This document shows positions 1 to 64,000 of a stretch of DNA of 64,000 nucleotides, piece after piece. The notes beneath the pieces are model-generated. The model was given only the letters and a program-made list of their open reading frames with translations, was not told the origin of the DNA and ran no database searches. Each line of letters opens with the position of its first letter. Within the stretch, counting starts at the first letter, position 1. A program made the translations under genes and the position numbers. Origin of the DNA: an uncultured Candidatus Saccharibacteria bacterium (GTDB lineage: Bacteria; Patescibacteriota; Minisyncoccia; Phycocordibacterales; CAIRYW01). The stretch covers positions 64,192 to 128,191 of the forward strand of contig CAYUPH010000003.1 of the NCBI GenBank assembly GCA_964446625.1. The letters are read 5' to 3'.

Positions 1-1040
1 GCTCCCGTCCCATAGTGTCCAAGCACATAGTCGGCTACCCAAACAGGTACTTCTTCTCCATTTGCTGGATTGATAGCTTTTATACCCTTTATCTCGATTC
101 CTGTTTTTTCCTTTTTATCATTTGTTCTTTCTTCCTCAGACTTGTTTTTACAATCTTTGATATAGTTCTCTAGCTCTGCTTTGTTTTGTATTTCATTTTT
201 AAATTTTAAGTCCTCGTTCATAAATCTCTCTGCTATTTCTGGCGCAAGCACAACATAAGTAACACCAAAAAGCGTATCCGCTCTTGTTGTAAATACTTCA
301 ATTTCTCCAATTTCATTCTTAATTCCTAAATCATAAATCTTAAATCTGATTTCAGAACCTTCACTTCTTCCTATCCAGTTTTCTTGTTGGAGTTTTACAG
401 CACTTGGCCATTCGGATAAATCTTTAAGTCCCTCAAGAAGTTTTTCTGCATAGTCTGTAATTTTAAGATACCACTGCCGAAGATTTTTCTTTTCTACTTC
501 GGCGCCACATCTTTCGCATTTACCATCGACGACTTCTTCGTTTGCGAGACCAGTTTTGTCCTTTGGACACCAGTTTATTTCTCCTTCCTTTTCATATGCA
601 AGACCCGCTTTCCAAAACTCAAGAAAAATCTTTTGAGTCCACTTGTAATACTCGGGGTCCGTTGTGTTAATTTCCCTAGACCAATCGTAGCCCGTTCCCC
701 AAGAGATAAGTTGTTTTTTTGCATTAGCAATATTTTTCTTTGTTGAAACAGAAGGGTGAATTTTGTTTTTGATTGCATAGTTTTCAGCAGGAAGACCAAA
801 AGCGTCCCATCCGATTGGGTACATTGCGTTCATGCCTTGCAGTTTGTAGAATTTTGAAACCACGTCTCCTGCGACAAATGGTCTCATGTGACCCATATGA
901 AGTCCTGCTCCTGAAGGATACGGAAACTCAACAAGAATCATTTTTTTCTTTCCTTTTGCTTTTTCACTTGCAAAAAAAGTCTTTTTGTCTTGCCAGAACT
1001 TCTGCCACTTCTTCTCTATTTTCTTTGGGTCGTATTTCAT
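1..1040 (-). CDS. leuS: leucine--tRNA ligase, N-terminal part (gene runs off window start)
   Basis: Reverse-strand translation from ATG (rc CAT ~1038-1040) gives MKYDPKKIEKKWQKFWQDKKTFFAS...FPYPSGAGLHMGHMRPF... with class I HMGH motif and LeuRS-type N-terminus; no stop before position 1 so absent from ORF track. Confidence 0.85.
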   Translation of the reverse strand, partial: MKYDPKKIEKKWQKFWQDKKTFFASEKAKGKKKMILVEFPYPSGAGLHMGHMRPFVAGDVVSKFYKLQGMNAMYPIGWDAFGLPAENYAIKNKIHPSVSTKKNIANAKKQLISWGTGYDWSREINTTDPEYYKWTQKIFLEFWKAGLAYEKEGEINWCPKDKTGLANEEVVDGKCERCGAEVEKKNLRQWYLKITDYAEKLLEGLKDLSEWPSAVKLQQENWIGRSEGSEIRFKIYDLGIKNEIGEIEVFTTRADTLFGVTYVVLAPEIAERFMNEDLKFKNEIQNKAELENYIKDCKNKSEEERTNDKKEKTGIEIKGIKAINPANGEEVPVWVADYVLGHYGTG

Positions 1041-1094
1041 GTGTAAAACTATACCATTTTTTAAACTTTTTTGAAGGAAAGGGTGAAATGGGTA

Positions 1095-1125
1095 AAAATA
1101 AACAAAAAGCCGCGCTTCGCGCGGC
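1095..1125 (-). terminator. Rho-independent terminator downstream of ychF
   Basis: GC hairpin gccgcgc-ttc-gcgcggc (~1109-1125) followed on minus strand by T-run (plus A-run 1095-1108). Confidence 0.5.
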
Positions 1126-1143
1126 TGGAATGCGAACTAAGAG

Positions 1144-2241
1144 TTACACCTTGAACTCAATCACATCTCCGTCTTTGACGATATATTCTTTTCCTTCTGT
1201 TCGTAGGTAGCCTTTTTCTCTGCACACGGCGTATGAACCAGCTTCAACAAACTTCTCATACGCAACAATGTCGGCTCTAATAAACCTATCTTTAAAATCG
1301 TTATGAATCGCTGCTCCGGCAACAGGTGCAGTTGAATTTTTTTGTATAGTCCACGCCCGCGTCTCGGCTTCTCCAGTCGTAAAAAAAGTTTCAAGTCCAA
1401 GCAGGTCGTAGGCTTTTTTAATAAGTTCATTTATTCCGTCGTCTTTTGCACCAAGCTCGCTTCGAAAGGCGCTCTTTTCCTCCGCGGACAGGTCTTTTAA
1501 CTCGTCTTCGATTCCAGCGTCCACAATTGTATATGTTGCTCCTTTTGCTTTAAAAAATTCAAGAAGTTTCTGCCATCTTTCATCATTTTCTTCGTCGAGG
1601 TTTTTTGCACCCGCCTTTTTATTGAGTACATACATAAAAGGCTTTAGTGTAAGGAGAGCCAGGCTTTTGATTACTGCTTTATCTTCCTCTGAAAGGTCCG
1701 CTTCACCTGCAAGTTTTTCCGCTTCAAGCGACGCTTTTATCTTTTCTAAAATCTCTTTTTCTTTTATTGCCACTTTGTCTCCCCTTTTTACATCCTTTTC
1801 AACATTTCCAAGTCGTTTTGTTACACTCTGAATGTCTGCGAGGATAAGCTCGAGGTTTATTACTTCAATATCTGCTAGAGGGTTGATTCGTCCGTCAACA
1901 TGAATAATATTTCCGTCTTCGAAAATTCGCACAACTTCAGCGATAGCGTTTACTTCACGAATGTGTGAAAGAAATTGGTTCCCAAGCCCTTCTCCTTCAC
2001 TCGCGCCTTTTACAAGGCCGGCAATGTCCACAAACTCTACAATCGCGGGCACAGTCTTCTTTGTATTTGAAAGTTTTGAAAGTGTATAAAGCCTCTCGTC
2101 AGGAACTGCAACGACGCCCACAGACGGGTCGATAGTTGCAAATGGGTAGTTAGCGGCAAGAACACCCTTTTTTGTAAGGGCGTTAAAAAGCGTAGATTTT
2201 CCCACATTTGGTAGACCAACAATTCCAATACTTAGATTCAT
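1144..2241 (-). CDS. ychF: ribosome-binding ATPase YchF (Obg-family GTPase, OLA1-like)
   Basis: 365 aa; N-terminal G1 motif GIVGLPNVGKSTLFNALT, C-terminal TGS domain (...KEYIVKDGDVIEFKV) typical of YchF. Confidence 0.9.
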   Translation of the reverse strand: MNLSIGIVGLPNVGKSTLFNALTKKGVLAANYPFATIDPSVGVVAVPDERLYTLSKLSNTKKTVPAIVEFVDIAGLVKGASEGEGLGNQFLSHIREVNAIAEVVRIFEDGNIIHVDGRINPLADIEVINLELILADIQSVTKRLGNVEKDVKRGDKVAIKEKEILEKIKASLEAEKLAGEADLSEEDKAVIKSLALLTLKPFMYVLNKKAGAKNLDEENDERWQKLLEFFKAKGATYTIVDAGIEDELKDLSAEEKSAFRSELGAKDDGINELIKKAYDLLGLETFFTTGEAETRAWTIQKNSTAPVAGAAIHNDFKDRFIRADIVAYEKFVEAGSYAVCREKGYLRTEGKEYIVKDGDVIEFKV

Positions 2242-2371
2242 TTTTTTGTTTGAAGTTAAAAAAGCCTAAGGAGTAAAAAGACTTTTCTCAATCATACCCA
2301 AAAACAGCAAAAAAACAAAAACAACTGCAAAAACTCCCTTTCTTGCTCCTCAAAAAACCCACACCAAAAAC

Positions 2372-2435
2372 TTCAAGGGCGGTCCTTGTAACAAACGAGC
2401 CTTATGCCACAACAAACTCAAGGACCGCCCTTGAA
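2372..2435. repeat. 17-bp perfect GC-rich inverted repeat with ~30-nt spacer (long hairpin) between small ORF and ychF
   Basis: ttcaagggcggtccttg ... caaggaccgcccttgaa; on minus strand followed by T-rich tract (aagtttttggtgtgggtttttt) so could act as terminator or structured leader. Confidence 0.5.
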
Positions 2436-2457
2436 AGTTTCTGTGGTTTACTTTTGT

Positions 2458-2682
2458 TTACTGGTTTAGAGCCTTAAGTTCGTTCTCATATCTTTTCATC
2501 ACTTCCATAACCGCGTCCATCTGGCTCTTTCCCTTTTTCATTTCTTCCTGAGACTCTTCAGCGATTTTTTTAAATAGGTCGGGGTTTTTCTCTATCATTG
2601 CAAAGATTTTCTCCTGTTGTTCCGCAGGAATATCTTTCATTTTGCTTTGTAAAAGTTTCTTCATTAAAAAGTTTCCAAACAT
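2458..2682 (-). CDS. small hypothetical protein (74 aa, charged/helical)
   Basis: Intact ORF with ATG, lysine/glutamate-rich, no recognisable motif. Confidence 0.35.
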   Translation of the reverse strand: MFGNFLMKKLLQSKMKDIPAEQQEKIFAMIEKNPDLFKKIAEESQEEMKKGKSQMDAVMEVMKRYENELKALNQ

Positions 2683-2779
2683 ATATTTTTGATTAATTGT
2701 ATAGGCTTCGCATTATATCAAACACCCTTTTTTCTCGCCAGATGTTTTTGATTTTGGTTCTTTTTGGTAAAATAAACAC

Positions 2780-3601
2780 ATGATAAAAAGAATTCTTGTT
2801 TTCGTTGCAATCATATTTGTAAGTCTCGGCGTATACAGCATGAGTATTACTATGCAAACTGGTAGCACAGAAGCTCTCCTCCGAGATGCGTTTACAAACC
2901 TTTTGGAGAGTGAGTTCTATGTTGCTCTTGCAAGTCCAGAAAGCGCGTTTGTAAAAATTCCCGAAGGTTCACGAAAGGAGCAAATTCTTGCCTACCTCGA
3001 CAAACGATTTGTGTGGGATGAAAAAGACGAAGAAGCTTTTCTTGCCTTTGATGAAATCCGCAAGACAAAACATGAAGGAACTTATTTTCCAGACACTTAC
3101 CTAATGCCTCAGGACGCAACAGGAAGCGAAGTTAGAAAAATAATGGAAGAGCGTTTTGATACAAAGCTTGAAGCGCTCCGTCAGGAAGCAAAAAAGAAAA
3201 ATATCAATTTTGATACGGCGGTAAACATTGCTTCTATTATTCAGCGAGAGGCTGCCGGCAAAAGCGATCGAAACATTGTTTCAGGAATTATTTGGAACAG
3301 AATTTTTGCAGGTATGAAATTGCAGATGGACGCAACCCTTCAGTACGCAAAAGGTACCGAAGATAACGGATGGTGGCCAAAAGTTGTTCCTGCCGACAAA
3401 AAAATTGAGTCTCCGTACAATACTTATAAATACGCAGGACTTCCACCAAGCCCGATTGCAAACCCAGGACTTGCTTCTATAAAAGCTGCGCTAAACCCGA
3501 CAAAAACGTCTTGCCTGTTTTATTTTCACAAAGACGGCGTGATTTATTGTTCTAAAAACTACGAGGAGCACAAAAGAAAAATTGATTTATATTTGAAATA
3601 A
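2780..3601 (+). CDS. mltG: endolytic murein transglycosylase MltG (YceG family)
   Basis: N-terminal TM helix, C-terminal YceG signature ...YNTYKYAGLPPSPIANPGLASIKAALNP... Confidence 0.85.
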   Translation: MIKRILVFVAIIFVSLGVYSMSITMQTGSTEALLRDAFTNLLESEFYVALASPESAFVKIPEGSRKEQILAYLDKRFVWDEKDEEAFLAFDEIRKTKHEGTYFPDTYLMPQDATGSEVRKIMEERFDTKLEALRQEAKKKNINFDTAVNIASIIQREAAGKSDRNIVSGIIWNRIFAGMKLQMDATLQYAKGTEDNGWWPKVVPADKKIESPYNTYKYAGLPPSPIANPGLASIKAALNPTKTSCLFYFHKDGVIYCSKNYEEHKRKIDLYLK

Positions 3602-3621
3602 AAAAAAGCCTACAAAGTAGG

Positions 3622-4014
3622 CTACTCTCTCGAAAAATGGATAAGGCTTCTAATGAAACAGCCCCGCATAGATCTAACAGCATCGGTAACTGCGAATTCT
3701 GCAAAGAACTCAACAGTTATTTCGTCATATGGTGATTTCACCATTATGAACTCAATCCCATCTTCCGTGATGTTTGGAATTATGGGTATCTGTGTCTTTC
3801 TCTTATTTTTCCTTCCTTTTACCCACTTCACCCACCCTTTAACTTTTACATAAACTATCTTCGGCGTATCGCTTTGATGGCGGATTGTGATTTTTTTTAA
3901 TCTTGTGTTAGGTGGGACCTCAGGATAGCCACCAGTGGGTATTGGAAATTTTTCATGAACAATTCTTTCTTCACCCTTATTTCTACGGTTTAAAAAAACA
4001 AATTCAATTTTCAT
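3622..4014 (-). CDS. hypothetical protein (130 aa, basic)
   Basis: ORF with ATG start; hairpin agcctac-aaa-gtaggct + T-run immediately at its 3' end (plus ~3608-3625); no family recognised. Confidence 0.4.
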   Translation of the reverse strand: MKIEFVFLNRRNKGEERIVHEKFPIPTGGYPEVPPNTRLKKITIRHQSDTPKIVYVKVKGWVKWVKGRKNKRKTQIPIIPNITEDGIEFIMVKSPYDEITVEFFAEFAVTDAVRSMRGCFIRSLIHFSRE

Positions 4015-4111
4015 AGTTTTATGGGTAATGCCACTTTCAATCCTACCTTAGAAGTAAAATTTGTAAATTAACCTCTCTCTTCTTTTTACTTTCCCGCCTC
4101 TGTGTTAGAAT

Positions 4112-5395
4112 TTGCGCATTATTTTATTTGCCAAACACATGAGCGATATCAAAAACAAAGAATTAAAAGCTGAAGGAAAAAAGAAAATCGAATGGGCACG
4201 AAAGGACATGCCGGTTCTTTGTGAAATTGCAGACGATTTTAAAAAAAGAAAGCCTCTTAAGGGACTACGAATTGCCGCGTGCCTACACGTTACTGCAGAG
4301 ACTGCAAACCTATGTCGAACCCTTAAGGATGGAGGCGCGGAAGTTTTTCTTTGTGCATCAAACCCGCTTTCTACACAGGATGATGTCGCCGCTTCCCTTT
4401 CAGAAGATTTTGGAATTCATACTTTTGCAATTAAGGGCGAAGATTCAAAAACATATTTTAACCATATAAATTCTGTTCTGGATGCAGGTCCGCAGATTGT
4501 GATGGACGACGGTGCGGACCTTGTTTCCGAGCTTCATAAAGCAAGGCAAAATCAAATCCCAGAACTTATTGGAAGCACAGAAGAAACAACAACAGGTGTA
4601 ATTCGACTACAGGCACTTGCAAAAGAAAAGAAACTCCAGGTTCCTGTGATTGCAGTCAATGAAAGCAAGACAAAGCATATGTTTGATAACCGGTACGGTA
4701 CTGGACAAAGCACACTCGACGGAATTATACGAGCAACAAACAAACTCCTTGCGGGAAATGTTTTTGTTGTCGCTGGCTACGGCTGGTGTGGTAAGGGTCT
4801 TGCAATGCGAGCGCGAGGAATGGGTGCCCGAGTTGTTGTTACAGAAATCGATAGTGTCAAAGCCCTCGAAGCAAACATGGACGGCTTTGAAGTTCTACCG
4901 ATGTCAAAGGCGGCAAAAATTGCTGACTTTATTTGTACTGTAACTGGTAACAAACATGTACTGCGGGAAGAGCATTTTAAAACACTAAAGGACGGGTGTA
5001 TTATTTCAAACTCAGGACACTTTGATATCGAGATTGATCTCGTAGCTCTAAAGAAAATGAGCAAAAAAGTGCAGAGCGCTCGACCTTACAACGAAGAATA
5101 CGAACTAAAAGACGGACGAAAAGTATATGTGATTGCAGAGGGACGCCTTGTAAACCTTGGAAGCGCAGAAGGACACCCATCGAGCGTTATGGATATGAGT
5201 TTTGCAAACCAAGCTATGGCAGCAGAATTTTTGGTAAAGAACAAGGGAAAAATTGTAAAAGATGTTCATGTGCTTCCTGAAGAGTTAGACCACAAAATTG
5301 CAGGACTTAAACTAAAAGCGCTTCATATCTCGATAGATAAACTCACAGCCGATCAAAAGAAATACCTCAGTAGTTGGGAGGAAGGGACGAATTAG
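4112..5395 (+). CDS. ahcY: adenosylhomocysteinase (S-adenosyl-L-homocysteine hydrolase)
   Basis: 427 aa; NAD-binding Rossmann GYGWCGKG, overall SAHH architecture; true start may be the internal MSDIKNK (~4139). Confidence 0.9.
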   Translation: MRIILFAKHMSDIKNKELKAEGKKKIEWARKDMPVLCEIADDFKKRKPLKGLRIAACLHVTAETANLCRTLKDGGAEVFLCASNPLSTQDDVAASLSEDFGIHTFAIKGEDSKTYFNHINSVLDAGPQIVMDDGADLVSELHKARQNQIPELIGSTEETTTGVIRLQALAKEKKLQVPVIAVNESKTKHMFDNRYGTGQSTLDGIIRATNKLLAGNVFVVAGYGWCGKGLAMRARGMGARVVVTEIDSVKALEANMDGFEVLPMSKAAKIADFICTVTGNKHVLREEHFKTLKDGCIISNSGHFDIEIDLVALKKMSKKVQSARPYNEEYELKDGRKVYVIAEGRLVNLGSAEGHPSSVMDMSFANQAMAAEFLVKNKGKIVKDVHVLPEELDHKIAGLKLKALHISIDKLTADQKKYLSSWEEGTN

Positions 5396-5470
5396 AAGAA
5401 GAATCAAGATTTAAGAATTACGAATTAGGAATGAAGAGTTGAGAATAAAAAAAGCCGAAGAGTGTAATTC

Positions 5471-5854
5471 TTAGGCTGTAGCGTTGAACTGAATTTGAAA
5501 AAGGAGCGTAAAGCTTTTCATGCCGAGACGGAACATTGTGCCGTTTTCCATGCTTGAGGCACCAGCTTCCATTGCTTCACCTAACGTCATTTTTTCCCCA
5601 AGCTCAATTGCTTTCTCCGTTGCACCTGGGCCGTTCAAGTGGAGGGTATTGGGAATAGGTGCATCAGACCGGCTGACTATTGCCGTGGTAATTTCACCCC
5701 ACTGAATCCCGTCCGTTGCAAGGTTCAAAGTCGCACCAGCAAGGGATTTTGCGAAGGGAGCTACGGTCATTACCGACTGTTCGCCAGCGTCCAAGATGAG
5801 AACGAGGTAATGGTCCTTTTCTAATTTAACCCGGATGAATACGTTTGTTTTCAT
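5471..5854 (-). CDS. hypothetical small protein (possible roadblock/LC7-like fold)
   Basis: Likely start MKTNVFIRV... inside longer track ORF 5471..5977; sequence LVLILDAGEQSVMTVAPFAKSLAGATLNLATDG weakly resembles roadblock/MglB pattern. Confidence 0.4.
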   Translation of the reverse strand: MKTNVFIRVKLEKDHYLVLILDAGEQSVMTVAPFAKSLAGATLNLATDGIQWGEITTAIVSRSDAPIPNTLHLNGPGATEKAIELGEKMTLGEAMEAGASSMENGTMFRLGMKSFTLLFQIQFNATA

Positions 5855-5913
5855 AGCTAAAACTACAATAGCAATTAAAAAAAATAAATCAAACAATAAA
5901 AAAACCAGAGGGG

Positions 5914-6195
5914 TTAGCTCTGGGTATCGACGGGTATCGCGGTTACTCCTAAATATCTGAGCTCTTCGACTAGGCACCTTGCTGTGTGAAGAGCTTTTAA
6001 TTCGTTGAATGCACCTGTTCCGCGAGTGATTTCAGGCGGATTTTCTCCCAATTTTCTTTCACTTTTTAAGAGTGAGAACACTCCTGTTCGCATGATTTCG
6101 ACGATCAGCATTGCGAGTCCAGTTGTGTCGATTTCTTCAGGATCATCAACCTGCAAACAGAGTTTCTCGTCTATATATAATTCAAAAAATGGCAT
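5914..6195 (-). CDS. hypothetical small protein (93 aa), co-oriented with 5471..5854
   Basis: Intact ORF; motif LCLQVDDPEEI loosely similar to Cys-x-PEE/MPC motifs of the 24.5-25.9 kb paralogs. Confidence 0.4.
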   Translation of the reverse strand: MPFFELYIDEKLCLQVDDPEEIDTTGLAMLIVEIMRTGVFSLLKSERKLGENPPEITRGTGAFNELKALHTARCLVEELRYLGVTAIPVDTQS

Positions 6196-6271
6196 ACTTA
6201 ATAAATAAAATCATACAGAATTCTAAGAAGCAAACATTTTCTTTTTCTGTTACTTTGCTAGACTATTAAAA

Positions 6272-7210
6272 ATGAAAAAAAATAAACAAAGTAAAAGGGT
6301 TTTGGTGTCAGGTTCGGTTGTGTACGACACTATTTTTAGTTTGCATGGAAATATTCAAGACCAAATAGTTCTCGAAAATGGAAAGCTAGGTCATCAGAAT
6401 CTTATGTTCACTGGAAAAGAAAAAAAAGTTTTCTTTGGTGGAACTGGAGGAAACATTGTCTACGGACTTTCTAAACTAGGTGTGCTTCCCTATCTTGTTT
6501 CTGCGGTGGGAAAAGATTTTGGAGAATACAAGGATTATTTGAAAGGTAAAGCGGAACTTAAAGTTTTGGAAGATAAAAGTGGATACACAAGTGTCTTCTA
6601 TGCTATGACTGACGAAGCGGGAGAGCAAATTGGAGTTTTCCAAACTGGCGTGTATGCAAAGAGGGTTGAAAAGCTCGCGCTTTCTTCCCTACTTTCTGCG
6701 ACAGAACTTTCTAAAGTTGAAGTGGGTATTTTTGCGGCAGGAACTGCGAAAAGCATTGCGTCCCAAATGACAGAACTTCGAAAAGTAAACAAGAACGCCA
6801 TTATTATTTTTGATCCGGGACAAATGCTTGGAATTGATTTTACAAAAAGTCTTCTCGAGAAAGTGCTCAAAGTCGCGGACATAGTAATTGTAAATGATGT
6901 AGAACAGAAAATTCTTGAAACAAAGTTTGGTTTTGGTTTCGAAAAAGTATTTAAAAAAGGAGTAAAGAAAATTGTTGTGACTGAGGGTTCTCTTGGAAGC
7001 TCGCTTTACACACATGGAGAAGGAAAAATTGAAAAAGTTTTTGTAAAAGCAAAAACTGTAAAAGTGGTGGATCCGACAGGTGCGGGCGATGCTTTTCGTG
7101 CTGGGTTTATAGATGCTCTCCTAAAAGGTAAAACAGAAAAACAAATGCTTGAAGCGGGAAATGCTCTTGGAGCAAAGTGTGTGCAAAAGTTCGGAGGACA
7201 AGGATACTAG
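6272..7210 (+). CDS. PfkB-family carbohydrate/nucleoside kinase (ribokinase/adenosine kinase-like)
   Basis: GG dipeptide region near N-terminus and PfkB signature 2 DPTGAGDAFRAGFIDALLKG near C-terminus. Confidence 0.8.
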   Translation: MKKNKQSKRVLVSGSVVYDTIFSLHGNIQDQIVLENGKLGHQNLMFTGKEKKVFFGGTGGNIVYGLSKLGVLPYLVSAVGKDFGEYKDYLKGKAELKVLEDKSGYTSVFYAMTDEAGEQIGVFQTGVYAKRVEKLALSSLLSATELSKVEVGIFAAGTAKSIASQMTELRKVNKNAIIIFDPGQMLGIDFTKSLLEKVLKVADIVIVNDVEQKILETKFGFGFEKVFKKGVKKIVVTEGSLGSSLYTHGEGKIEKVFVKAKTVKVVDPTGAGDAFRAGFIDALLKGKTEKQMLEAGNALGAKCVQKFGGQGY

Positions 7211-7233
7211 TTTTCTGTATACTTGGAAGTGGT

Positions 7234-7383
7234 ATGACACTTGAAGAAATAATAGCTACCCCTCCCCTTCATGATTCTGTCCGACCTGATCCGGACCAAG
7301 GTATCCTAAAGCGAATGGCAGCTGAAGAAGGTGCTTGGTCTGACCTTGGGGATATTCTTGATGAATACCCAATTATCGGCTAA
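7234..7383 (+). CDS. small hypothetical protein (49 aa from internal MTLEEII)
   Basis: Short ORF directly upstream of a strong terminator; acidic; weak support. Confidence 0.2.
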   Translation: MTLEEIIATPPLHDSVRPDPDQGILKRMAAEEGAWSDLGDILDEYPIIG

Positions 7384-7410
7384 TCCTCAGTAGAAAGTGA
7401 GGAAGATATG

Positions 7411-7439
7411 GCTGATGACTAACATCATCAGCTTTTTTT
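7411..7439 (+). terminator. Rho-independent terminator
   Basis: gctgatga-ctaaca-tcatcagc hairpin followed by TTTTTTT. Confidence 0.65.
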
Positions 7440-7444
7440 ATTCT

Positions 7445-7933
7445 CTACATCATCCGCAAAAGCGCCTCGGCTGCTTCGATACCTTTGTTCATCATGCCAG
7501 TTGAGCGCACGAGAGCCTGCTCTAGTGTGTCTACAGTTAAAATCGCATTTGCAATCGGAGTTTCTTCGGAGAGCATAACATCCATAATTCCTCTTGTAGA
7601 TTCGCCAGAGATAAAAACGTAGTGGTCGGTGTCACCCCGAATCACACACCCTACTGCAATGACGCCTAAAACTTTTTTTTCTTTAATTACTTTTTTTGCA
7701 CAAAGGGGAATTTCGAATGCTCCTGGCGCTTCGACTATGAAAATATTTTTTTCTTGAATCCCTGCTTCCAAAAGGGTTTTGTACGCTCCGTCTCGAAGTG
7801 GGTAAGTAATGTCACTGTTATACGCGGAAACGACAATCGCAACTTTAGTAGTTTTTTTGATTTGTTTCCCCCCACCTGTTTTCTCTTGTTTGCGATTCAT
7901 ATTTTCTTTTTTAGATATTAAAACTTTACTCAA
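7445..7933 (-). CDS. ribH: 6,7-dimethyl-8-ribityllumazine synthase
   Basis: KVAIVVSAYNSDIT...GAFEIP...GCVIRGDTDHYVFI motifs of lumazine synthase; lysine-rich N-terminal extension. Confidence 0.85.
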   Translation of the reverse strand: MSKVLISKKENMNRKQEKTGGGKQIKKTTKVAIVVSAYNSDITYPLRDGAYKTLLEAGIQEKNIFIVEAPGAFEIPLCAKKVIKEKKVLGVIAVGCVIRGDTDHYVFISGESTRGIMDVMLSEETPIANAILTVDTLEQALVRSTGMMNKGIEAAEALLRMM

Positions 7934-8516
7934 ACTTCTCCCCTAGCCTTTCTGCATACCTCGCGATTATATCCGTTTCTATGTTTAAAATGTCGCCCAC
8001 CTTCTTTTCGCCCAGAGTTGTATGCTCAAGTGTATACGGAATGAGGCTGACTTCAAAACGAGTTCCTTTTACTTTTGAAACAGTAAGCGATACGCCTGCG
8101 AGACAAATACTCCCTTTGTAGGCAATATACTTTGCTACACTACTATCTGTATTTAAAGTAAAAACAGTGCTCCCTTCCCCTTTTACTACTTTTTCAATAA
8201 CTCCGATTCCATCAATGTGTCCGTACACAAAATGTCCAGAGATTTTGTCTCCTGCCTTTAAGCTTTCTTCAAAATTAACCTCGCTTCCTGCAACGAGTGC
8301 GCCGAGCGTTGTTTTACCGAGAGTTTCGTTCATGTATTCTACGGTAAACTTATCATCCTCAAGGTTTATTATAGTTGAGCAAACTCCTTCAATTGAAACA
8401 CTCTCACCTTTCTCTAAATTTGCACCCTCTGGCAATGCAAAAGTCACCTTCTTATTTCCAAGCAGGTCTGTTGTTCCGAGTACTTTTGTTTTTGCACTTA
8501 TGATTCCAGTAAACAT
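7926..8516 (-). CDS. ribE: riboflavin synthase alpha subunit
   Basis: MFTGII N-terminus and duplicated lumazine-binding halves (GESVSIEGVCST / GSICLAGVSLTV). Confidence 0.85.
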   Translation of the reverse strand: MFTGIISAKTKVLGTTDLLGNKKVTFALPEGANLEKGESVSIEGVCSTIINLEDDKFTVEYMNETLGKTTLGALVAGSEVNFEESLKAGDKISGHFVYGHIDGIGVIEKVVKGEGSTVFTLNTDSSVAKYIAYKGSICLAGVSLTVSKVKGTRFEVSLIPYTLEHTTLGEKKVGDILNIETDIIARYAERLGEKFE

Positions 8517-8518
8517 GA

Positions 8519-8899
8519 TTAGCAGACAATCGGTCCTTCGTTCCAGTTTTTGTCCGACTTGTCGAGCTCAATTCTAATCATTTCAATGTCGTTTGCAATA
8601 AGCTCCTTTAGTTTCTCTGTATCAGCAATTTCAAAATCATCACGAATCTTTTCACAGATTTTTACGCAGATTTCTTTGCCGTAGAGCTCCCCTTCAAAGT
8701 CCAGAACATGCACTTCGATTACCGATGGGTTGTTTTTTGAAATATAAAGAGCTGCTTTGTGGTGTTCTTCTCCAAGTAGTGCGTACCCTGCGTAGATTCC
8801 AGGTTCCCCTGGATTTTGAAGCACAATATTTGCTGTTGGAAAGCCGATCTTTGTTGCTTCGCCTTTTCCTTTTATTACCTCGCCTTTGTGGGTTGTCAT
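8519..8899 (-). CDS. riboflavin kinase (stand-alone, no FAD synthetase domain)
   Basis: GFPTANI flavokinase motif; 126 aa. Confidence 0.7.
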   Translation of the reverse strand: MTTHKGEVIKGKGEATKIGFPTANIVLQNPGEPGIYAGYALLGEEHHKAALYISKNNPSVIEVHVLDFEGELYGKEICVKICEKIRDDFEIADTEKLKELIANDIEMIRIELDKSDKNWNEGPIVC

Positions 8900-8900
8900 A

Positions 8901-9437
8901 TTATTTTTTTCGCTGTGAATTTTTTAATACTTCTATATCTTTTTGAAGAAGTGAGAGCATTTCTTCAATTCGACTAATTGTGTCACTTTTTTGTTTTGCA
9001 TTTTCTTCATCGCTACCTTCCTCAATCTCCTCAACATCCTCTTGAATCTCATCAATGTCCTCCTGAATTTCGTCGACGTCCTCTTGAATCTCATCAATGT
9101 CTTCCTGGATTTCATCGACATTTTCTTCGATTTCTTCTACGTCTTCTTGGATTTCATCAATGTCTTCCTGAATTTCGTCGATATCTTTTCCTACCTCTTC
9201 GATTTCTTTTGTGTTTTGGTTTACTGAATACTGAATGAGTATAGAGAGGTAAATAGCCTCGAGGGAAACCAAGGTTGTAAGGAAAAGAAGTACTTGGTCT
9301 AAGTTAAACCCAAAAAGCGGAAGAACGAGACATAGTATAAAAAAAAGTGTATGAAGAATAAGTGAAGGTACTGAACCTACAGAGCGTGTCACTTTCTCCG
9401 CCAGTGTGTCTTCGGTTTTGAGTACTTTCTCTTTCAT
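8901..9437 (-). CDS. DUF1003-like two-TM membrane protein with long acidic heptad-repeat tail
   Basis: TM segments then LSILIQYSVNQNTKEIEE followed by (EIQEDID/EIEENVD)n repeats. Confidence 0.55.
   Translation of the reverse strand: MKEKVLKTEDTLAEKVTRSVGSVPSLILHTLFFILCLVLPLFGFNLDQVLLFLTTLVSLEAIYLSILIQYSVNQNTKEIEEVGKDIDEIQEDIDEIQEDVEEIEENVDEIQEDIDEIQEDVDEIQEDIDEIQEDVEEIEEGSDEENAKQKSDTISRIEEMLSLLQKDIEVLKNSQRKK
9017..9205. repeat. ~9 tandem 21-bp repeats inside CDS 8901..9437
   Basis: cctcttgaatctcatcaatgt / cctcctgaatttcgtcgacgt etc.; encodes acidic heptads; coding repeat, not CRISPR (no spacers). Confidence 0.7.
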
Positions 9438-9523
9438 ATGGCTATTCTAGCAAATAAACTTGAATTTAAAAACGATGACCTACTGTTTTTTGAGAATTTT
9501 CTGATTTCTGCTATAATCCTCGC

Positions 9524-9772
9524 GTGGAAGAAAACAATATTCCAAAGGAAAAAGAGGTAGAAAAGCCTATAAAAACAAAAGCAGAGCTTATCGCTTTTGC
9601 ATACGACCTCGGTTTTGCAATCATTCTTCCGCTTGCACTTCTCGGCTTTGGAGGCAGATACCTCGACCGTTCACTCGGAACTTCACCCATTTTCCTTCTT
9701 GCAGGACTTCTACTCTCGTTGGTTTCAACTGGAATTATTATTGTTAAAAAAGTAAAAAAATTTAGCCTTTAG
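9524..9772 (+). CDS. atpZ: ATP synthase protein I/AtpZ-like small membrane protein (GTG start)
   Basis: 82 aa, two TM helices with glycine-rich loop (LLGFGGRYLD), immediately upstream of atpB. Confidence 0.55.
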   Translation: MEENNIPKEKEVEKPIKTKAELIAFAYDLGFAIILPLALLGFGGRYLDRSLGTSPIFLLAGLLLSLVSTGIIIVKKVKKFSL

Positions 9773-9777
9773 AATTT

Positions 9778-10635
9778 ATGCATATATCAATCGCAGCAGA
9801 AACACTTTTTCATATCGGCGCTTTCCCTGTCACAAACAGCATGCTTATGGCATGGATTGTCGTTATCTTTCTTTCTGTAACAGTCTTTTTTGTTAGTCGA
9901 AATCCAAAGAAAGTTCCAGGACGGCTTCAAGCGCTTATGGAGCTTATTCTCGAGAAATTTGTTGATTTTATGCAAGTGTTTACTGGCGACAGAGCTCTTG
10001 TAAAAAAATATCTTCCAATTGTTGGAACAATCTTTTTCTTTGTTCTCTTTTCTAACTGGGCAGGAATTTTGCCTGGAGTTGGAACAATAGGTTTTTATGA
10101 AAAACATGAGGAGGAAGCGGTCAAAGAAGTTGTGGACATAGAAGGAGTAGAGGGAAACCCTGCTTCTCCTTCCGAAGTTCACGAAGCCGAAGCTCCTACT
10201 TCAGAGACTGCAGAGCATGAAAACGCTCCGCTTGTACCATTCTTTAGATCTGGATTTGCTGACCTCAACATGACGCTTGCGCTAGCGCTCATTGTTGTGA
10301 TTTCAACACACATCATTGGGTTTGTTTCAATTGGAGTTTCGCACCACATAGGAAAATTCTTACAAAATCCATTCAAAAAACCTATCGGCGCTTTCATTGG
10401 TTTTCTAGAGCTTATTGGTGAAGTTTCAAGAGTTGTCTCATTTTCTTTTAGGCTTTTTGGAAACCTGTTTGCAGGAGAGGTTCTTCTCATGATTATTTCT
10501 TCTCTTGTTCCCTATTTTATTCCGATTCCGTTTCTAGGGCTTGAAGTATTCGTAGGTTTTGTGCAAGCACTCATCTTCTCTACCCTTGCAATGACTTTTA
10601 TCGCAGCTTCAACGCAGCACCACGAGGAGCACTAA
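9778..10635 (+). CDS. atpB: F0F1 ATP synthase subunit a
   Basis: Conserved FRLFGNLFAGEVLL (essential Arg) region; contains unusual acidic ~55-aa insertion (EEEAVKEVVDIEGVEGNPASPSEVHEAEAPTSETAEHEN). Confidence 0.9.
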   Translation: MHISIAAETLFHIGAFPVTNSMLMAWIVVIFLSVTVFFVSRNPKKVPGRLQALMELILEKFVDFMQVFTGDRALVKKYLPIVGTIFFFVLFSNWAGILPGVGTIGFYEKHEEEAVKEVVDIEGVEGNPASPSEVHEAEAPTSETAEHENAPLVPFFRSGFADLNMTLALALIVVISTHIIGFVSIGVSHHIGKFLQNPFKKPIGAFIGFLELIGEVSRVVSFSFRLFGNLFAGEVLLMIISSLVPYFIPIPFLGLEVFVGFVQALIFSTLAMTFIAASTQHHEEH

Positions 10636-10666
10636 ATAAAATTAAATTTAGGTAGAAAAGTAACCG

Positions 10667-10694
10667 GCCGGCGTTCCTCTAGAGGAACGCCGGC
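10667..10694. terminator. perfect 28-bp GC palindrome just after atpB stop
   Basis: gccggcgttcctct|agaggaacgccggc; no clear T-tract, may be terminator/processing hairpin or part of the downstream structured element. Confidence 0.35.
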
Positions 10695-10699
10695 ACAAC

Positions 10700-11795
10700 C
10701 CACCACTGAAAAAACTTTCACTTTAATTTTTGCACGCTTTAATAAAACCGTGCAAGTGGAAAACGAAGTCAGCCCAGTCCCCCGTGTGGGGACTGGGCTG
10801 TGAGCTTTGTTGAATGGGGAATGGGAGCCGCCACCGTGTGTGGCGCTTAGAAGGGGTACGCTCGTCCATTGTATCCTCCTTCGAGGGACTGTGCTCCCAA
10901 TTCAACCAACGAGCTCTAATTAGAGTAATAACATAGATGTATTTACATGTCAATACGTAAACGAAATGAGCCCCGGCCTCCTGCTTGCGCAAGTGACCGG
11001 AGCTCTCCAGAGAGTATTTCGGCGCTAAGTAGGCGTAAAAGCCGGCAGCAGCCCTCTCTGGATTCGGTGAACAAGTTATGGTGTAACCTCCAACCACACC
11101 TTAACCCATCCACCAAAGTGAGAGGACGGAGAACCAAACTTTCCTAAACCAACGGATTGTTAAGTGTTGATTTGCCTAGTTCTCCGCCCAAAAGAGCGAA
11201 AATTGTGAAGTGATATTACTCACATTTTCGCTCTTTGTCAATATAAAATAAATGAGGAAGGTCCCGCCGGCACAGAGTGCTAGCGGGACCTTTTGTTAGC
11301 CACCCTGCTCCGGCGAATCCGACCCTTCGACTCGGTTTGGAGCATGAATGGCTCTACCTTTTGGTGGTTGCATGGCAACCTCTTTCGGCTAACCACCAAA
11401 TTGGGTGGCAGAGAAGCGCACGGCGCCTGATGAAACTCACCCGAGCCCAGCAGACAATTCCATTTTGCCCGCGCTTCTCCGCCAAATTTAAGGCCAAGGC
11501 GACGATTGATTTCCGAAAACCCGTCTAGTTGGGTTTATTTGCTGTTCGTCGCCTTGGCCAAAGCATGAAAACCGTTTATTAGCCTACTCCTTAAGTAAAA
11601 ATAGTCAAATGAAGATGGCCCGGCTGCAGCTGCAGCCGGGCCCCGATTCGAGCGTGCAAAAGCCCCGTTAAGCACCTCGATGTTCCGAGCGGCCAAGCGA
11701 ATGCACACAGGGCCCAGATACCCTGGTGCATTTCCGCTCGAAAGATTAAAAAGCCGCTAAAACTATACATTAAATATACTTAATGTCAAACAGTT
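10700..11795. ncRNA. candidate large structured non-coding element (unclassified) between atpB and atpE
   Basis: ~1.1 kb without convincing ORF, locally GC-rich in AT-rich context, dense in long perfect stems (cagcccagtcccc/ggggactgggctg; ggtcccgccggc...gccggcgggacc-like; ggccaaggcgacg/cgtcgccttggcc; gcccggctgcagctgcagccgggc; ttcgagcg/cgctcgaa; ttggtgg/ccaccaa enclosing ggttgcatggcaacc). Confidence 0.35.
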
Positions 11796-11800
11796 TTCCC

Positions 11801-11829
11801 TTGCGAGAGCCTAAAATTTGGCTTATAAT
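11801..11829 (+). promoter_or_regulatory. sigma70-like promoter for atpE-atpC
   Basis: TTGCGA - 17 nt - TATAAT about 55 nt upstream of atpE ATG. Confidence 0.55.
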
Positions 11830-11885
11830 ACGCGCAAATGACCGAAAGGTCTTATTTATTTGTTTATTAATAATTATAAAAAAAC

Positions 11886-12113
11886 ATGGAAGTAGAAAAC
11901 CTTAAAGTATTTGCAGCAGCCCTTGCTATCGGTGTCGGAGCTCTCGGTCCCGCTATTGGAATCGGAAACCTTGCCGGAAAAGCTATGGAATCAATTGGAC
12001 GAAATCCAGAAGCTGCTTCAAAAGTACAATCAGCGATGATTCTTGCTATCGCCTTTACAGAAGCGATTGCAGTTTACGCTCTTGTAGTTGCCCTTATTAT
12101 CCTTTTTGCTTAG
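11886..12113 (+). CDS. atpE: F0F1 ATP synthase subunit c
   Basis: 75 aa hairpin proteolipid, conserved carboxylate helix ...[20 protein letters not shown]. Confidence 0.9.
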
Positions 12114-12122
12114 TTTCTTTCC

Positions 12123-12641
12123 ATGGAGTCTCTCTTACACGCTCTTGGTATCGACTGGAAACTGCTAGTTGCACAGATTATAAACTTCGGTGTTCTAGCC
12201 TTTGTTCTTCATCGATTTGCATTCAAGCCTCTCATGAAAACTCTTGATGAGCGTATTTCTGGTGCAAAAGAAGCAGAAGAAAAGACTTCATCTATTGAAG
12301 AAAAACTAAATGAGATTAAAGCTCTCGAAGAAAAAGCACTTGCAGAGGCACGAGAAGTATCAAAAAAACTTATCGCTGATGCAGAAGCAAATGCCTCTGA
12401 CCTTCAAAAGAGACTTGAGGATGAAGCAGGAAAAGCCGTATCCGACTTTAGAACTTCCGAAATGAAGAAGCTAGAGGAAGAGAAAAAGGCTTTTTTTGGT
12501 TCACTAAAAAAAGAAGTTCATGAACTTGTTGCCCTCTCTGTTGAAAAAGCAGTTGGAGAGTATGCAACTCCTGAACTCAAAGCAAAAATGACCTCTGAAG
12601 CTCTTACAGAGCTAGAGAAGTTTGCAAAACACAATGATTAG
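12123..12641 (+). CDS. atpF: F0F1 ATP synthase subunit b
   Basis: N-terminal TM helix then long charged coiled coil, position in operon. Confidence 0.8.
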   Translation: MESLLHALGIDWKLLVAQIINFGVLAFVLHRFAFKPLMKTLDERISGAKEAEEKTSSIEEKLNEIKALEEKALAEAREVSKKLIADAEANASDLQKRLEDEAGKAVSDFRTSEMKKLEEEKKAFFGSLKKEVHELVALSVEKAVGEYATPELKAKMTSEALTELEKFAKHND

Positions 12642-13005
12642 TTCAAAGACACTAGGTGAAGCGTTTGCAGAAAAGCTTGCGGAAGCAAGCGGAAAAGCAG
12701 AAGCAGACAAAGCGGTAAAAGAATTTGCTGCTTTTGTTGTTTCAGAAGGACGAACAGGAAGTGTTCCTCGAATTATCGCTGCCTTTACTAAAAAGTGGAA
12801 TGAACTAAAAAACGAAGTAGATATAAAAGTGGAGTATGCTGGTGAAAAGCCTGATTTTCCTCATAAAATTCATGGCAAAAACACAAGTGTTTCGTACAAG
12901 CAAAACGATGCGCTTATCGGCGGAATGACAGCGTCTATTGGAGACTATCTTATCGATGCGTCAATTCAAGGACGAATAAATAAAATTAAAAATATTACCC
13001 GGTAG
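12622..13005 (+). CDS. atpH: F0F1 ATP synthase subunit delta (short form)
   Basis: C-terminal OSCP-like LIGGMTASIGDYLIDASIQGRINKIK; only 127 aa (N-terminal domain reduced). Confidence 0.7.
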   Translation: MQNTMISSKTLGEAFAEKLAEASGKAEADKAVKEFAAFVVSEGRTGSVPRIIAAFTKKWNELKNEVDIKVEYAGEKPDFPHKIHGKNTSVSYKQNDALIGGMTASIGDYLIDASIQGRINKIKNITR

Positions 13006-13029
13006 TTATTATTAGCTAAAAAGACAGGA

Positions 13030-14553
13030 ATGAATAAAGATTCAATAATTGAAGAACTAAAAAGTGAAATCGGAAAACTGAAGGCTGATCCTTCGTTTTC
13101 ACATTTCGGAGAGGTCGTAAAAATTGCGGACGGTGTAGCGTCTATCAAGGGACTCCGTGAAGTAAGATACTCTGAAATGATCGAGTTTGAAGACAAAAAT
13201 GGTGCAAAAATCCCAGGGGTAGCCTTAAACCTTGAAGAAGACCTTGTGGGAGCGATTGTACTTGGAAACGACCTTGGTATTTCTGAGGGTGGAAAAGTAA
13301 CAAACACGGGCAAAATCCTCTCGATTCCTGTCTCAGAGGATATTGTTGGACGAGTTGTGGACGGACTTGGAGCTCCAAAAGACGGTGGTGCTCCCCTTTC
13401 AAATACAAAACTCATGCCTCTTGAGAAAATCGCGCCGGGTGTGATTACTCGAGAATCTGTGAAGACTCCTCTTCACACAGGTATTACAGCAGTAGACGCC
13501 ATGATTCCAATTGGACGAGGACAGCGTCAGCTTATTATTGGTGACAGACAAACTGGAAAGACTGCAATTGCAATCGATACAATCATTCACCAGAAGAACG
13601 AAAAGAACCGACCAATTTGTATTTATGTTGCCATCGGTCAAAAAGAATCTAAAGTTGCGCAAATTGTAGAGCGACTAAAGAGAGCTGGTGCAATGGAATA
13701 CACAGTAGTTGTATCTGCGTCAGCATCTAACCCAGCATCTCTTCAATACCTAGCACCTTACACAGGATGTTCAATTGGAGAATTTTTTATGGAACAAGGG
13801 AAAGACGTTCTTGTTGTCTACGATGATCTTTCAAAACATGCGTGGGCATACAGACAGATTTCTCTCCTTCTCAAGCGTCCACCAGGACGAGAAGCTTACC
13901 CTGGAGATGTATTTTATCTTCACTCAAGACTTCTCGAGCGAGCAGGACGACTAAACAAAGAGTTTGGCGGAGGATCGATTACAGCGCTTCCTATTATTGA
14001 AACTCAGCTTGGAGATATCTCTGCATACATTCCAACAAACGTTATTTCTATTACTGACGGACAAATCTTCCTTGAGTCTGATCTTTTCTTTAAAGGTATT
14101 AGACCAGCGATTAACGTCGGACTTTCTGTGTCTCGAGTAGGATCAAGTGCTCAAACAAAAGCAATGAAAAAAGTTGCAGGAAAAATGCGACTAGACCTAG
14201 CGCAGTTTCGAAGTCTTGAAGCCTTTGCTCAGTTCGGATCTGACCTCGACGAAGGAACAAAGAGACAAATTGCACAAGGACGACGAATGACAGAGCTCCT
14301 AAAGCAACCACAGTTTGCGACAAAGCCTTTTTATGAAATGGCAATTGTAATCTTTGCAGTAGCAAACGGACTTTTTGACAGTATTGAAGTATCAAAAATC
14401 AGAGAAGCTGAAAAGGGGCTTGTTAAATTCCTAAAAGACGAACATCACACTCTTCTTAGTACAATTGCGGATAATGCTGAACTTTCAGATGACTCAGTTC
14501 AAAAACTAAAAGAGGTTATCGCTGATTACACTACAAACTACTTCAATAAGTAG
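13030..14553 (+). CDS. atpA: F0F1 ATP synthase subunit alpha
   Basis: Walker [17 protein letters not shown], full-length alpha. Confidence 0.95.
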
Positions 14554-14572
14554 TAAAAAGTAAACAAAAAAA

Positions 14573-15502
14573 ATGGCAGGAGCGCGCGCAATCAAAACTC
14601 GCATAAAGTCTACAAAAAATATCCAGCAGATTACAAAAGCGATGGAAGCGGTTTCTGCTGTGAAGATGCGAAAGAGCGAGGCTGCTGCCCTTCATGGTAG
14701 ACCATACGCGCTCTATGCGCTCCAAATTTTGCGAAAGATTGAAAGCGGAACAGAGGAATCCCTAAAAGCCCTCTCTCCTTTCTTTGAAAAAGTGGAAGGA
14801 GTAAATAAGGTGTGCTTTATTGTTGTTGCCTCAGACAAGGGTCTTGCAGGAAGCTTTAACAGCAATGTTCTAAAAAAAGCTCACGAAGTGATTTCAAAGG
14901 AAACTCTCCCTGTTTCTGTAGTCGCTGTTGGAAAAAAAGCACGAGACTACTTTGAAAGAAAAGGAATTCCACTTGAAGCTACATTTGAAGGAATTGGAGA
15001 TTTTGCAACAATGGAAGAGTGTAGTCCTATTGCAGAGCTTGCGACTTCCCTTTTCCTTCAAAAAAAATATTCTAAAATAAATATTGTATACACAAACTTC
15101 GTCTCTGCTCTAAAACAAGAAGCAGTCCTTCGCCCCCTCCTTCCTCTTTCAAGAGAAACTCTTGAGGAAGTAACTGCAAATATTATTCCGGAAACAGGAA
15201 AATTTTCACACCTCCGAAACAATGTTTCAAACGATACTGAATACAAATTTGAACCAACACCCGCGACAATAATAAAGGAGCTTGTTCCTCTGCTTGTTGA
15301 AATCGAAATTTTTCATAGTATTCTGGAAGCGAACGCTTCAGAGCACTCGGCGCGAATGGTTGCCATGAAGAACGCATCAGACAACGCCAAGGATATTATC
15401 GGAAAGCTTACAATCAAATACAACAAAGAACGTCAGGCACAAATCACAAAAGAACTTATCGAAATCACGAGCGGAAAAGAAGCATTATCAAAAGAAGAAT
15501 AA
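14573..15502 (+). CDS. atpG: F0F1 ATP synthase subunit gamma
   Basis: MAGARAIKTRIKSTKNIQQITKAMEAVSAVKMRK N-terminus and conserved C-terminal helix. Confidence 0.9.
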   Translation: MAGARAIKTRIKSTKNIQQITKAMEAVSAVKMRKSEAAALHGRPYALYALQILRKIESGTEESLKALSPFFEKVEGVNKVCFIVVASDKGLAGSFNSNVLKKAHEVISKETLPVSVVAVGKKARDYFERKGIPLEATFEGIGDFATMEECSPIAELATSLFLQKKYSKINIVYTNFVSALKQEAVLRPLLPLSRETLEEVTANIIPETGKFSHLRNNVSNDTEYKFEPTPATIIKELVPLLVEIEIFHSILEANASEHSARMVAMKNASDNAKDIIGKLTIKYNKERQAQITKELIEITSGKEALSKEE

Positions 15503-15504
15503 AT

Positions 15505-15678
15505 ATGGAAAATAAAAAAAAGTTAAATCGAATAGAAAAAATTTACATCGCTTTTTTTATTCTTTTGTTAGGGTTTGTTTTAATAACTAATCCAACATTG
15601 GAGGGGGTTGCACATGTAATTAGCGGAGCAGTGATTCTCTATTTAATTTACCTTTTTAACAAAAAATATTTTAAGTAA
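15505..15678 (+). CDS. small two-TM membrane protein (57 aa) inserted between atpG and atpD
   Basis: ATG 3 nt after atpG stop; MENKKKLNRIEKIYIAFFILLLGFVLITNPTLEGVAHVISGAVILYLIYLFNKKYFK; below 60-aa track cutoff. Confidence 0.45.
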   Translation: MENKKKLNRIEKIYIAFFILLLGFVLITNPTLEGVAHVISGAVILYLIYLFNKKYFK

Positions 15679-17088
<1,410 letters not shown>

Positions 17089-17090
17089 TT

Positions 17091-17378
17091 ATGGCAGAAA
17101 GATTTTCTGCAGATGAAGGCGGATGGAATGAAGTGCAGCAAAAAGCTTTAAAAGAACTTTATTCAGAGAGTGGAGCTGAGACGATAGATGAAAAAATTGC
17201 TGTTCATGAAGGAATTTACGGAAAATCAAATTTTTATGGAACCGCCATTGACCATGAGTCCGATCAGCCTGTTAGTCAGGAATTTGTAGGAAGATTGGTG
17301 GATATTACTGAGGAACAAAAATTAAAAATGCACGAGTATACTTATCTTGAAGGACTTGGTCTTATAAATATTGTCTAA
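17091..17378 (+). CDS. hypothetical acidic protein (95 aa) inserted between atpD and atpC
   Basis: Starts 3 nt after atpD stop and ends 6 nt before atpC; no recognisable family. Confidence 0.45.
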   Translation: MAERFSADEGGWNEVQQKALKELYSESGAETIDEKIAVHEGIYGKSNFYGTAIDHESDQPVSQEFVGRLVDITEEQKLKMHEYTYLEGLGLINIV

Positions 17379-17383
17379 AACAA

Positions 17384-17605
17384 ATGTATCTAAAAATTCA
17401 CACACTAGAAGGAACAAAATTTGAAGGAGAAGTAGATTCTGTTACTTTGCCTGCTTCTGACGGTGAAATTACTATTCTTCCAGGACACATTCCCCTCATT
17501 ACAACCCTATCTATTGGCAATATAAAGACCGCTAAGGAAAGTTTTCCTATAACAGGTGGTGTTGCTGAGGTAGACGACAAGGGTGTCGTTGTTCTCGCAA
17601 GCTAA
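17384..17605 (+). CDS. atpC: F0F1 ATP synthase subunit epsilon, N-terminal beta-sandwich domain only
   Basis: 73 aa; ...ITILPGHIPLITTL... motif; lacks the C-terminal two-helix inhibitory domain. Confidence 0.75.
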   Translation: MYLKIHTLEGTKFEGEVDSVTLPASDGEITILPGHIPLITTLSIGNIKTAKESFPITGGVAEVDDKGVVVLAS

Positions 17606-17609
17606 TACA

Positions 17610-18641
17610 TTAGTTTAAAGTGAGTGTAAACTCACTGTCCTTATCTTTTTCGAAAAGACCAGTCTCGGTTGCGTATGTTTTCACACTAACGGTCTTTGTG
17701 CTTGGTGTAAAAGTGTAAACGCGAAGTTTTCCCTCACCACCTCTTGTGCGTCCTTGGTAGTTTTGTACAATTTCAAACACATCTTCCCCGCAAGAGTTTT
17801 TAGATACTTGCCTCGCTTCTCCGTCAACGGTGTGAAAATGTCCGTTAAGTACAAAATCTACATTACAATGTGGATAAACTAACTTTTTAAATAGATTTTC
17901 TCCTGTATTTCCACCTTTTGTATAGTCGAGCTCCGTAGACCGACCAGAATCGTCGTCGCTTAGGTAAAGGTGTGTACTTAAAATAACCATTCTGTCTTTG
18001 TTTTGAGAGATAATCTTGCTTGCCCAGGCAATTACCTCATTATCCGCTTCTACTTCAAGGTTAAGGAAGAGTAGTTTTACTCCATTTGCTTCTACGAGAG
18101 AATAGTTGTTGCGGTTATCTCTAAAACTACCTCCAAAAGAAGAAAACCCTTTGAATTTCTTCTCTCCAAAATACTTTTGATACGTTTTGTACCTTGCTTC
18201 TAAATTACCATCTTCTTCCATATCATGGTTTCCCGGAAGCACTTCATACGGCACCTTGTCATCTAAAAGACTAAGGCAATTTGAAACATTCCCCCACTCT
18301 TTTAAGTCTTTACCTCCGTCTTCTACCAAGTCCCCCAATTGATTTACAAAGGCTATGTTTAGTTTCTCTTTGTTTTCAAGTACCCAGTTAGCTTGTCCGC
18401 AAGTTGTTTCAGGGAAAAATTTTGAATAAACCTGCGTGTCTGGAAGAATGACGACTGAAAAAGATTTTGTACTATCTACTGCCTCAAACTCTTGTCTGTT
18501 TAGGTTTTTACCAGGTTCTCCTGTATGTCTTTTTGGGCCAGCTAAACTTGATCTACCAGCAAAATAAACAATAAGGAAAAGAACAAGAGACGAGAAAGCG
18601 ACGGTGGCAAGAATGTAAAGAACATACTTTTTAAAACTCAT
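17610..18641 (-). CDS. membrane-anchored calcineurin-like metallophosphoesterase
   Basis: N-terminal TM; GDLVEDGG, LPGNHD, GHFH metal-ligand motifs. Confidence 0.75.
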   Translation of the reverse strand: MSFKKYVLYILATVAFSSLVLFLIVYFAGRSSLAGPKRHTGEPGKNLNRQEFEAVDSTKSFSVVILPDTQVYSKFFPETTCGQANWVLENKEKLNIAFVNQLGDLVEDGGKDLKEWGNVSNCLSLLDDKVPYEVLPGNHDMEEDGNLEARYKTYQKYFGEKKFKGFSSFGGSFRDNRNNYSLVEANGVKLLFLNLEVEADNEVIAWASKIISQNKDRMVILSTHLYLSDDDSGRSTELDYTKGGNTGENLFKKLVYPHCNVDFVLNGHFHTVDGEARQVSKNSCGEDVFEIVQNYQGRTRGGEGKLRVYTFTPSTKTVSVKTYATETGLFEKDKDSEFTLTLN

Positions 18642-18643
18642 AT

Positions 18644-19384
18644 TTATGGCTTTATTATACTTCCAACAAAATTTTTACCGTTTATAAAAGCGTCTGCTTC
18701 TTCAAGTTTGTTTCCGTTTATTATTGCAACCTGAAGTCCAAGTACTTCTGCTTCTTTGCTTGCAATTGGATCAAATGGGCTCGATAGTCCTGGATCCCAT
18801 TTTTTTGGAATTAGCTTCCTGAACTCCTTCCAGTTTATTTCTTCGATTCTTTTTGCATCTTTAAATTCCCGCGGGTCTTTGTCGAAAATATAATCTATGT
18901 TTGTGAGGTTTATGAGTTTCTTTGCTTTAAAGCGCTTTGCAAGGCACACCGAAACAAAATCTGTTGACCATCCTGGTTTCCAGCCAGCACCAATTAAAAT
19001 AGGTTTTGTAAAAGAAACTTTTTTGTCGAAAGGATCATGAATGATTACCTCCTCAACTTTCGGCAAGAAAATAGCCTTAACGAGCTGGGCATTAAGTCTT
19101 GTTGAGTGAATTCCAAGCCAATCGACATCTTGTGGTCTAAGCTTTGTTACTTCGAGGGCTGCGTGTTGGTATTTTCGGCAAATCTTTCCTCCTCCACAGA
19201 CAATCACAAATCGCTTCCCTTTTTTTACGCCATTTAGGACAAAGTCTTTTAGGTGAGATAGAAAACTAGTATTGATTTCTTCTGGGAAAATCATTGATCC
19301 TCCAACCGATATAATCACTACTTCTTTGTTTTCTTTTTTTGTCATGTTAAGGAGTATTCTAACAGAACAAGCCTCTTTTTTCAA
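18644..19384 (-). CDS. pyrH: uridylate kinase (amino-acid kinase family)
   Basis: VVIISVGGSMIF ... IVCGGG ... amino-acid-kinase fold; start may be internal MTKKENK. Confidence 0.7.
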   Translation of the reverse strand: MKKEACSVRILLNMTKKENKEVVIISVGGSMIFPEEINTSFLSHLKDFVLNGVKKGKRFVIVCGGGKICRKYQHAALEVTKLRPQDVDWLGIHSTRLNAQLVKAIFLPKVEEVIIHDPFDKKVSFTKPILIGAGWKPGWSTDFVSVCLAKRFKAKKLINLTNIDYIFDKDPREFKDAKRIEEINWKEFRKLIPKKWDPGLSSPFDPIASKEAEVLGLQVAIINGNKLEEADAFINGKNFVGSIIKP

Positions 19385-19399
19385 ACTTGTTCTCCCCTA

Positions 19400-19936
19400 C
19401 TATTTTCTCAGGACCACGAGCTTTCCGCTCTTTAGGGCAACAATCCGTGAGGCCTTTTTTGAGACCCTTCCACCAAGGTAAAAGTCTACTTTTTCTCCAA
19501 AGTAACTCCGAGCTTCTCCAATTGTTCGCGCGGGTTCAAGTCCTTCAGGGTTTGCGCTCGGTGCAATGAGTGGGCCTGTCTTCTTTAGAAGCCTTAGGAG
19601 TCCTTTTCTTTGCGGGATTCGGAAACCCAGAGTATTCTTTCCTCGATGCAGGTACCGAAACTTTTTTTGAACTCTTGGCATAAGCGGAAGAACAACAGTT
19701 GTTTTTTTTCGAAGAAAAATGCTTTTGTCTTTTGGTAATTCTGCACCGAAGGACACAATGTCCCCTACACTTGAAACCAGAACAAGAACTGGCTTCTCTG
19801 GGTTTCTTTTTTTTAAACCAAAAACCTCTTCTACTCCTTTTACACTTCCTGCGCTTGCAACAATACCGTATATAGTGTCTGTTGGTATGACAGCGACACC
19901 ACCTGCCTTTAAAATCTCTTCAAGGTTATGCTTCAC
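19400..19936 (-). CDS. tsaC: L-threonylcarbamoyladenylate synthase (YrdC/Sua5 family)
   Basis: VIPTDTIYGI and APSANPEG motifs of YrdC domain. Confidence 0.8.
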   Translation of the reverse strand: MKHNLEEILKAGGVAVIPTDTIYGIVASAGSVKGVEEVFGLKKRNPEKPVLVLVSSVGDIVSFGAELPKDKSIFLRKKTTVVLPLMPRVQKKFRYLHRGKNTLGFRIPQRKGLLRLLKKTGPLIAPSANPEGLEPARTIGEARSYFGEKVDFYLGGRVSKKASRIVALKSGKLVVLRK

Positions 19937-21599
19937 AGCTAATGCAAACTTTCTTTCGATTTAGCTCTTGCGCCGCGTTCATGCTGTGCTGGTAGTAAAG
20001 AGTTTTCACACCCTGTTTCCAAGCGTCAATATAAAGCGCGTTAATCTCCTTTGCAGTTGTTGTCTTTGGATTGATCATAAGGTTAAGTGACTGGCTTTGA
20101 TCAATATAGAGCTGACGAGCTGCTGCTTGGTCAACCACTGCGTACTGGTCAATTTCGGCAAATGTTTTAAACACTTCTTTTTCTTCTGGAGTTAAAATAT
20201 CGAGGTGTTGAACTGATCCGTTCATGTCACGAATTGACTGCCAAACTTCTTTTGTGTTTTGTCCTTTACTTTCGAGAAGTTTTTCAAGAAACGGATTCTT
20301 GATTGTTACTTTCATTTTCTCAATATCTTTTACATAACAGTTTGACCACACAGGCTCTACTCCTTGTGATACCTGCCCGAGAATGAAAGCTGACGAAGTG
20401 TTCGGAGCAACTGCCATAGTTGTTGTGTTTCGCATGCCGTAACCCTTTAGAATTTCTGGCTCTCCAAAAAGCTCAGCCATTTCCTTTGAAGCTTTGTAAG
20501 TCTTTTGCTGAATTTCCTTGAAAAGTTTTACATTGAGAATCATTGCTTCTTGGCTATCAAAAGAAAGCATTTTGCTCTGTAGGAGTGAGTGCCATCCTAG
20601 AACTCCAAGTCCAAGTGCTCGGTTTTCTTTTGCAAAACGATACGCCTTTTCCATAAAAAGGAATTCCTGTCTTTTATCTTTTGCTTCGTGGTCTCGCCTC
20701 CACTCTAGTTTTTCTATAAACTCTGTCATAACTGCGTCGAGGAAGTAAGTCAAAGTCTCTACTGCATCGGTGTCTTTCCATTCGTCGTAGAAAAGAGCGT
20801 TTATTGATGAAAGACAGCACACAAATGACCAATCTTCGTTTGAAGGAAGTGCAATTTCGCTACAAAGGTTACTTGCGTACACCTTAAGGTCTTTGTCTTT
20901 GTATACTTTTACAGTGTTGTTGTTTACATTGTCAGTAAACATGATGTATGGGTATCCAATTTCTGTTCGTCTTTTAATTATTTTTGCCCATATATTTCTT
21001 TTCTTCTCATCACCAGCAATCATTTCTTCCATCCACTTATTTGTCACTGTAACAGCATTGTTAAGTCCTTGGATTTTGTTTCCTTCTGTTCCAATATCCA
21101 AAAACTCTTCTATGTCTGGGTGTTCAACTGGCATATACGCTGCAAGGTGTCCGCGTCTTGTTGAACCTTGAGACACAACATCAGTCATAACATCAAAAAG
21201 TTGCATAAAGTGTACTGGGCCAGAAGAGTATCCGTTGTTGGTAATCTCTGCTCCACGAGGTCGAAGCGCTCCAAAGTACGCAGATGTTCCTCCTCCCATT
21301 TTACTCATCATTCCAACCTCTGCGTTTGTAAACAAAATATCTCCCATTGTGTCGCCGAGGTACGAGCCAAAGCAACTAATTGGAAGACCTTTTTTTACTC
21401 CAAAGTTTACCCAAACAGGTGTCGAGAGTGAGTAGTATCCTTTTTCCATGTAGCCATAGAACTTGTCGGCGTAGCCTTTGATTCCAAGAATTTTTTCGGC
21501 GTGATCAGCGATAAATCGAATCCTCTGTTCAGGAGTTGAACCATCGTTAATATAATCCTTTGCTAAAAATTTTCTGCTGTTTTCGTTGAGCCAGTGCAT
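19926..21599 (-). CDS. nrdA: class I ribonucleoside-diphosphate reductase alpha subunit, short form without ATP-cone
   Basis: 557 aa; active-site NLCSEI..., C-terminal Cys pair CISCEA; no N-terminal ATP-cone. Confidence 0.85.
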   Translation of the reverse strand: MHWLNENSRKFLAKDYINDGSTPEQRIRFIADHAEKILGIKGYADKFYGYMEKGYYSLSTPVWVNFGVKKGLPISCFGSYLGDTMGDILFTNAEVGMMSKMGGGTSAYFGALRPRGAEITNNGYSSGPVHFMQLFDVMTDVVSQGSTRRGHLAAYMPVEHPDIEEFLDIGTEGNKIQGLNNAVTVTNKWMEEMIAGDEKKRNIWAKIIKRRTEIGYPYIMFTDNVNNNTVKVYKDKDLKVYASNLCSEIALPSNEDWSFVCCLSSINALFYDEWKDTDAVETLTYFLDAVMTEFIEKLEWRRDHEAKDKRQEFLFMEKAYRFAKENRALGLGVLGWHSLLQSKMLSFDSQEAMILNVKLFKEIQQKTYKASKEMAELFGEPEILKGYGMRNTTTMAVAPNTSSAFILGQVSQGVEPVWSNCYVKDIEKMKVTIKNPFLEKLLESKGQNTKEVWQSIRDMNGSVQHLDILTPEEKEVFKTFAEIDQYAVVDQAAARQLYIDQSQSLNLMINPKTTTAKEINALYIDAWKQGVKTLYYQHSMNAAQELNRKKVCISCEA

Positions 21600-21651
21600 A
21601 ATGATTTTCTAGTTGTTCTGTTAGTTTAATAATTTCCCTTCCCTATTCTCT

Positions 21652-22920
21652 TTAAAACAAATCGTCTCCAGTGATACTTTCAACTCTTTTGTTGTAATTG
21701 ACAGATCGTTTTACAAAGAAGTCGAGGTGCTTTGTTGTCATGATTTCGTCGTTAAACCATTCAGTCTCCTCGAGAAGTTTCTCGTCAATTGTAAAGAGTT
21801 TCTTGAATCCAATTGCTGAAAGTGAGTTATTGAATCGGTTTTTGATGAACTCAAGAACTGTAGCTTTTGAAAGGAACGGAATCTCTCCTTTTTCAAAAAT
21901 CCAATCTACAATTGCCTGCTCTGCTGCAAATGCCTCGTTGCATAAATCGTACACAGACTGCTCGTACTCTTCTGTAAACCACTCTGGGTGTTCTGTTTTA
22001 ATAATTTTAAGAAGGTCGATACCAAAGAGTCCGTGAATTTGCTCTTCTTTTGAAGTCGCTTCAATAACATTCGACATTCCTCGGAAGAGTCCTTTGAACT
22101 TGTTGAAGGACATGATGATGAGGAATTGTGAAAACAGCGACACATGTTCAATAAACAAAGAAAAAAGAAGAAGTGTTCGAGAATAATCTTTGTGATGATC
22201 AGAATGTGCGTTTGCAATCGCCTTTTCAATATAGTTGATTCGGCTAATGATTGCAGGAACCTCTTTGATTTTTTCGAATTCAGCATTTAGTCCAAGGATT
22301 TCAAGAAGGTGCGCGTAGGCGTCTTGGTGACGCACTTCACTTTCTGCAAAAGTTGCTCCCACAGCACCAACTTCTGGCTTTGGAATTTTTTTGTAAATGT
22401 CTCCCCAAAAAGTTTTTACAGACACTTCTACTTGAGCAATTGCGAGCATTGCATTTTTGAGAGCGTTTTTCTCTGCTTCGCTTGTGTTGACGAGGTAATC
22501 GTGAATATCAGAAGTAAAATTAAACTCAGTGTGTAGCCAATATGAGTGACGAATTCCGTCTACATACTCCAGGAGCTCTGGGTACTCATAAGGCTTTAGT
22601 GCTAGTCGCTTCTTAAAGATGTCTCGCTTTCGAAGTTCTGCCTGTTTCTGTCTGTAGAGGATATACGCCTTTGCAGTCGCGTGTAGTCCTGAGTCCATGA
22701 GCGCAAATTCTACTTGATCCTGAACACCTTCAACTGTTGGTGTACTGTCTCCAAACTTTTCTTCAAGATTTTTGATGGCAAGGTCTGTAATTTCAGAAAT
22801 TTTTTGCTTTGAAGCTTCTTCTCCAGTTGCAACGCACGCTTTTCTAATAGCTTCTTCGATTCGAACTCGGTCGAATTCGACAATCGAACCATTTCTTTTT
22901 ATTACAAGTTGTATTGCCAT
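21652..22920 (-). CDS. nrdB: ribonucleotide reductase beta (R2) subunit with N-terminal ATP-cone domain
   Basis: N-terminus VIKRNGSIVEFDRVRIEEAIRKA...AKAYILYRQ (ATP-cone) fused to ferritin-like R2 core (iron ligands in ...EAIH.. / ..EEQIHG.. regions). Confidence 0.8.
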   Translation of the reverse strand: MAIQLVIKRNGSIVEFDRVRIEEAIRKACVATGEEASKQKISEITDLAIKNLEEKFGDSTPTVEGVQDQVEFALMDSGLHATAKAYILYRQKQAELRKRDIFKKRLALKPYEYPELLEYVDGIRHSYWLHTEFNFTSDIHDYLVNTSEAEKNALKNAMLAIAQVEVSVKTFWGDIYKKIPKPEVGAVGATFAESEVRHQDAYAHLLEILGLNAEFEKIKEVPAIISRINYIEKAIANAHSDHHKDYSRTLLLFSLFIEHVSLFSQFLIIMSFNKFKGLFRGMSNVIEATSKEEQIHGLFGIDLLKIIKTEHPEWFTEEYEQSVYDLCNEAFAAEQAIVDWIFEKGEIPFLSKATVLEFIKNRFNNSLSAIGFKKLFTIDEKLLEETEWFNDEIMTTKHLDFFVKRSVNYNKRVESITGDDLF

Positions 22921-23062
22921 AAATTGTTTGGATTATCTCTTATAATTTTTTCTTTAAGTTTCTAGCCAATATATTTTACATTAAAATGACTGAGTCTTAA
23001 AGAGTGGAAAACTATAAAATTCGCCATCAAGACACAGAGAATATCTTAATGCAATACCGAAG

Positions 23063-24430
23063 CTACTCCGGGTCAAAAATAGAAGGCGAAAATAGCTCTC
23101 CTGCAAGAAGTTTTGCAACTTTCCACCCACCATAAATTGATGGCATGAGTCCAACACCGTTACACCCAAGGTTATAAAAGAGATTATGATCTTCTTTTTC
23201 CGGACCAATGAGTCGAATACGGTTTTTTGTGTAGCCCATGAGTCCGTGCCAGCTAAAAGTGTGCTCTATTTTTTTGTTCGGGTGCAGTTTGTAGGTTTTT
23301 TTCACAAAGCTGTCTATCTCGCCAATGATTTCGTGTGTAAGGAGTGCTTTTTTGTCATACAAATGTTTCTGTTCAACAAAATTCCCGGGGCCTCCAACAG
23401 AAATAAGGTTGTGCTCCACTCCCTTTTCGTATTCATATTGCCTTCGAGTCAGATAAAAGTAGTTTAATTCGTCGCTCGCAAGCCCAGTATCTGGGTTTTG
23501 AATGTAACTTATCGCAATCGGCGGTTTATTCATCTTTTCAAGGTAAGCAGACATGTAGCCAATATATCCTTCGAGGTTCTCGTGGAATTTTCTGTTAATA
23601 GAAAGTCCGCCTTTTGCAAATATTTCAATATGCTCGAAGCCGTTCGTACAAAGAACAACATCGATTGCAGTGATTGTGTGGGTTATGGCGTCCAAAATCC
23701 CATAGTTTTCTTCCATTACTATTTTTTTAATCGGTGTTTTCTCAAAAAGTGTAAATCTCTCCGGATATTTTCGAGACAAATAGTCTGCAATTTCATTACA
23801 AATGAGCGCACTGTTCGCACACCCCTTCTGTGAAGACAAAAGCGCAACATAGCTGTCGTCAGTTGTTTCAAGACACTCCATAATTTTTTCGCGAGCTGTA
23901 AGTTCATAAAGTCCCGCGTACTTTTCAGGAATTTCGCGAAGGAATTTTGCATCGTCTGCAATTTGTAATCTTTCAAAGTTGATTTCACCTTCCTTTCGAC
24001 AACGATTATTTTCAAGACACTCCAGAACATGCTGATACCCAGTAAGTCCTGTGTAGCCAGTAAAGCGAGCAACAGGAATATTTAGTCCAGCTTCTGTGTA
24101 CATAAGGTCAAAAAGAGCCCATGTTTCCTCAATGGCTTTTTGACCTTCGGTTGCCATTTTTACTCCGAACATTTCAGCAATTTCGTAGAGTTGCTTTTCA
24201 AAATACGTCACCATGTGTCCCCCGTTGTGCCCTGAAGCCCCATGCGCAACACGGTCTGCGTCTACAAGAACAACATTTTTGTCTGTCTCTCGTAGTATAA
24301 AAAAGGCAGTTGAGATACCTGCAATACCAGCTCCCACGATGACAACATCAGTACTTACATCTTCTGTAAGTTTTTTTGCTTCTCTTTGAATGTTAAGCTG
24401 ATGTATCCAAGGGGAACGATTTTCGTGCAT
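23063..24430 (-). CDS. FAD-dependent oxidoreductase (DAO/glycine-oxidase-like)
   Basis: N-terminal dinucleotide fold VVIVGAGIAGISTAFF. Confidence 0.75.
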   Translation of the reverse strand: MHENRSPWIHQLNIQREAKKLTEDVSTDVVIVGAGIAGISTAFFILRETDKNVVLVDADRVAHGASGHNGGHMVTYFEKQLYEIAEMFGVKMATEGQKAIEETWALFDLMYTEAGLNIPVARFTGYTGLTGYQHVLECLENNRCRKEGEINFERLQIADDAKFLREIPEKYAGLYELTAREKIMECLETTDDSYVALLSSQKGCANSALICNEIADYLSRKYPERFTLFEKTPIKKIVMEENYGILDAITHTITAIDVVLCTNGFEHIEIFAKGGLSINRKFHENLEGYIGYMSAYLEKMNKPPIAISYIQNPDTGLASDELNYFYLTRRQYEYEKGVEHNLISVGGPGNFVEQKHLYDKKALLTHEIIGEIDSFVKKTYKLHPNKKIEHTFSWHGLMGYTKNRIRLIGPEKEDHNLFYNLGCNGVGLMPSIYGGWKVAKLLAGELFSPSIFDPE

Positions 24431-24478
24431 ATCATAAATTATATCATAAGAAATTTTGGCATTAAAAAAAGCAGCTGG

Positions 24479-24931
24479 TTAGGCTGCTGCGAGGAGCGGA
24501 GGTGGTTTGGAACCTCTGCTGTAGTCCATAAAGACCCGAATCCCTCTCTGCGCAAGTAGATGCAGGATACTCTCGGCGAGCTCAGGGACAGAAAATAGTG
24601 TAGACGGCCGATGAATAGTAACTGTCATCGATCCAGTTTTCCCTGTTTCGTAAACCGCATCTATCCACAGAAGCAGTTCGTCACACTTCCCCTTAACTAC
24701 TTGCAGGGGCTCCAACGGGTTGCGAGAAGACCTGTTTCCTAAGCCGGTCTCATTTATAATGATTCCGGTTGCGCTCCTAAGGTCCCTTCTTGCGAAAACA
24801 ACAGGAACATACAAATAGACTTGCTTTCCTGTGATTTGCTTATTCGGGAATTCTTCCGGCTCACAAAGACCCGAAAGTCTCACAAGGGTTTCGCGAGCTA
24901 AAAGCTCGATGGCTGTTGCTTGTTTCTTCAT
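24479..24931 (-). CDS. hypothetical protein, GC-rich, member of 3-gene paralog-like cluster
   Basis: 150 aa; GLCEPEEFP motif resembling FCxVxxxMPCxP of neighbours. Confidence 0.45.
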   Translation of the reverse strand: MKKQATAIELLARETLVRLSGLCEPEEFPNKQITGKQVYLYVPVVFARRDLRSATGIIINETGLGNRSSRNPLEPLQVVKGKCDELLLWIDAVYETGKTGSMTVTIHRPSTLFSVPELAESILHLLAQRGIRVFMDYSRGSKPPPLLAAA

Positions 24932-25010
24932 CTACCAAAATAATACAACATTTAGTATAAAAAGTAAACAAATAAAAAAACTCCTAGGAAACCCTAGGAG
25001 CCTAATTGTG

Positions 25011-25439
25011 TTATTTGCCCCAAAGCAGATTTGCTAGCTTCGGAGTAGGAACTAGAATGATATCCTCCTCTCCTTCCTGCCCTATCATTTGCATCTCCAC
25101 GAAGCCCTCTAGGACCAGCCTCATGAAGCCGTGTGAAAGAGCAAGAAAGTCATCAATCCCCAATTCCACAAGCGGGATAGCTGCATGATGGTCAACTTCT
25201 TTTCCGAGCGCACCTTCCCTCCACTGGAGCTCCAGGTGTCTCAAGAAAGTTGTCACAAGAATCCCTACCCACCTTCCCTTGTCACAGGAGAAGTGAACTA
25301 GCTCTTCTGCTATGTAACATGCCTCCTCTGATAGTGTGGCGTGTGGACGAGGAATCTTGCGTCCAGCAAGTTTTTTGGGCTTGCAAGGCATTTTTGACAG
25401 CACTTGGCAAAAGCCGTCAGCAATTAAAGGATTTGCCAT
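25011..25439 (-). CDS. hypothetical protein, GC-rich paralog B
   Basis: 142 aa; GFCQVLSKMPCKP ... LVPTPKLANLL, paralogous to 25507..25911 product. Confidence 0.5.
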   Translation of the reverse strand: MANPLIADGFCQVLSKMPCKPKKLAGRKIPRPHATLSEEACYIAEELVHFSCDKGRWVGILVTTFLRHLELQWREGALGKEVDHHAAIPLVELGIDDFLALSHGFMRLVLEGFVEMQMIGQEGEEDIILVPTPKLANLLWGK

Positions 25440-25506
25440 AAAGAACAGGCGCTATTTTACAATATTTTTGCGAGATTTCAATAAAAAATCCCCAGGCGTT
25501 GGGGAG

Positions 25507-25911
25507 TTATGTGAGAGCTGCTTGCTGAAGTAGAGTCCCCACAAGTTTGGCAGTGGGAAAGTAGAAGACTCTACCCTCAAGGAATGATAGTTCTACCCAC
25601 CCTTCCCTTGTAAGTGTAATCAGTTGAAGTTCAACGATGACACCTTCGGCTTGACTTCGTGAATCTTTGAAGAGATGTTCTGCTGAAACTCCTACCCAGA
25701 ACCCCTGAGCCCCGGAGTTGGATAGTAGTCGAACTACTGCTACAACTCCAGGTATTGCACAGGCAAGGATAGTTCTCTCCAAATCTTTGCCGAGGATGTC
25801 TTGAGGGGTGCAGGGCATTTCTTCTGCAACAGTGCAGAAGTCTCCGCCCAGATAGGAATGATTTGTCATAAAGAGCGTTTGAACTCTACAACACTTTTGA
25901 GAGGATTTCAA
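25507..25911 (-). CDS. hypothetical protein, GC-rich paralog C (possible roadblock/LC7-like)
   Basis: GDFCTVAEEMPCTP ... IPGVVAVVRLLSNSGAQGFWVG ... YFPTAKLVGTLL; true start may be internal MTNHSY. Confidence 0.5.
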   Translation of the reverse strand: MKSSQKCCRVQTLFMTNHSYLGGDFCTVAEEMPCTPQDILGKDLERTILACAIPGVVAVVRLLSNSGAQGFWVGVSAEHLFKDSRSQAEGVIVELQLITLTREGWVELSFLEGRVFYFPTAKLVGTLLQQAALT

Positions 25912-26238
25912 TTACTCGTCTCTGTTTTCTCTTTCCTCCATTTCTCGGTAGCAAATTTCTTTATAGCCAGTGTTGCATATGTCGAGTATTTCGCTCTCAG
26001 AAAATCCGGAGATTTTATAAGCTGACTCATTATTTTCATCCATAAGTGCAACCGTGTATGTTCCATCTTCTTCCCTTTTTAAACCATAGAGGCTCACCCA
26101 CCCAATACCAATTCCCTCTTTGATTTCAGGTACTGTTTTTAAATCTGGTGGAGTTTCATCAAAAGTGCCTCTAGGAAAAAAGTAAGTTTCTAGTAGTTCT
26201 TCTATTTTACTTCGGTGTTCAGGTTCTTTTTCGCTCAT
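25912..26238 (-). CDS. hypothetical acidic protein (108 aa)
   Basis: Intact ORF, AT-rich codon usage like host. Confidence 0.4.
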   Translation of the reverse strand: MSEKEPEHRSKIEELLETYFFPRGTFDETPPDLKTVPEIKEGIGIGWVSLYGLKREEDGTYTVALMDENNESAYKISGFSESEILDICNTGYKEICYREMEERENRDE

Positions 26239-26340
26239 GTTTGTATAGTAGCATGAAAGTTTTAGCTAAAACAAAAGCCGCCTTGTGACGGGCTTTTGTT
26301 TTCTATAAAAGGAAACTGTGGTGAAAATTTAGGACAAATA

Positions 26341-26559
26341 AACTAATCGACACCTAAACTTTTTTTAACTCTCGCAATCTCTTCTGCGTTTGTTTCTCCT
26401 AATTCTTCTAGTCTCCTTCTATCTTTTTCTAAATCTTCTTCATCACCTGGTGAAAGTTCTTCTCCATAAACCCTTGGAGCATCGGTAGTAGCTATTCTTT
26501 TTATTAAAATCTCTACTTCGCCCCAAGACCTATCTGGCTTATTAAAATAAGCTGCTGGA
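26341..26559 (-). pseudogene. 3' gene remnant (72-codon C-terminal fragment without start codon)
   Basis: Minus-strand frame reads ...NPAAYFNKPDRSWGEVEILIKRIATTDAPRVYGEELSPGDEEDLEKDRRRLEELGETNAEEIARVKKSLGVD* but upstream in-frame stop and no Met; lies between terminator-like repeat and defence island. Confidence 0.35.
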
Positions 26560-26738
26560 TTTTATTATAGAGTCTCCAGACAATGTCTACTATTAGGACT
26601 TCTTTGATCCAATGCAGAAATATATATTTCTTACGTTGTGTTGATGAATGGATACAAAAAATAGTATTGTCGAATTTTATATTTAGATATGGTTTAACTT
26701 AATATAATACGGTAAGTTAATGAATACAGTACCTGATA

Positions 26739-28622
26739 TTAAGATTGCCATTTATCCAAGAGATTAATAGTTTGACTTACGGGCTGATTTTTTCTATTTG
26801 AAATTTTACCAACTTTCATTACAACTGGGATTTGAGCAAGCAAGCCAGCAAGAATACATGTACCAGTTGCTAGGTTTGGAATTGAATCAGCAGATACCTT
26901 ATCCAAATAGGCAATTGTTTTTTCAACAGCCAATAAATCATTATTATTAATAAGTCTGTGTAGAAAATAATTATGAAGTTGTGAAATGATTGTCGGAGAT
27001 ATATCTGAAGGTCTTTGACTTGAAATAGTAAGGAATGTACCGAACTTTCTTCCTTCTTTAATAATCTCCTCAAATGTTTCCAATCTGTAATCTTTCCATT
27101 GCTCACTCTCACGTTGAGAACTACCAGATAGTATATTGTGAGCTTCATCAATAATTATATGTAGCGAATTTTCCTTATTATTACTAGATTTTTTAGTATC
27201 ATAAAGCTCCTTACAAATAAGTAGAGGTAGCATTTTTCTAATATCCAAGTTTACATCCTTTAGGGATATAATAGTAAGATTTTTAACAAACCTTTCTCTT
27301 CCTTGCACTGAAATAACCTTTTCCAAATCAAGAACCCTTTTTTCCATTCGCTTGATTAATGGAGAAAGATGTTCACGGTTTGAAAAACCTCTAATCATTT
27401 CATCATAATATTTTATAATAATTCTGACTCCAATTTTCTTAATACCCGATAATAATGAAACATCAATAGTTTCAATTGAATTAATGGTGTCTTCGATTTT
27501 TACAGCAAATGTTGGCGAATCACTATAGATTTTATCTGATAGGCCAGACTTTAGGTAAAAACTAATATTCTCATTGCCACCAAATAAATTCCCTTTAAAA
27601 TAATCTCCGGCTAATTTAAGGTCATTATTATCCAAAAAAGAAGCTAATTCATAAAGTAAATCTACAGTTAGTGACCTATCAATATTTTTTCCACTAATTG
27701 AAGTCGCAGCTTTTATTTTCTCTATAATCAACCCTTTAAATGATTCATCAGTATTTATTCTAGATTCTATGTAATAATCTTTTATTGCCCTATTTATAAA
27801 TGGAATCTGAGTCTTTTCTGTAGCTTCAAGAAAGATTGACCAGAAACTTACATCTTTTAAGGTCTCCTTTTTTATAGGAAACCTATCATCTCCCTCATCT
27901 GTGCTAGTTGAAAGTTTATATACATTTTTATATTTTTTTTCAATTATCACATCATCGTCAGCATATTCGCCATTAAAATCAATCATAAAAAACTTTGCTT
28001 TTGACTTAAAACTGGCATTGTCTTTAAATTTCTTAAACAATTCTCTAAATAATTTTGCCAATGTGTATGATTTTCCACTTCCTGTGTTTCCAAAAATTCC
28101 GATATGACTAGCAAATAAACTATTAATACCTAAATCAATTCTCTGCCCATCATCGTAAGCTAATGTACCAACCTCGATTCTCTCATCTCCTTTTTGTATA
28201 AAATTGTGGATTTCTTCAAACTCCTCCTTGCGTAATAAAAAACACTTATTATCAATAAGGGGTAATTCCTTAATACCTCTGTAAAATGAACCGTCCTCAA
28301 TAAAGCCGAGTATTTTGACGTTTAAAATTCTATTTATCTTTTCTTTATTACTCTTATAACTTGTTTTAAGATAGTCCCTATCTTCAGTGATTGACTCTCC
28401 TTCAATTTTTCCAACCATCTCTAAAAAACCTTTTTTTATTTTAATGTATCCACCCACAAAAATATTTTGGATTATGTCTCCTTTATATAAAACTGAAGAA
28501 GTATTTTTTCCCTTATCAACTTTAATTTTAATTGATTGCCCCTCAACAGCAAAAACTACCCCAATTCTAAATATTGAATTATCAACAATATGTGTTCCGG
28601 TATTATTTTCCAGTATTTTCAT
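26739..28622 (-). CDS. herA: HerA-like (FtsK/HerA superfamily, DUF87) ATPase, partner of SIR2 in SIR2-HerA defence system
   Basis: 627 aa; N-terminal HAS-barrel-like region, Walker A GIFGNTGSGKSYTLAKL, Walker B LHIIIDEAHNIL; 6 nt downstream of SIR2 gene. Confidence 0.8.
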   Translation of the reverse strand: MKILENNTGTHIVDNSIFRIGVVFAVEGQSIKIKVDKGKNTSSVLYKGDIIQNIFVGGYIKIKKGFLEMVGKIEGESITEDRDYLKTSYKSNKEKINRILNVKILGFIEDGSFYRGIKELPLIDNKCFLLRKEEFEEIHNFIQKGDERIEVGTLAYDDGQRIDLGINSLFASHIGIFGNTGSGKSYTLAKLFRELFKKFKDNASFKSKAKFFMIDFNGEYADDDVIIEKKYKNVYKLSTSTDEGDDRFPIKKETLKDVSFWSIFLEATEKTQIPFINRAIKDYYIESRINTDESFKGLIIEKIKAATSISGKNIDRSLTVDLLYELASFLDNNDLKLAGDYFKGNLFGGNENISFYLKSGLSDKIYSDSPTFAVKIEDTINSIETIDVSLLSGIKKIGVRIIIKYYDEMIRGFSNREHLSPLIKRMEKRVLDLEKVISVQGRERFVKNLTIISLKDVNLDIRKMLPLLICKELYDTKKSSNNKENSLHIIIDEAHNILSGSSQRESEQWKDYRLETFEEIIKEGRKFGTFLTISSQRPSDISPTIISQLHNYFLHRLINNNDLLAVEKTIAYLDKVSADSIPNLATGTCILAGLLAQIPVVMKVGKISNRKNQPVSQTINLLDKWQS

Positions 28623-28628
28623 TTATGT

Positions 28629-29675
28629 CTATACAACTTCTTCAACAAGGTCATTTTGACCAATAATCGGACCAAAAATATCTTTATTTAATGTTTCAAA
28701 ATTATATTTCCTTCCATCTTCTGGTACCACAATTTTAATATTTTTATTTTTTGCTTCGTTTTCCATTTTCTCAAAAATTACCGATTTGCTTCCATGTGCA
28801 AATATGTATATTTTTAATGTTGGATTTGATGCGGCCACCCGAGTGGTCATATCCCTAATATGTTCATCGGCTAATGAAGATCCAATAACAAACAATACAC
28901 TATTTTCTTTTTCTAATTCATTTGAATATATCCTCAATAAGTCATAATAGTACTGTTGAAGAAGTGTGGTTTCATATTTAGCCTTCGTCGGATTCACGAT
29001 AACAAGCTTCTTATAGTATTTATCGAATTCATCACCATCTATCTTGTCAGCAACATCTCTAACATTCTGTAGATTCTTGTCTAATGAGATTACAGCCTCA
29101 TTTCCTATCTCATCAAACTTCCAAGTTAATGATCCGTGAATTTTAAGTATATTAAATACGGGTATTTCAGATGTGTTTTCATAATGAAGACTTTTCATAA
29201 AATATGATTTTTTAAAATTACCTAGATTGAATGTTGGATTAAATCTACCATTGAATCCATCATTGAATTCTATCCCTGTCCCTTCCAACGCCTTTTCAGA
29301 AAAAATATCTATATTTGTCGTAAATATATTTACTTGTTTAGTTAGAATAGAATTTTCTCTTTTTAGAACCAAATTATTTAATATTTTGTAAAAATTCGTA
29401 TAATTAGACATAACATAGTCTTTGTCTACTTCTAAAACATCATCCAATACCTTAATATTTCCTAACATAACTTTATTAAAATACTCTTTTTTCTTACTCA
29501 AGATTTCTTCACTTGTTTTAGATGTATCAGATAAAAAGAGCTCGATATCATTAAGAGTATCAAGAAAAGGCTTTGAAAGACCCGCACCTATCAAAAAGTT
29601 AATATTTGCACTGTCAATTGTTTTCTTTATATCTCTGAGAAGCGGTGTGTAATTAGACATATGTTGATTATGCAA
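28629..29675 (-). CDS. SIR2-family (DUF4020/SIR2_2-like) NAD+-utilising protein
   Basis: 348 aa; NINFLIGAGLSKPF Rossmann/NAD motif, TTNIDIF (Asn), KIHGSLTW (catalytic His), VLFVIGSSL C-terminal motif. Confidence 0.8.
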   Translation of the reverse strand: MHNQHMSNYTPLLRDIKKTIDSANINFLIGAGLSKPFLDTLNDIELFLSDTSKTSEEILSKKKEYFNKVMLGNIKVLDDVLEVDKDYVMSNYTNFYKILNNLVLKRENSILTKQVNIFTTNIDIFSEKALEGTGIEFNDGFNGRFNPTFNLGNFKKSYFMKSLHYENTSEIPVFNILKIHGSLTWKFDEIGNEAVISLDKNLQNVRDVADKIDGDEFDKYYKKLVIVNPTKAKYETTLLQQYYYDLLRIYSNELEKENSVLFVIGSSLADEHIRDMTTRVAASNPTLKIYIFAHGSKSVIFEKMENEAKNKNIKIVVPEDGRKYNFETLNKDIFGPIIGQNDLVEEVV

Positions 29676-29832
29676 TATTTTAAGTTTTTTTCAATCTTAC
29701 CGTATTTACTGGCTTGCCAGTCCAAACTACTTTTATGCATAGTACGATTTTATTCAAAAGCATATTATTATATATGTACAATTGAATAAGTAAGTAGCCT
29801 AAACTAAAAATCATAAAACTTTTTGCATGGTG

Positions 29833-29863
29833 AAAATTAAGTCTTGAAGAGACTTAATTTTTT
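29833..29863. terminator. AT-rich 10-bp hairpin between tRNA region and SIR2 promoter region
   Basis: aattaagtct-tgaag-agacttaatt followed by TTTTT. Confidence 0.35.
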
Positions 29864-29990
29864 AGTTAAAACTTATAAAAACTAGATAATTCCAGACCCC
29901 TAGCGGAATTTCTCCCTCGACTCAAGACTCGTCAGCCACTCGTCTTGGTCTGGGCACCAGCTCACTTGTTTTTACTGCTGTAAAAACATA

Positions 29991-30046
29991 GTTCCGCTGT
30001 TCGAATCCGCACGCAAGCAAAGTAGTTTGCTTGCTTAGGGTCCACC
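29991..30046 (+). other. tRNA-Ala 3'-half-like fragment in inverted orientation (T-arm-like + acceptor 3' strand)
   Basis: ccgctgTTCGAATCCgc ... ttagggtccacc mirrors AGCGGTTCGAATCCGCTAGGGTCCACC of adjacent tRNA-Ala but with 24-nt hairpin insert; cannot fold as tRNA. Confidence 0.4.
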
Positions 30047-30049
30047 GGA

Positions 30050-30076
30050 AAAACAAAAGCCGCCTTGTGGCGGACT
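30050..30076 (-). terminator. Rho-independent terminator after tRNA-Ala
   Basis: minus strand GTCCGCC-ACAA-GGCGGC followed by TTTTGTTTTT. Confidence 0.6.
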
Positions 30077-30091
30077 TAAGTTTTTCTACGG

Positions 30092-30164
30092 TGGACCCTA
30101 GCGGATTCGAACCGCTGACCTCCTCAGTGCAAATGAGGCGCTCTACCAACTAAGCTAAGGGCCC
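30092..30164 (-). tRNA. tRNA-Ala (anticodon UGC)
   Basis: GGGCCCTTAGCTTAGTTGGTAGAGCGCCTCATTTGCACTGAGGAGGTCAGCGGTTCGAATCCGCTAGGGTCCA; cloverleaf folds, G3:U70 Ala identity pair, GTTCGAATC T-loop, CC encoded. Confidence 0.9.
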
Positions 30165-30200
30165 TTGTATCCAATTGTAACATAACAGAGTCCTTAGTTT

Positions 30201-30258
30201 CCTTCATTTGCACAAATGAGTCGGCTAAAATCTTCTTTGCCAACTAAGCTAAGGGCCC
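30201..30258 (-). pseudogene. degenerate partial copy of tRNA-Ala 5' half
   Basis: 19-nt exact duplicate GGGCCCTTAGCTTAGTTGG (acceptor + D-arm) plus CTCATTTGtGCA anticodon-loop-like piece, remainder diverged. Confidence 0.5.
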
Positions 30259-30412
30259 GTTTTAATACAATTAAGATTCTATATGATTCCTCCTTTTTTC
30301 GCAAGAATCGGGGTTTTGCCCTCAGAGCCTTCCCTACTTATACACACTCGAGCCTTTGAATAGAGGGGTGCCTTGATATAATTAGTCTATTATTGGGTAA
30401 TAAATTATAAAC

Positions 30413-30781
30413 ATGAAGAAATTTTTACTTTTGACTCTCCTACCTTCTATGGCATTCGCCCAGGATATGGCCGGAGAACCTGCTTCAGCGGGGCCAGTGA
30501 CTTTTGCTGGTAGTTATACACTTTGGATTGCAATTATTATTGGATTCATTGCCGCGTTTGTGACATTTAGATACGCAATGCAAATGAAAGGATCGGCTGT
30601 CGGCGGTGTCCTTTCTCTTTTTGGATGGGGAATGTTTACTGTCGTTCTTGGATTTCTTTCAGTAGCTGTGGCGTGGGCGTCAGCACCAACACAAAAGATT
30701 GTTCACGATCTTTTGTTTATTGTTGGTTACCTTATGCTTCTTGCAGGAGCAGGACGAGTGCGAAAGTTTAGCGCTCAGTAG
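30413..30781 (+). CDS. small membrane protein with signal peptide and 3 TM helices
   Basis: MKKFLLLTLLPSMAFAQD signal-like N-terminus, hydrophobic helices. Confidence 0.55.
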   Translation: MKKFLLLTLLPSMAFAQDMAGEPASAGPVTFAGSYTLWIAIIIGFIAAFVTFRYAMQMKGSAVGGVLSLFGWGMFTVVLGFLSVAVAWASAPTQKIVHDLLFIVGYLMLLAGAGRVRKFSAQ

Positions 30782-30795
30782 TTTTTCTAAACCTT

Positions 30796-30829
30796 AGCCC
30801 CGCCTCTTCTTTTGAGGCGGGGCTTTTGA
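30796..30829 (+). terminator. Rho-independent terminator
   Basis: agccccgcctc-ttcttttga-gaggcggggct then TTTTG. Confidence 0.7.
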
Positions 30830-30848
30830 TATACTTTACTAAACTTCT

Positions 30849-32720
30849 ATGAGTTTTTTTAAATTCTTTTCTTCGGCTAATCACCAAAAGAGACAACTTC
30901 AAACAAATGAAATTGATTCGCTCTTTTCGTATTTAAAAAGACTAATAAACAGAGAGGATCTTGCACAAGGAATTATTGAGCAATACCAAAAAGTAAAATT
31001 CCTCGACAAATCAGCGCAGCCACTCGCCTATACAAAAGCATATATTCTCTTTGAGGACTTCATTACTTCACACAAACCACTCGTCGTTAAACGAGAATTT
31101 ACAAAAGATTCGCTCCGAGCCGATATTGCTGGCTCGCAGGATGTAAATCTGCTCCCTATAGAGCTTGCGCTTCTCTTTTTTGAAGAAAAGAAAAAGCTTT
31201 CTACTTTTTTTAGAGAAAACCTTCGGCCTCTTGAGAGGTATTTGATTAACACTTTTGGTACAGAGCGCCTCAAAGTGCTGACAGACAAAATCAACTCAAT
31301 TGTGAGTATTAATCTCAAAGTGTCCGAAGGCGGACTCGACTTCTTTGAGCTTGAAAATTCGATCAAAAATGATCCGACAGTCACAACAGGAAGCATTGTG
31401 ACCGATTTTAAAACAATTTATAACGCTTTTTATTTTGAAATCCGCGAATATCTGGGAGAAACGGTAGCACTAAACCTTTATAGTGGCGTGTACGCATCGA
31501 TTAAAGACACTTACGGCTTTGACCTTCTGTCACGATTTCTTGAACTTATGCCTCTCGAAATTCAGGAGAAAGAGAAAATTTCACTCCTTTCGCGAAAACA
31601 ATTGGAGGAAGCGGTATACAAGAGAACAGAAGAGCTTGCGTCCGAGAAGGGTCGCGTCGAGGAAAAGGTAAAAGAAAGAACATTTGAGCTAACTCTCGAA
31701 AAAGAAAAGCTCGATATTGTAACAGAAAACATGCTGGAAGGTTCAATACTTCTAAACGAAAGTTTTGATGTTATTTTCACAAACGAAAAAGCACGAAAGA
31801 TTCTTGCTTTTACAAAAGAAACGAGCGAAAAGGCTCTCCTGTATTTTCAGCAAGCCACAAAAGTAGATGCAGTAGAGAAACTCAAGTCAGAAAATGAAAA
31901 AGAAAAGATTACTGAAGTAAACATTGCCGACAAAATCTACGAAATTACTTTTGGTACGATAAAAAATGGAAACAGAATAAAAAACTACCTTGTGTGGCTT
32001 CGAGACATTACACAGTTCAAACTCCTCGAAGTAGCAAAAAGCGAATTTGTGTCTGTGGCAGCGCACCAACTCCGTACTCCCCTTTCTGGAAACAAATGGA
32101 TTCTCCACATGCTTGCAAAAGGAGAAATAGGAACGCTTACAGTTGAGCAAAAAAGCTTTATTATGAAAGCGTACGAAAGTAACGAGCGTATGATTACTCT
32201 AGTAAACGACCTTCTAAACGCTGAGCGGATTGATTCAAACGAAACTGAATACAAAATGGTTCCCGTACAGATTTTTGACCTTATTGAAAACATTCTCCTT
32301 GAACTTAAGCCGAAAATCGAAAAAGGAAACCTCAAGATCATAAAAGAAAAAGGTGGTGTTCCTCCTGTCTCAGCAGACGGAGAGAAAATGCGACTTGTTT
32401 TCCAGAATTTGCTTGAAAACGCAGTCAAATATACAATGAGTGGAGGTGCTATCTCCATTTCAGGCGAGGCTGAGGACGGCTTTGTAAAAGTGCGAATTGC
32501 TGACACAGGTATTGGTATACCAGTAGAGCAACAAGGCAACATTTTCAAGCGTTTCTACCGAGCAACAAATGCAGTAAAAATTCAAACAGATGGTTCTGGT
32601 CTCGGGCTCTTTCTCGTAAAAACAGTAGTAGAAAGACACGGCGGAGCTGTGTGGTTTGAAAGTACAGAAGGCAAAGGCACTGTTTTCTTTGTTAAGTTAC
32701 CAATTTTACAAAAAAAGTAA
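30849..32720 (+). CDS. sensor histidine kinase (PAS + HisKA + HATPase_c), cytoplasmic
   Basis: H-box AAHQLRTPLS, PAS-like LEGSILLNESFDVIFTNEKARKIL, G1/G2 boxes (DTGIGIP, GSGLGL). Confidence 0.85.
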   Translation: MSFFKFFSSANHQKRQLQTNEIDSLFSYLKRLINREDLAQGIIEQYQKVKFLDKSAQPLAYTKAYILFEDFITSHKPLVVKREFTKDSLRADIAGSQDVNLLPIELALLFFEEKKKLSTFFRENLRPLERYLINTFGTERLKVLTDKINSIVSINLKVSEGGLDFFELENSIKNDPTVTTGSIVTDFKTIYNAFYFEIREYLGETVALNLYSGVYASIKDTYGFDLLSRFLELMPLEIQEKEKISLLSRKQLEEAVYKRTEELASEKGRVEEKVKERTFELTLEKEKLDIVTENMLEGSILLNESFDVIFTNEKARKILAFTKETSEKALLYFQQATKVDAVEKLKSENEKEKITEVNIADKIYEITFGTIKNGNRIKNYLVWLRDITQFKLLEVAKSEFVSVAAHQLRTPLSGNKWILHMLAKGEIGTLTVEQKSFIMKAYESNERMITLVNDLLNAERIDSNETEYKMVPVQIFDLIENILLELKPKIEKGNLKIIKEKGGVPPVSADGEKMRLVFQNLLENAVKYTMSGGAISISGEAEDGFVKVRIADTGIGIPVEQQGNIFKRFYRATNAVKIQTDGSGLGLFLVKTVVERHGGAVWFESTEGKGTVFFVKLPILQKK

Positions 32721-32721
32721 T

Positions 32722-33513
32722 ATGAAAAAAATTCTCATAGTTGAAGATGATAACGCTCTCGGAACAGCTCTCGTCACAAAGCTTTCAAAAAGCGAATATG
32801 ATGTAAAGCTTGTTGAAGACGGTCTCGAAGTAATTTCTACTGCACGAGGTTTTAAACCAGACCTCATTCTTCTTGATATTATTTTGCCACACAAAAATGG
32901 CTACGAAATTTTGGACGAAATGACAAAGGACGCTGAGCTAAATACAATTCCAGTTATCGTTATCTCAAATTCTGGACAACCAGTTGAAATTAGCCGAATT
33001 CTTGCTCTTGGTGTAAAAGACTACATTGTAAAAGCACAGTTTAATCCCGAAGAGCTCCTCGAAAAGGTACGAACACAGCTTGAGGAGGAAGTTCAAACAG
33101 AAATAAACACTGAGGGTCAAAACAGCTTCTCACCTTCCCTTTCTGGAAAGAGCGTTCTTTGGGTTGAGGACGACGAATTCCTAGGTGATATTGTTGAGAA
33201 GAAACTTTCAGGAGTGGACTGCAAACTGACACACGTTAAAAATGGAGAGGACGCTCTAAAATTCCTTGAGGCAAACAAAGCAGATATTGTCGTCCTTGAT
33301 GTTATCCTTCCTATGCTCGACGGGTACGAAATCCTAAAGCGAATCAAAGAGAATCCAAACACAGCCAGTGTTCCTGTAATCCTCCTTTCAAACCTAGGGC
33401 AACCTGAAGATATTGAAAAAGGAAAAAAGCTTGGAGCTGAGCTCTTTCTCATAAAAGCAACATTTACTCTCGACGAAGTTTTGCTTCAGATAGCAAAAAT
33501 CCTCGCGAAGTAA
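32722..33513 (+). CDS. response regulator with two tandem receiver (REC) domains, no output domain
   Basis: Two copies of ...VEDD...LLD(I/V)ILP...GYE(I)L... with conserved Asp; start taken at MKKILIVEDD. Confidence 0.8.
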   Translation: MKKILIVEDDNALGTALVTKLSKSEYDVKLVEDGLEVISTARGFKPDLILLDIILPHKNGYEILDEMTKDAELNTIPVIVISNSGQPVEISRILALGVKDYIVKAQFNPEELLEKVRTQLEEEVQTEINTEGQNSFSPSLSGKSVLWVEDDEFLGDIVEKKLSGVDCKLTHVKNGEDALKFLEANKADIVVLDVILPMLDGYEILKRIKENPNTASVPVILLSNLGQPEDIEKGKKLGAELFLIKATFTLDEVLLQIAKILAK

Positions 33514-33516
33514 GTT

Positions 33517-34296
33517 TTAAATCTTAGCACCCTTTTCTTTAAGTGTTTGGGGGTTTTCCGGAAAGGTAGCAAACGAGATATCTACATCAAAACCAGTAAG
33601 ATTACGCTGCTCTTTTGCTAATCGATTGAAAGCAATTATTGACCTATAGACATATCCCACACACCTATTTAGCATTTTCTCACTTAACTCATCATTTTCA
33701 TAGGTTAGGTACCCTCCACTCATTCTTATTTTTCTCACACCAGTTTCCCATAAGAAACTTAGAAAGGTTAATATCTTTCTTGAGTCTTTATCTACTTTCT
33801 CAAGAAACATAAAATCTGTAATTCTTTGACTATGCGGAATAGCCCAGTCGATATCAGTAGGAAAAGAAAACATATCCGGCGATTCTTCATTTGATTCTGA
33901 TACCTCAGACCCATTTCCAATTAGCGATTCAATCTGGTTTTTAACAGATGAAATTAGCGGGTATTCTTCCATTACTAACACTGTTGATTTTAGTCTTTCA
34001 GGTACCCCTGATTGATCAAAAACTTTTTTTATATGGGTATTAAAAGAATCTTCTCTTGCTTTATGAATTTCCGGGGAGAGAGTTGTGTATGTAGAATGAA
34101 TATTTTTTCTTCTTTTTACTTCATCCTCGCCTTTTAGAAAAAAGGGATGGACAACCAAATCTAAAAATCCATTTGTGCGTACCATACTTTCCTGAAAAGA
34201 AGCTATATCTTTATTATCTGCTTCCCCTAGATTTCTTACTTCGAAGAAGTTTTCTCTTTTCTCAGGAGTTCTGATTCCTTCGCTCTCGGGATTCAT
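33517..34296 (-). CDS. hypothetical protein (259 aa)
   Basis: Intact ORF convergent with RR gene; no family recognised. Confidence 0.4.
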   Translation of the reverse strand: MNPESEGIRTPEKRENFFEVRNLGEADNKDIASFQESMVRTNGFLDLVVHPFFLKGEDEVKRRKNIHSTYTTLSPEIHKAREDSFNTHIKKVFDQSGVPERLKSTVLVMEEYPLISSVKNQIESLIGNGSEVSESNEESPDMFSFPTDIDWAIPHSQRITDFMFLEKVDKDSRKILTFLSFLWETGVRKIRMSGGYLTYENDELSEKMLNRCVGYVYRSIIAFNRLAKEQRNLTGFDVDISFATFPENPQTLKEKGAKI

Positions 34297-34297
34297 A

Positions 34298-35284
34298 CTA
34301 TTTCTTCTCTAAAGCAAGACCAATAAGGTGGTCGAGAAGACCGCTGTAACTTGATCCTACTGCAACCATTTCTTTTGGAAGAAGTGACGTAGGTGTGAGT
34401 CCTGGTAGAGTATTGATTTCAAGACAAAAGACTCCTCTCTTTGGGTGAACCATAAAATCCACGCGACTGTAGTGCCGTGCACCGAGCGCTTTGTGTACTT
34501 CAACTGCGAGCCTTTCTATTTCTTCTGTCTCTTGTTTTGTAAATCTTCCAGGACAAAGCTCGTGTGCACCTTTTACATCGCTATACTTCGCTTCGAAGTC
34601 AAAAAAGGCTTGGTGGTCTTGAGGCAAAATTTCGACCGGTATGAGGGGGTAAAATTCTTTGCCTCTAAAGTGTTCAAGAACGCCACAAGTTGCTTCCTTG
34701 CCCTTTATAAACTCTTCTATGAGCACTTTGTCACCATGTTTAAATGCTTCTTCAAGTGCAGACTGCATTTCAGGAAGAGTTCTAACGAGGGAGACACCAA
34801 CAGACGAACCAGCCATAGCAGGTTTTACAATAGACGGCTGTATAAAGGTGGTAAAGAGCTCTCGTGCAAGTTTAGAAACATCGGTGTCTTCTTTTTTTTC
34901 GATTTCTCTGCTGTGCGGAGTTGGTATGTTGTACTGAGTAAGAATTTTTTTTGTAAGAATTTTGTTCATGCCGAGCGCTGAAGCCAAAATCTTTGATCCA
35001 GTATATGGAATTCCGTGTGCTTCAAGAATCTTTTGGACAGTTCCATCTTCTCCATAGTTTCCGTGGAGTGCTATAAAACAAACATCAGCAATTCGGGCGA
35101 TTTTTTCTGGTTTTACAAAAACACCGCCCACATGCCACTGCCCTTCTTTGTCTATAAGAACATCAATCGCTTCATATTTATTTTGGTCAAGGTTTGCAAG
35201 AACACCAGCACCTGTTTTAAGGGACACTTCGTATTCGCTTGATGGACCACCTCGCAGAACTGCAACTCTGATTTTGTTTCGCAT
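34298..35284 (-). CDS. ddl: D-alanine--D-alanine ligase
   Basis: ATP-grasp; RVAVLRGGPSSEYEVSL N-terminus, ...LEINTLPGLT... C-terminus; start at MRNKIRV inside longer track ORF. Confidence 0.85.
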   Translation of the reverse strand: MRNKIRVAVLRGGPSSEYEVSLKTGAGVLANLDQNKYEAIDVLIDKEGQWHVGGVFVKPEKIARIADVCFIALHGNYGEDGTVQKILEAHGIPYTGSKILASALGMNKILTKKILTQYNIPTPHSREIEKKEDTDVSKLARELFTTFIQPSIVKPAMAGSSVGVSLVRTLPEMQSALEEAFKHGDKVLIEEFIKGKEATCGVLEHFRGKEFYPLIPVEILPQDHQAFFDFEAKYSDVKGAHELCPGRFTKQETEEIERLAVEVHKALGARHYSRVDFMVHPKRGVFCLEINTLPGLTPTSLLPKEMVAVGSSYSGLLDHLIGLALEKK

Positions 35285-35359
35285 AAAAACATTATAACTT
35301 AAAGTAAAGTAAATAAAAAAAGCTTCCGGGAAAGTATGTCTTCCAAGAAGCAAAACTTG

Positions 35360-35584
35360 CTAGCTCGCTCTTCCGCTTAGCTTGTCACACAGCCAATCAA
35401 GGATGGTAAAAAGTGTGATGGCTACAACGAAAAGAAATAGACGAGTCACTACAATCACATGCGCAGCAACCTGCACATGCCAAGGACTTTCTTGTTCTCT
35501 TCCCAAGTAGCCTAGGGTGGAGAATGCGGAGCCGTAAAATCGCTTAATGAGCTGCTCAATAATAGCGTCCTCGTTGGGTTTCAT
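35360..35584 (-). CDS. hypothetical small protein
   Basis: 74-aa ORF with one hydrophobic segment. Confidence 0.25.
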   Translation of the reverse strand: MKPNEDAIIEQLIKRFYGSAFSTLGYLGREQESPWHVQVAAHVIVVTRLFLFVVAITLFTILDWLCDKLSGRAS

Positions 35585-35663
35585 GCTTTTGCAAAATTAA
35601 CACATAAAACAGGATTTGTAAATAAAAAATATATAAAAAACCTAAGACAAAATTTGCTTAGGT

Positions 35664-35879
35664 TCAGACTCTAATATTTCTGAGCGACGGCAACCTTGCT
35701 GCTTTAGCAGCTTCGTGGACTGTGTCCTCGGTGGCGCCAGCCATCTCAATAAAACGAGCTGTTTTTTTGTCGTCTTCAGCAAGCTGATGGAGGAGCGGAA
35801 CTACAATTTGATCAACGTGAGTTACACCTCCACATGGTCGTGAAGGGCCAATGGTTTGAGAAAGAAAAGGACGCATCAA
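35664..35879 (-). CDS. hypothetical small protein
   Basis: 71-aa ORF, ...GGVTHVDQIVVPLLHQLAEDDKKTARFIEMAGA...; unknown family. Confidence 0.3.
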   Translation of the reverse strand: MMRPFLSQTIGPSRPCGGVTHVDQIVVPLLHQLAEDDKKTARFIEMAGATEDTVHEAAKAARLPSLRNIRV

Positions 35880-35884
35880 AAATA

Positions 35885-37135
35885 TTATACCAGAAAATTT
35901 TTTCCGCGCTTCTTTTGGTGGAACGCGAGAGCAAAACGGTGCGCCTCACTATTGGCAAGAATAATAGAATTTTTATGCTTCTTTCCTAGGTCAGTTTTAC
36001 CAAGTATTCCTTTTGCTTTATGTCTTTTATCTTTTACCACCGAAACAACTGGAATTCCAAGTCCTTTTTCGAGGAGTACACTGTACATTGCTTCAAGTTG
36101 AACTGAACCTCCGTCTACGACAATTAGGTCAGGAAGTCTCCACTCGTTATGTTCCAGTCTTCTTGTAAGCACTTCTTTTAGTGCAGCAGGGTCATTTTGG
36201 TTTTTAAGAGTTTTAATATTGAATTTTCGGTACTCACTTTTCTGTGCTTCGCCATTTAAAACAACTGTCATAACTCCGACAATATCCTTTCCTGCCATGT
36301 GCGCGATGTCGTAGCTTTCAATACGAAAACCCTTGTCACCAAAGTCTTGACTAGAAGAAGCAGGTTTTATGAGCGCAACATCGTTAATGTGCCTTAGTGC
36401 GAAAAGTCTGTCACGGTACATCTTGGCTTTTTCAAACTCTTGATTTTCTGCAGCCACTGCCATTTCTTTTTCAAAACTTTTTACAACAGAGCTAAAGTTT
36501 CCCGACAGAAACTCTTCGATATCTTTTATTCTTTTTGCATACTCTTTTTTTGAAATGGCACCCGCACAAACTCCAGGACAAAGACCAATTGTGTAGTTAA
36601 AACATGGAGAGGGTTTCTTCTTTGCTACTTCTTCTGGCAAAGGGCACTTTTCGTCTCTGTATGGCAAAATGCGGCGCATTATTTTTAGTGCTTCTCTTAG
36701 TTCTCCTCCGTTTGAAAACGGGCCAAACACTTTTTTGATTTTAAAGGGTAAACTTTCTGGATTATCTAGCTCTTTTTTTCGTATAACGCGAAGAACAGGA
36801 AAATCCTCTTTTGTGATAACTATACAATTAAAGCTTTTGTCGTCTTTTTCTTTTGTATTGAAGGCTGGCTTAAACTTTTTTATAAGGTCAGCCTCAAGAA
36901 GAAGCGCTTCGAGCACAGAGAGAGTCTCTCGAAACTCTATATTCTCTGCAGACTCCACCATCTTTGCAATAAGTGGGCTCCGCGCTGTTACTAAGTCAGG
37001 TGCAAAATAACTCCGAACCCTGCTCCGAAGGCTTGTTGCCTTTCCTATATACAGAATCTTCTTTCCTTTTCCAAGAAAAAAATACACTCCTGGAGTGTCC
37101 GGCAGTTTTGCAAGTTTTTTTTCTAGTTTAGACAT
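35885..37135 (-). CDS. uvrC: excinuclease ABC subunit C homologue, short form lacking C-terminal HhH domain
   Basis: GIY-YIG motif PGVYFFLGKGKKILYIGKATSLRSRV, UvrC RNaseH-like endonuclease region at C-terminus; 416 aa vs ~600. Confidence 0.75.
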   Translation of the reverse strand: MSKLEKKLAKLPDTPGVYFFLGKGKKILYIGKATSLRSRVRSYFAPDLVTARSPLIAKMVESAENIEFRETLSVLEALLLEADLIKKFKPAFNTKEKDDKSFNCIVITKEDFPVLRVIRKKELDNPESLPFKIKKVFGPFSNGGELREALKIMRRILPYRDEKCPLPEEVAKKKPSPCFNYTIGLCPGVCAGAISKKEYAKRIKDIEEFLSGNFSSVVKSFEKEMAVAAENQEFEKAKMYRDRLFALRHINDVALIKPASSSQDFGDKGFRIESYDIAHMAGKDIVGVMTVVLNGEAQKSEYRKFNIKTLKNQNDPAALKEVLTRRLEHNEWRLPDLIVVDGGSVQLEAMYSVLLEKGLGIPVVSVVKDKRHKAKGILGKTDLGKKHKNSIILANSEAHRFALAFHQKKRGKNFLV

Positions 37136-37267
37136 AGGATATAATTATATATAGGATGAAGACATTAGTTTTGATTTACCCCTTAGCCTCCGTATGGATA
37201 CGCGTTAAAGGGGTGCCGATTGTTTTCAGAATATTGGTGCTACTAAGCTAGTTACAACCTAGCTTTT

Positions 37268-39883
37268 TTATTTTCCTCTCAAAATCTTGCGAAGGTAAGT
37301 TCCTGTGTGACTCTTTTGGTTATTCGCCACCTCCTCTGGTGTCCCCTTTGCAACAATTTGACCTCCTGAGGCACCTCCTTCCGGACCAATATCAATAATG
37401 TAGTCACTACATTTAATTAAATCAAGATTGTGCTCAATAACAAGGACAGTGTTTCCGTGCGACACGAGCCTTTGGAGGATTTCAATAAGTTTTCGCACAT
37501 CTTCATAGTGAAGACCTACTGTTGGTTCATCGAGAAGGTAAATAGTTTTTTGTGTATGTGTTCTGTAAAGCTCGCTTGAGATTTTTACCCTCTGCGCTTC
37601 CCCGCCCGAGAGTGTAGTTGCGCTTTGTCCAAGCTCTAGGTAGCCAAGTCCTACTTCATCTAGAGTTTTTAGCCTGTCATAAATAGATGGAATTTCCTCA
37701 AAGAATGCCAACCCCTCTTCCACTGTCATTTTTAGAATATCGTAAATACTTTTCTTCTTGTATTTAACTTCGAGAGTCTCTTTCATAAATCTCTTTCCTC
37801 CACAGATATCACAAGTCACATACACAGTTGGCAAAAAGTGCATTTCTACTTCAATAACTCCATTTCCTTCACAAGTTTCGCATCGTCCACCTTTTCTGTT
37901 AAAAGAAAATCTTCCTGGACCCCACCCGCGAACTCTTGCTTCGCTAGTTGCTGCAAATAGGTCACGAATGTGTCCCCATGCGCCAGTATATGTTGCAGGG
38001 TTACTTCGTGGAGTTCGTCCAATTGGAGATTGATCAATCAAAACTACTCGCGAAAGATACTCTGAACCAGTAAAACTTGTACAGTTATATGTTTCTGCGC
38101 GTCTGTACTTCTTTTCAAGACGAGCTAAGAGGTTTTTGTGTAGAATTTCATACACAAACGAACTTTTTCCTGATCCTGATACACCTGTCACAGACACAAA
38201 TTTTCCAAGAGGAACTTCGACATTTAGATTTTTTATATTAAAGATTTTTCCACCCGCAACTTTTAGAGACCCTTTGTCCCCTTCGCGCCTTTTTGGGATT
38301 TCAATCTCTTCTTCTCCTCGCAGATATGCAAGTGTCTTTGATCCACTGTCGTTTTTCTTGGCTTTAAGCAGGTCATCTATAAAGCCTGATACAACAACTT
38401 CTCCTCCGTGAACTCCAGCCCCTTTTCCAATATCAATAATAAAATCAGAAGCGTACATAGTATCTTCGTCGTGCTCTACCACAATGATTGTATTTCCTAG
38501 GTCTCTAAGGTTTAAGAGTGTTTTTATAAGCCTGTCGTTGTCTCTTTGATGAAGTCCAATTGTTGGTTCATCGAGTACATACAAAGCTCCTACAAGACCG
38601 CTTCCAAGCTGGCTCGCAAGACGAATTCGCTGGGCTTCACCTCCTGAAAGAGTCGATGCCTTTCGGTCTAGTGACAAATAGTCAATTCCCACATCAACCA
38701 TAAACTGAATTCGTGACAAAATCTCTTTTACCACAACTTTAGAAATTTCTTCTTCTTTTTTTGAAAGGTCTAGTGCATAGAAAAACTCCTCTGCGTCTTT
38801 AATAGACAGCGCGGTTGTCTCTACGATATTCTTCTTTGTTCCTGGCAAGAAAACTGCAAGCGCTTCCGGACGAAGTCTTGCTCCATGACAAACTTTACAT
38901 TCTTCGTTCACAAAAAATTCTCTTGTACCAAGACCATTACACTCAGGACACGCGCCATATGGTGAGTTAAAAGAGAAAAGTCTTGGTTCAACCTCTGGAA
39001 AAGAAAATCCGTCGTAAGGACACATAAACTTAGAAGAGATAAGGTGAGTTTCTTCGTCTGTGACGATTTTAATAAGTCCGTCAGACTGTTCAAGAGCTTT
39101 TTCAATTGACTCACTTAGTCTTTCTGTAAACCCGGCACCACCGTCTTTGATTTCTGAAAGATAAAATTCATCAACAAGCACATCAATGTTGTGGTTTTTT
39201 GTTTTTGAAAGCTCGATTCTTTCTCGGAGTGAATACAGGTTTCCATCGACAAGAACTTTCTCATATCCTTTTCCGAGTAGGTCATAGAGGAGCTGATAGT
39301 ACTCGCCTTTTCTACCAACGACAACTGGCGCAAAAAGTTTAAAAGTCTTTTCTGAAATAGAAACTCCGAGAACTTTTTTTGAAGATTTTGTAATATCAAT
39401 AGCCGAAACAGTGTTTATAATAGTCTCAATAATTTCTTCTTTTGATAGCTTTTTGATTTCTCTATCACAAATGAGACAGTGTGGTTTTCCAATACGGGCA
39501 AAAAGGATTCGCAGGTAGTCGTAAATTTCTGTAATAGTTGCAACTGTAGAGCGAGGGTTGTTTGAACGAGACTTTTGATCAATAGAAATAGCTGGCGAAA
39601 GTCCTACAATTTCATCGACGTCTGGCTTTTGCATTTGTCGTAGGAACTGGCGCGCATAACTAGAGAGACTTTCTACATAGCGTCTCTGTCCTTCGGCAAA
39701 AATAGTATCAAAAGCAAGAGAGCTCTTTCCTGATCCAGAGAGCCCTGTAATTGCAATCATCTTTCCTCGAGGCATCTCAACGGTTATGTTTTTGAGATTA
39801 TGTGTTCTAGCCCCTCGAACAATGATTTTTTCGGTCTCTTTTGGAAGTTTACAGATGTGTTTGTTGTTTGAATTTTCCTTCAT
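37268..39883 (-). CDS. uvrA: excinuclease ABC subunit A
   Basis: Two ABC ATPase modules ([26 protein letters not shown]), Zn-finger Cys clusters, signature LSGGEAQR x2. Confidence 0.95.
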
Positions 39884-39951
39884 AAGCAGTCTATTATGAC
39901 ATAGTTTATATAGTTTGACAAAACACGGTTTAGTTCTATAATCAAAGGCCT

Positions 39952-40197
39952 ATGAATGATGTTCCTTCGAAGCCTTTGGACCGCCCTGTAGCTGGGGACT
40001 ACCTCACCATCAATAGAAAGGAGGGGACAGAGGATCAGTTTATGTTGGAGTTCAACAGAGCTGGTGAGAAAGTTGGACGCACTATTTTAGTCATTGACTG
40101 CGAGAATTCAAGTGCAATTGTTGAAGTGCTGTCCATGTTTGGACTCCAAAAAGATTTTTCAATAAACTCCTATACGTGGAAGTTGAAGCAGCTCTAA
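39952..40197 (+). CDS. hypothetical protein (81 aa)
   Basis: Intact ORF; no family recognised. Confidence 0.3.
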   Translation: MNDVPSKPLDRPVAGDYLTINRKEGTEDQFMLEFNRAGEKVGRTILVIDCENSSAIVEVLSMFGLQKDFSINSYTWKLKQL

Positions 40198-40210
40198 TCA
40201 AGCTGTTTTT

Positions 40211-40879
40211 TTATTTCCTAATTAAAATCACTCCATCCCATGCAGGAATAAGCACCGCTTTTTCTTTAAATTTTCGCTTTACAAAATCATTAAATTTTTG
40301 AGTATAGACAATAGACTCTCGGGTCTCATTTTTGTCTACCACTTTTCCCTTCCACAAACTATTGTCACAAATTATAACTCCACCCTCTTTTAAAAGAGTG
40401 AGGGACTTAAGTAGGTACTCTTTTTGATTTCTCTTGTCTGCATCTATAAAAATAGCATCGAAACGGATTTTTTTCTTTTGAAGACCCTCTAGCATTTTTA
40501 CCCCTGGACCATGTAGTTGGATTATTCTCTCTGAGGCTTTAAGTTTTTTCCAAAGAGCAGTGCTCGGCGCCAAATTCCTTTTATCTGCTTCAATTGTGTA
40601 TACTTTTCCATTTTGAGGAAGAGCTCTCGACAAAAATACGGTACTAAAACCTCTAAAAGTGCCGATTTCTAAAACTTTTTTTACCTTTAGTAGTGAAAGG
40701 AGAAACTGTAAAAAACTTCCTTCCGAGAAGGGGACTTGTATAAAGGAGTCGGGTAATTCAAAAGTCTCTTCGAGAACTTTCCGCTTTTCAACTTTTGAGA
40801 AGTTCTCTATATACGAAAATAGTTCGTCAGTTTCCTCTACCTTTTTACTTCTTTTTGCTCTTTGAGGTAGGTTTATCAT
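40211..40879 (-). CDS. class I SAM-dependent O-methyltransferase (family 3, caffeoyl-CoA OMT-like)
   Basis: VLEIGTFRGFST SAM motif, IFIDADK motif. Confidence 0.75.
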   Translation of the reverse strand: MINLPQRAKRSKKVEETDELFSYIENFSKVEKRKVLEETFELPDSFIQVPFSEGSFLQFLLSLLKVKKVLEIGTFRGFSTVFLSRALPQNGKVYTIEADKRNLAPSTALWKKLKASERIIQLHGPGVKMLEGLQKKKIRFDAIFIDADKRNQKEYLLKSLTLLKEGGVIICDNSLWKGKVVDKNETRESIVYTQKFNDFVKRKFKEKAVLIPAWDGVILIRK

Positions 40880-42920
40880 CTCCTTTTCTTTTTATTCCAG
40901 GAACTCGTAGCCCTGTCTTGTCCATAAGCGCAATAAGCTCATCACGAATAATCGCTGCTGTTTCAAAATCGAGAGCTTTCACCGCTTCTTCCATTTCTTC
41001 TTTCTTTTGCTTCATAAATGACACTGGATCCTTTTCAAAAAGTACTTTTTCTATATTCATAACACTACTTACTGCTTTCTGGTGGTCAGTTGCAACCATG
41101 TCTGTAATGTCTTTAATTGCCTTTTTGATAGTTTTTGGAGTAATACCATGCTTTTTGTTGTACTCTTCTTGAAGTGTACGCCTTCTTTTTGTTTCTCCTA
41201 TCGCTTTTTCAAGAGACTTTGTTGTGTGGTCTGCGTAGACAACTACCCTTCCCTCACTATTTCTCGCTGCTCGTCCGATAATCTGAATAAGCGAAGTTTC
41301 GGATCGAAGGAACCCTTCCTTATCTGCATCAAAAATACCAATGAGCGCTACCTCGGGCAGGTCGAGTCCTTCTCGCAGTAGATTTACTCCGATTAGTACA
41401 TCAAACTTCCCTTTTCGAAAATCTGAAAGGATTGTAATTCGGTCAAATGTGTCTACGTCACTGTGGAGGTACTCTGCTTTTATGTTTTTCTCTTTTAGAA
41501 ATTCAGAAAGGTCTTCGGCCATTTTCTTTGTAAGAGTTGTACCAATAACACGAAAACCTTTTGCAATAGTCTTTTGCGCATCAAGGATAAAATCCTGAAT
41601 TTGTCCTTTGTAGTTTCCTTCTGCAACAACTCCTCTTATATCAATAAGTGGGTCGAGGAGCCCTGTTGGACGAACAACTTGCTCGACAATTGCTTTGCTT
41701 TTTTCTGCCTCGTATTTAGAAGGTGTAGCGCTCGTAAAAATCATTTGCCCCACTCTCTCTTCGAACTCCGGAAACTTTAGTGGTCTGTTGTCCGCAGCAG
41801 AGGGAAGCCTAAAACCGTGGTCGATTAGGTTCTTTTTTCGTGAAGCGTCTCCTGCATACATGGCTCCGATCTGAGGAATTGTGACATGCGACTCATCTAT
41901 AACAGTTAGAAAATCTGCTTTACCGTCCTTTGTTCGGGGAAAGTACGACAAAAGACTGTCCGGCGCCTCACCAGGAGCTTTACCTGAAAAATGCCTTGAG
42001 TAGTTTTCGATACCGTTGCAGTAACCCACTTCTTTAATAAGAGCGATATCGTAATTTGTTCGGCGCTTTAGTCTCTCTGCCTCAAGAATCTTTCCTTCTT
42101 TTTCAAGTTCTTTTAATCTCTCCGCGAGCTCTAGTTTTATGCTTTCTACTGCGCGAAGAGCTGCGTCTTCGTCAGAAATAAAGTGTTTTGCAGGAAAGAG
42201 GAAAAAAGTATCTATCTCAGAAACAATTTCTCGTGTCACAGCATCGAGTGTCTGAATTCTTTCAATCGAATCCCCTTTAAAGTCAATTTTATAAAGAAGT
42301 CTTTCACTAATAGGCATTACTTCAATACTGTTTCCAAGCGCTCGAAATACTCCAGGCGAAAGATCTGCATTTGTTCGCTCGTAGTGAATTGAAATAAACT
42401 TTCGTGCGAGGTCATTTCGAGAAAGTTTCTGTCCTTTCGCTACTTTTATGTTTACTTTTTCGTATTCATCTGGGCTTCCAAGTCCATAGATACACGAAAC
42501 AGACGCGACTATGATTACATCTTTTCGGGTAAGAAGAGCTTGGGTTGAGGCGTGGCGGAGGCGGTCAATTTCTTCGTTTATCTGGGCTTCTTTTTCAATA
42601 TACGTATCGCTCGCGGAAATATAGGCCTCAGGCTGATAGTAGTCGTAATACGAAACAAAGTAATGCACCGCGTTTTCTGGGAAAAATTCTCTATACTCTG
42701 CTGCGAGCTGCGCTGCAAGAGTTTTGTTGTGAGCAATCACTAGAGTCGGTTTTCCAATATTTGCAATTATATTTGCTATTGTAAAAGTCTTTCCAGAGCC
42801 GGTTACACCAAGAAGAGTCTGGTTATCTAAACCTTGCTTCACTCCTTTTGTCAGAGCTTCTATTGCCTTTGGTTGATCTCCTGCTGGCTTGTAGCCTGTT
42901 TTTAGTTTGAAAATACTCAT
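40845..42920 (-). CDS. uvrB: excinuclease ABC subunit B
   Basis: Helicase motifs GVTGSGKT, DESH, C-terminal UVR domain AAIIRDEL; start at MSIFKLKTGY inside longer track ORF. Confidence 0.9.
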   Translation of the reverse strand: MSIFKLKTGYKPAGDQPKAIEALTKGVKQGLDNQTLLGVTGSGKTFTIANIIANIGKPTLVIAHNKTLAAQLAAEYREFFPENAVHYFVSYYDYYQPEAYISASDTYIEKEAQINEEIDRLRHASTQALLTRKDVIIVASVSCIYGLGSPDEYEKVNIKVAKGQKLSRNDLARKFISIHYERTNADLSPGVFRALGNSIEVMPISERLLYKIDFKGDSIERIQTLDAVTREIVSEIDTFFLFPAKHFISDEDAALRAVESIKLELAERLKELEKEGKILEAERLKRRTNYDIALIKEVGYCNGIENYSRHFSGKAPGEAPDSLLSYFPRTKDGKADFLTVIDESHVTIPQIGAMYAGDASRKKNLIDHGFRLPSAADNRPLKFPEFEERVGQMIFTSATPSKYEAEKSKAIVEQVVRPTGLLDPLIDIRGVVAEGNYKGQIQDFILDAQKTIAKGFRVIGTTLTKKMAEDLSEFLKEKNIKAEYLHSDVDTFDRITILSDFRKGKFDVLIGVNLLREGLDLPEVALIGIFDADKEGFLRSETSLIQIIGRAARNSEGRVVVYADHTTKSLEKAIGETKRRRTLQEEYNKKHGITPKTIKKAIKDITDMVATDHQKAVSSVMNIEKVLFEKDPVSFMKQKKEEMEEAVKALDFETAAIIRDELIALMDKTGLRVPGIKRKGDDKPTSKSKKK

Positions 42921-42976
42921 AAATGCAAATAATACCACAAAAAAAGCGCTCTGGAAACCAGAGCGCAAAGAAAGAA

Positions 42977-43249
42977 CTATTTTGGGTTTTTATCCCTTCT
43001 CACTCTTTTACTATTTTGTGACGGAGAACCTTCGAGAATAATTGATACTGTGCCGACAGAGAGTTTTATCTTATCCATTCGAACTCCCGGGAACTCTTTT
43101 GCCACATACCCTAGCAAGGCATCGATAGTGAGAATCTTCTTTTCTCGAAGATCTACTGGGTATAAACTAACAGTTTTTTTCATGGTGGTAAGAAGCTTTT
43201 TCTCAGAGCTTCTCACTACTTCCAAATTTATAGAAACAGAGAAAAACAC
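42977..43249 (-). CDS. hypothetical small protein
   Basis: ORF possibly starting at internal MKKTVSLYP; no family recognised. Confidence 0.3.
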   Translation of the reverse strand: MFFSVSINLEVVRSSEKKLLTTMKKTVSLYPVDLREKKILTIDALLGYVAKEFPGVRMDKIKLSVGTVSIILEGSPSQNSKRVRRDKNPK

Positions 43250-43320
43250 TGAGGAAAATTCCTTGTTTTCTTCTGCTTTTTGGTTGTACTGATTTTTAAC
43301 ATGTTTGTATAAAAAGTGCC

Positions 43321-43509
43321 TTACGGCACAAGATCGTAATAAAGCGTCGCTTCGTCTCCCTGAACTTCAACATAAACAGGTTCAGGTGGCATTTGTCCGA
43401 AAAGCCTATAGAATCTAATCTCAAGTTTTTCCAGACACATTCCAAGCGGGATTGTAGCTACAATGCCCTGATTTTCTAAATGAAAGAACATAACAAAAAC
43501 GAGCCCCAT
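43321..43509 (-). CDS. doubtful small ORF
   Basis: Predicted start lies inside terminator hairpin; weak. Confidence 0.15.
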   Translation of the reverse strand: MGLVFVMFFHLENQGIVATIPLGMCLEKLEIRFYRLFGQMPPEPVYVEVQGDEATLYYDLVP

Positions 43510-43522
43510 CTTGAGGGCTCGT
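43490..43522 (-). terminator. Rho-independent terminator downstream of membrane-protein gene
   Basis: acgagccc-catcttga-gggctcgt with T-run on minus strand. Confidence 0.55.
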
Positions 43523-43640
43523 CTTGTTTGTTTAGAAAAAAAGTAAACAACTAAGAGGAAACCTCAAGAGATGTGAGGATTACCTTGACCTTAATTGTTG
43601 CTTTTCGTGTGTTCATGTTTAGTATTTTACAGAAGAAGAG

Positions 43641-45155
43641 TTACTTTGCAAGTCCTGTTAGCTTGAAACTACTTATAACAAACCCAACTTGTATAACCGA
43701 CTGCAAATTTGTTGGAGTTCCAGTACCGCTCACAACAAACGCTTTGTCGCCTTTTACGAACACTTTTTGAACTACATAATTGTTTTCGTCTTTACCTTCG
43801 AACATAGCATACTCATTTCCACTTTCATCTTTTCCACTCTGAAAATCTGCGTCAGTAGAGGGGATTTTGTATTTATTTAGGTTTTGAAGAATGACAGATT
43901 TTGCTGTAACGCCTACTTTGACTGTTTCCACCTCAACACTCACCGCAGAAGGCAGAAGACCTGCTTCTATGTTTTCTTTTGCAGTAGCAGAATCTATTGC
44001 AGAAAAAACTGGTTCGCCAGGTTTTTTTGCAGTCACATAGTTCCACGAAGCTGGGAGTGTGATTTGGAAACCATTTTCTGTATCTGTGTAAACTTTTGAA
44101 TTATTTAGATTTGTTGCAATTTGATTTGCATTATTTCTTACTTCCTTCAGTCCTAAAAATATTATTCCACTTAAAGTGACTAAAACGAGAAGTACGCCAA
44201 GAGTAAGGGAAAGCCAAAAAGAAATTTTTACTCTTTTTCGTGTTTTCTGCAGTATTTCCTCTGTTACATCCCCTACTCTATTTTTTAGACCTTTAAGTAT
44301 TTGATACCCGAAACTAAAACTCATTACATTTACGACAATTTGGCTCACTAAGCCTACAATCAATATCGCAATGAAGAACAGTAATCCCTTTTCAGCAAAT
44401 TGATCAAGGGTTCCTGATTTGAAAAGCTGAAACATTTTCGAAAAGCCGTATGTTTTATAAATAGGATAAAGTTCAATAACCCTAAGTACTGTAAGTGGGA
44501 TATAAATTACAAATAATAGTACAACATATCCAAGAACTCGGAGCATGAGCTTTCCCACTACATCTTTTGTAATCAAGACACTTTTTGCAAGAGCAGAAAA
44601 GAAACTTATGTGCTCAGTAACCAAAAAGAGGGGTGCTAAAGCAAAACGAGCCATTGTCCAAACTCCAAGAAGAAAAAAACTTACTGCTAGAACAGTAAAC
44701 ACTATTAGAGGTGGTAGTGCCATACTAGAAGCAAAAGCAATAACCATAGCAATAGGTATCATTCCAATAAACAAAATTGCCATTGCAAAACTATTAATAA
44801 GCATATAGAAAACGATATTTCTAAGTCCAGTTAGATACGCTTCTTTTTTACTTGCGACTCCTGTCTCCTCAAGGTCTTTCAGGTATTTAAAACCTCCGAG
44901 GCTTGTTGCTACTGAGAAAAGGAAGAGTGGCAGGCCAACCACTATGCTTCCAATTATTCTAACAATATGAGGCAAATTGGCCTGTGCCACCAGGTTTACA
45001 ATAGCTACACCCACAAGTGAGGGTAAAACAAAAAACAAAAGCGGCTTGAAGTGCTTCTTTGTAAGAGAAAGAAAACTGATAAAAAATTCTTTGAAAGAAC
45101 TAAGTTTTCCTGTTCCTTCTGTTTTAGGCGCTGCCTCGATTTGAGTAGAATCCAT
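43641..45155 (-). CDS. polytopic membrane protein with C-terminal extracytoplasmic domain
   Basis: ~8 hydrophobic helices then ~170-aa soluble domain; no family recognised. Confidence 0.55.
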   Translation of the reverse strand: MDSTQIEAAPKTEGTGKLSSFKEFFISFLSLTKKHFKPLLFFVLPSLVGVAIVNLVAQANLPHIVRIIGSIVVGLPLFLFSVATSLGGFKYLKDLEETGVASKKEAYLTGLRNIVFYMLINSFAMAILFIGMIPIAMVIAFASSMALPPLIVFTVLAVSFFLLGVWTMARFALAPLFLVTEHISFFSALAKSVLITKDVVGKLMLRVLGYVVLLFVIYIPLTVLRVIELYPIYKTYGFSKMFQLFKSGTLDQFAEKGLLFFIAILIVGLVSQIVVNVMSFSFGYQILKGLKNRVGDVTEEILQKTRKRVKISFWLSLTLGVLLVLVTLSGIIFLGLKEVRNNANQIATNLNNSKVYTDTENGFQITLPASWNYVTAKKPGEPVFSAIDSATAKENIEAGLLPSAVSVEVETVKVGVTAKSVILQNLNKYKIPSTDADFQSGKDESGNEYAMFEGKDENNYVVQKVFVKGDKAFVVSGTGTPTNLQSVIQVGFVISSFKLTGLAK

Positions 45156-45201
45156 ATTATTAAACTAAGTTAGTATGGATTAAGTATACCACAGTAGGGT
45201 T

Positions 45202-46392
45202 TTAAATATTGTAGTCCTTAAGGAATTTTTCTTTAAAAGACTCGTAGGTTCCGCTTCGTATCGCTTCTCTTATGTTCTTAAAAAGACTCTCAATAAAATA
45301 AACATTGTGAAGAGATGCGAGGGTTTTTCCTAAAATCTCATCTACCCTAAAAAGATGCGAAATATAACTTTTTGTAAAATTTTTGCACGCATAGCACTCA
45401 CACCCATCTTCAAGAGGAGAAAAATCATTTTTGTACTTGCTATTTGTTATATTGAACCTTCCTTCATGCGTAAGGATTCTGCCGTTTCGAGCATTTCGAG
45501 TTGGAAGCACACAATCGAACGTGTCGCACCCCGCCTCAACTCCCGCAAAAATATCGAGAGGCTCTCCAATTCCTAGGAGGTGCCTTGGTTTGTCCTCGGG
45601 CAAAATTTTGTTCACTTCGTAAACCGCTTCACCTATATCTTTTTTGCTGTATGATCCACCAATAGCATATCCATCAAAATCGAGTCCTGCTAGAAACGTA
45701 GCGCTCTCCTTTCGTAAATCTAAAAATTTTCCTCCTTGTACGACTGCGTAGAGTCCTTGAGTTTTTGAATTTTCTTTTGATCTATGGAAGTCTAGACATC
45801 TCTTTGCCCACGCATGAGTTCGTGCGAGAGCTATCTTTTGGTACGAAACAGGCGCATGAGGAGCTGTGGGTTCGTCGAGAACTACGATAATATCAGCACC
45901 TATGTTGTGCTGTATTTCTATGGATTTTTCTGGTGAAAAAAAATGCGTACTTCCGTCGATATGTGATTTAAAAGTAACTCCTTCGTCAGTTACCGTTGCG
46001 CTTCCCTCACTTTCAGTCTGCGCCTCAGCATCAGGGTTATCGTGATCAGTAAACTTTGTAACCCCTTTTCCATACGCAACCCCTAAAGAAAAAGCTTGAA
46101 AACCACCCGAGTCTGTCATTGTTGGTCCGTTCCAACCGGAAAATTTACTGAGTCCGCCAGCAGAAGCAAGAATCTCGCTTCCTGGACGCATTTCAAGGTG
46201 ATATGTGTTCGACAAAAATAACTGCGAGCCGATTTCTTTTAGCATTTGTGGGGTGAGGGCTTTTACTGTTGCTTTTGTTCCAACCACAGCAAAAGATGGG
46301 GTTTCAACCTTTCCATGCGGTGTTTCTAGTTCTCCAAGGCGAGCAAGTGTGCCAGGAACTTTTTCTTTAATTGTAAAACGAAGCGGAGACAA
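45202..46392 (-). CDS. tgt: queuine tRNA-ribosyltransferase
   Basis: TIM-barrel Tgt with LLGIGEP motif and Zn site CECYAC...H; contains an insertion (~45 aa) versus typical Tgt. Confidence 0.85.
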   Translation of the reverse strand: MSPLRFTIKEKVPGTLARLGELETPHGKVETPSFAVVGTKATVKALTPQMLKEIGSQLFLSNTYHLEMRPGSEILASAGGLSKFSGWNGPTMTDSGGFQAFSLGVAYGKGVTKFTDHDNPDAEAQTESEGSATVTDEGVTFKSHIDGSTHFFSPEKSIEIQHNIGADIIVVLDEPTAPHAPVSYQKIALARTHAWAKRCLDFHRSKENSKTQGLYAVVQGGKFLDLRKESATFLAGLDFDGYAIGGSYSKKDIGEAVYEVNKILPEDKPRHLLGIGEPLDIFAGVEAGCDTFDCVLPTRNARNGRILTHEGRFNITNSKYKNDFSPLEDGCECYACKNFTKSYISHLFRVDEILGKTLASLHNVYFIESLFKNIREAIRSGTYESFKEKFLKDYNI

Positions 46393-46394
46393 TG

Positions 46395-46937
46395 CTATTT
46401 TGTAGAGACGTCAACAACTTCAATATCAAAGATAAGAGTTGCTCCTCCTGGAATAACACCAGGCACTCCACGCTCACCATACCCCATTTCCGCAGGGATA
46501 GTCAGAGTGATTGAACTTCCCTTTTTAGCTCCAAGAAGACCTTTCTCCCAACCAGCAATTACTCGTCCTTCTCCTAGTGTTACTTCAAACGGCACTCCTC
46601 TGCTAAGAGAAGAGTCGAAAACTTTTCCGTCTTCTAATTTTCCTGTGTAGTGCACTGTAACAACATCTCCAATTCGTGCTGCTTGACCCTCACCTTCCTT
46701 TTTAACTTCAACTTTTAGTCCGTTTTCCATTATTTTTTTATTATTATTTATAATTTTTTCTTCCTTCTTAGGTGTACTTTCTTCTACCACTTTTACTTCT
46801 TCCCTGGGCATAGGCGCCTCAGTTTCAGAAGTAAACCAAAGTAACCCCACTAGAAGAATTACAATACCGATTACAATAAAAAGAAATTTTTTATCTTTCA
46901 TAGACAGTATTATACATATTTTCGATTCTTTTTCCAT
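46395..46937 (-). CDS. FKBP-type peptidyl-prolyl cis-trans isomerase, membrane anchored
   Basis: GDVVTVHYTGKLEDGKVFDSS...GWEKGLLG...ATLIFDIEVVDV. Confidence 0.85.
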   Translation of the reverse strand: MEKESKICIILSMKDKKFLFIVIGIVILLVGLLWFTSETEAPMPREEVKVVEESTPKKEEKIINNNKKIMENGLKVEVKKEGEGQAARIGDVVTVHYTGKLEDGKVFDSSLSRGVPFEVTLGEGRVIAGWEKGLLGAKKGSSITLTIPAEMGYGERGVPGVIPGGATLIFDIEVVDVSTK

Positions 46938-46964
46938 TTAATAGAAATTTCATTTTTTTCTGAT

Positions 46965-48344
46965 ATGATAAGCGTTTATATGGATCACGGACACCTTACA
47001 GAAGGAGATATTGCAAAACTTGTTTGGAAAATCGCGCTACCTGCGTCGATTGGTTTTTTCTTTAACACAATGTTTAACGTTGTGGATGCATTTTATGGCG
47101 GAAAACTGGGTACAGACGCACTCGCAGCCATGTCAGCTTCGTTTCCAATATTCTTTTTGATCATCGCTGCTTCATCTGGTGTTGGTAGCGCAGCCTCTTC
47201 TCTAATTGGAAACGCTCTTGGTGCAAAGGACACAAAAAAGGCAAAAGAGTACTATCTTACTGCTATATTTATTGGAGTTGCTGTTTCAATTGTTTTAACT
47301 ATTATTGGTCTTCTTGTTTCAGAGCCTCTTTTTGAGGAGCTTGGTCTTCAAGGTGCCTCTCTCCAATATGCACTTGATTATACAAACATGATTTTCTACG
47401 GAACTATCTTTTTTGTTCTTGCAAACATTTTAAACTCTTACCTTCTTGCAATTGGTGACACAAAAACTTTTAGCAAAAGTCTTATCTTTTCTTTTATTTT
47501 AAACGTTATTCTTGATCCTTGGTTCATGTATGGCGGTTTTGGTGTAAAACCAATGGGGCTAGCAGGGATTGCATTTGCAACAATTCTTGTACAACTCATT
47601 CAGTGTATCTATATTGGATTTAAGTCACGCAAATTACATTTGCTACGTGGGTTCAGAGAACTTAAATGTAGTAAAGAAACTGTAAAGGAAATCTTTGTCC
47701 AGGCAGTTCCATCAAGTGTCAACATGATGACTGTGGCGATTGGAAGTTTTATTTTGACTTACTTTATTGGCGTCTATGGAACTGATGCGGTTGCAGCATA
47801 CGGAACGGCAGTACGAATTGAACAGATTATTCTTATTCCATCGATAGGACTCAACATTGCCGCTCTTGCGCTTGCTGGTCAAAGTAGCGGAGCTCGCAAC
47901 TATGAGCGAATTCGAGAAATCATAAAAGCTACTACGCGGATTGCACTATACCTCTCTGGAGTCGCACTCATTGTTTTGCTTTTTGGAGGAAAACTTCTGA
48001 TGAAGGTTTTTTCTAAGGACCCTACTGTAATTTCAATTGGTACTACATACCTTTATTTTGCTGCTTTTATTTTCCTTTCTTATATTTTAATTTTTGTAGG
48101 TAGTTCTATTCTCCAAGCAGTCAAAAGACCCTCGAAAGCACTAGCTATTTCAGTTGTAAGACAGATTATTGTGCCTGTTATTCTCTTTACAATCGTTACG
48201 AAGGTTTTCCATCTTGAAATAACAGCAATTTGGACACTGATTTTAATCACCAACTGGCTTGGAGCTTTTGTAACAAATAAAATTGTAGAGCGGGAACTAA
48301 AGGTTTTAGAAGCTAAGAAAGAAACTTTAGTACAGTCTGCTTAA
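46965..48344 (+). CDS. MATE family efflux transporter
   Basis: 12 predicted TM helices, duplicated MatE-type halves. Confidence 0.75.
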   Translation: MISVYMDHGHLTEGDIAKLVWKIALPASIGFFFNTMFNVVDAFYGGKLGTDALAAMSASFPIFFLIIAASSGVGSAASSLIGNALGAKDTKKAKEYYLTAIFIGVAVSIVLTIIGLLVSEPLFEELGLQGASLQYALDYTNMIFYGTIFFVLANILNSYLLAIGDTKTFSKSLIFSFILNVILDPWFMYGGFGVKPMGLAGIAFATILVQLIQCIYIGFKSRKLHLLRGFRELKCSKETVKEIFVQAVPSSVNMMTVAIGSFILTYFIGVYGTDAVAAYGTAVRIEQIILIPSIGLNIAALALAGQSSGARNYERIREIIKATTRIALYLSGVALIVLLFGGKLLMKVFSKDPTVISIGTTYLYFAAFIFLSYILIFVGSSILQAVKRPSKALAISVVRQIIVPVILFTIVTKVFHLEITAIWTLILITNWLGAFVTNKIVERELKVLEAKKETLVQSA

Positions 48345-49059
48345 AGCGGGGAGAAAATATTTCCGGTCCGTGCCCTCCTTTTTTCACAAATATACTTTTT
48401 ATTTTTTCCCCTGCTACAAAATCTCGAACTGACTCGAGAGAAATCACATCATCATCTTCTGCGTGAATAATGAGCACCTTTTTAGTATCAATTTTTTCTA
48501 AGCCTGTCGCTGGGTTATAAAAGAAGCCTTCTTTAATTTTTTTCCAACCCCCTTTCACGATTCTGTACCCTTCTCCAAAAGCCTCGCTAACAAAGCGACT
48601 CAAAACCGGAATCGGCTCTACAGTGTCGTCCATTGTTCTCCAATCTACAACAGGCGAAAGAGCAAGGACTTTCTTTACTTCCTTTATTGTTGAACTAAAA
48701 AGAGCTGCTGGACCTCCAAAACTAACTCCGTAGACAAAAACTTGTGGAGAAGTAATTTTGAAAGTTTTTCCACCCCATAACTCTTTAAATTCGTTTTGAA
48801 TTCCTTCTATGACATCTACCACATCAAAGCAAGGACACTTCTCAAAAAGTTTTCCCTCGCTTTCCCAAGTTCCGCGATACCTCGGGATAAAAATATAATA
48901 ACCACGCAGAGTGAACTCACGGACGATCTTTTCATATTTTAATTTGTGTGGGTACCCAGGGAGTCCGCTTAAAATAAGCAGAACCTTCTTGGACTTAAGG
49001 TTTTTTGGTACTGCAAATTCTGTGACAATTCCCTTAAACTTTGTTCTGTAGAGGTACAT
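48313..49059 (-). CDS. alpha/beta hydrolase (dienelactone hydrolase/S9-like)
   Basis: nucleophile elbow GVSFGG, conserved His/Asp downstream. Confidence 0.65.
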   Translation of the reverse strand: MYLYRTKFKGIVTEFAVPKNLKSKKVLLILSGLPGYPHKLKYEKIVREFTLRGYYIFIPRYRGTWESEGKLFEKCPCFDVVDVIEGIQNEFKELWGGKTFKITSPQVFVYGVSFGGPAALFSSTIKEVKKVLALSPVVDWRTMDDTVEPIPVLSRFVSEAFGEGYRIVKGGWKKIKEGFFYNPATGLEKIDTKKVLIIHAEDDDVISLESVRDFVAGEKIKSIFVKKGGHGPEIFSPRFKQTVLKFLS

Positions 49060-49060
49060 A

Positions 49061-50287
49061 CTACTTATTCATAGCCTCAACTACTCTTTGAATAGCAAGC
49101 ATGTACGCCGCCTTTCGTACGGACACATTTTTTTCTTGCTTTAGAGCCCAGATTGAATCGAAAGCTTTTCCTATTTTCTCAGTAAGCTTTGCAAGCACAT
49201 CATCTCGAGTCCACTTCTGCTTTTCCATATTTTGAAGCCATTCAAAGTATGACACGGTTACTCCTCCACTGTTTGAAAGAATGTCTGGAATAGAAATAAT
49301 TCCTTTTCTTTCTAAAATAGCATCAGCTTCTGGGGTGACAGGACCGTTTGCCATTTCTATGATGCACTTTGCAGCGATTTTTTCTGCATTTGCTTCTGTA
49401 ATCACATTTTCAAGTGCAGAAGGTACAAGAACATCTACTGGAAGAAGGAGTAAATCTTCGTTTGAAATAAAACTTGCCCCAGGAAAACTTGCAAGAGTTT
49501 TATTTTTTTCTTTATACTCAATAACTTCTTTTACACTGAGTCCTTCAGGATTATAAATTCCTCCTTTTGAGTCAGAGAGTGCCACTACTTTGTAACCACT
49601 TTTCTCTGCAAAAAGCGCAAAAAACTGTCCAACATTTCCAATTCCTTGAACTGCAATTTTTGTTCCTGTCGCTTCCATGCCAAGGGCTTTTGAGAGAGAC
49701 TCAAGAACCTTAACTCCCCCGTATCCTGTTGCTTCTGCTCGCCCTTCTGATCCTCCACCTCCAATTGTTTTACCTGTAAAGACCGCCTCTACACGCTTTC
49801 CATTTACTTTTGCGTATTCGTCCACCATAATGTCCATAATCTCTGCTGTTGTGTACATGTCAGGAGCAGGAACATCTTTGTTTTCACCAATACAGTCTGC
49901 AATCGAGCGCACAAAAGAGCGAGAAAGATTTTCTATTTCAGTTTTTGAGAGAACTCTTGTATCGACAATTACTCCTCCCTTTCCTCCACCAAAAGGAATG
50001 TCGGCTACCGCGCATTTCCATGTCATCCAACTTGAAAGCGCCTTTACTTCACTTAAATTAACTTCAGGAGAAAAGCGAAGCCCTCCTTTGTATGGACCAC
50101 GCGCATTGTTGTGCTGACTTCGAAAGCCAGTAAAACTTTTTATTTCACCACTGTCCATTTTGACTGGAAAATGCACTTCAATTACTCGCTCCGGCGTCGA
50201 GATTCGCTTCATCATCCCTGCAGAAAGTCCAAGGGCATCTGCGGCATCTGTTACTTGTTTAATCGAGTTTTGAAATGGGTCGTTCAT
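49061..50287 (-). CDS. gdh: Glu/Leu/Phe/Val-family glutamate dehydrogenase
   Basis: GPYKGGLRFSP ... IPFGGGKGG active-site motifs. Confidence 0.9.
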   Translation of the reverse strand: MNDPFQNSIKQVTDAADALGLSAGMMKRISTPERVIEVHFPVKMDSGEIKSFTGFRSQHNNARGPYKGGLRFSPEVNLSEVKALSSWMTWKCAVADIPFGGGKGGVIVDTRVLSKTEIENLSRSFVRSIADCIGENKDVPAPDMYTTAEIMDIMVDEYAKVNGKRVEAVFTGKTIGGGGSEGRAEATGYGGVKVLESLSKALGMEATGTKIAVQGIGNVGQFFALFAEKSGYKVVALSDSKGGIYNPEGLSVKEVIEYKEKNKTLASFPGASFISNEDLLLLPVDVLVPSALENVITEANAEKIAAKCIIEMANGPVTPEADAILERKGIISIPDILSNSGGVTVSYFEWLQNMEKQKWTRDDVLAKLTEKIGKAFDSIWALKQEKNVSVRKAAYMLAIQRVVEAMNK

Positions 50288-50360
50288 AAAAATATGTTAG
50301 TTTGTATACACCTATTATACCGCATTTTAAAAATGCTTGGGAAATAAAAAAGGAAGCTAT

Positions 50361-50858
50361 TTAGGCTTCCTTGGCGTGCATTAAAAGGATTTCCCCGTAG
50401 AAATCTCTCGTGGTGGAAATTCTTCCCCTCGACAAGATAGCAAACTGACCTGTTTCCATTGTCCATTTACCACCTACTTTCTTTAGGAAAACTTGGAAAG
50501 ATTGACCTTCTCCGAGTAGAAGAACTCCTTTTATTAGCTTGTAGCCCGCGCCATTTAACAAGGCGCAAACTTCACGGGCAAGGGCTTCAAGTTTATATTT
50601 TACTTCTTCTCGAGACATTGTTTTGTCCCAAGAAGCAAAAATACAACCACACTCTCCTTTTACCTTAAATCCGATGAAAACTTTTTGAACAAGCTCGGAA
50701 ATTTCTGACCTTACCTTTTTAAAAGACTTTCCTCGGATATGAACCCGAATTTCCATACTCGCAAAACTATACCTCAAAAATATTTTTTGGCAATAAAAAA
50801 AGAGAAGGAGGAGACCTTCTCTAAAATGGAAACGGCAAGGGCTCACGACCTTGAGCAA
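50361..50858 (-). CDS. hypothetical protein
   Basis: Intact ORF; probable start at internal MEIRVHIRG (~50756); no family recognised. Confidence 0.35.
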   Translation of the reverse strand: MLKVVSPCRFHFREGLLLLFFYCQKIFLRYSFASMEIRVHIRGKSFKKVRSEISELVQKVFIGFKVKGECGCIFASWDKTMSREEVKYKLEALAREVCALLNGAGYKLIKGVLLLGEGQSFQVFLKKVGGKWTMETGQFAILSRGRISTTRDFYGEILLMHAKEA

Positions 50859-50859
50859 T

Positions 50860-51213
50860 CAACCAGGCATTAAACCCGGCGTATGTAGTGAAATAACACC
50901 AGAAACTGTCGAATTCAAGTCTTACTCGGTGGGCCTCTCTGAGGTAGTTTTGAGTGAAAGTCTTTCCCTCCCAGAGGTGAAATTGACTGCGTATGATGTA
51001 GCCAACATCCTGGTTCCGACATCCGAGGCGAATTTGTCCGACCCACTTAAGACAACCATCCTGATTATGAATCCCGGGAAATGGGGTGCCTAGCGACTCA
51101 ACAACGCCTGGCTCTAAGTCCGTTATTTGGTGCGCATCGCACCCATAAAAGGAGAATGAAAAGATCATAACTCTTTTACTCTACACCCGACACATACTTT
51201 TTTCAAAGTGGAA
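50860..51213. other. GC-rich ~350-nt intergenic segment (possible ncRNA or unannotated small gene)
   Basis: Locally elevated GC, perfect hairpin ggtgcg-cat-cgcacc, short ORFs in both strands of doubtful coding quality. Confidence 0.25.
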
Positions 51214-52290
51214 TTACTTCACCACTTCGAGAAGCTCAGGTGTATTTCCACCCTCTGCAATATCAAAACGAATTCGCCCAAGCACTCTTCCATTTGCTGT
51301 TTTGGTGTCTACTCTCCAAAGCCCCGGCTTTGGCGTACTGTAAAATGAATATATTCGATATCCGTCTTCCCTACCACCAACAAGTGTCGTTTCTATTTTT
51401 GCCTTACTTACCCAACCTTCTTCAGCATCTTTGTACTGCCAATCGTGAATAATCTTTGTATTGAGATTTAAAGGCGAATAGACTGATGTAAATACATAAG
51501 GGTAGTCAGAACTACTCTCTGCGGTAAACACTTTCTTAAACGACAAAATGTCTTCTATGGTTCGCTTTTCTTCAAAACCAACATAGTTTCCTCCTTTTCT
51601 CTCAAAATGATGGTAAATACCCGAGTCTTTTACATAGAGTGGAAGCGGAGGAATAAACCCAAATAGATACATGATGTTTATAACAGCAAAAGCTCCCCAA
51701 ATTGCGAGCGAGGCGTGGAGCTTCTCTTTTTGATCTGCGTGCTTTGCAACAGAAAAAAGTAATCTTCCAAAGAGTGTAATGATCACAATTGAGAGGATAC
51801 CACTTAAAACAAATACTCCTCCTGAAATGCTTTTAAAAACAACCGGCAGAGCAAAAATGAGAAACGCAAATATGCTTATATAAAAGACGACGAGCTGAAA
51901 AATCCGTGCTTTGTACTTTGATTTAAGGAATTCGTTTGCAAGCATAAGGAAACAAAGAAGGAGAAGAAACGGAAAACTTGCTTCGAGCGAAGAACCTCTT
52001 CCGTAGAAAACCAGGAAACCACTAAAGAGTCCTCCTGCAGCAAATTGGAGTGCGAAAAAAGAAAAAAAGTGAAGTGCCTCTCTTTGTCTCATATACGGCT
52101 CTCTCTCGATGTAATTAAGAAGAAGAAGTGAAATAGCTGTGATAACAATATAAGAAACAAATACAAGATTTTCAGCAAGAAAATCAACTCTGCGAAGTGT
52201 TAGATTATCGATCAGAAAACCAAGAAGAAGCGCTACTCTTGAAAAGCTATTTTCGTATTTTAGGTAAAATGTTCGCAGTGCTCTAAGCAT
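51214..52290 (-). CDS. polytopic membrane protein with C-terminal soluble domain
   Basis: ~8 TM helices followed by ~150-aa domain (…YSFYSTPKPGLWRVD…). Confidence 0.55.
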   Translation of the reverse strand: MLRALRTFYLKYENSFSRVALLLGFLIDNLTLRRVDFLAENLVFVSYIVITAISLLLLNYIEREPYMRQREALHFFSFFALQFAAGGLFSGFLVFYGRGSSLEASFPFLLLLCFLMLANEFLKSKYKARIFQLVVFYISIFAFLIFALPVVFKSISGGVFVLSGILSIVIITLFGRLLFSVAKHADQKEKLHASLAIWGAFAVINIMYLFGFIPPLPLYVKDSGIYHHFERKGGNYVGFEEKRTIEDILSFKKVFTAESSSDYPYVFTSVYSPLNLNTKIIHDWQYKDAEEGWVSKAKIETTLVGGREDGYRIYSFYSTPKPGLWRVDTKTANGRVLGRIRFDIAEGGNTPELLEVVK

Positions 52291-52294
52291 GGTT

Positions 52295-52831
52295 TTATTT
52301 TACCTCACAAACACCGTTCTTTTCTACAAGCCGAAGGTTGTACCAAAGAGAGAACCCAAGGAGGAGAACTGCTAAAATATCTACTTCAAGCCCTTTTAGA
52401 GGAAGTCTCGCGAGTAGTGCTCCTCCGCCTATTCCCGCAAAAACGAAGCCGAGCGCAATGTTACCACATGCAAAGCACCCTGCTCCGAATGCGCTTCCGA
52501 GGCCTCCTATAATTCCGGAGAGAGCGCTCCTTTTGCTTCCATAGTTTCTTCTATAAATATAAACACTTGTTGCAACAGATAGAGACAAAAGAATAGCAAG
52601 AACAAAGGAAAGAAAAACGGAAAAAGCCGGATATGAGACAGTAAAGGAAATGACGGATGTAAAAAGAAACTTTATTTTCTGCAAAAAGGTAAACCCCGGA
52701 AAACTAAAAAGAGTTCTAATCGTCTGCAGTGAGGGCACTAGAGCAAACAAAGAGTAAGAGAAAACAAAACACAAAACGACAATACTTTTGTACTGTCGTT
52801 TTGCAAAAATTGTTTTGAGGGAATTCCTCAT
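52295..52831 (-). CDS. membrane protein with conserved CxxC (GAGCFACG), candidate thiol-disulfide redox partner
   Basis: 5 hydrophobic helices, CFAC in helix, adjacent to DsbA-like gene. Confidence 0.45.
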   Translation of the reverse strand: MRNSLKTIFAKRQYKSIVVLCFVFSYSLFALVPSLQTIRTLFSFPGFTFLQKIKFLFTSVISFTVSYPAFSVFLSFVLAILLSLSVATSVYIYRRNYGSKRSALSGIIGGLGSAFGAGCFACGNIALGFVFAGIGGGALLARLPLKGLEVDILAVLLLGFSLWYNLRLVEKNGVCEVK

Positions 52832-52839
52832 TTGGAAAA

Positions 52840-53565
52840 CTATTTAGAAAGGGCTTCTATAACAGCAGAAACATATTCGTAGTCCTGAGCACCATTTACT
52901 GGAATCTTATCCCCTTTTGCATTCACCACAATACTCCATGGTGTCCCATTTCCTCCTGTTTCAAAGGCGTTGTTGAGGTCAGTAGTCACCTTTGAAGCAA
53001 ATTTTCCTGAAGACAGACATGCACTAAACACTTTTTCATCCACGCCAACTTTTTTTGCTATTTCTGGAAGTTTTGCTGGATCGAGTCCATTGTTCATTGG
53101 TGAAGTTGCAAAAACTTCATCAACAAAAGCAAAAAACTTTTCGTTTCCTCCTTGTTCATATACACACTCAGCTGCTTCTGCTTCTTTTGGAGCTCTTGAG
53201 TGAAGTTGCGCCAGTGGAAAATGTCGATACACAATCGCTGCTTTTCCTGATTTAACAAAGTTCTCCTTTACCTGTGCGAGCGCGTCGATATGGAATCTTT
53301 TGCAGAAAGGACACTCTAGGTCTGTATAGACAACAATCTTAACTGGTGCATTTGGGTTTCCTTGTATATGATCAGCTTTTACATCAACTGGTCGCATCTT
53401 ATCCAGTTTTTCCTGTGACACTTCTTCTTCCTGTCCTGAAGGTGCTGCGGCAGGTTGTTTTGAGCCACTAAAGAAAATTGCAATCGCCACAAGGAGTCCT
53501 GCTGCAACAATTGCTAGAGGAATCGCGAGAGGACTTTGGTTTTTTTGTTCCATATCTTTCTCCAT
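52840..53565 (-). CDS. DsbA-like thioredoxin-fold thiol:disulfide oxidoreductase, membrane anchored
   Basis: N-terminal TM, active site YTDLECPFCKRFH. Confidence 0.8.
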   Translation of the reverse strand: MEKDMEQKNQSPLAIPLAIVAAGLLVAIAIFFSGSKQPAAAPSGQEEEVSQEKLDKMRPVDVKADHIQGNPNAPVKIVVYTDLECPFCKRFHIDALAQVKENFVKSGKAAIVYRHFPLAQLHSRAPKEAEAAECVYEQGGNEKFFAFVDEVFATSPMNNGLDPAKLPEIAKKVGVDEKVFSACLSSGKFASKVTTDLNNAFETGGNGTPWSIVVNAKGDKIPVNGAQDYEYVSAVIEALSK

Positions 53566-53612
53566 ATTTGTTTAATGATATTTTGTAATTATACCAACAG
53601 TTGTACAAAATC

Positions 53613-53636
53613 AAAACGCCCCGCGAGGGGCGTTTT
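53613..53636 (-). terminator. Rho-independent terminator after lipase-like gene
   Basis: aaaacgcccc-gcga-ggggcgtttt perfect hairpin with flanking A/T runs (bidirectional form). Confidence 0.65.
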
Positions 53637-53639
53637 GAT

Positions 53640-54404
53640 TTAATTAGCTGAACATTTTTTTGCCTCAGCGATTCTATCTTCGATTTTCTTTAGAATTTTA
53701 TCAGCATTATTTCTGTTTGGATCCTCAGCTGGATTATGGGGCGTTCCATCTTCCAAGTCACTTGCTGTTCCGTTTGTCCAAACCAGACCATCATCGTTGG
53801 TAAGTTTAGCAGCACACATAGCCTGGTTAATTTTTCTCCACTGATTTCCAATATTATCAAAGTCAGCAAATGGAATAGGTGGGATTGGCCATACAACAGA
53901 CAAACATTTGCTTCCTTTATCAATTGGCGGATCAAGCGCAAGAAAGTCTACACAGTATCCCTGCTTTTTCATTTCCTCAACCACAGTCTTAACAGTTGAT
54001 CCTGCTGAAAAACCAATAACAAGAATACTTTGCTTATCTTTTCCTTTCTCTCTTATTTGCTTTTCAAGTTCTTTTTTTGCTTTTTCTATATCTCCCGGCC
54101 AATGGCGTTCGTCTGATAATGGTATTGCAGAATAATTGCCATTTGGGACATGTGAAAGCTCTTTAATCTTTTTCTCCATAGCATCATCCTTTTGAGAATA
54201 CAAACCTCCTACAAAAATGATTTTTTTAGGTGGACAAATACATTTTTCATAAGGATTAGAGACAGTTTGTGCTTTTCTTGCAGTGGCAAGAAGATTGCTA
54301 ATTGTAATATCCCTCAACTTTATCCCGTTTGAGGAAGCACGCAGAAAAACTAAAGCAAGTACTATTGTTACAATAAGAACTCCAACCAAAATCTTTTGTC
54401 TCAT
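53640..54404 (-). CDS. membrane-anchored alpha/beta hydrolase (lipase/esterase-like)
   Basis: N-terminal TM, GxSxG elbow VIGFSAGS. Confidence 0.55.
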   Translation of the reverse strand: MRQKILVGVLIVTIVLALVFLRASSNGIKLRDITISNLLATARKAQTVSNPYEKCICPPKKIIFVGGLYSQKDDAMEKKIKELSHVPNGNYSAIPLSDERHWPGDIEKAKKELEKQIREKGKDKQSILVIGFSAGSTVKTVVEEMKKQGYCVDFLALDPPIDKGSKCLSVVWPIPPIPFADFDNIGNQWRKINQAMCAAKLTNDDGLVWTNGTASDLEDGTPHNPAEDPNRNNADKILKKIEDRIAEAKKCSAN

Positions 54405-54454
54405 TTTCTTTTATCTAGAATAATATAAGATATAAACGACATATATAATGTTAT

Positions 54455-56971
54455 ATGAAGGAAAATACTCGTCAAGTGAATAAATGGGCATTTCTATGGG
54501 CTTTTCTGTTGCCTATTATCCTTGGAACTGGAATCTACTATTTCTTTTTTGAACGCCTCTATACCCCTATTTCTACCTATAACTGCGTTAGCTACGAACC
54601 ATCGGCTCTTGCACGAATTGGTAGTATTGAAGACGGAAAATTTAATCTGGATGAAGTAAAAAAAGACCTCAAACTACTAAAAACAAAAACAGGGTGTATT
54701 CGACTATATAAATCTAGTGGAGACTACACAAAAATCTCGCTTCTTGCAGGAGAAGTAGGCCTCAGAATTTCCCAAGGCATTTGGATAGAGCCAGACCTAA
54801 AAGAAAATCAAAAAGAAATTGCCGCTCTTCTCTCCCTTTTAAAAACAAACAAGTCGATTGACCTAGTGATTGTAGGAAACGAGACTCAGCTTTTTAATAT
54901 CATTCCTGAAAAGACTCTTATCGATTACATAAAACAAATTAGAGGAGAAACAAAGATTCCAATCACAACCGGAGAACCTGCCTATTTTTATATAGATAAT
55001 CCCTCTTTTACAAAATATGTTGATTACATTGGGATTCAAACATTTCCTTACTGGCAAGGTGTGTCGATAGAAGACTCCATAAGCTTCCTACAAGAACTTG
55101 TACAAAATGTAAAAAAAGAGTTTCCGCGAAAAAAAATCTATATTTTAGAAACTGGGTGGCCAAACATGGGACAAGTTAGAAACGACTCAAAAACAAGCCT
55201 TATGACACAAAGAAAATATTTTGACGAGGTTTCAAAATGGTTTCAAAAAGAAAAAATTCCCTACAACATCATTGAAGCATTTGATCAGAGCTGGAAAATT
55301 GAAAAAGGTGAAGGTATAAGTGGAGGGCACTGGGGACTCTGGGACAATAAACGAAATGATAAAGCGGATAAATACGTTCAAAATTCAAAAATATTTTTGA
55401 TCCTCTTTTTAGTGTTTAGCTTGCTCATAAATTTTTTGGCTGTTATATGGCGGAAAGGAAATTCTCTTTCATCTTTTATTTTTTACTTTATATTAAACAG
55501 TCTTTCATTGTCTGTGATCCTTTATACTACACTTGCACTCAAAAACTCTTACCTACTCCTCTCTACTTTTTCATGGATACTCTTTGCAACTTCTAATCTT
55601 TTTCTTGTTTCAATTATTTATATAGCGATGAATGAGGTTTTTTTTGGGGGCACATGTGACTTAGCTGTTTCAAAAAAAGATACATCTCTAAAGAAAAAAT
55701 CACTTCCCTTTGTCTCTATTCTCATTCCCACTTCAAACGAGAATCCAAAAATTGTTTTAGAAACAATACACTCGTGCCTCGCGCAAGACTTTCCTTACTT
55801 TGAGGTGATCGTTATTGATAACAACACTACAAAAGAAGAGCTATGGCTTCCACTTTCAAAGGTGCGTGACCAGAGGTACAAATTTTTCCATGAGGAAAAG
55901 CTCGCTGGTTTTAAGGCGGGAGCATTAAACTACGCTCTATTAAAACGAGACCCGGGGTCTATTTATACAGCATTTCTTGACGCAGACTACATTGTAGATA
56001 AAAACTGGCTTTCTGATGCAATCTTTCACCTTGCAGAAGATGAAAATAAAAATGTTGCAGCAGTACAGTATCCTCAAGCATATAGAAAAGTAAGCGGTTC
56101 CCTTCTTGAGCTCGGCGCAACTATTGAGCAGGATTTCTTTACCAAAGTTAATCTTCCAATTCGAAGCAATTCGAACTCTGTTTTGCTTCACGGTACAATG
56201 TCAGTCATAAAAAATGATTTTCTAAGAGTATGTGAAATACGAAGTTCTACAATTTGTGAAGACGCGGATCTTGGACTCCAAATTCTTTCTTTAGGCGGAA
56301 CAATCTTGTATTCATCTGAAATTTTAGGAAAAGGAATTGCGCCTCAAAGCTATGTCGAGCTAAAAACCCAAAGGTCGCGCTGGGTAATTGGTGCGATGCA
56401 AATAATTAAAAAGTTTCTTTTTGAAAAAGAATACAGTGGTCTAACAAAAGCACAAAAATTTTCATACTTAAAAGGTTGGCTTTTCTGGGTAGCCCATGTT
56501 TTCTACCCCGTGTTTATTGTTCTTAGTTTTTTCGGAAGTATGAGTATAATGCTCGACGAAATGTTCGTACTTCCTTTTGAATTAAACCTTATCTCCCTTC
56601 TCACTTTTTTTGTTATCATTGTGGTCTTTATTTTTATCGGTGTAAAAGATCTTCGGTACAGTGCAAAGCAAATTTTTGGAACCCTTCTTGTGGGAGCATC
56701 ACTCACACTTACAATCGCTGAAAGTGTGATGCTTGGATTTTTGTTTCGTAACCATTCATTCAAGAGGACTCGCTCTGATGCAGATAAAACAAACGAAAAA
56801 TACTACTACTTTTCAATTCTCATAATACTTATTGGAGAAATCTACTTTACACACCGAACTTACGGCTTTAAATACCTCGACACAACTGTGTGGATGCTTG
56901 CAGTTCTTGCACTTACAATCCCTATAGCAAGTACAAGTTACTTTCTCTACAAAGACGATAAAAAAGTTTAA
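54455..56971 (+). CDS. bifunctional GH17 beta-1,3-glucanase-like + GT2 processive glycosyltransferase (beta-glucan synthase-like)
   Basis: N-terminal GH17 motifs LVIVGNETQ and ILETGWPNMG; TM helices; GT2 core with DADY (DxD) and QRSRW (QxxRW). Confidence 0.8.
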   Translation: MKENTRQVNKWAFLWAFLLPIILGTGIYYFFFERLYTPISTYNCVSYEPSALARIGSIEDGKFNLDEVKKDLKLLKTKTGCIRLYKSSGDYTKISLLAGEVGLRISQGIWIEPDLKENQKEIAALLSLLKTNKSIDLVIVGNETQLFNIIPEKTLIDYIKQIRGETKIPITTGEPAYFYIDNPSFTKYVDYIGIQTFPYWQGVSIEDSISFLQELVQNVKKEFPRKKIYILETGWPNMGQVRNDSKTSLMTQRKYFDEVSKWFQKEKIPYNIIEAFDQSWKIEKGEGISGGHWGLWDNKRNDKADKYVQNSKIFLILFLVFSLLINFLAVIWRKGNSLSSFIFYFILNSLSLSVILYTTLALKNSYLLLSTFSWILFATSNLFLVSIIYIAMNEVFFGGTCDLAVSKKDTSLKKKSLPFVSILIPTSNENPKIVLETIHSCLAQDFPYFEVIVIDNNTTKEELWLPLSKVRDQRYKFFHEEKLAGFKAGALNYALLKRDPGSIYTAFLDADYIVDKNWLSDAIFHLAEDENKNVAAVQYPQAYRKVSGSLLELGATIEQDFFTKVNLPIRSNSNSVLLHGTMSVIKNDFLRVCEIRSSTICEDADLGLQILSLGGTILYSSEILGKGIAPQSYVELKTQRSRWVIGAMQIIKKFLFEKEYSGLTKAQKFSYLKGWLFWVAHVFYPVFIVLSFFGSMSIMLDEMFVLPFELNLISLLTFFVIIVVFIFIGVKDLRYSAKQIFGTLLVGASLTLTIAESVMLGFLFRNHSFKRTRSDADKTNEKYYYFSILIILIGEIYFTHRTYGFKYLDTTVWMLAVLALTIPIASTSYFLYKDDKKV

Positions 56972-57423
56972 GACTCTTTCTTTTCAAGTACGTTATAAAC
57001 CTTTGAAACAAGCCTTTCTATAGCTGAAAGCGCCATTATAAGGTGAAAAGCAAAAACTTCACCTGGAAAGAGGCAAGCACTGTAGACTGTGAGCATTGCA
57101 ATCCATACACCAAGGCACGAAGGGCACGAGAAAAGGTCCCTAAGAAAAAGAATTAACTTTCCCTTCTTCTTTTCCGGCAAATTTTCTCCTGAGACAATCT
57201 CCCGCACAGGCTCTGCAACTTTTTCAAAAACAAGAATGTCCGCCGTGCGATAAACTCCTAGTCCTAAAACGATTAAAATCAAGAAATCCAGGCTTCCAAT
57301 AAGCACATATACACGCTCACGAAGCAAGACTAGCGCCACAATGTTCACCCCCGCAAAAACCAGCATTCCCGCTAGGTTTCTTTCTTTTGCATTTTTCTTC
57401 ATGAACCAAAATATACAGCACAA
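56968..57423 (-). CDS. DUF1360-like small membrane protein
   Basis: 3 TM helices and CPSCLGVW motif (CPxCxxxW). Confidence 0.5.
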   Translation of the reverse strand: MCCIFWFMKKNAKERNLAGMLVFAGVNIVALVLLRERVYVLIGSLDFLILIVLGLGVYRTADILVFEKVAEPVREIVSGENLPEKKKGKLILFLRDLFSCPSCLGVWIAMLTVYSACLFPGEVFAFHLIMALSAIERLVSKVYNVLEKKES

Positions 57424-57482
57424 GGATTAGTAAAGCATTAAGGCTTGAGAAATATACCTATCCCAACTATACTAGCGTCAGT

Positions 57483-57899
57483 ATGAAGACAATCGCTTAT
57501 GTTGACCTTATGTTGATAATTATAAGGATTCTCGACCCTACCCAGCCTGATAGTGAGCACGGCGCGGAAGGATTTGTGATGGCATGGGGTAAACCTGAAG
57601 GACCATTAGATCCATCTGCTCAAGTGATTTACGTCTACCAAATGGTAAAAGGTGATTCGAATGTTCTGCGAGTTGAGGCGATTTTTGAGGGAGGAAGCGC
57701 TTATATGGATTTTTTCCAAGCTGATTTACCGGCCACAGGATATAGAATCAACCCTGTTGTTGGGGGCAAAAGCGACGACACCTCAAATTTGCCACCTTGG
57801 ATTAGCACAGCAAGTGCTACCGTCTTTTTTCAACCATCTATGGCGGCGCTTCTAGAGTTTGCAGGAGTCCAATCTTTCGAAGAGCTTACCGAGGGTTAA
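57483..57899 (+). CDS. hypothetical protein (138 aa)
   Basis: Intact ORF, somewhat GC-richer; no family recognised. Confidence 0.35.
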   Translation: MKTIAYVDLMLIIIRILDPTQPDSEHGAEGFVMAWGKPEGPLDPSAQVIYVYQMVKGDSNVLRVEAIFEGGSAYMDFFQADLPATGYRINPVVGGKSDDTSNLPPWISTASATVFFQPSMAALLEFAGVQSFEELTEG

Positions 57900-57912
57900 C
57901 TACCCTCTTTTT

Positions 57913-60900
57913 TTATTTCCCTCCAAAAAGTGATTTAAATACGCTTATGATAGTTGCCTTGAGACTTCCTCCACTTTGTGAAGTTCCAGAGCCCACCTTG
58001 TTTATTGTGAAATATCCTCCAATTGCGTACGATGAGCCGTACTCGTTATGAGACCTTATTGCAATTGTAAACGAGTTTCCTGTACTGGTTGTATCCCCCA
58101 TTCGTGAGACAGTCCAAGTGTACGATCCAGTGTTTGGTTGACTGTATGCAATATCTTTTGTTCCTGTTGGTCCTGCAAGACGAATATCAACATTGTCCGC
58201 GCCATCTGACTCATATTTAATTGTATAGGTTTGCCCCTCTGTCAAAACCTCACCTGAACCCGGCGAAAGAACTGTCACCGGTGCAGGACTATGACTTTCT
58301 ATTGTGGTCTGTCCACTTTCAGATACATCAGAATTAACCTCTGTTACTGATCTTCCATTTATCTTGAAGACATTGTCTGTATAGTCAGTGTAAGAAGCTT
58401 CAGCACTATTTAGATTATTGCCTCCTCTAACTGAAATAAGGAAGTCACTTTGGGTTGTTCCAGGGTCAGTCACTTTCCAGTCATAATAACCTGTGTTTGG
58501 AATATTTTGAGCTAGAAACTCCCCATACGAACGCTTGTCAGACGAAAGAAGCGAAACAGTAACATTTTTTACAGCTGTGTTTGAAGTCCAAGTAATTCGT
58601 TTTGTTTCTCCAACATTCGCGTCACTTATATTTGTCACTTTTACATAAGGGTTATTTTGTATTTGTACTTTACTTACAATATTTACCCTTCCTTTTGAGG
58701 CACAAACCCCAAGCGGTGAACAAATTCGGACGGTATATTCTCCTTCTGCGACTGTTTCGTCATTTGAGGCCGTCTTCTCTGTTATTCCTACTGTTCCGTA
58801 TATATATTTTCCTGAAATACCTGAAATAGTTGACGTTTGTCCTAGTTTTCGAGTGACTACATATGTCTTTTCGTTTCCAAGAAGTTCTAGTTTTCCATTT
58901 TGTCCCCAGTCAGAAAGATCACCGGCAGTCCAAGTAATTGTTGCAGGATCTCCAATATACCAAGTACTTCCGACTTTTGGAGCAGTAATTGTAATCACTG
59001 TACTTTTTGGAATTTCACTCTCAGCAACAAAAGTAAATACTCCTGATGTTGCCGATACTGCCGGATTATCTTCGCTGACAACTTTTATTCGATAACTGCC
59101 GGCGAGTGACTTTTCTGGAGTCCAATACAGGTAACCTTTTGGAGAAGTCGAAATGTGACTTCCAAGCAAAACATCAGGTGAGCCCACTCTATAGACACTT
59201 ACTTTTGTAGAGTTTCCAGCAAAATTCTCACTTGTCCATGAAATTCTTATTTGACTACCACTTTGAACTACCGAACCACTTTCTGGTGAAGTAATTTTAA
59301 GTGTTGCAGGTAAAGTTGCTATAACTGGCGCAACTGTAGGTAATGCGATTTCTGGAACTGGAATAGACACCACTTCTGCATCATTTCCACACATACTTAA
59401 TAGATCCTTGTTTAGTGCAGTTCTGGTACCGGGTCCTACATACCCTTCTGCTGGTGTAAGTCCATTTTGTATTTGATAGGTTGCAACAGCACCTTTTGTG
59501 TAGGCCCCAAAATAGTTAGAAGGGATGCCGTCTTGCTTAGCAAGGTGACCTTTGGCAATAAGAAATTTTTGAAGATTATAAACATCGAGGCCAACCGAAC
59601 CAGTATTAAGGAATTTAGACCATGTGTATCCACACGGTAAGTCAACACTTGCTCCAGGAGAACCTGGTCCACGGTTTTCTGGGTTAGGTAGTGTTGAGTT
59701 AGCCCTTAGCTTAAAATAACCTTTTGTTAAACTAAATACTGGGCCAGTACTGCTACCTTTTTGCATAATATTAGACAAGTACGCACTCGAAGCTCCTTGC
59801 TGGTCGACAACTAAAAGCTTAAAGTAATCTCCTTCACCAAGAAATCCTACTGCTTCAGAAGAAATACTGATCTCAAACTCCTTTTTCCCTGTTTTTTCTG
59901 TAACATCGAGCATTCGAACTTGTCGCCAATTTGTTACTTTTCCTTGTTTATCATATTTCACAATATATAAGTACGCTAACCTAGTGTAGTCCCATTCAGT
60001 AAAATTTATCGTTATTTTTTCTTTATTATCTGCTGTTATGGTTTTAATATCAAAGTTAGAAAAGCTTACCTCCTTATCTTTTGAGCTTGGCAGAGATGAT
60101 TCCTCAACATTCTCAATAACAACCTTAACTGGGGAGTTATTGTCCCACGCAGTTAAATACGCGCTTTCACCACTCTCATCTGTTGCTTTAATTTCTAGAA
60201 AATATTCCATAGGGGCAACTTCATTCATACCAAGTCTTCGGCGAACTTCAGGGGCTTCAAAATCGAGCTTTAGGTCGTCTTCTACATAAATATCTCCTGT
60301 ATTCCTATTTATATTTAGGCCGTATTCTAACCCTTTTAAAACAGAGTAGGTAATCTTGTCTCCATCTGGATCCTGTGCTTTTACATTTCCTACAACCGTA
60401 CCCCTAGGCGTATGCTCATTTACTGAAATTCTTACACCCCTTGATGAATCAGAAAAAACAGGCTCATGAGAATCACCACGAGACTCTCTAAATTCAATCA
60501 CTCGGAGCTCTGAATCACTTCCCATGTCTGATATTGCTTTATTTACATCATCTATGTAATAAGAGTAGAAAGGACCAGAAACAGAAAGCAGTGAACCTGT
60601 ATGTGTAGAAACTAGAACTAATTCTCCCCTATAAAGCACAAACGAAGGCGACCCCGAATCACCTGTCCTTACACTATTTAGATCATTTGGGTTATATTGC
60701 AACTCATTACCATCAGTTTTCAGATATCTAAGTGGAATACCTGCCCAAATCTTCATTTCGTTGATTACCTGAGGATAAGAAGTTGTAAGCTCTCCAGTCA
60801 GAACTACTCTATTTTGATCTAAAAGCAAGTAACGGAGATTATTATTTGAAAACAAAACTTGTAGATTTTTTTTATCTTCAGGGGTAATTTCCTGACCAAC

Positions 60901-61443
60901 ATGCTCCCATCTATCTATTCCCACTTTTGACATAAAATCTTTGTAATCAAAAACAGGATAGACTTTAAATTTGCTTGGGAGTGGTGAGTCCAAAAGAGCG
61001 ACTTCAATGTCGCTTTGAGGTATGTAGCGAAGATTTGTAATCTTTCTATACTCAACTGTTCCGTCTTTTGCAGTAAAAGCCAAATTTGTATTTTTTTCTA
61101 ACTGATGGTGAGACGCCAAAACAATAACATCCGGAGCTACAAGGGTTCCTGCACCCCTGTTGCCTCTAACATTGTTCCAGTTCGAAACTCCGGAAAAGTC
61201 CAAGTTTTTTGTCCATGAGTTTTTGTTGATTTCAAGTTTTCCTTGGAGAGAAGAAGCGTCAGAAACATAAATATTATTATCAGCAGTGGCAACACTACTA
61301 AGCTCTGTTACAGCTTCCTTTAGCTCGCTATTTATCGCATCAGTGACAGGATCGTTTGATGCACTACTTACTTTTTTTACTACAAAAAAAGAAACTACTA
61401 GCAAAACCCCAATAACAATACTCGCCTTAAAGAATTTTTTCAT
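57913..61443 (-). CDS. large secreted/surface protein: trypsin-like serine protease + cadherin-like repeat + peptidoglycan-binding domain + Ig-like repeats
   Basis: Signal/TM N-terminus; S1 triad context (..ASHHQ.., ..DIEVALLD.., TGDSGSPSF); DPDGDKITYSV cadherin-like; PG_binding_1-like LQKFLIAKGHLAKQDGIPSNYFGAYTKGAVATYQIQNGL. Confidence 0.75.
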   Translation of the reverse strand: MKKFFKASIVIGVLLVVSFFVVKKVSSASNDPVTDAINSELKEAVTELSSVATADNNIYVSDASSLQGKLEINKNSWTKNLDFSGVSNWNNVRGNRGAGTLVAPDVIVLASHHQLEKNTNLAFTAKDGTVEYRKITNLRYIPQSDIEVALLDSPLPSKFKVYPVFDYKDFMSKVGIDRWEHVGQEITPEDKKNLQVLFSNNNLRYLLLDQNRVVLTGELTTSYPQVINEMKIWAGIPLRYLKTDGNELQYNPNDLNSVRTGDSGSPSFVLYRGELVLVSTHTGSLLSVSGPFYSYYIDDVNKAISDMGSDSELRVIEFRESRGDSHEPVFSDSSRGVRISVNEHTPRGTVVGNVKAQDPDGDKITYSVLKGLEYGLNINRNTGDIYVEDDLKLDFEAPEVRRRLGMNEVAPMEYFLEIKATDESGESAYLTAWDNNSPVKVVIENVEESSLPSSKDKEVSFSNFDIKTITADNKEKITINFTEWDYTRLAYLYIVKYDKQGKVTNWRQVRMLDVTEKTGKKEFEISISSEAVGFLGEGDYFKLLVVDQQGASSAYLSNIMQKGSSTGPVFSLTKGYFKLRANSTLPNPENRGPGSPGASVDLPCGYTWSKFLNTGSVGLDVYNLQKFLIAKGHLAKQDGIPSNYFGAYTKGAVATYQIQNGLTPAEGYVGPGTRTALNKDLLSMCGNDAEVVSIPVPEIALPTVAPVIATLPATLKITSPESGSVVQSGSQIRISWTSENFAGNSTKVSVYRVGSPDVLLGSHISTSPKGYLYWTPEKSLAGSYRIKVVSEDNPAVSATSGVFTFVAESEIPKSTVITITAPKVGSTWYIGDPATITWTAGDLSDWGQNGKLELLGNEKTYVVTRKLGQTSTISGISGKYIYGTVGITEKTASNDETVAEGEYTVRICSPLGVCASKGRVNIVSKVQIQNNPYVKVTNISDANVGETKRITWTSNTAVKNVTVSLLSSDKRSYGEFLAQNIPNTGYYDWKVTDPGTTQSDFLISVRGGNNLNSAEASYTDYTDNVFKINGRSVTEVNSDVSESGQTTIESHSPAPVTVLSPGSGEVLTEGQTYTIKYESDGADNVDIRLAGPTGTKDIAYSQPNTGSYTWTVSRMGDTTSTGNSFTIAIRSHNEYGSSYAIGGYFTINKVGSGTSQSGGSLKATIISVFKSLFGGK

Positions 61444-61518
61444 TATATTAACTTATATTTAATTAATATAATTCTATACCCTTAGTAGAAGTCCTCATAA
61501 CAAGGGTGTGGACAACTT

Positions 61519-62016
61519 TCAGTTCAAATTGAACAGGAATTCGTGTGGTACCTTTTTCCTACCATCTTTCCACTGCCTTGTGTCAAAGCACCACACTTCT
61601 TCCGGGGAGATTTTAAAAAACTGCCACGGCGCACTACTTCTTCCATGTACCGAAGTTATTTTTTTAAACTCCTCAGATTTGTGTAGTCTATTAAAATAAA
61701 TATTGCTCACTTTTTTTAAATCGTCAGAATCAACAATTTGCTCTAGCTTACCAGTTATCTGAAGTCCGAAAATATCTCCTGTTTCAAACCTTTCGGTTTT
61801 GTAAATCGATACAGAAACAGTATCTCTTTTTAAAGCATTTTGGATATGCCTACTTTGCATTTCTGAAAGAATGTAAAGGTTCATGTTCTCGTCGTACGCA
61901 TAGCCCAGTGGGTTAGTCCAAGGAGTACCCGCTTCATCACTGGTCCCAAGACAAAGAAACTCAGTTCTTTCAAGCGCTTCTTTGAGTTTAGCTTCCCAGT
62001 TTACCTGTTCTTCCAT
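61519..62016 (-). CDS. pyridoxamine 5'-phosphate oxidase-like FMN-binding split-barrel protein
   Basis: 165 aa; PNPOx-like pattern (…LCLGTSDEAGTPWTNPLGYAYDE…). Confidence 0.55.
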   Translation of the reverse strand: MEEQVNWEAKLKEALERTEFLCLGTSDEAGTPWTNPLGYAYDENMNLYILSEMQSRHIQNALKRDTVSVSIYKTERFETGDIFGLQITGKLEQIVDSDDLKKVSNIYFNRLHKSEEFKKITSVHGRSSAPWQFFKISPEEVWCFDTRQWKDGRKKVPHEFLFNLN

Positions 62017-62048
62017 ACTCCTATTTTAACGCAGGAAGGATGTTTTTA

Positions 62049-62954
62049 CTAAAGGTCAATATCGTGTAGGAAATCAGCAATTTGCTCCATCACTTTTATT
62101 TTTCCTACATCTCCTTCTTTTCCTCCTCTTTGAAGCTCAGAAATCTCGGTGCGAACTAATTGTTCCAAAACTAAAGAGGTTCTACTAACAAAATCTTTTG
62201 CCTTTGGGTTCTTATTTACCTCTATAAATACCCTCTTTATTTTTTCGAACTCTTCTTCTAAATTACTTGAAAGAATAAAGTTTTGTGGTAGCAAACTGTT
62301 ATTTTCTAAAAGCTTATATACAGTCAGATAACCTCCAGTAATCGCATCCGCGCATTCCTTAAGGTTTTTATCTTCCTTTAGCAAACCAAGTCTTTCTAGC
62401 TCTGCTGCAACCTTAGTAATACTTGAAAGCTGAAACATTAAATTATCATCCTCAGTTACCTCGAGGTCATACACTCGACAAACTTGATCATATAATCTAT
62501 GTCCAAGCTGACGGATTGCATTTTCACAATCCGATTCTTTATTTCCTAAGGGTAGTGATTTTAGCCATTCTATTAATTTCTGGTCCGCAAGTTCAATTGT
62601 TGGAACAAATACTTGCTCATCTGCATTTAGTGTCCACTCATTTTTCTGAAGAACTAGCTTTAGTTTTAAACCAAGCTCAGAAAAAACTTCTTGCGCCCCA
62701 CTTCGAATACTTTGTAGTTTTGCAAATGAGTCATCCTCAAAAAGTTTAGTAGTATATTTTGTTGATAAATTAGGTGGAAAATCTTTTCCAGTCGGCTCAG
62801 CGACTTTACAATGATCAACCGCCCTCGCCAAATCTGGCTCTATTTCTACCTCAATAATTTTATCAACTCCTTCTGTCAAATCTAGCAAACCTTCGCCGAC
62901 ACGGGCGTAGTATTTTTCGTAGTAAAAAGAATTGACTGCTTCGTAACGTACCAT
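62049..62954 (-). CDS. hypothetical protein (301 aa)
   Basis: Intact ORF, helical; no family recognised. Confidence 0.4.
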   Translation of the reverse strand: MVRYEAVNSFYYEKYYARVGEGLLDLTEGVDKIIEVEIEPDLARAVDHCKVAEPTGKDFPPNLSTKYTTKLFEDDSFAKLQSIRSGAQEVFSELGLKLKLVLQKNEWTLNADEQVFVPTIELADQKLIEWLKSLPLGNKESDCENAIRQLGHRLYDQVCRVYDLEVTEDDNLMFQLSSITKVAAELERLGLLKEDKNLKECADAITGGYLTVYKLLENNSLLPQNFILSSNLEEEFEKIKRVFIEVNKNPKAKDFVSRTSLVLEQLVRTEISELQRGGKEGDVGKIKVMEQIADFLHDIDL

Positions 62955-62958
62955 AGAA

Positions 62959-64000
62959 TTATTTCCACCAAATTCCGCTTTGACCTTTTGCTCTCATGTA
63001 GTCGCGAGTAATTGGTCCAAAGTACCCATAGGAAGGCGTGATACCATTTGCTTTTTGATACTCCGCGAGCGCACTGCGTGTCAGTACTCCAAAGTAACCA
63101 GTTATTCCCACTTCCTTTAAGTTTTGTGCCCCCTTGCCGAGATTTAGTTTTATGAGTATATCTTGGAGTTTTTTTACATCATCTCCCGAGAGTCCAACAA
63201 ATAAATTCCTTACTGGCAAAAGAGGATCAGTAAAAACCTGAACCACCTCTTCTTTTTTATTTTCCACAGTAACACCACTTCCACTACTTCTACTTCCACT
63301 TCTATTTGTTGACGGCGTAGAAGCTACAGGACAATCTGGCGTGGTAAATGTTTCTTCATCACCAAAGAAGGTAACAGAGCGAGGATACCGCGAAAGTCCA
63401 CCAAGCACTCGGTAGTAATATGTTGTATTACACACCAGACTACTTGCTGTCATTTCTGTTTCAATCTCATTTAGATCAGGCTTTTCTGCATCCGGGGTCA
63501 TATCATTTGCATAATACGGATAGTATGTGTGCAAATTAAGACCAGTTGGAAAAAGCCCGCCATGAATATAATCCGGGTAACTTGAAGTTCCATACATGAG
63601 GTGAAAAAAGAGAATTGAGTCAGGAAGAGCATCAATTGCATCCCAGTCCCACGAATCATCTACGTCCATTGAGCCTGTAATAACCGCAGAGTCAGTTTGA
63701 AGTGTTCCACTCTTTACTGCGCCACTTACGACACTTGCCCTAAAGTTAATTGGCGTAATACTTTGCCACTTAAAAAATGGGTAGTTATCATTTGCATTTG
63801 AGAGAGTAAAGTTGTTTATCGCCCACACATCATCAAAGTCCCAGCCTGCGTCTGTAAACGTTACTGAATCTTTCATTGCATAAGTACTTGTTCCTGTTCC
63901 TTCAAATTCAAATCCTTCTTCATGAATACCACTTGCTGTTTCGTCCCATAAGTTAGCAAGAAACATATCATCTCCATAAGCAAATGAGGCAACAATTGGT
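62959..64000 (-). CDS. secreted protein with C-terminal peptidoglycan-binding domain (5' end beyond window)
   Basis: No in-frame stop upstream of first Met to window end; C-terminal PG_binding_1-like KKLQDILIKLNLGKGAQNLKEVGITGYFGVLTRSALAEYQKANGITP. Confidence 0.65.
   Translation of the reverse strand, partial: PIVASFAYGDDMFLANLWDETASGIHEEGFEFEGTGTSTYAMKDSVTFTDAGWDFDDVWAINNFTLSNANDNYPFFKWQSITPINFRASVVSGAVKSGTLQTDSAVITGSMDVDDSWDWDAIDALPDSILFFHLMYGTSSYPDYIHGGLFPTGLNLHTYYPYYANDMTPDAEKPDLNEIETEMTASSLVCNTTYYYRVLGGLSRYPRSVTFFGDEETFTTPDCPVASTPSTNRSGSRSSGSGVTVENKKEEVVQVFTDPLLPVRNLFVGLSGDDVKKLQDILIKLNLGKGAQNLKEVGITGYFGVLTRSALAEYQKANGITPSYGYFGPITRDYMRAKGQSGIWWK

Follow-up and report, generated by a model that had tools for sequence, protein, structure and literature searches.

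The 1250-nt gap between atpB and atpE (10636-11885) of the window, i.e. the whole 64-kb stretch of DNA analysed, probably harbours, at a rough probability of 0.6, a cluster, variable between strains, of genes for structured orphan small RNAs that would be transcribed from the minus strand and act through their hairpins. The predicted signals and folds support that 10644-11800 constitutes an array in which four minus-strand small-RNA genes, designated U1 to U4 and each with transcription of its own, lie in tandem and are followed by a terminal hairpin module, U5. Comparison of alleles likewise supports that selection would target the minus-strand RNA helices and the expression signals, not most of the sequence. 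As hairpins are swapped within the species and the whole content of the slot is different in a sister species, the slot is, in a view supported by these sequences, a putative accessory RNA cassette of fast turnover, with a conserved core gene as anchor on either side.

A long, GC-rich spacer between two atp transcription units

The spacer is flanked on the left by atpB (9778-10635, plus strand; PF00119), the ORF for the F0 a subunit and last gene of the atpZ-atpB unit, and on the right by atpE (11886-12113, plus strand; PF00137), the ORF for the F0 c subunit and first gene of the atpE-atpC unit. As the same spacer sequence is present in many independent assemblies, the arrangement is real. The sequence-only reading had called the location unusual, and the spacing of the two genes is indeed so, as relatives with atpE after atpB mostly show a gap of ~20-200 nt and only five a gap of >300 nt. 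A promoter scan called a promoter-like site for atpE (TTGCGA-17-TATAAT, 11801-11829, plus strand), downstream of which a leader of ~50 nt extends up to 11885 and includes a small hairpin at 11840-11851. The -35 CTTG and the -10 TAnAAT positions are kept in the window and in the relatives L088, L089 and L090, while promoter and leader region (11801-11885) are 100% identical in the conspecific allele L106. Because atpE thus has its own predicted promoter, conserved in relatives, the block separates two plus-strand transcription units, atpZ-atpB and atpE-atpC. The neighbours of the block are atp and riboflavin genes.

With a GC content of 0.478 versus 0.393 for the window, as the earlier note had remarked, and up to 0.565 in 200-nt windows, the spacer is the most GC-rich long intergenic region within the 64 kb. 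It had also been called devoid of a credible ORF, and this stands: the longest ORF of the gap comprises 124 aa, searches of Pfam and PHROGs with the nine spacer ORFs gave no match at E<=1, and among 1.84 billion representative proteins the 124-aa ORF has no credible homologue, its single borderline match (E 8e-5) covering 33 residues of a 1304-aa protein. A decayed protein gene or a set of small-protein genes has consequently next to no probability, even though a minus-strand sigma-70-like gene occupies this slot in the relative L008 and a 76-aa ORF does so in L090, and one 48-aa ORF (10869-10723) of the block has a strong SD sequence. This small ORF extends across a terminator and carries a frameshift in L106, tblastn with the relatives' ORFs reveals neither a decayed sigma factor nor a small ORF of their kind, and folding z-scores of -8 to -21 are unlike coding DNA.

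Folding of 10644-11858 is, as modelled, far beyond chance, with a minimum free energy of -540 kcal/mol (z = -21) for the minus strand and of -470 kcal/mol (z = -10.7) for the plus strand. The predicted fold is a chain of ~16 local hairpins, in which 93% of the base pairs span <=100 nt, and a fold restricted to local pairs retains 96% of the energy. The long helices quoted by the sequence-only reading are all present, among them perfect palindromes of 28 nt (10667-10694) and, as the second, 26 nt (11617-11642), which are the only perfect palindromes of >=20 nt in the entire 64 kb, as well as stems of 13 bp (10770-10782/10788-10800), 14 bp (11492-11505/11546-11559) and 10 bp (11360-11369/11391-11400). 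Read on the minus strand, ungapped stems contain six G.U pairs versus no A.C.

Tandem units with predicted promoters and terminators on the minus strand

The common denominator of the units is a predicted order of signals. Each would start with a sigma-70-type promoter directly beyond the terminator tail of the preceding unit, continue with a short U-rich single-stranded 5' end and a body of 2-5 abutting long hairpins, ~150-330 nt in all, and stop at a final hairpin which, with its U-rich tail, would be the intrinsic terminator. Promoters and terminators of the array are consensus predictions only; the scan called promoter-like sites and three minus-strand terminators, while the U4 promoter and the other two terminators were read from the sequence and the folds. 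The minus strand carries five terminator-like hairpins, and four -35 boxes (three TTGACA, one TTGACT) each lie just past a hairpin with a U-rich tail, 9-16 nt beyond a terminator stem. TTGACA occurs three times on the minus strand and not on the plus strand, with 0.3 occurrences expected and only 1 in 500 shuffles attaining three.

U1 (11606-11789, minus strand) would be transcribed from a promoter called by the scan, TTGACA (11789-11784) and TATAGT (11767-11762) at a 16-nt spacer, agreeing with the consensus at 11 of 12 positions. Its predicted RNA would extend from ~11755 to ~11606 through hairpins 11758-11688 and 11687-11643 to a terminator, also called by the scan, which is the 26-nt palindrome (11642-11617) with the tail AUCUUCAUUU. 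The predicted U1 and atpE promoters are divergent, back-to-back and 12 nt apart.

U2 (11246-11608, minus strand) possesses a weak promoter, TTGACT (11608-11603) with an uncertain -10 box, and a predicted RNA from ~11575 to ~11246 that folds into five abutting hairpins (-153.7 kcal/mol, z = -8.9), namely 11559-11492, 11483-11407, 11406-11356, 11353-11298 and, as the fifth, the terminator 11292-11258 with the tail CCUCAUUUAUUUU. U3 (10958-11241, minus strand) would be transcribed from a scan-called promoter, TTGACA (11241-11236) and TAATAT (11218-11213) with a 17-nt spacer, to give an RNA from ~11206 to ~10958 with the U-rich 5' leader UUUCGCUCUUUUGG, hairpins 11189-11124, 11117-11063 and 11062-11006 and the terminator 11005-10968 as the last hairpin, with the tail AUUUCGUUU. 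The fold of U3 (-112.7 kcal/mol, z = -8.4) includes 16 G-U pairs on the minus strand versus 3 on the plus strand.

The U4 promoter, TTGACA (10953-10948) and TATTAC (10930-10925) at a 17-nt spacer with TG before the latter, belongs to a unit (10757-10953, minus strand) with a predicted RNA from ~10918 to ~10757, a branched 115-nt domain (10916-10802) and a scan-called terminator (10800-10770) with the tail ACUUCGUUUU. The terminal module U5 (10650-10756, minus strand) consists of hairpin 10755-10730 and the terminator-like 28-nt palindrome 10694-10667, found by terminator scan and folds, with the tail CGGUUACUUUUCUACC; a promoter of its own was not recognised. Because the U2 promoter is weak and U5 is promoterless, the number of units is uncertain; as judged from the sequence, four or five RNA genes are most likely. 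By prediction, the array displays what is expected of sRNA genes, own promoter and terminator on one strand and no ORF. U2 and U3 share one stem base; otherwise the units are not detectably alike, as no pairwise local alignment is significant and the best score, that of U2 versus U3, recurs in 2 of 200 shuffles before any correction for the 15 comparisons.

The sequence-only reading had proposed a large unclassified ncRNA, of which the structured RNA belonging to no known family stands, but not one globular RNA, because the block divides into units with own promoter and terminator and pairs locally. Its other proposals, a regulatory leader and a degenerate intron-like element, are very improbable, as are any other part of the atp mRNA (the 3'UTR included), a ribozyme-like element and a large plus-strand ncRNA. 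The region is long, GC-rich and structured and also its plus strand folds beyond chance, but all strand-specific evidence, that is G-U pairs, U-rich tails and TTGACA, favours the minus strand, pairing is confined to local hairpins, the sister species does not conserve the block, and neither an Rfam match at E<=10 nor a split gene was found. An atpE leader, riboswitch or attenuator is rejected, as the conserved atpE promoter is located downstream of the block and the structure is on the opposite strand.

Hairpins are exchanged, architecture and signals are kept

The conspecific allele L106, represented together with L107 and L109 by three independent assemblies, has a spacer divergent from that of the window. 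The flanks are 98.5% (atpB) and 99% (atpE and atpF) identical at the nucleotide level, while the spacer is composed of sharply bounded blocks with identities from 42% to 100%, the divergent ones at 42-78%. Promoter hexamers and U-tails are retained while promoter spacers and stems vary, and independent folding of window and L106 yields the same hairpin domains in order and size.

An alignment of 182 pairs has 98.9% of its cells paired, with five compensatory two-sided changes (reached by 2 of 500 shuffles and 0 in all slid controls) and 11 one-sided changes that retain the pair. On the minus strand, 11 changes between Watson-Crick and G.U contrast with two to A.C (p = 0.02). With only 2-3 alleles behind the tests, the covariation statistics are weak. 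Within these 2-3 alleles, structure is maintained on the strand predicted to be transcribed. A single SNP speaks against this strand: at 11496, L086 and L108 have an A.C mismatch if the minus strand is read, where the plus strand would give G.U.

The units vary in distinct ways. In U1, promoter, first 13 nt and terminator are 97-100% identical in L106, and the body, at 56% identity, still forms two hairpins. Hairpins 2-5 of U2 are only 42% identical and not alignable, and in their place L106 forms four other hairpins of about the same size, one of them a new terminator with U tail; TTGACT and GAGTAGGCTAATAAACGG are kept with a variable stretch in between. The U3 promoter retains both hexamers with ~7 of 17 spacer bases changed, so that the 46-nt hairpin 11236-11191 is allele-specific and no RNA helix, and one-sided changes in U3 preserve pairing. 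U4 promoter and body are 99-100% identical, and in the U4 terminator stem both partners of four adjacent pairs are replaced while the tail stays identical. In U5, both hairpins are retained in L102 and L106 with altered linkers and loops, and the pair-keeping changes on the minus strand comprise a compensatory U-A to C-G, a C-G to U.G and an A-U to G.U.

Multi-base compensatory changes in palindromes can, on the other hand, also stem from templated DNA-level mutation or gene conversion. The block could, in this sense, be palindromic DNA of selfish or mutational origin, either of REP, MITE or 'GC cluster' type or a set of template-switch quasi-palindromes, with no RNA function, with compensatory changes reflecting palindrome correction and a permissive spacer accumulating elements. 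The joint change of four neighbouring pairs in the U4 terminator between strains ~1% apart elsewhere would fit, as would the fact that the window has no long perfect palindromes with zero spacer beyond the two in the block, the turnover of slot content among close relatives, and stems unlike the A/T-flanked terminators elsewhere in the window. REP/BIME, MITE-like and mitochondrial 'GC-cluster' elements are GC-rich hairpin sequences in spacers, often in or between operons, with strain-variable presence, and form multi-copy families with a consensus. Here, however, every hairpin is unique in the available sequence, with no hairpin consensus and no further copy elsewhere in the 64 kb or in ~110 other loci. 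Moreover, the asymmetry of G.U versus A.C is strand-specific, hexamers are kept while spacers vary, U-tails are found on one strand only and TTGACA is enriched on one strand, so that selfish DNA is judged an unlikely explanation.

In the sister species L088, the flanks are alignable at 81-83% identity and homology stops at 10643, from where the same slot is filled with an unrelated 544-nt block that again favours the minus strand (z = -12 versus -6.8) and has minus-strand promoter-like sites. Structured spacers occupy the slot also in the relatives L099/L100 and L101; no motif shared with the spacers of L088, L099 and L101 was found. By nhmmer, the block matches none of the other loci nor the rest of the window, a homologue outside the species was not found in the loci compared (~110 other loci), and a look-up with atpZ revealed no further allele. 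As to conservation in relatives, a check named by the sequence-only reading, the block is not conserved: it is replaced in L088 and mosaic within the species, with its series of hairpins kept in L106.

Recurrence of structured spacers in this slot would also suit a cis-antisense regulator or insulator of the atp operon, which ends and pairs with atpB read-through, with the back-to-back U1 and atpE promoters setting the a:c subunit ratio and no targets elsewhere. In this allele, atpB is without a U-tract terminator on the plus strand, and the divergent promoters are adjacent. The relatives L089 and L097 cope, however, with gaps of 28-110 nt, one terminator would suffice, and four units with an architecture retained despite sequence replacement are left unexplained; as the principal role of the block this is improbable. 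Under the preferred reading of a small-RNA gene cluster, stopping of and pairing with atpB read-through, with insulation of the two atp units, may arise as a by-product.

Relation to known RNAs and elements

An Rfam comparison, as advised by the sequence-only reading, matched no family to the block. At gathering threshold, the only hit in the window is tRNA-Ala (30092-30164), outside the block, and a permissive scan of 10500-12000 gave noise only, the best being Pxr with 25.7 bits versus a threshold of 80; even at E<=10 nothing in the block exceeds noise. Thus, no Rfam 15 family reaches gathering threshold, which applies to RNase P, tmRNA, 6S, SRP and group I/II introns as well as to OLE, GOLLD, ROOL, HEARO, raiA, riboswitches and ctRNAs. 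The spacers of L088, L099, L101, L052, L024, L079, L015, L090 and L089 gave nothing at gathering or permissive settings, and ARAGORN reported no tmRNA or tRNA in the region.

Further candidates were considered and rejected. A CsrB/RsmZ-type sponge, whose hairpin loops would display numerous GGA motifs, is not indicated by 22 GGA versus 18.4 +/- 3.1 in shuffles, as only five of the 22 are fully unpaired. An integron attC or CALIN would require RYYYAAC (R'') and GTTRRRY (R') on the two sides of each imperfect palindrome, a pair that is found on neither strand. An oriC would need clustered DnaA boxes and an AT-rich unwinding element, but the region is GC-rich and has no TTATCCACA (<=1 mismatch) in 10636-11885. 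Families of tandem or CRISPR-like repeats were not found. Phage and plasmid collections contain no record similar to the block; a composite U2/U3 motif had no match in viral contigs and three in metagenome contigs, all within one GNAT-like ORF from an organism with 53% GC and hence ascribed to chance, as was the one match in viral contigs among five 20-22-mers from the units, a 21-mer in a phage ORF (35/38 nt).

Sibling sRNA clusters such as OmrA/OmrB, PrrF1/PrrF2 and LhrC1-4 consist of genes that each have an own sigma-70 promoter and intrinsic terminator. The array resembles them in its short non-coding genes arranged head to tail within a single intergenic region, each with predicted promoter and Rho-independent terminator and the -35 box directly past the preceding terminator. 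Sibling sRNAs are, though, clear paralogues with conserved seeds, while the units of the array are not detectably similar, are far more structured than seed-pairing sRNAs and have bodies hypervariable within the species.

RNAI/CopA-type ctRNAs and the c4 RNA of P1/P7 are antisense control or immunity RNAs of plasmids and phages, whose stems and loops diverge fast by compensatory change to create strain specificity. The predicted array RNAs are similarly short and very stable hairpin RNAs, but lack a replicon, rep gene or phage context and a target opposite, and the Rfam ctRNA match, with an E value of 6.3, is mere noise. By analogy, the array RNAs may act via their hairpins as stable structured RNAs bound by a protein or another RNA, and their specificity may be strain-dependent as in plasmid or phage antisense or immunity RNAs. 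A partner protein is not encoded in the window, and duplex energies with 56 translation-initiation regions were not above shuffled controls.

TIGR-Tas stem-loop arrays, series of hairpins with variable palindromic stems, occur in Patescibacteria (CPR bacteria) and phages, and TIGR arrays are defined by two 8-12-nt spacers with box C/box D or by alternating 8-12-nt edge/loop repeats (Faure et al. 2025, PMC12045711). The block, likewise a hairpin series without long direct repeats and with hypervariable hairpins in a conserved architecture, might therefore be a guide-RNA-like array of, for example, this stem-loop type, with an effector elsewhere and the variable hairpins as specificity determinants. 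This is decidedly improbable, as most loops are of 3-12 nt, too short for two 8-12-nt spacers plus box C/D, loop motifs are not shared and motifs not repeated, and units with individual predicted promoters and terminators are unlike one processed precursor. Scanned ORFs of >=120 aa contain no Nop/Tas, RT, IS110, TnpB or Cas domain and no Tas (Nop-domain) gene is near, although Pfam may miss a divergent Tas.

Screens of AT-rich genomes for intergenic regions that are long and GC-rich, an approach described in PMC6429828 and PMC11109978, uncovered large structured ncRNAs such as OLE, GOLLD, ROOL and raiA. The block shares the signature of such screens, being long, GC-rich, ORF-free and intergenic in an AT-rich genome, but matches no model, shows local hairpins with no long-range junctions, and is not conserved beyond the species.

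Meaning for Patescibacteria

Patescibacteria/CPR are uncultivated bacteria with reduced genomes, and to our knowledge almost nothing is known about their non-coding RNAs. The locus offers a concrete set of candidate RNA genes with coordinates, predicted ends and natural alleles that point to selection for structure. Its evolution is unusual in that, between flanks of 98.5-99% identity, whole hairpins are replaced by unrelated sequences with the same fold and the architecture is kept.

A farther-reaching and rather doubtful possibility is a novel type of accessory, RNA-only cassette of Patescibacteria with strain-specific recognition residing in the fast-replaced stems and loops and the atpB|atpE spacer as an exchange hotspot. 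Such RNAs would, for instance, confer immunity or act as decoys or guides, with phages, rival strains or the host bacterium as their targets, and would cooperate with a protein whose gene lies in another part of the genome; the spacer would be anchored by recombination.

If expressed, the array could be a model for structure-only constraint or diversifying selection on bacterial RNAs and could hint at a specificity system based on RNA that has so far gone unrecognised. If not expressed, it would strikingly illustrate how palindromes turn over between core genes.

The spacer between atpB and atpE

The window genome belongs to the Patescibacteria (CPR), and among species-representative genomes its best AtpB relatives are 45-47% identical proteins from MAGs labelled Moraniibacteriota, Uhrbacteria or Parcubacteria. 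Between the end of atpB at 10635 and the start of atpE at 11886 lies a gap of 1250 nt, recovered identically in many independent assemblies, which the sequence-only reading had described as an ORF-free, GC-rich and stem-dense non-coding segment inside the ATP synthase operon. As an observation this holds. The largest ORF has 124 aa and, searched against 1.84 billion representative proteins, gives a single borderline match (E 8e-5), no ORF of the gap matches Pfam or PHROGs at E ≤ 1, and the only SD-preceded small ORF (10869-10723) is frameshifted in the conspecific allele L106; a decayed gene is effectively excluded. GC content is 0.478 versus 0.393 window-wide, all palindromes and stems listed in that reading were recovered in place, and the two long ones of the block are the only perfect palindromes of at least 20 nt in 64 kb. 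Neither direct or tandem repeats nor tRNA/tmRNA genes were found in the block, and no Rfam family matched it at gathering or permissive thresholds.

The placement inside the operon has to be revised. As atpE possesses its own promoter at 11801-11829, with the -35 CTTG and -10 TAnAAT conserved in the window, in the sister species L088 and in L089 and L090, the block separates two transcription units. The actual atpE leader measures some 50 nt, and signals and folding favour the minus strand; a plus-strand leader or intron, as had been proposed, is thus effectively excluded.

A string of hairpins with minus-strand signals

A single large RNA, another earlier proposal, is likewise effectively excluded. 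With 93% of base pairs spanning at most 100 nt, and with 96% of the energy retained when spans are limited to 120 nt, the block does not form one globular RNA; some 16 strong local hairpin domains (-11 to -43 kcal/mol) abut one another. The predicted structure is much stronger than chance would give (z = -21 for the block as a whole on the minus strand, -8.9 and -8.4 for two sub-segments) and stronger on the minus than on the plus strand, with minimum free energies of -540 versus -470 kcal/mol for the block and -112.7 versus -78.1 kcal/mol for unit U3, where 16 versus 3 G-U pairs form. Symmetric scoring of ungapped stems gives six G·U and no A·C.

Promoters and terminators were called from consensus patterns, by a scan and then by reading of the minus strand and its folds. 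On this strand, the scan returned promoter-like TTGACA-16-TATAGT (11789-11762) and TTGACA-17-TAATAT (11241-11213) and terminator-like hairpins at 11642-11617, 10800-10770 and 10694-10667; reading of the sequence added TTGACA-17-TATTAC (10953-10925), whose -10 is preceded by TG, and a -35-like TTGACT (11608-11603). At 11292-11258 and 11005-10968, sequence and fold together gave two further hairpins that end in a U-rich tail. The minus strand has three TTGACA hexamers and the plus strand none, a count of three being reached in 1/500 shuffles, and every -35 box comes 9-16 nt after a terminator stem. In this model the hairpin string divides into four predicted promoter-to-terminator units (U1-U4) and a terminal hairpin module, U5. 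Paralogy among the units was not detectable; U2 and U3 have the base of the first internal hairpin, GRCGGAGRA / UUCUCYGYC, in common in both alleles.

A TIGR-like stem-loop array, for which the comparison system provides a Tas gene, box C/D motifs and loop sizes as criteria (PMC12045711), fails as an explanation, as the scanned window ORFs contain no Tas gene and neither box C/D motifs nor loop sizes fit. Among the same ORFs, no RT, Nop/Tas, IS110, TnpB, Cas or integrase domains were found.

Sequence turnover between conspecific alleles

Conspecific contigs were found via exact look-ups of AtpE and of AtpB-cluster members. Three independent assemblies (L106, L107, L109) share an allele whose spacer measures 1257 nt, and two further contigs, L102 and L110, are partial. 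In all, two or three alleles could be compared. While atpB (98.5%) and atpE with atpF (99%) are nearly identical between L106 and the window, the spacer is a mosaic. Identity is 100% for the atpE leader and promoter and the U1 promoter, 56% for the U1 body and 97% for its terminator; 83% for the first hairpin of U2 and 42%, not alignable, for hairpins 2-5; 61% for the U3 promoter region, 78% for the first U3 hairpin and 97% for hairpins 2-4; 100%, 99% and 62% for promoter, body and terminator of U4; and 76-86% for U5. Both hexamers of the U3 promoter are retained while about 7/17 spacer bases between them differ, and the 46-nt hairpin 11236-11191 is thereby shown not to be a conserved helix. 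The U2 terminator of L106 has a different 13-bp stem, again followed by a U-rich tail.

Folded independently, L106 presents hairpin domains that match those of the window in order and number and roughly in size (U1, 71/45/26 nt in the window and 65/46/28 in L106; U2, 68/77/51/56/35 and 69/90/43/44/29), with the minus strand again favoured (z = -27.8 versus -13.3). For 182 pairs in helices that align well, pairing is present in 98.9% of cells; both sides differ in five pairs, a number reached by 2/500 shuffles, with 0 in every slid control, and 11 changed on one side and retained the pair. One-sided changes on the minus strand run between Watson-Crick and G·U in 11 cases and to A·C in two (p = 0.02). 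Selfish or mutational palindromic DNA is a possible reading that would account for stems changing in concert and for perfect palindromes, but leaves unexplained the strand-specific G·U bias and why predicted promoters and U-tails lie on one strand. Taken together, allele identities, refolding, pair changes, G·U bias and the frameshifted small ORF support selection on minus-strand RNA helices and apparent expression signals, despite extraordinary sequence turnover.

The sole SNP among the otherwise identical assemblies (window 11496, plus-strand A to G, in L086 and L108) hits the 14-bp stem belonging to the first hairpin of U2. Read on the minus strand it produces an A·C mismatch, the only clear departure from the minus-strand pattern.

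The atpB-atpE slot in relatives

The spacing is indeed unusual, since in relatives with atpE after atpB the distance is mostly about 20-200 nt and exceeds 300 nt in only five. In the sister species L088, AtpB is 95% identical in amino acids and the flanks, including the intergenic region upstream of atpZ, align at 81-83% nucleotide identity; homology breaks off at window 10643 and returns at 11859, with an unrelated 544 nt in between. This block, too, is far more stable on the minus strand (-194 versus -163 kcal/mol; z = -12 versus -6.8), which again carries promoter-like sites.

Other slots contain nothing extra (L089, 110 nt; L097, 28 nt), an unstructured 457 nt with a minus-strand 76-aa ORF without family match (L090, 4827-5057) or, in a gap of about 1.1 kb, a minus-strand sigma-70-like gene with Sigma70_r2 and r4 domains (L008, 1613-2488). 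The latter two occupants, both in other Patescibacteria, show that the slot behaves as a variable insertion site. Strongly structured spacers (z about -7) are found in L099/L100 (436 nt; 1975-2410 and 2001-2436) and L101 (359 nt; 1535-1893), all ORF-free and with AtpB 51-53% identical to that of the window, and in L052 (968 nt; 4736-5703; no ORF >97 aa); L024 has a structured gap of 315 nt. None of these spacers resembles the window block. The L052 spacer, from a MAG labelled Saccharibacteria, has no Rfam match and contains the motif G[GT]CAGTCCTTTC..AAGG[GT][GT]AGAGG twice; it may be another unclassified RNA in this slot.

A motif scan of metagenome contigs proved uninformative. On the 71-kb viral contig L096 (IMGVR_UViG_3300033149_003801), 7218-7252 matches the U4 terminator hairpin (window 10766-10803) at 35/38 nt including an exact 21-mer, but was judged a chance match because it falls within a predicted phage ORF and the similarity stops there.

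Other features of the window

AtpB (9778-10635) has 285 aa versus 244-256 aa in most close homologues, the extra length seemingly being an acidic insert, EKHEEEAVKEVVDIEGVEGNPASPSEVHEAEAPTSETAEHENAP, between membrane segments at roughly residues 108-150. At 8901-9437 (minus), a 178-aa protein combines an N-terminal membrane segment with a highly acidic repeat (EDIDEIQEDVEEIEE..) and has just sub-threshold coiled-coil-type matches in Pfam; unannotated ORFs of 173-178 aa occupy the syntenic position in L081, L099/L100 and L114. Three successive ORFs of 150, 142 and 134 aa without Pfam match (24479-25911, minus) fall where GC is raised (0.449 for 24001-26000), just upstream of two minus-strand genes, one for a HerA/DUF87 helicase (26739-28622) and one for SIR2_2 (28629-29675), which form a SIR2-HerA-type anti-phage pair. 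This pair, situated in low-GC DNA (0.30-0.32), directly adjoins tRNA-Ala (30092-30164, minus). In the adjacent intergenic region 29676-30412, which folds with z about -10 on both strands, the first 19 nt of the tRNA recur in direct orientation (about 30256-30238) and its 3' end recurs inverted (about 30046-30000); both copies resemble traces left by integration at this tRNA gene.

An array of predicted small-RNA genes

The block is best read as four, perhaps five, predicted orphan genes for structured small RNAs, arranged in tandem and antisense to atp, and, from the comparison of alleles and relatives, as a putative accessory cassette that varies between strains and has a core gene as anchor on either side. 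Four units are more than a purely cis-antisense or insulator role would need; insulation of atpZ-atpB from atpE may be a side effect of the array. Conservation of the architecture and of the U-rich 5' end, together with freely replaceable hairpins, suggests that the predicted RNAs would be recognised via their shape. Like plasmid and phage antisense or immunity RNAs, they may have a specificity that depends on the strain.

Follow-up and report, generated by a model that had tools for sequence, protein, structure and literature searches.

A predicted class Id ribonucleotide reductase with an ATP-cone on the radical-generating subunit in a Patescibacteria-type genome

The genes nrdB and nrdA found in the window (i.e. 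the whole 64-kb stretch of DNA analysed here) very probably encode a complete class Id aerobic ribonucleotide reductase (RNR) of a Patescibacteria-type host, which exhibits the beta-cone regulation published for Leeuwenhoekiella blandensis; we put the probability of this reading at roughly 0.8. It is an ordinary, intact RNR of a known type. Publications from 2018-2021 already cover the architecture, the structure and the allosteric mechanism of this type, and the arrangement with the cone on beta was first described and structurally solved in 2018. A single locus of this kind carries little weight alone, and its modest value lies in what it reveals about the distribution of this architecture in Patescibacteria.

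Both genes are located on the minus strand. nrdB (21652..22920), an ORF of 422 aa plus stop, is predicted to encode the class Id radical-generating subunit (NrdBi) and comprises an N-terminal ATP-cone (residues 1-100, 22621..22920), a ferritin-like R2 core with the dimetal site (residues 106-379, 21784..22605), and a C-terminal tail (residues 396-422, 21655..21735), which ends with ...NYNKRVESITGDDLF and appears disordered according to the pLDDT values. After a spacer of 52 nt (21600..21651) follows nrdA (19926..21599), an ORF of 557 aa plus stop, predicted to encode the minimal class Id catalytic subunit (NrdAi) devoid of an ATP-cone. The two RNR reading frames of the original prediction, NrdA of 557 aa and NrdB of 422 aa, were recovered exactly at their predicted positions. 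Since the spacer contains neither an ORF nor a terminator-like site, we infer that nrdB and nrdA are co-transcribed.

A Pfam search of NrdB detected the ATP-cone (PF03477) at residues 5-94 (22639..22908; E 1.5e-21, 77.2 bits compared to a cut-off of 25.8), with the match extending over positions 2-87 of the 88 in the profile, and Ribonuc_red_sm (PF00268) at residues 106-379 (E 1.6e-58). The proposed fusion of a cone at the start of NrdB to an R2 core is therefore confirmed, and the possibility that a profile search might find no cone in the N-terminus of this protein can be dismissed. The other possibility, that a separate ORF upstream of nrdA might harbor an unrecognised ATP-cone, was dispelled by six-frame searches of the 64-kb window: the search with the NrdB cone itself yielded no second ATP-cone (next best E > 0.5), and a profile of 150 diverse ATP-cones matched solely the NrdB cone (next E > 0.5). 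In the AF2 model of NrdB (pLDDT 76.8) a canonical cone is followed by a helical bundle; the cone consists of a beta-hairpin (strands 5-7, 13-15) with helices 18-32, 38-56, 63-76 and 80-98 after it, modeled with block pLDDT values of 79-95, i.e. it exhibits the hairpin "roof" and the four-helix bundle of the fold.

Ten residues of the cone (K8, R9, F16, E71, K84, Y86, I87, Y89, R90 and R97) are invariant among 45 homologues and also among 120 homologues, with the exception of Y86 (119 of 120). They align with L. blandensis K11, R12, F19, E76, K89, Y91, I92, Y94, R95 and R102, respectively, and NrdB D68, M75 and L88 align with D73, M80 and I93 (we number L. blandensis residues by subtracting 3 from the 5OLK chain index). 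Functions have been reported for D73, M80, K89, I92, I93, R95 and R102 of the L. blandensis cone, e.g. R102 touches the gamma-phosphate (PMC5794259). Because the 120 homologues show little or no variation at the nucleotide-binding residues (K8, R9, F16, Y86, Y89, R90 and R97), the NrdB cone probably binds ATP and dATP, with two nucleotides per cone. Judged from the substitution rates, the cone is under purifying selection (dN/dS 0.10-0.18 versus the relatives L001 and L002), and it evolves faster than the core (pN 0.16-0.21 vs 0.08-0.09).

The published beta4 interface of L. blandensis involves M80, I92 and I93, the pairing of D73 and of an Asp numbered 76 with K89, and the D73-R95 pair (PMC5794259). 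The equivalents M75, I87, L88, D68, K84 and R90, as well as the intradomain pair D68-R90, are kept in NrdB, so most of the cone-cone interface residues are conserved. The acidic pair that follows D73 in L. blandensis is E76-D77 in the 5OLK numbering (chain index minus 3). E76 corresponds to the invariant E71 of NrdB, and D77, which sits near the published salt-bridge positions, is replaced by F72 in NrdB and by I, L, E, V or K elsewhere in the family. Among all the signature residues examined this is the one exception to conservation, and because this position is variable, the exact tetramer interface may differ from that of L. blandensis.

The six metal ligands of the R2 core (E, ExxH, E, ExxH) are all present as E165, E195/H198, E258 and E293/H296, corresponding to E170, E200, H203, E263, E298 and H301 of L. 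blandensis, and NrdB K169, W172, Y202 and T289 correspond to K174, W177, Y207 and T294 of the same site (PMC6754362). All ten residues are invariant across the 120 homologues. Class Id beta subunits are characterized by a Tyr/Glu pairing, in which Glu instead of Asp serves as the first ligand and the Tyr at the radical position is retained (PMC8463856, PMC6754362), by a strictly conserved Trp in helix B with, in the characterised subgroup, a Lys three residues upstream (PMC6754362), and by a Thr that forms a hydrogen bond with the Tyr, keeping it off the metal (PMC6754362, PMC8463856). NrdB possesses all these features: E165 with Y202, K169 located three residues before the helix B W172 (in ...EVSVKTFWG...), and T289. 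The subclass, for the determination of which an alignment of metal ligands had been suggested, is class Id (NrdAi/NrdBi), as the Tyr/Glu pairing, the Lys and Trp signature and the Thr partner show, with a dimanganese centre predicted from the characterised homologues.

Database comparisons agree with this assignment. A phmmer search of the PDB with NrdB retrieved 5OLK over residues 3-422 (E 8.2e-164), and the next matches were all class Id beta subunits (6SF4, 8DQ3 and 6CWO); a Foldseek search with the AF2 model also returned chains of 5OLK as the top matches, over ~395 columns that include both domains with the cone. The earlier assignment to class I RNRs is thereby refined, with both the signature residues and the top-scoring structures pointing to class Id. 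The pLDDT of the model is low, at 48-66, across residues 100-140, which comprise the linker and the initial helices of the core, and drops below 50 in residues 396-422. In this tail, which aligns with ...NYSKRTQSITSDDLF of L. blandensis, residues Y409, D420, L421 and F422 are invariant among 45 homologues. Tails of class I beta subunits are disordered and contain a conserved Tyr (PMC8463856), and that of NrdB is presumed to be the alpha-binding and radical-transfer tail.

In NrdA, the Pfam search identified the Ribonuc_red_lgN domain (residues 4-71) and the barrel domain, and found no match to PF03477 in the full 557 aa. The stop-to-stop frame of nrdA (segment 19929..21608) opens only 3 codons before the ATG, therefore a hidden N-terminal extension is impossible, and the absence of an N-terminal ATP-cone from alpha, as stated in the original prediction, is corroborated. 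NrdA scores 767.5 bits with TIGR02510 (NrdE-prime; cut-off 602.25), and its matches in the PDB include the class Id alpha subunits 6DQX (E 5e-219) and 6DQW (E 5.9e-176). By motif we located the three active-site Cys, the Asn and the Glu residues, the Tyr-Tyr pair and the C-terminal redox Cys pair, at positions C76, N244/C246/E248, C261/C262, Y535/Y536 and C552-x-x-C555, which we take, from the known motifs rather than an alignment, to be equivalents of E. coli C225, N437, C439, E441, C462 and Y730/Y731. The length of NrdA, 557 aa, compares with a clade median of 564 aa (PMC9669993). No other RNR-like ORF was found in the 64-kb window.

Following the published mechanism of beta-cone regulation (PMC5794259, PMC8350387), we propose that NrdA would function as a minimal catalytic subunit, equipped with the active-site cysteines, the Tyr-Tyr radical transfer pair and the C-terminal CxxC and lacking an overall-activity site, with substrate specificity regulated, as in characterised homologues, via a site on alpha. 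The dimanganese centre of NrdB would, by analogy to its homologues, be oxidised by superoxide to Mn2(IV,III), and this centre, not a tyrosyl radical, would start the thiyl radical in alpha. Overall activity would be sensed on beta, by binding of ATP or dATP to the N-terminal cone. With ATP, beta would be dimeric and form the active alpha2beta2 complex; with dATP, cones from two beta dimers would pair via helices 3 and 4 into a beta4 tetramer, which would trap alpha dimers in non-productive alpha2beta4 and alpha4beta4 complexes and thereby turn off dNTP synthesis. The metal identity, the nucleotide binding, the oligomeric switch and the regulation of substrate specificity are all transferred here from characterised relatives, and the published account of the beta4 block of radical transfer is itself low-resolution (PMC8350387). 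The original prediction had likened the arrangement to an experimentally described one, with allostery via R2 oligomerisation; its counterpart is L. blandensis NrdB (PMC5794259), whose structure 5OLK is the best match in both sequence and fold.

The closest known systems are NrdAi/NrdBi of L. blandensis (5OLK, 6SF4, 6SF5; Rozman Grinberg et al., eLife 2018, PMC5794259), which share with the window proteins the N-terminal cone, short linker, R2 core and disordered tail, a cone-less alpha of ~560 aa, the metal ligands, the K/W/Y/T signature, the nucleotide-binding residues of the cone and the hydrophobic cone-cone interface. They differ in the host (Flavobacteriaceae versus Patescibacteria-type), in sequence (identity to L. 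blandensis NrdB of 42% in the cone and 65% in the core), and in details of the cone, which in the window protein has an N-terminus shorter by 5 residues and lacks 2 residues of the loop joining helices 1 and 2; besides, L. blandensis possesses an additional class II enzyme, whereas no second RNR was found within the 64-kb window. The class Id enzymes of Flavobacterium johnsoniae, Actinobacillus ureae and Aggregatibacter (beta 6CWO, 6CWP, 8DQ3; alpha 6DQW, 6DQX) belong to the same subclass in both subunits, with a minimal alpha (6DQX being the match quoted above) and the Tyr/Glu, Lys and Thr signature (PMC8463856), but their betas (chains of 343-348 aa, aligning to NrdB 97-422 only) have no ATP-cone and therefore no cone-based overall activity regulation. 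NrdB of Facklamia ignava (Grx, ATP-cone, NrdBi; PMC6187632) is also a class Id beta with the cone directly before the core, but possesses an extra N-terminal glutaredoxin domain, whereas the window NrdB starts with the cone and has two Pfam domains only. In class Ia/Ic enzymes with an alpha cone (E. coli, P. aeruginosa 5IM3, human) the same sensor domain responds to dATP with formation of an inactive oligomer, and in P. aeruginosa the cone likewise accommodates two dATP and pairs via helices 3 and 4 (PMC5794259); in these enzymes, however, it is the catalytic subunit that carries the cone, the genes are ordered alpha-then-beta and the cofactor is Fe2-Y or Mn/Fe, in contrast to the cone on beta and the beta-then-alpha order in the window.

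Two further architectures were considered and rejected. A class Ib NrdF with a C-terminal cone (Meiothermus type) disagrees with the N-terminal position of the cone and with the score of 47 bits for the NrdF model TIGR04171 (cut-off 355). A Grx-ATP-cone-NrdB fusion (F. ignava type) disagrees with the Pfam results, which place the start of the cone at residue 5 and contain no match to a Grx domain; the bifunctional Grx/NrdB model NF009398 matches the core only (residues 107-417, 90.8 bits, cut-off 649).

With regard to the mechanism, the main alternative is that the cone is functional but acts through a quaternary mechanism other than the L. blandensis beta4, e.g. a different cone-cone geometry, a contact between cone and alpha, or an NrdD-like modulation of substrate binding. 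ATP-cones yield many different inhibited oligomers across RNRs (PMC11226230), and both the mere 42% identity of the cones and the replacement of D77 by F72, at a position variable in the family, leave room for such divergence. We nonetheless regard it as unlikely, given that the hydrophobic core (M75, I87, L88), the salt-bridge partners D68/K84 and the D68-R90 pair are conserved and nearly invariant, that the core domain and the alpha-binding tail are conserved too, and that F. ignava NrdB, a homologue at a comparable distance, is described as belonging to class Id and having a functional cone (PMC6187632, PMC6754362). It is very unlikely that the cone is vestigial or degenerate and senses no nucleotide, so that the enzyme would lack control of its overall activity, as does the class Id of F. 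johnsoniae: the Pfam score of the cone, 77 bits, is three times the cut-off, K8, R9, R90, R97, Y86 and Y89 vary little or not at all among the 120 homologues, dN/dS is well under 1, and the hairpin and the four helices are confidently folded in the model. This outweighs the precedent of degenerate cones, e.g. in class Ib NrdE, where the cone is truncated (PMC9669993), and the faster evolution of the cone relative to the core.

Even less likely, in our opinion, is a cofactor other than Mn2(IV,III), i.e. an Fe2-tyrosyl radical (class Ia) or Mn/Fe (class Ic). The identity of a metal deduced from sequence is never certain and NrdB does have a Tyr at the canonical radical position (Y202), but it is paired with a first ligand that is Glu, not Asp, a combination typical of class Id (PMC8463856), and is accompanied by the invariant Lys169, Trp172 and Thr289, which hold the Tyr off the metal and attract superoxide. 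Models and structures of classes Ia, Ib and Ic score far lower, as illustrated by TIGR04171 (see above) and by the class Ic structure from C. trachomatis (E 1e-14). Finally, the fusion of cone and core could be an artefact of assembly or gene calling that merged a stand-alone cone protein with nrdB, considering that the source is evidently a metagenome-type assembly and that an internal duplication is obvious in P0009 (568 aa), a related protein from the database. The chance of this is negligible, as an uninterrupted cone-core ORF is present in 80 of 80 independent genome loci and the same fusion occurs in all 120 protein clusters among the matches listed and in the crystal structure 5OLK. The L. 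blandensis-type class Id enzyme hence remains the preferred reading.

In the literature a beta-borne ATP-cone is viewed as rare and mostly flavobacterial. The protein search with NrdB returned at least 8000 matches at E <= 1e-20, and both the cone and the R2 core are present in 120 of 120 among the matches listed. A narrow pattern scan revealed relatives in 349 stretches of species-representative genomes, from which the best 80 loci were kept for comparison; 68 of these are titled as Patescibacteria-group. In all 80 the order is beta-then-alpha, with the cone-bearing nrdB directly followed by a cone-less nrdA. This agrees with a rule from the literature, by which beta bears the cone where the beta gene comes before the alpha gene (PMC9669993). 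The beta-borne cone is a common RNR layout in Patescibacteria. The description of the arrangement as rare consequently holds for RNRs overall and for cultured organisms (93 RefSeq sequences, 2018), but not for metagenomic Patescibacteria, in which it is abundant. A full-text literature search retrieved no paper naming the candidate phyla radiation together with the ATP-cone. A manganese RNR that is gated by dATP and activated by superoxide would be physiologically relevant for reduced-genome symbionts that rely on salvaged nucleotides.

Class Id RNRs require O2-derived superoxide, which the beta subunit needs for the assembly of its Mn2(IV,III) cofactor, and to our knowledge no dedicated activase exists for this class. 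In published surveys, none of the class Id operons had an NrdI nearby (PMC8463856). A DAO-family FAD-dependent oxidoreductase (23063..24430; PF01266, E 2.4e-27) is encoded on the same strand 142 nt upstream of nrdB; it reached no specific NCBIfam family, and we treat it as a mere candidate for membership in the RNR system. In 4 of the 80 loci a homologue of it is encoded no more than a few kb from nrdBA, and of 4 reverse look-ups only 1 placed such a homologue near an RNR. In 11-15 of the 80 related Patescibacteria loci, a small PNPOx-like FMN protein is encoded directly after nrdA. It is distinctly improbable that a neighboring flavoprotein, the DAO-type enzyme here or the PNPOx-like protein in relatives, serves as the class Id oxidant source, analogous to NrdI. 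Such recurrent neighbors offer a cheap lead on the in vivo oxidant for cofactor assembly. A milder possibility is that a Patescibacterium with a reduced genome has this beta-regulated class Id enzyme as its sole RNR, which, if true, would be in conflict with an observation of 2018, namely that a cone-bearing NrdB is in every organism accompanied by another RNR.

Downstream, the stop of nrdA overlaps by 11 nt with tsaC (Sua5-YrdC; 19400..19936, minus strand), whose identification rests mainly on Pfam because the NCBIfam model TIGR00057 scores 104.8 bits, under its cut-off of 123.2, and tsaC is followed by pyrH (18644..19384, minus strand; Pfam), an archaeal-type UMP kinase according to TIGR02076 (pyrH_arch, 170.5 bits, cut-off 158). 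Both are genomic context only, and this pair follows nrdA solely in the closest relatives, L001 and L002.

The gene for the beta, radical-generating subunit (nrdB, 21652..22920, minus strand, 422 aa) is followed, after an AT-rich spacer of 52 nt, by the gene for the alpha, catalytic subunit (nrdA, 19926..21599, minus strand, 557 aa); both ORFs lie where the original prediction had placed them. Pfam searches revealed an ATP-cone (PF03477) at residues 5-94 of NrdB, scoring 77.2 bits against a cut-off of 25.8 (E 1.5e-21), and a small-chain RNR domain at residues 106-379 (E 1.6e-58). NrdA comprises only the all-alpha N domain (residues 4-71) and the barrel domain, and does not match PF03477, i.e. 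the cone resides on beta and not on alpha. An N-terminal extension of nrdA encoding a hidden cone can be rejected, as the frame is closed three codons upstream of the ATG, and so can a stand-alone cone gene between nrdB and nrdA, as the spacer contains no ORF. Six-frame searches of the 64-kb window, carried out both with the NrdB cone as a query and with a profile of 150 diverse ATP-cones from all RNR classes, returned the NrdB cone only. The original prediction had named the lack of a cone in NrdB and a separate cone upstream as the observations that would speak against it, and neither was found.

Comparisons with proteins of known structure place the pair in class Id. Residues 3-422 of NrdB align to the crystal structure of the ATP-cone-bearing beta subunit of Leeuwenhoekiella blandensis (PDB 5OLK, chain A) with E 8.2e-164. 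Next in the ranking come class Id beta structures without exception (6SF4/6SF5, 8DQ3, 6CWO/P/Q, 8DQ4/5), with class Ic and Ia proteins matching only at E 1e-14 or worse. An AlphaFold2 model of NrdB, built on 45 homologues (mean pLDDT 76.8), exhibits a confidently folded cone (hairpin 5-7/13-15, helices 18-32, 38-56, 63-76 and 80-98), a low-confidence region at residues 100-140 corresponding to the linker and the first core helices, a helical bundle core, and a disordered tail (residues 396-422). The top Foldseek matches of this model are the four 5OLK chains, aligned over ~395 columns that span both domains.

The signature of the NrdBi/class Id subunits consists of Glu instead of Asp as the first metal ligand with the Tyr retained, a strictly conserved Trp in helix B, preceded by a Lys three residues ahead in the characterised subgroup, and a Thr hydrogen-bonded to the Tyr (PMC6754362, PMC8463856). 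The alignment of metal ligands proposed in the original prediction shows that NrdB possesses all these features: the ligands are E165, E195/H198, E258 and E293/H296, and the remaining signature residues are K169, W172, Y202 and T289, each numbered exactly five below its L. blandensis counterpart. Those signature residues that were checked column by column are invariant among the 120 homologues listed from the protein search. NrdA in turn aligns to alpha-chain structures, 6DQX at E 5e-219 and 6DQW at E 5.9e-176, and passes the NCBIfam equivalog TIGR02510 "NrdE-prime" with 767.5 bits against a cut-off of 602. Its catalytic motifs, PISC76, SN244-L-C246-S-E248, C261/C262, TLY535-Y536 and the C-terminal C552-I-S-C555, contain residues that we take to be the equivalents of E. 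coli C225, N437/C439/E441, C462 and Y730/Y731. The locus is a class Id RNR with a beta-borne ATP-cone, a kind that is already known and structurally solved, and the earlier interpretation as a class I enzyme with the cone moved to beta, an experimentally described arrangement, stands.

The cone of NrdB is 42% identical to that of L. blandensis and the core 65%. Several residues to which the 2018 structure (PMC5794259) assigns a role are conserved in the window protein, namely the gamma-phosphate contact (L. blandensis R102, window R97), the intradomain salt bridge (D73-R95, window D68-R90), the hydrophobic cone-cone core (M80, I92 and I93, window M75, I87 and L88) and the inter-cone salt bridge (K89, window K84). 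The K-R pair of the cone hairpin is also kept, and an alignment of 45 sequences shows K8, R9, F16, E71, K84, Y86, I87, Y89, R90 and R97 to be invariant. The exception is L. blandensis D77, an acidic residue at a neighbouring position, which is replaced by F72 in the window cone and is variable across the family; apart from this one variable interface position in the cone, no tested feature departs from the class Id family, and the pair has both its architecture and its conserved residues. Against the two closest genomes, with which NrdB shares 85% (L001) and 81% (L002) identity, the cone dN/dS amounts to 0.10 and 0.18, respectively; these values are rough, with synonymous sites near saturation, but nevertheless indicate clear purifying selection on the cone.

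From the enzymes of L. blandensis and F. ignava (PMC5794259; PMC8350387; PMC6754362) we infer the metal identity, nucleotide binding and oligomeric switch of the window enzyme. In beta, superoxide would oxidise the dimanganese site, and the resulting stable Mn2(IV,III) state would start radical transfer to alpha. Substrate specificity would be set by alpha and overall activity by beta. With ATP in the cones, beta would remain a dimer and form the active alpha2beta2 complex; with dATP, the cones would pair via helices 3 and 4, and the beta4 so formed would take up alpha dimers into alpha2beta4 and alpha4beta4 complexes, which are non-productive.

The closest loci carrying such an NrdB come from MAGs titled Candidatus Saccharibacteria, Paceibacteria, Parcubacteria or Nomurabacteria, and the nearest, L001, has atpD, atpC, a gene for a DAO-family FAD oxidoreductase, nrdB, nrdA, tsaC and pyrH in common with the window. 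Among the 80 best loci kept from the genome search, 68 bear titles of the Patescibacteria group; the other 12 are five Erysipelothrix MAGs, Paenibacillus pini, Halalkalibacter oceani, three archaea-labelled MAGs and two unclassified MAGs. In all 80 a cone-bearing nrdB is directly followed by a cone-less nrdA, which fits the published rule that cones are borne by beta where beta precedes alpha (PMC9669993). In that paper the insertion of an nrdB gene into an nrdA with a cone is proposed as the origin of this arrangement. The protein search with NrdB gave at least 8000 matches at E <= 1e-20, and both domains are present in 120 of 120 clusters among the matches listed, one of which has L88I as its only difference from the window protein. 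The arrangement had been called rare, which holds in that it is unusual among RNRs but not for environmental Patescibacteria, given the 68 of 80 best loci and the thousands of protein matches. We also queried a 50%-identity library with the junction (NrdB residues 1-141), which gave 6 matches at E <= 1e-30 and, counted from the table, a few dozen junction-spanning matches in the best 150. This count was dropped as a measure of the abundance of the fusion, because strong conservation of the cone-NrdB family leaves only a few clusters at 50% identity. Full-text literature searches turned up no paper in which "candidate phyla radiation" occurs along with "ATP-cone", nor any joining "class Id", "ribonucleotide reductase" and "Patescibacteria". 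How common the layout is among Patescibacteria is a lead past the known story.

No second RNR-like gene and no NrdR were found within the 64-kb window. It is possible that Patescibacteria have no RNR other than the class Id enzyme, which, if true, would contradict a remark of 2018 that a cone-bearing NrdB is always accompanied by another RNR in the same organism. In some relatives a second RNR is present a few kb from the class Id operon (L042, L069, L073), consistent with that remark. In L042, a minus-strand frame of 760 aa (1353-3632, ~9656-11935 in plus-strand coordinates) has an ATP-cone match and a TNPCGEI motif, and judged by eye appears class II-like, while the Erysipelothrix MAGs (L069 10379-12922; L073 4474-6981) possess distant homologues of the RNR large subunit in frames of 836-848 aa. 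Archaea-labelled MAGs (L007 ~3089-5611, minus strand; also L010 and L017) contain, near the class Id operon, a stop-to-stop frame of 841 aa that, judged by eye, starts with an NrdR-like zinc ribbon (MKCPFCGSSELKVIDKR...) and looks to continue into an anaerobic NrdD.

The searches also returned several unusual domain combinations. A database protein of 1019 aa (P0174) contains an ATP-cone, R2 (Ribonuc_red_sm) and R1 (lgN and barrel) in one polypeptide. It is a class Id-like RNR in which beta and alpha are fused, or else an artefact of gene merging. In another (P0142, 554 aa) two tandem ATP-cones are joined to a PRK/uridine kinase domain (PF00485, E 7.5e-22); according to the literature the ATP-cone is essentially confined to RNR and NrdR, and P0142 falls outside both. 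Intein-like insertions occur in class Id subunits (L064, P0138, P0146, P0151): the NrdA of Paenibacillus pini (L064 7255-9936) has a ~290-aa insertion between residues equivalent to 282 and 244-557, and several cone-NrdB proteins of 737-817 aa have split R2 matches, one with a Hint domain (P0138, P0146, P0151).

nrdA is followed, in the same direction, by tsaC/Sua5-YrdC, a gene for an archaeal-type UMP kinase and one for a metallophosphoesterase; tsaC overlaps the nrdA stop by 11 nt. The DAO-family gene (23063-24430, minus strand) is located 142 nt upstream of nrdB on the same strand. Superoxide is required to assemble the class Id cofactor, and no activase is known for this step (PMC8463856); we therefore tested the linkage of this flavoprotein to nrdBA. 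A homologue was found within a few kb of nrdBA in only 4 of 80 loci, and the reverse look-up found an RNR near 1 of 4 DAO homologues sampled, this being a different class I type with the cone on alpha, located 2.7 kb from the DAO homologue in L082 (6001-7383, 10053-13383). The DAO family is large, widespread and well conserved (~50-58% identity across 120 clusters among the matches listed), with named members in Paceibacterota and related groups, and the window protein reaches no specific NCBIfam family. The link is too weak to claim the flavoprotein as a functional partner.

A gene for a small FMN-binding protein of PNPOx type (PF01243, E 1e-11) comes directly after nrdA in ~11 of the 80 loci and lies within a few kb in 15 (e.g. 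L006 8967-9335, L010 8977-9450, L012 5227-5649, L022 9046-9444, L065 6102-6494), in flanking contexts that vary between loci; the window contains no homologue. This protein is a candidate operon member and possible oxidant supplier, more suggestive as a flavoprotein partner than the DAO gene product. Such recurrent flavoprotein neighbours, as candidate oxidant suppliers, offer another lead past the known story. In 34 of the 80 loci (e.g. L008 5275-5790, L077 2-670) nrdB is directly preceded, in the same orientation, by a DUF192 (COG1430) gene that the window lacks.

In the 142 nt upstream of nrdB, inspection by eye found one AT-rich near-palindrome (AATATATT) without matching flanks, and an NrdR box was rejected. 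A promoter/terminator scan gave 13 promoter-like sites against 13.1 expected by chance and 7 terminator-like sites against 6.2; the putative promoter TTAAGA-16-TAAAAT (23000..22973) upstream of nrdB is only suggestive.

Overall, the window is ordinary bacterial chromosome, with genes for YchF, YceG, AdoHcy hydrolase, an F-type ATP synthase operon, UvrABC, Ddl, Tgt and GDH. Between atpD and the ATP synthase epsilon gene, in the region 17091-17605 (plus strand), is a 95-aa ORF without Pfam match, for which L001 has no homologue, although it has homologues of both atpD and atpC; epsilon itself is very short (73 aa), presumably without the C-terminal helical domain. Four successive small ORFs (150, 142, 134 and 108 aa; 24479-26238, minus strand), without Pfam match or homologue in the 80 related loci, lie where GC is higher (0.449), flanked on one side by the DAO gene and on the other by a low-GC island (0.30-0.32 vs ~0.40) that adjoins tRNA-Ala (30090-30164). 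The island encodes a SIR2_2-domain protein (348 aa, 28629..29675, minus strand) followed by a HerA/DUF87 ATPase (627 aa, 26739..28622, minus strand), and the two resemble an anti-phage defence pair of the SIR2-HerA kind, apparently carried by an integrated island.

Follow-up and report, generated by a model that had tools for sequence, protein, structure and literature searches.

Three co-oriented open reading frames, A, B and C, lie on the minus strand at positions 24479-25911 of a 64,000-nucleotide stretch (the window) from an uncultured Candidatus Saccharibacteria bacterium. The locus raises the question of whether they form one horizontally acquired module of three paralogs, as an earlier note had proposed, and what their products might do. 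The compositional contrast behind that proposal was borne out, as all three are richer in GC than their surroundings (0.488 for A, 0.487 for B and 0.477 for C; whole window, 0.393). The best overall explanation, which we hold with a probability of about 0.55, is that of three single-gene units in a variable stretch of the genome, with B and C as diverged winged-helix paralogs and A as an orphan, a regulatory or binding role, and horizontal arrival.

Gene structure and transcription signals

Gene A (24479..24931, minus strand) is an orphan ORF without kinship to B or C and encodes a basic protein of 150 aa (pI 9.2). Gene B (25011..25439, minus strand) encodes 142 aa and is a short, diverged member of a predicted winged-helix family marked by the motifs MPCxP, WVGVS and FPTP. 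Its paralog, gene C (25507..25869, minus strand), has 120 aa if read from an ATG at 25869 and 134 aa if read from a TTG at 25911. The lengths first given for A and B stand, but the 134 aa given for C do not: the preferred length of C is 120 aa, since gene callers place its start at ATG 25869 (four public sources), in register with the N-terminus of the family, and the TTG at 25911 falls within C's own -35 box.

We identified a promoter-like site and an intrinsic terminator for each gene, all on the minus strand. The site of A (TTTACT-17-TATTAT, 24940..24968) ends 8 nt short of the ATG, which would leave the mRNA of A nearly leaderless, and a terminator-like hairpin with a T-run (AGCAGCCTAACCAGCTGCT then TTTTTTT, 24470..24488) lies 3' of the gene. 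B has a site with 10/12 matches (TTGAAA-16-TAAAAT, 25454..25481), homologous to the promoter of C, and an intrinsic-terminator-like hairpin with an 11-bp stem and a T-run (24978..25003). The site of C (TTGAAA-17-TAGAGT, 25883..25911) is where a block shared with a related strain, at locus L116, begins; the intrinsic-terminator-like hairpin 3' of C (25489..25505) is also kept in that strain. Predicted from these signals, A, B and C would be three independent single-gene transcription units, nearly leaderless.

The frames are not a product of chance, because a stop-free frame over 120-150 codons at 48.5% GC has a probability of 0.0005-0.002 per frame. An overlapping antisense gene in the window was rejected, as the antisense ORFs there reach only 60-74 aa. 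GC-rich islands of AT-rich genomes are often structured RNAs and a terminator closes each block here, which could suggest that the blocks are non-coding RNAs with incidental ORFs. We consider this scarcely credible. Rfam gave no match at gathering or E<=1 thresholds, the folding z-scores are ordinary (-1.6 for B, -0.5 for A), B and C resemble a protein family in amino-acid sequence, and GC by codon position in A, B and C resembles that of coding sequence (0.56/0.43/0.48 in A).

Two paralogs and an orphan

B and C align by BLASTP at E=1e-7 (26% identity, 130 columns), and the alignment spans both the MPCxP and the FPTxKL motifs, so this part of the proposed paralogy is upheld. A did not join them. 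It reaches only E=0.46 against B and E=13 against C, hhalign gives it a probability of 0.3% against the 68-sequence profile of the family, and a search with the family HMM with all filters off returned no reportable score. These results rule out A as a third paralog, and the likeness once seen in its 'GLCEPEEFP' segment is without statistical support. By these comparisons A is an orphan unrelated to B and C, sharing with them only composition and the one-gene-per-unit layout.

The exact protein of A is present in NCBI, JGI, Logan and ENA records, and an identical copy of the locus occurs in the samples SRR6837570, SRR6837549, SRR6837555, ERZ17987696 and JGI 3300015606. We found no homolog of A in a database of 5.8 billion proteins, in phages, plasmids or the PDB, or in 1.36 Mb of Patescibacteria loci, and its single-sequence AlphaFold2 model (pLDDT 37.7) is too low in confidence for use. 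Gene D (25912..26238, minus strand), which adjoins the cluster, is a further orphan, acidic, of 108 aa and with an ordinary GC of 0.38. Profile comparison, including the filter-free HMM search, excluded D as a family member. Neither A nor D had a homolog in our searches, nor any among the neighbours of family genes in other loci.

The upstream DNA of B and that of C align at about 70%, promoters included, which points to a tandem duplication that took in the promoter and was followed by strong divergence. In a neighbour-joining tree the two are sister branches, on very long branches. Compared with the rest of their family they are trimmed outliers, without its hydrophobic insert of about 45 residues between helices H2 and H3 and without its structured 5' leader.

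An undescribed protein family

A profile built from two sequences gave 12 matches among 1.84 billion representative proteins, and a 13-sequence profile gave 62 among 5.8 billion proteins, with E-values between members of the family as low as 1e-49. A further 19 metagenome loci carry a family gene; these loci and IMG/VR were searched with a 24-sequence core alignment as query. In total about 70 homologs were found, with a usual form of about 187 aa and the motifs MPCxP (near the N-terminus), EEAAARxxSFSQ, WVGVS and FPTPxL. The few named matches among the 62 are MAG proteins tagged Staskawiczbacteria, Pacebacteria or simply 'bacterium'; as far as homologs bear taxon names, the family is by sequence confined to Patescibacteria. 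None of 68 family members matched Pfam or NCBIfam, PHROGs and PADLOC held nothing for A-D or for one usual family member, and IMG/VR gave no family match. GenBank phages contained nothing for A or for the usual member P0020, and plasmids nothing for A. Judged by these searches, the family of small proteins to which B and C belong is an undescribed one.

In the 68-member alignment W57, G59 and P131 are invariant, and C19 of the MPCxP motif is found in 61/68 members, including both B and C, and is absent in 7/68. Most members are acidic, with a median pI of 5.7 across the family. Further short members, of 129-148 aa, occur in other lineages. In usual members the 5' leader is conserved and shows a hairpin and an anti-Shine-Dalgarno pairing in individual folds; these were used since an automatic alignment of 14 leaders was too divergent for a consensus structure. 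Elsewhere the genes are single-copy, their contexts differ in every lineage examined, and no conserved neighbour was found. At L093 the gene of the family lies near one for a large serine recombinase, and at L114 near one for a Replic_Relax protein.

Predicted fold and possible function

AlphaFold2, given the 68-sequence alignment, modelled B with a pLDDT of 85.6 and a pTM of 0.79. The model has the order H1-S1-H2-H3-S2-S3 with a beta-hairpin wing and a short C-terminal helix H4, and upstream of this core lie an N-terminal strand and a loop bearing the conserved cysteine. B folds compactly in the model without the H2-H3 insert. We are confident in the winged helix as the predicted fold of the family. 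The roadblock/LC7-like pattern previously suggested for C found no counterpart here: A, B and C have no Pfam match at E<=1, none of the 68 family members has one, and the segment of C in question, IPGVVAVVRLLSNSGAQGFWVG, aligns to H1-S1 of the winged-helix core. Among the named fold matches listed for the B model (H1-S1-H2-H3-S2-S3-H4), all are winged-helix proteins or proteins that contain such a domain, and none has the alpha-beta-beta-alpha-beta-beta-beta-alpha sandwich of a roadblock fold. The suggested search for a partner GTPase loses its basis, because the fold model is a winged helix and not a roadblock domain; no GTPase gene adjoins the cluster or the family members in eight other contexts.

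The best Foldseek matches to B in the PDB and BFVD, namely RTP, PadR, Pex, QsrR and the N-termini of phage replication initiators, are all winged-helix proteins, although none is statistically significant (best E=0.027 in PDB and 0.038 in BFVD; TM-scores about 0.4). The top single structural match is RTP of Bacillus subtilis (1bm9; E=0.027 over 116 aligned columns, probability 0.96). RTP and B share the alpha1-beta1-alpha2-alpha3-beta2-beta3-alpha4 order, but at 14% identity and an RMSD of 6 A the match is not significant, the long alpha4 dimerisation helix of RTP stands against an 8-residue helix in B, and B has no link to a replication terminus. The N-terminus of lambda GpO and RepA-like winged-helix domains are among the best BFVD matches (all E>=0.038); unlike such phage and plasmid initiators, the B/C genes have no adjacent replication genes in the window, and no family member turned up in IMG/VR or GenBank phages.

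PadR/MarR-like regulators (B. subtilis PadR 5x11, LmrR, Pex 2e1n, AdcR 3tgn) are alike in size (about 110-180 aa), in being encoded by stand-alone genes, and in topology, H1-S1-H2-H3-wing plus a C-terminal helix. In a profile search against the PDB, AdcR (E=0.31) was the best bacterial wHTH match and second overall. The B/C family differs in its additional N-terminal strand and MPCxP loop, in the hydrophobic stretch of about 45 aa that usual members insert between H2 and H3, and in conservation that falls on beta-strands rather than on the recognition helix; it has no Pfam or NCBIfam match that would make it a member of the PadR, MarR or HxlR families. The 1-Cys wHTH sensors OhrR, QsrR/YodB and HypR also combine a winged-helix core with one N-terminal cysteine, and QsrR chains 4hqe and 4hqm are in the Foldseek list for B. 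The sensing cysteine of OhrR lies in helix alpha1, and the HxlR/DUF24 family has a CP motif. In the B/C family the cysteine sits instead in the MPCxP loop, and neither MarR nor HxlR is matched in Pfam. The likeness serves as a working analogy only.

From this fold, B and C would act as small, stand-alone winged-helix binding proteins. Their likeliest role may be that of a DNA-binding regulator or a factor associated with mobile DNA, perhaps with the conserved N-terminal cysteine as a switch, as in the 1-Cys sensors. Several findings weigh against this reading. No operator was identified and no gene neighbour is conserved, most members of the family are acidic, and seven of the 68 lack the cysteine. 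In the presumed recognition helix the conserved positions are mainly hydrophobic residues and glycine, the invariant residues being on the beta-strands, and the long hydrophobic insert of usual members falls exactly at the position of the tight turn of a DNA-binding helix-turn-helix.

A different use of the same fold is a real, if lesser, possibility. The winged helix may bind protein or RNA through its invariant beta-sheet surface (WVGVS, FPTP) instead of controlling transcription, perhaps to autoregulate translation, to maintain a mobile element or to counter host defence. Strands S1 and S3 carry the invariant residues, and helix 3 does not. The family is acidic, the leader of usual members resembles that of autoregulated mRNAs, protein-binding winged-helix domains (Scc1-C and the dimerisation domain of O-methyltransferases) are among the other Foldseek matches, and some family genes adjoin recombinase, relaxase-related or defence-type genes. 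Against this, no conserved partner gene adjoins the family, B and C themselves are without the 5' leader, and libraries of anti-defence, defence and phage proteins gave no matches. We keep a DNA-binding or mobile-DNA-associated role as the likeliest for B and C.

Genomic context

As had been described, the cluster stands beside an FAD oxidoreductase gene, which A adjoins, and about 1 kb from a defence island: HerA ends about 0.8 kb past C, with the 108-aa orphan D between them. The island is a SIR2-HerA pair on the minus strand (SIR2 28629-29675, HerA 26739-28622; GC about 0.30), recognised by Pfam SIR2_2 and DUF87/HerA and by PADLOC (HerA E=5e-177, SIR2 E=4e-60). SIR2-HerA has been described as a two-gene system (PMC13434337). 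A palindromic, terminator-like direct repeat of 35 nt (family D3) brackets this segment, with a proximal copy at 26268..26302 and a distal copy at 30050..30084 that share 89% identity, the latter directly downstream of a tRNA-Ala(UGC) gene (30090..30164, minus strand); it is the sole clear direct repeat there. Within the A-C block (24.4-25.9 kb) we found no integrase or mobility gene and no flanking repeat.

A functional tie to the defence island, suggested by proximity, did not hold up. The genes are in separate transcription units, A-D have no PADLOC match, the 2.8 kb upstream of C in the related strain at L116 contain neither SIR2 nor HerA, and no other family locus examined has either gene. 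Judged from gene order and signals, the SIR2-HerA island adjoins the cluster but is independent of it. These results also bear on the proposal with which we began, that three paralogs form one acquired module with a roadblock/LC7-like member, a GTPase or sensor and a possible link to the island. Co-oriented adjacent genes, a shared elevated GC and the motifs common to B and C speak for it. It is nevertheless very improbable: A is unrelated, the transcription units are separate, Robl_LC7 is not matched and a winged helix is predicted instead, the family is elsewhere single-copy with no GTPase neighbour, SIR2-HerA is complete with two genes, and the L116 strain holds C without either of them in that upstream segment.

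The part of the proposal that concerns acquisition fared better. The two nearest relatives (L007, L008) lack the cluster upstream of NrdB, and synteny breaks exactly there; NrdA, Sua5 and AA-kinase downstream stay syntenic in both, as do the ATP synthase genes in L007. In the L116 strain an MFS transporter gene takes the place of D. Judged from this synteny, the cluster sits in a lineage-specific variable stretch between the tRNA-Ala, which anchors it about 4 kb from the cluster, and the ribonucleotide reductase genes of this Patescibacteria (CPR) genome. Atypical GC and GC3 (in A and B), absence in near relatives and a tRNA-proximal variable site are the features of an island found here, and the variable stretch holding the cluster was probably acquired. 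The term module is less apt, as the genes are not operon-like. The cluster would have entered this hotspot by horizontal transfer or recombination.

We also considered that the cluster is evolutionary debris in a recombination hotspot, with B and C as decaying truncated copies and A and D as fortuitous or very young ORFs. Several findings are consistent with this. B and C are without the insert and the leader and have very long branches, A and D have no homologs, and a truncated gene fragment lies at about 26350-26549. Moreover, in the comparison of C with its variant in the L116 strain (P0006; 95% protein identity, 97% DNA identity over the unit), both coding differences outside an N-terminal patch are non-synonymous, and codons 3-8 are indel-scrambled. 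We nevertheless hold decay to be unlikely. All frames are intact and reach from their promoter-like to their terminator-like signals, which is improbable by chance; B has a confident compact fold without the insert, and short members occur in other lineages too; and C is almost unaltered in the second strain, against a difference of 6.4% in a shared non-coding segment nearby.

GC content at the locus and across the family

The adjacent SIR2-HerA genes have a GC of 0.29-0.30. A comparison of GC3 with the 57 ORFs of the window (mean 0.338, sd 0.067), of the kind that the earlier note had advised, set A (0.48) and B (0.49) about 2.1 and 2.3 SD above the mean but left C at only 0.39, its GC excess being in codon positions 1 and 2.

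In 16/16 independent loci the GC3 of the family gene is above the mean of its neighbours (sign test 1.5e-5), and in 8 it ranks first. The family gene is GC-richer even than the GC-rich hosts at L114 and L115. High GC of the family gene is a family-wide trait in every host examined. Because the trait appears in every host, GC-rich ones included, GC-richness at this locus cannot be read simply as the signature of a donor. Two simple causes were rejected. A single donor of fixed GC conflicts with a family gene that exceeds its host even at a host GC3 of about 0.58-0.59. Translational selection conflicts with the rise being equal for C3 and G3, and with the ATP synthase and ribonucleotide reductase genes of the window, whose GC3 is ordinary (0.27-0.37). 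Elevated GC, third codon positions included, could result from repeated transfer or from a process that raises GC, for example biased gene conversion.

A more speculative scheme is also conceivable, if rather unlikely. The family genes would be single-gene cassettes of promoter, leader, ORF and terminator that recombine between Patescibacteria without a dedicated integrase, and a persistent force would keep their GC3 higher than in any host, for instance GC-biased gene conversion as they are often exchanged, or selection acting on the nucleotides. Downstream of tRNA-Ala there would be a landing pad for cassettes (C, B, A, and D or the MFS gene) and for the defence island, and the protein would represent a new functional class, a cysteine-bearing winged-helix factor.

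Conclusions

For the window itself, our analysis corrects three points: there are two paralogs and not three, there is no roadblock/LC7 domain, and there is no link to SIR2-HerA. Patescibacteria have small genomes that are rich in unannotated genes and contain very few recognised regulators. The family described here is new and restricted to one lineage; its clear motifs, its confident winged-helix model and the conserved, structured leader of its usual members make it a target for biochemistry. In addition, a GC3 excess in 16/16 loci provides a compact test case for weighing repeated transfer, biased gene conversion and selection against one another in streamlined, AT-rich genomes.

Organization and composition of the GC-rich genes

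The three GC-rich minus-strand ORFs A (24479-24931, 150 aa), B (25011-25439, 142 aa) and C (25507-25911) had been described in an earlier note as a cluster of paralogs forming one module. The genes are real, the chance of ORFs with 120-150 codons at this composition being about P = 0.0005-0.002, and so is the contrast in GC content, but only two of the three proved to be paralogs. Each gene has its own sigma-70-like promoter match upstream (24968-24940 for A, 25481-25454 for B and 25911-25883 for C) and a hairpin with a T-run after it (24488-24470, 25003-24978 and 25505-25489, respectively), and the ATGs start just 8-14 nt past the -10 elements. A, B and C are therefore three separate, nearly leaderless units and not an operon, which speaks against the single module. 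Terminator-like sites number 11 in the 7.7-kb region compared with 4.8 +/- 2.2 in shuffles. The preferred start of C is the ATG at 25869, giving 120 aa. This start appears in four public gene-calling sources and aligns C in register with the protein family described below; the upstream TTG falls within C's own -35 box. Next to C lies D (25912-26238), a 108-aa ORF with a GC content of 0.38.

The GC content of A, B and C is 0.488, 0.487 and 0.477, respectively, against a window average of 0.393 and 0.29-0.30 for the adjoining SIR2 and HerA genes. GC at third codon positions (GC3) averages 0.338 +/- 0.067 across 57 non-overlapping ORFs of the window, placing A (0.48) and B (0.49) each at about +2 SD; C has a GC3 of 0.39, and its GC excess is located at codon positions 1 and 2. 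The ATP synthase and ribonucleotide reductase (RNR) genes of the window have GC3 values of 0.27-0.37, so high expression does not raise GC3 in this genome. Two further short ORFs with unusually high GC3, at 50821-51168 (minus strand, 115 aa, 0.50) and 5471-5977 (minus strand, 168 aa, 0.45), have odd-looking translations and do not match the family of B and C described below; one possibility is that these ORFs are spurious and overlie GC-rich non-coding elements.

B and C belong to an undescribed protein family

B and C match each other by BLASTP at E=1e-7 with 26% identity, spanning both motifs on which the claim of paralogy had been based. Their upstream regions can also be aligned (ATTGAAATC..CAAAA.T.TTGTA......CTCTTTATG), and in a neighbour-joining tree of the family they form long sister branches. 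The simplest origin of the pair is a tandem duplication in which the promoter was copied as well. A has no such relationship: its pairwise comparisons with B and C gave E = 0.46 and 13, hhalign against the family profile gave a probability of 0.3%, and a filter-free HMM search with the family gave no score. D is likewise unrelated to the family. A single-sequence AlphaFold2 model of A was unusable (pLDDT 37.7).

A word-indexed search with B alone matched only B itself. When 1.84 billion representative proteins were scanned in full by HMMER with a profile of B and C, 12 proteins were found, and a 13-sequence profile gave 62 matches among 5.8 billion proteins, all hypothetical or unnamed and none with a Pfam domain; the few taxon labels were Staskawiczbacteria, Pacebacteria and 'bacterium'. 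A further 19 metagenome loci with the family were recovered. The family is absent from IMG/VR, GenBank phages, Pfam, NCBIfam, PHROGs and PADLOC, and no weak Pfam match is consistent across its 68 members. The usual protein is about 187 aa long, with the consensus GLFxVEExMPCxPRxI...EEAAARIISFSQQLDQWVGVSW...[basic stretch]-LCVLTLGIYALFVxKP...PFSGIF..GP.HVVTGIxEL...GMLK....FFPTPxLISxIMExQGV. The invariant residues are W57, G59 and P131 (B numbering); P21 and T132 occur in 67/68 members and the cysteine in 61/68. These results show that B and C are genuine members of a conserved protein family. Unlike the usual form, the two have no hydrophobic central insert; short forms of 129-148 aa also occur in a few other lineages.

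Predicted fold of the family

An AlphaFold2 model of B, built with a 68-sequence alignment, reached a pLDDT of 85.6 and a pTM of 0.79. It comprises a strand (10-12), a short helix (21-24), H1 (38-54), S1 (58-61), H2 (62-77), H3 (95-110), a hairpin of S2 (114-119) and S3 (126-131), and H4 (133-140), with a low-confidence loop at 78-94 where usual members carry their insert. In this model, the order of elements is that of a winged helix. Foldseek against the PDB placed RTP on top (1bm9, E=0.027), followed by PadR, Pex, LmrR, QsrR chains, the Scc1 C-terminal winged helix and an O-methyltransferase N-terminal winged-helix domain, while the BFVD matches were phage HTH proteins and replication-initiator N-termini. 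Since none of the structural matches was significant and TM-scores were about 0.4, this is a fold assignment and not one of family membership. A profile search against PDB sequences gave AdcR (E=0.31) as its best match to a bacterial winged helix-turn-helix protein. The segment of C that had been read as roadblock/LC7-like corresponds to H1-S1 of the modelled winged helix, and that reading falls away.

Family genes in other genomes

Elsewhere the family gene is single-copy, stand-alone and found in unrelated contexts. Among the loci fetched for comparison (L-numbers), it neighbours Ddl and FtsH in L087, is part of a polysaccharide cluster adjoining an SLFN-type helicase/S24 protein in L089, is found among DNA-metabolism genes in L091, between rpiB and pyrE in L092 and among hypothetical genes near Replic_Relax in L114, and in L093 adjoins a large serine recombinase accompanied by further GC-rich small ORFs. 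Besides the family gene, the 2.2-kb GC-rich block of L093 contains a 140-aa ORF and a pair of small ORFs (137 and 119 aa) that resemble each other (coordinates listed for recombinase and block: 5767-7077 on the minus strand; 7398-7820, 8655-9068 and 9114-9473 on the plus strand), and is a candidate integrative element carrying the family. Nucleotide similarity between loci is limited to the family gene plus or minus about 150 nt.

In 16/16 independent loci the GC3 of the family gene exceeds the mean of its neighbours (sign test 1.5e-5), ranking first in 8/16 with a median z of 1.8; examples are 0.73 vs 0.36 (L105), 0.69 vs 0.39 (L100) and 0.84 vs 0.59 (L115). C3 and G3 increase equally, which argues against selection for C-ending codons, and the excess persists in GC-rich hosts, which speaks against a single donor composition. 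The cause may be repeated transfer or biased gene conversion.

Usual family genes (L087, L094, L100, L101, L103, L104 and L109) have a conserved 5' leader within the roughly 50-70 nt upstream of the gene. Its P1 hairpin, TTAAGC-N8-GCTTAA, varies by compensatory changes and G-U pairs (for example, TTAAGT/AACTTA and GTGAGT/GCTCAT), and is followed by (T)GyACATTTCC, whose UUUCC can pair with a strong GGAG ribosome-binding site. None of A, B and C has this leader, which resembles a translational control element.

History of the locus

The NrdB protein (RNR small subunit; 21652-22920) has its closest relatives in metagenome-assembled genomes of Patescibacteria (CPR), with L007 (85%) and L008 (81%) as the top two. 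In both, the downstream gene order NrdB-NrdA-Sua5-AA kinase is conserved, and L007 additionally carries the ATP synthase genes; A-D, the adjacent two-gene defence system SIR2-HerA and the other upstream genes are absent from both. Six public contigs carry the exact locus with 100% identity.

A palindromic, terminator-like direct repeat of 35 nt (26268-26302 and 30050-30084, 89% identity) brackets the SIR2-HerA segment and lies directly downstream of tRNA-Ala (30090-30164). This arrangement, with the low-GC (0.30) segment right after the tRNA, fits an island inserted at a tRNA-proximal site. Around tRNA-Ala there are tRNA-like fragments at 29990-30010 (plus strand) and 30235-30258 (minus strand), namely an inverted copy of the T-arm and a 24-nt repeat (92%) of the 5' part of the tRNA, which earlier integrations may have left as scars.

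A gene intact in the related strain L116 (860-1462, 200 aa) retains only its 3' end in the window, at about 26350-26549 (minus strand, 93.6% nucleotide identity), and was apparently truncated on arrival of the SIR2-HerA segment. Window and L116 share the C unit from -35 box through terminator (97% identity), with an MFS transporter gene in D's place in L116 (window 25912-26267 vs L116 1538-2822). The exchanged segment has sharp boundaries, one at the 35-nt terminator repeat and one at the C -35 box; this is a cassette-like gene swap. Outside codons 3-8, the two copies of C have 2 differences in about 330 coding positions, both non-synonymous, compared with 18/282 in a nearby shared segment (Fisher P=4e-5). 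This fits a recent exchange of the C unit, though only suggestively, since in the window the segment used for comparison is part of a pseudogene. A 20-nt patch at 25846-25866 (codons 3-8) is scrambled by several indels and substitutions between copies otherwise about 99% identical, and the N-terminus before the conserved G-D-F-C is free to vary. An origin as acquired accessory DNA, as the earlier note suggested, is plausible given the absence of A-D from L007 and L008 and the swap in L116, but without a module and without a link to the defence island.

Other features of the window

The RNR small subunit (minus strand) has an N-terminal ATP-cone (Pfam PF03477 plus PF00268), an arrangement described for class Id-type NrdB. 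Its gene adjoins that of a DAO-family FAD oxidoreductase (23063-24430, minus strand), and four further loci from Patescibacteria (L007, L041, L059 and L064) also have homologs of this oxidoreductase (38-45% identity) close to nrdAB. Within the F-ATPase operon, an ORF-less 1.25-kb spacer (10636-11885, plus strand, GC about 0.49) separates atpB (9778-10635) from atpE (11886-12113). It contains at least five long near-perfect hairpins (11-19 bp). Rfam gave no credible match, and none of the fetched loci showed nucleotide similarity to it; the spacer could be a large structured RNA, a palindromic-element array or a mobile insert. In L007, atpB is likewise missing from the 1.2 kb upstream of atpE.

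Possible function of B and C

B and C were shown to have their own predicted transcription signals in an accessory region, and modelling showed a predicted winged-helix fold for their family. We infer, with modest confidence, that they would be small binding proteins that work on their own, the simplest roles being those of a DNA-binding regulator or a factor associated with mobile DNA. Several points speak against a classical DNA-binding role: the family proteins are acidic (median pI 5.7), conservation lies on the sheet and not on helix 3, the turn of the helix-turn-helix carries an insert in usual members, and no operator was found. Given the conserved 5' leader of usual members, the family may instead bind RNA or protein. 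The family is undescribed, belongs to a very common fold and has one odd family-wide compositional trait. B and C may use the N-terminal cysteine as a switch, by analogy with the 1-Cys winged helix-turn-helix sensors OhrR and QsrR.
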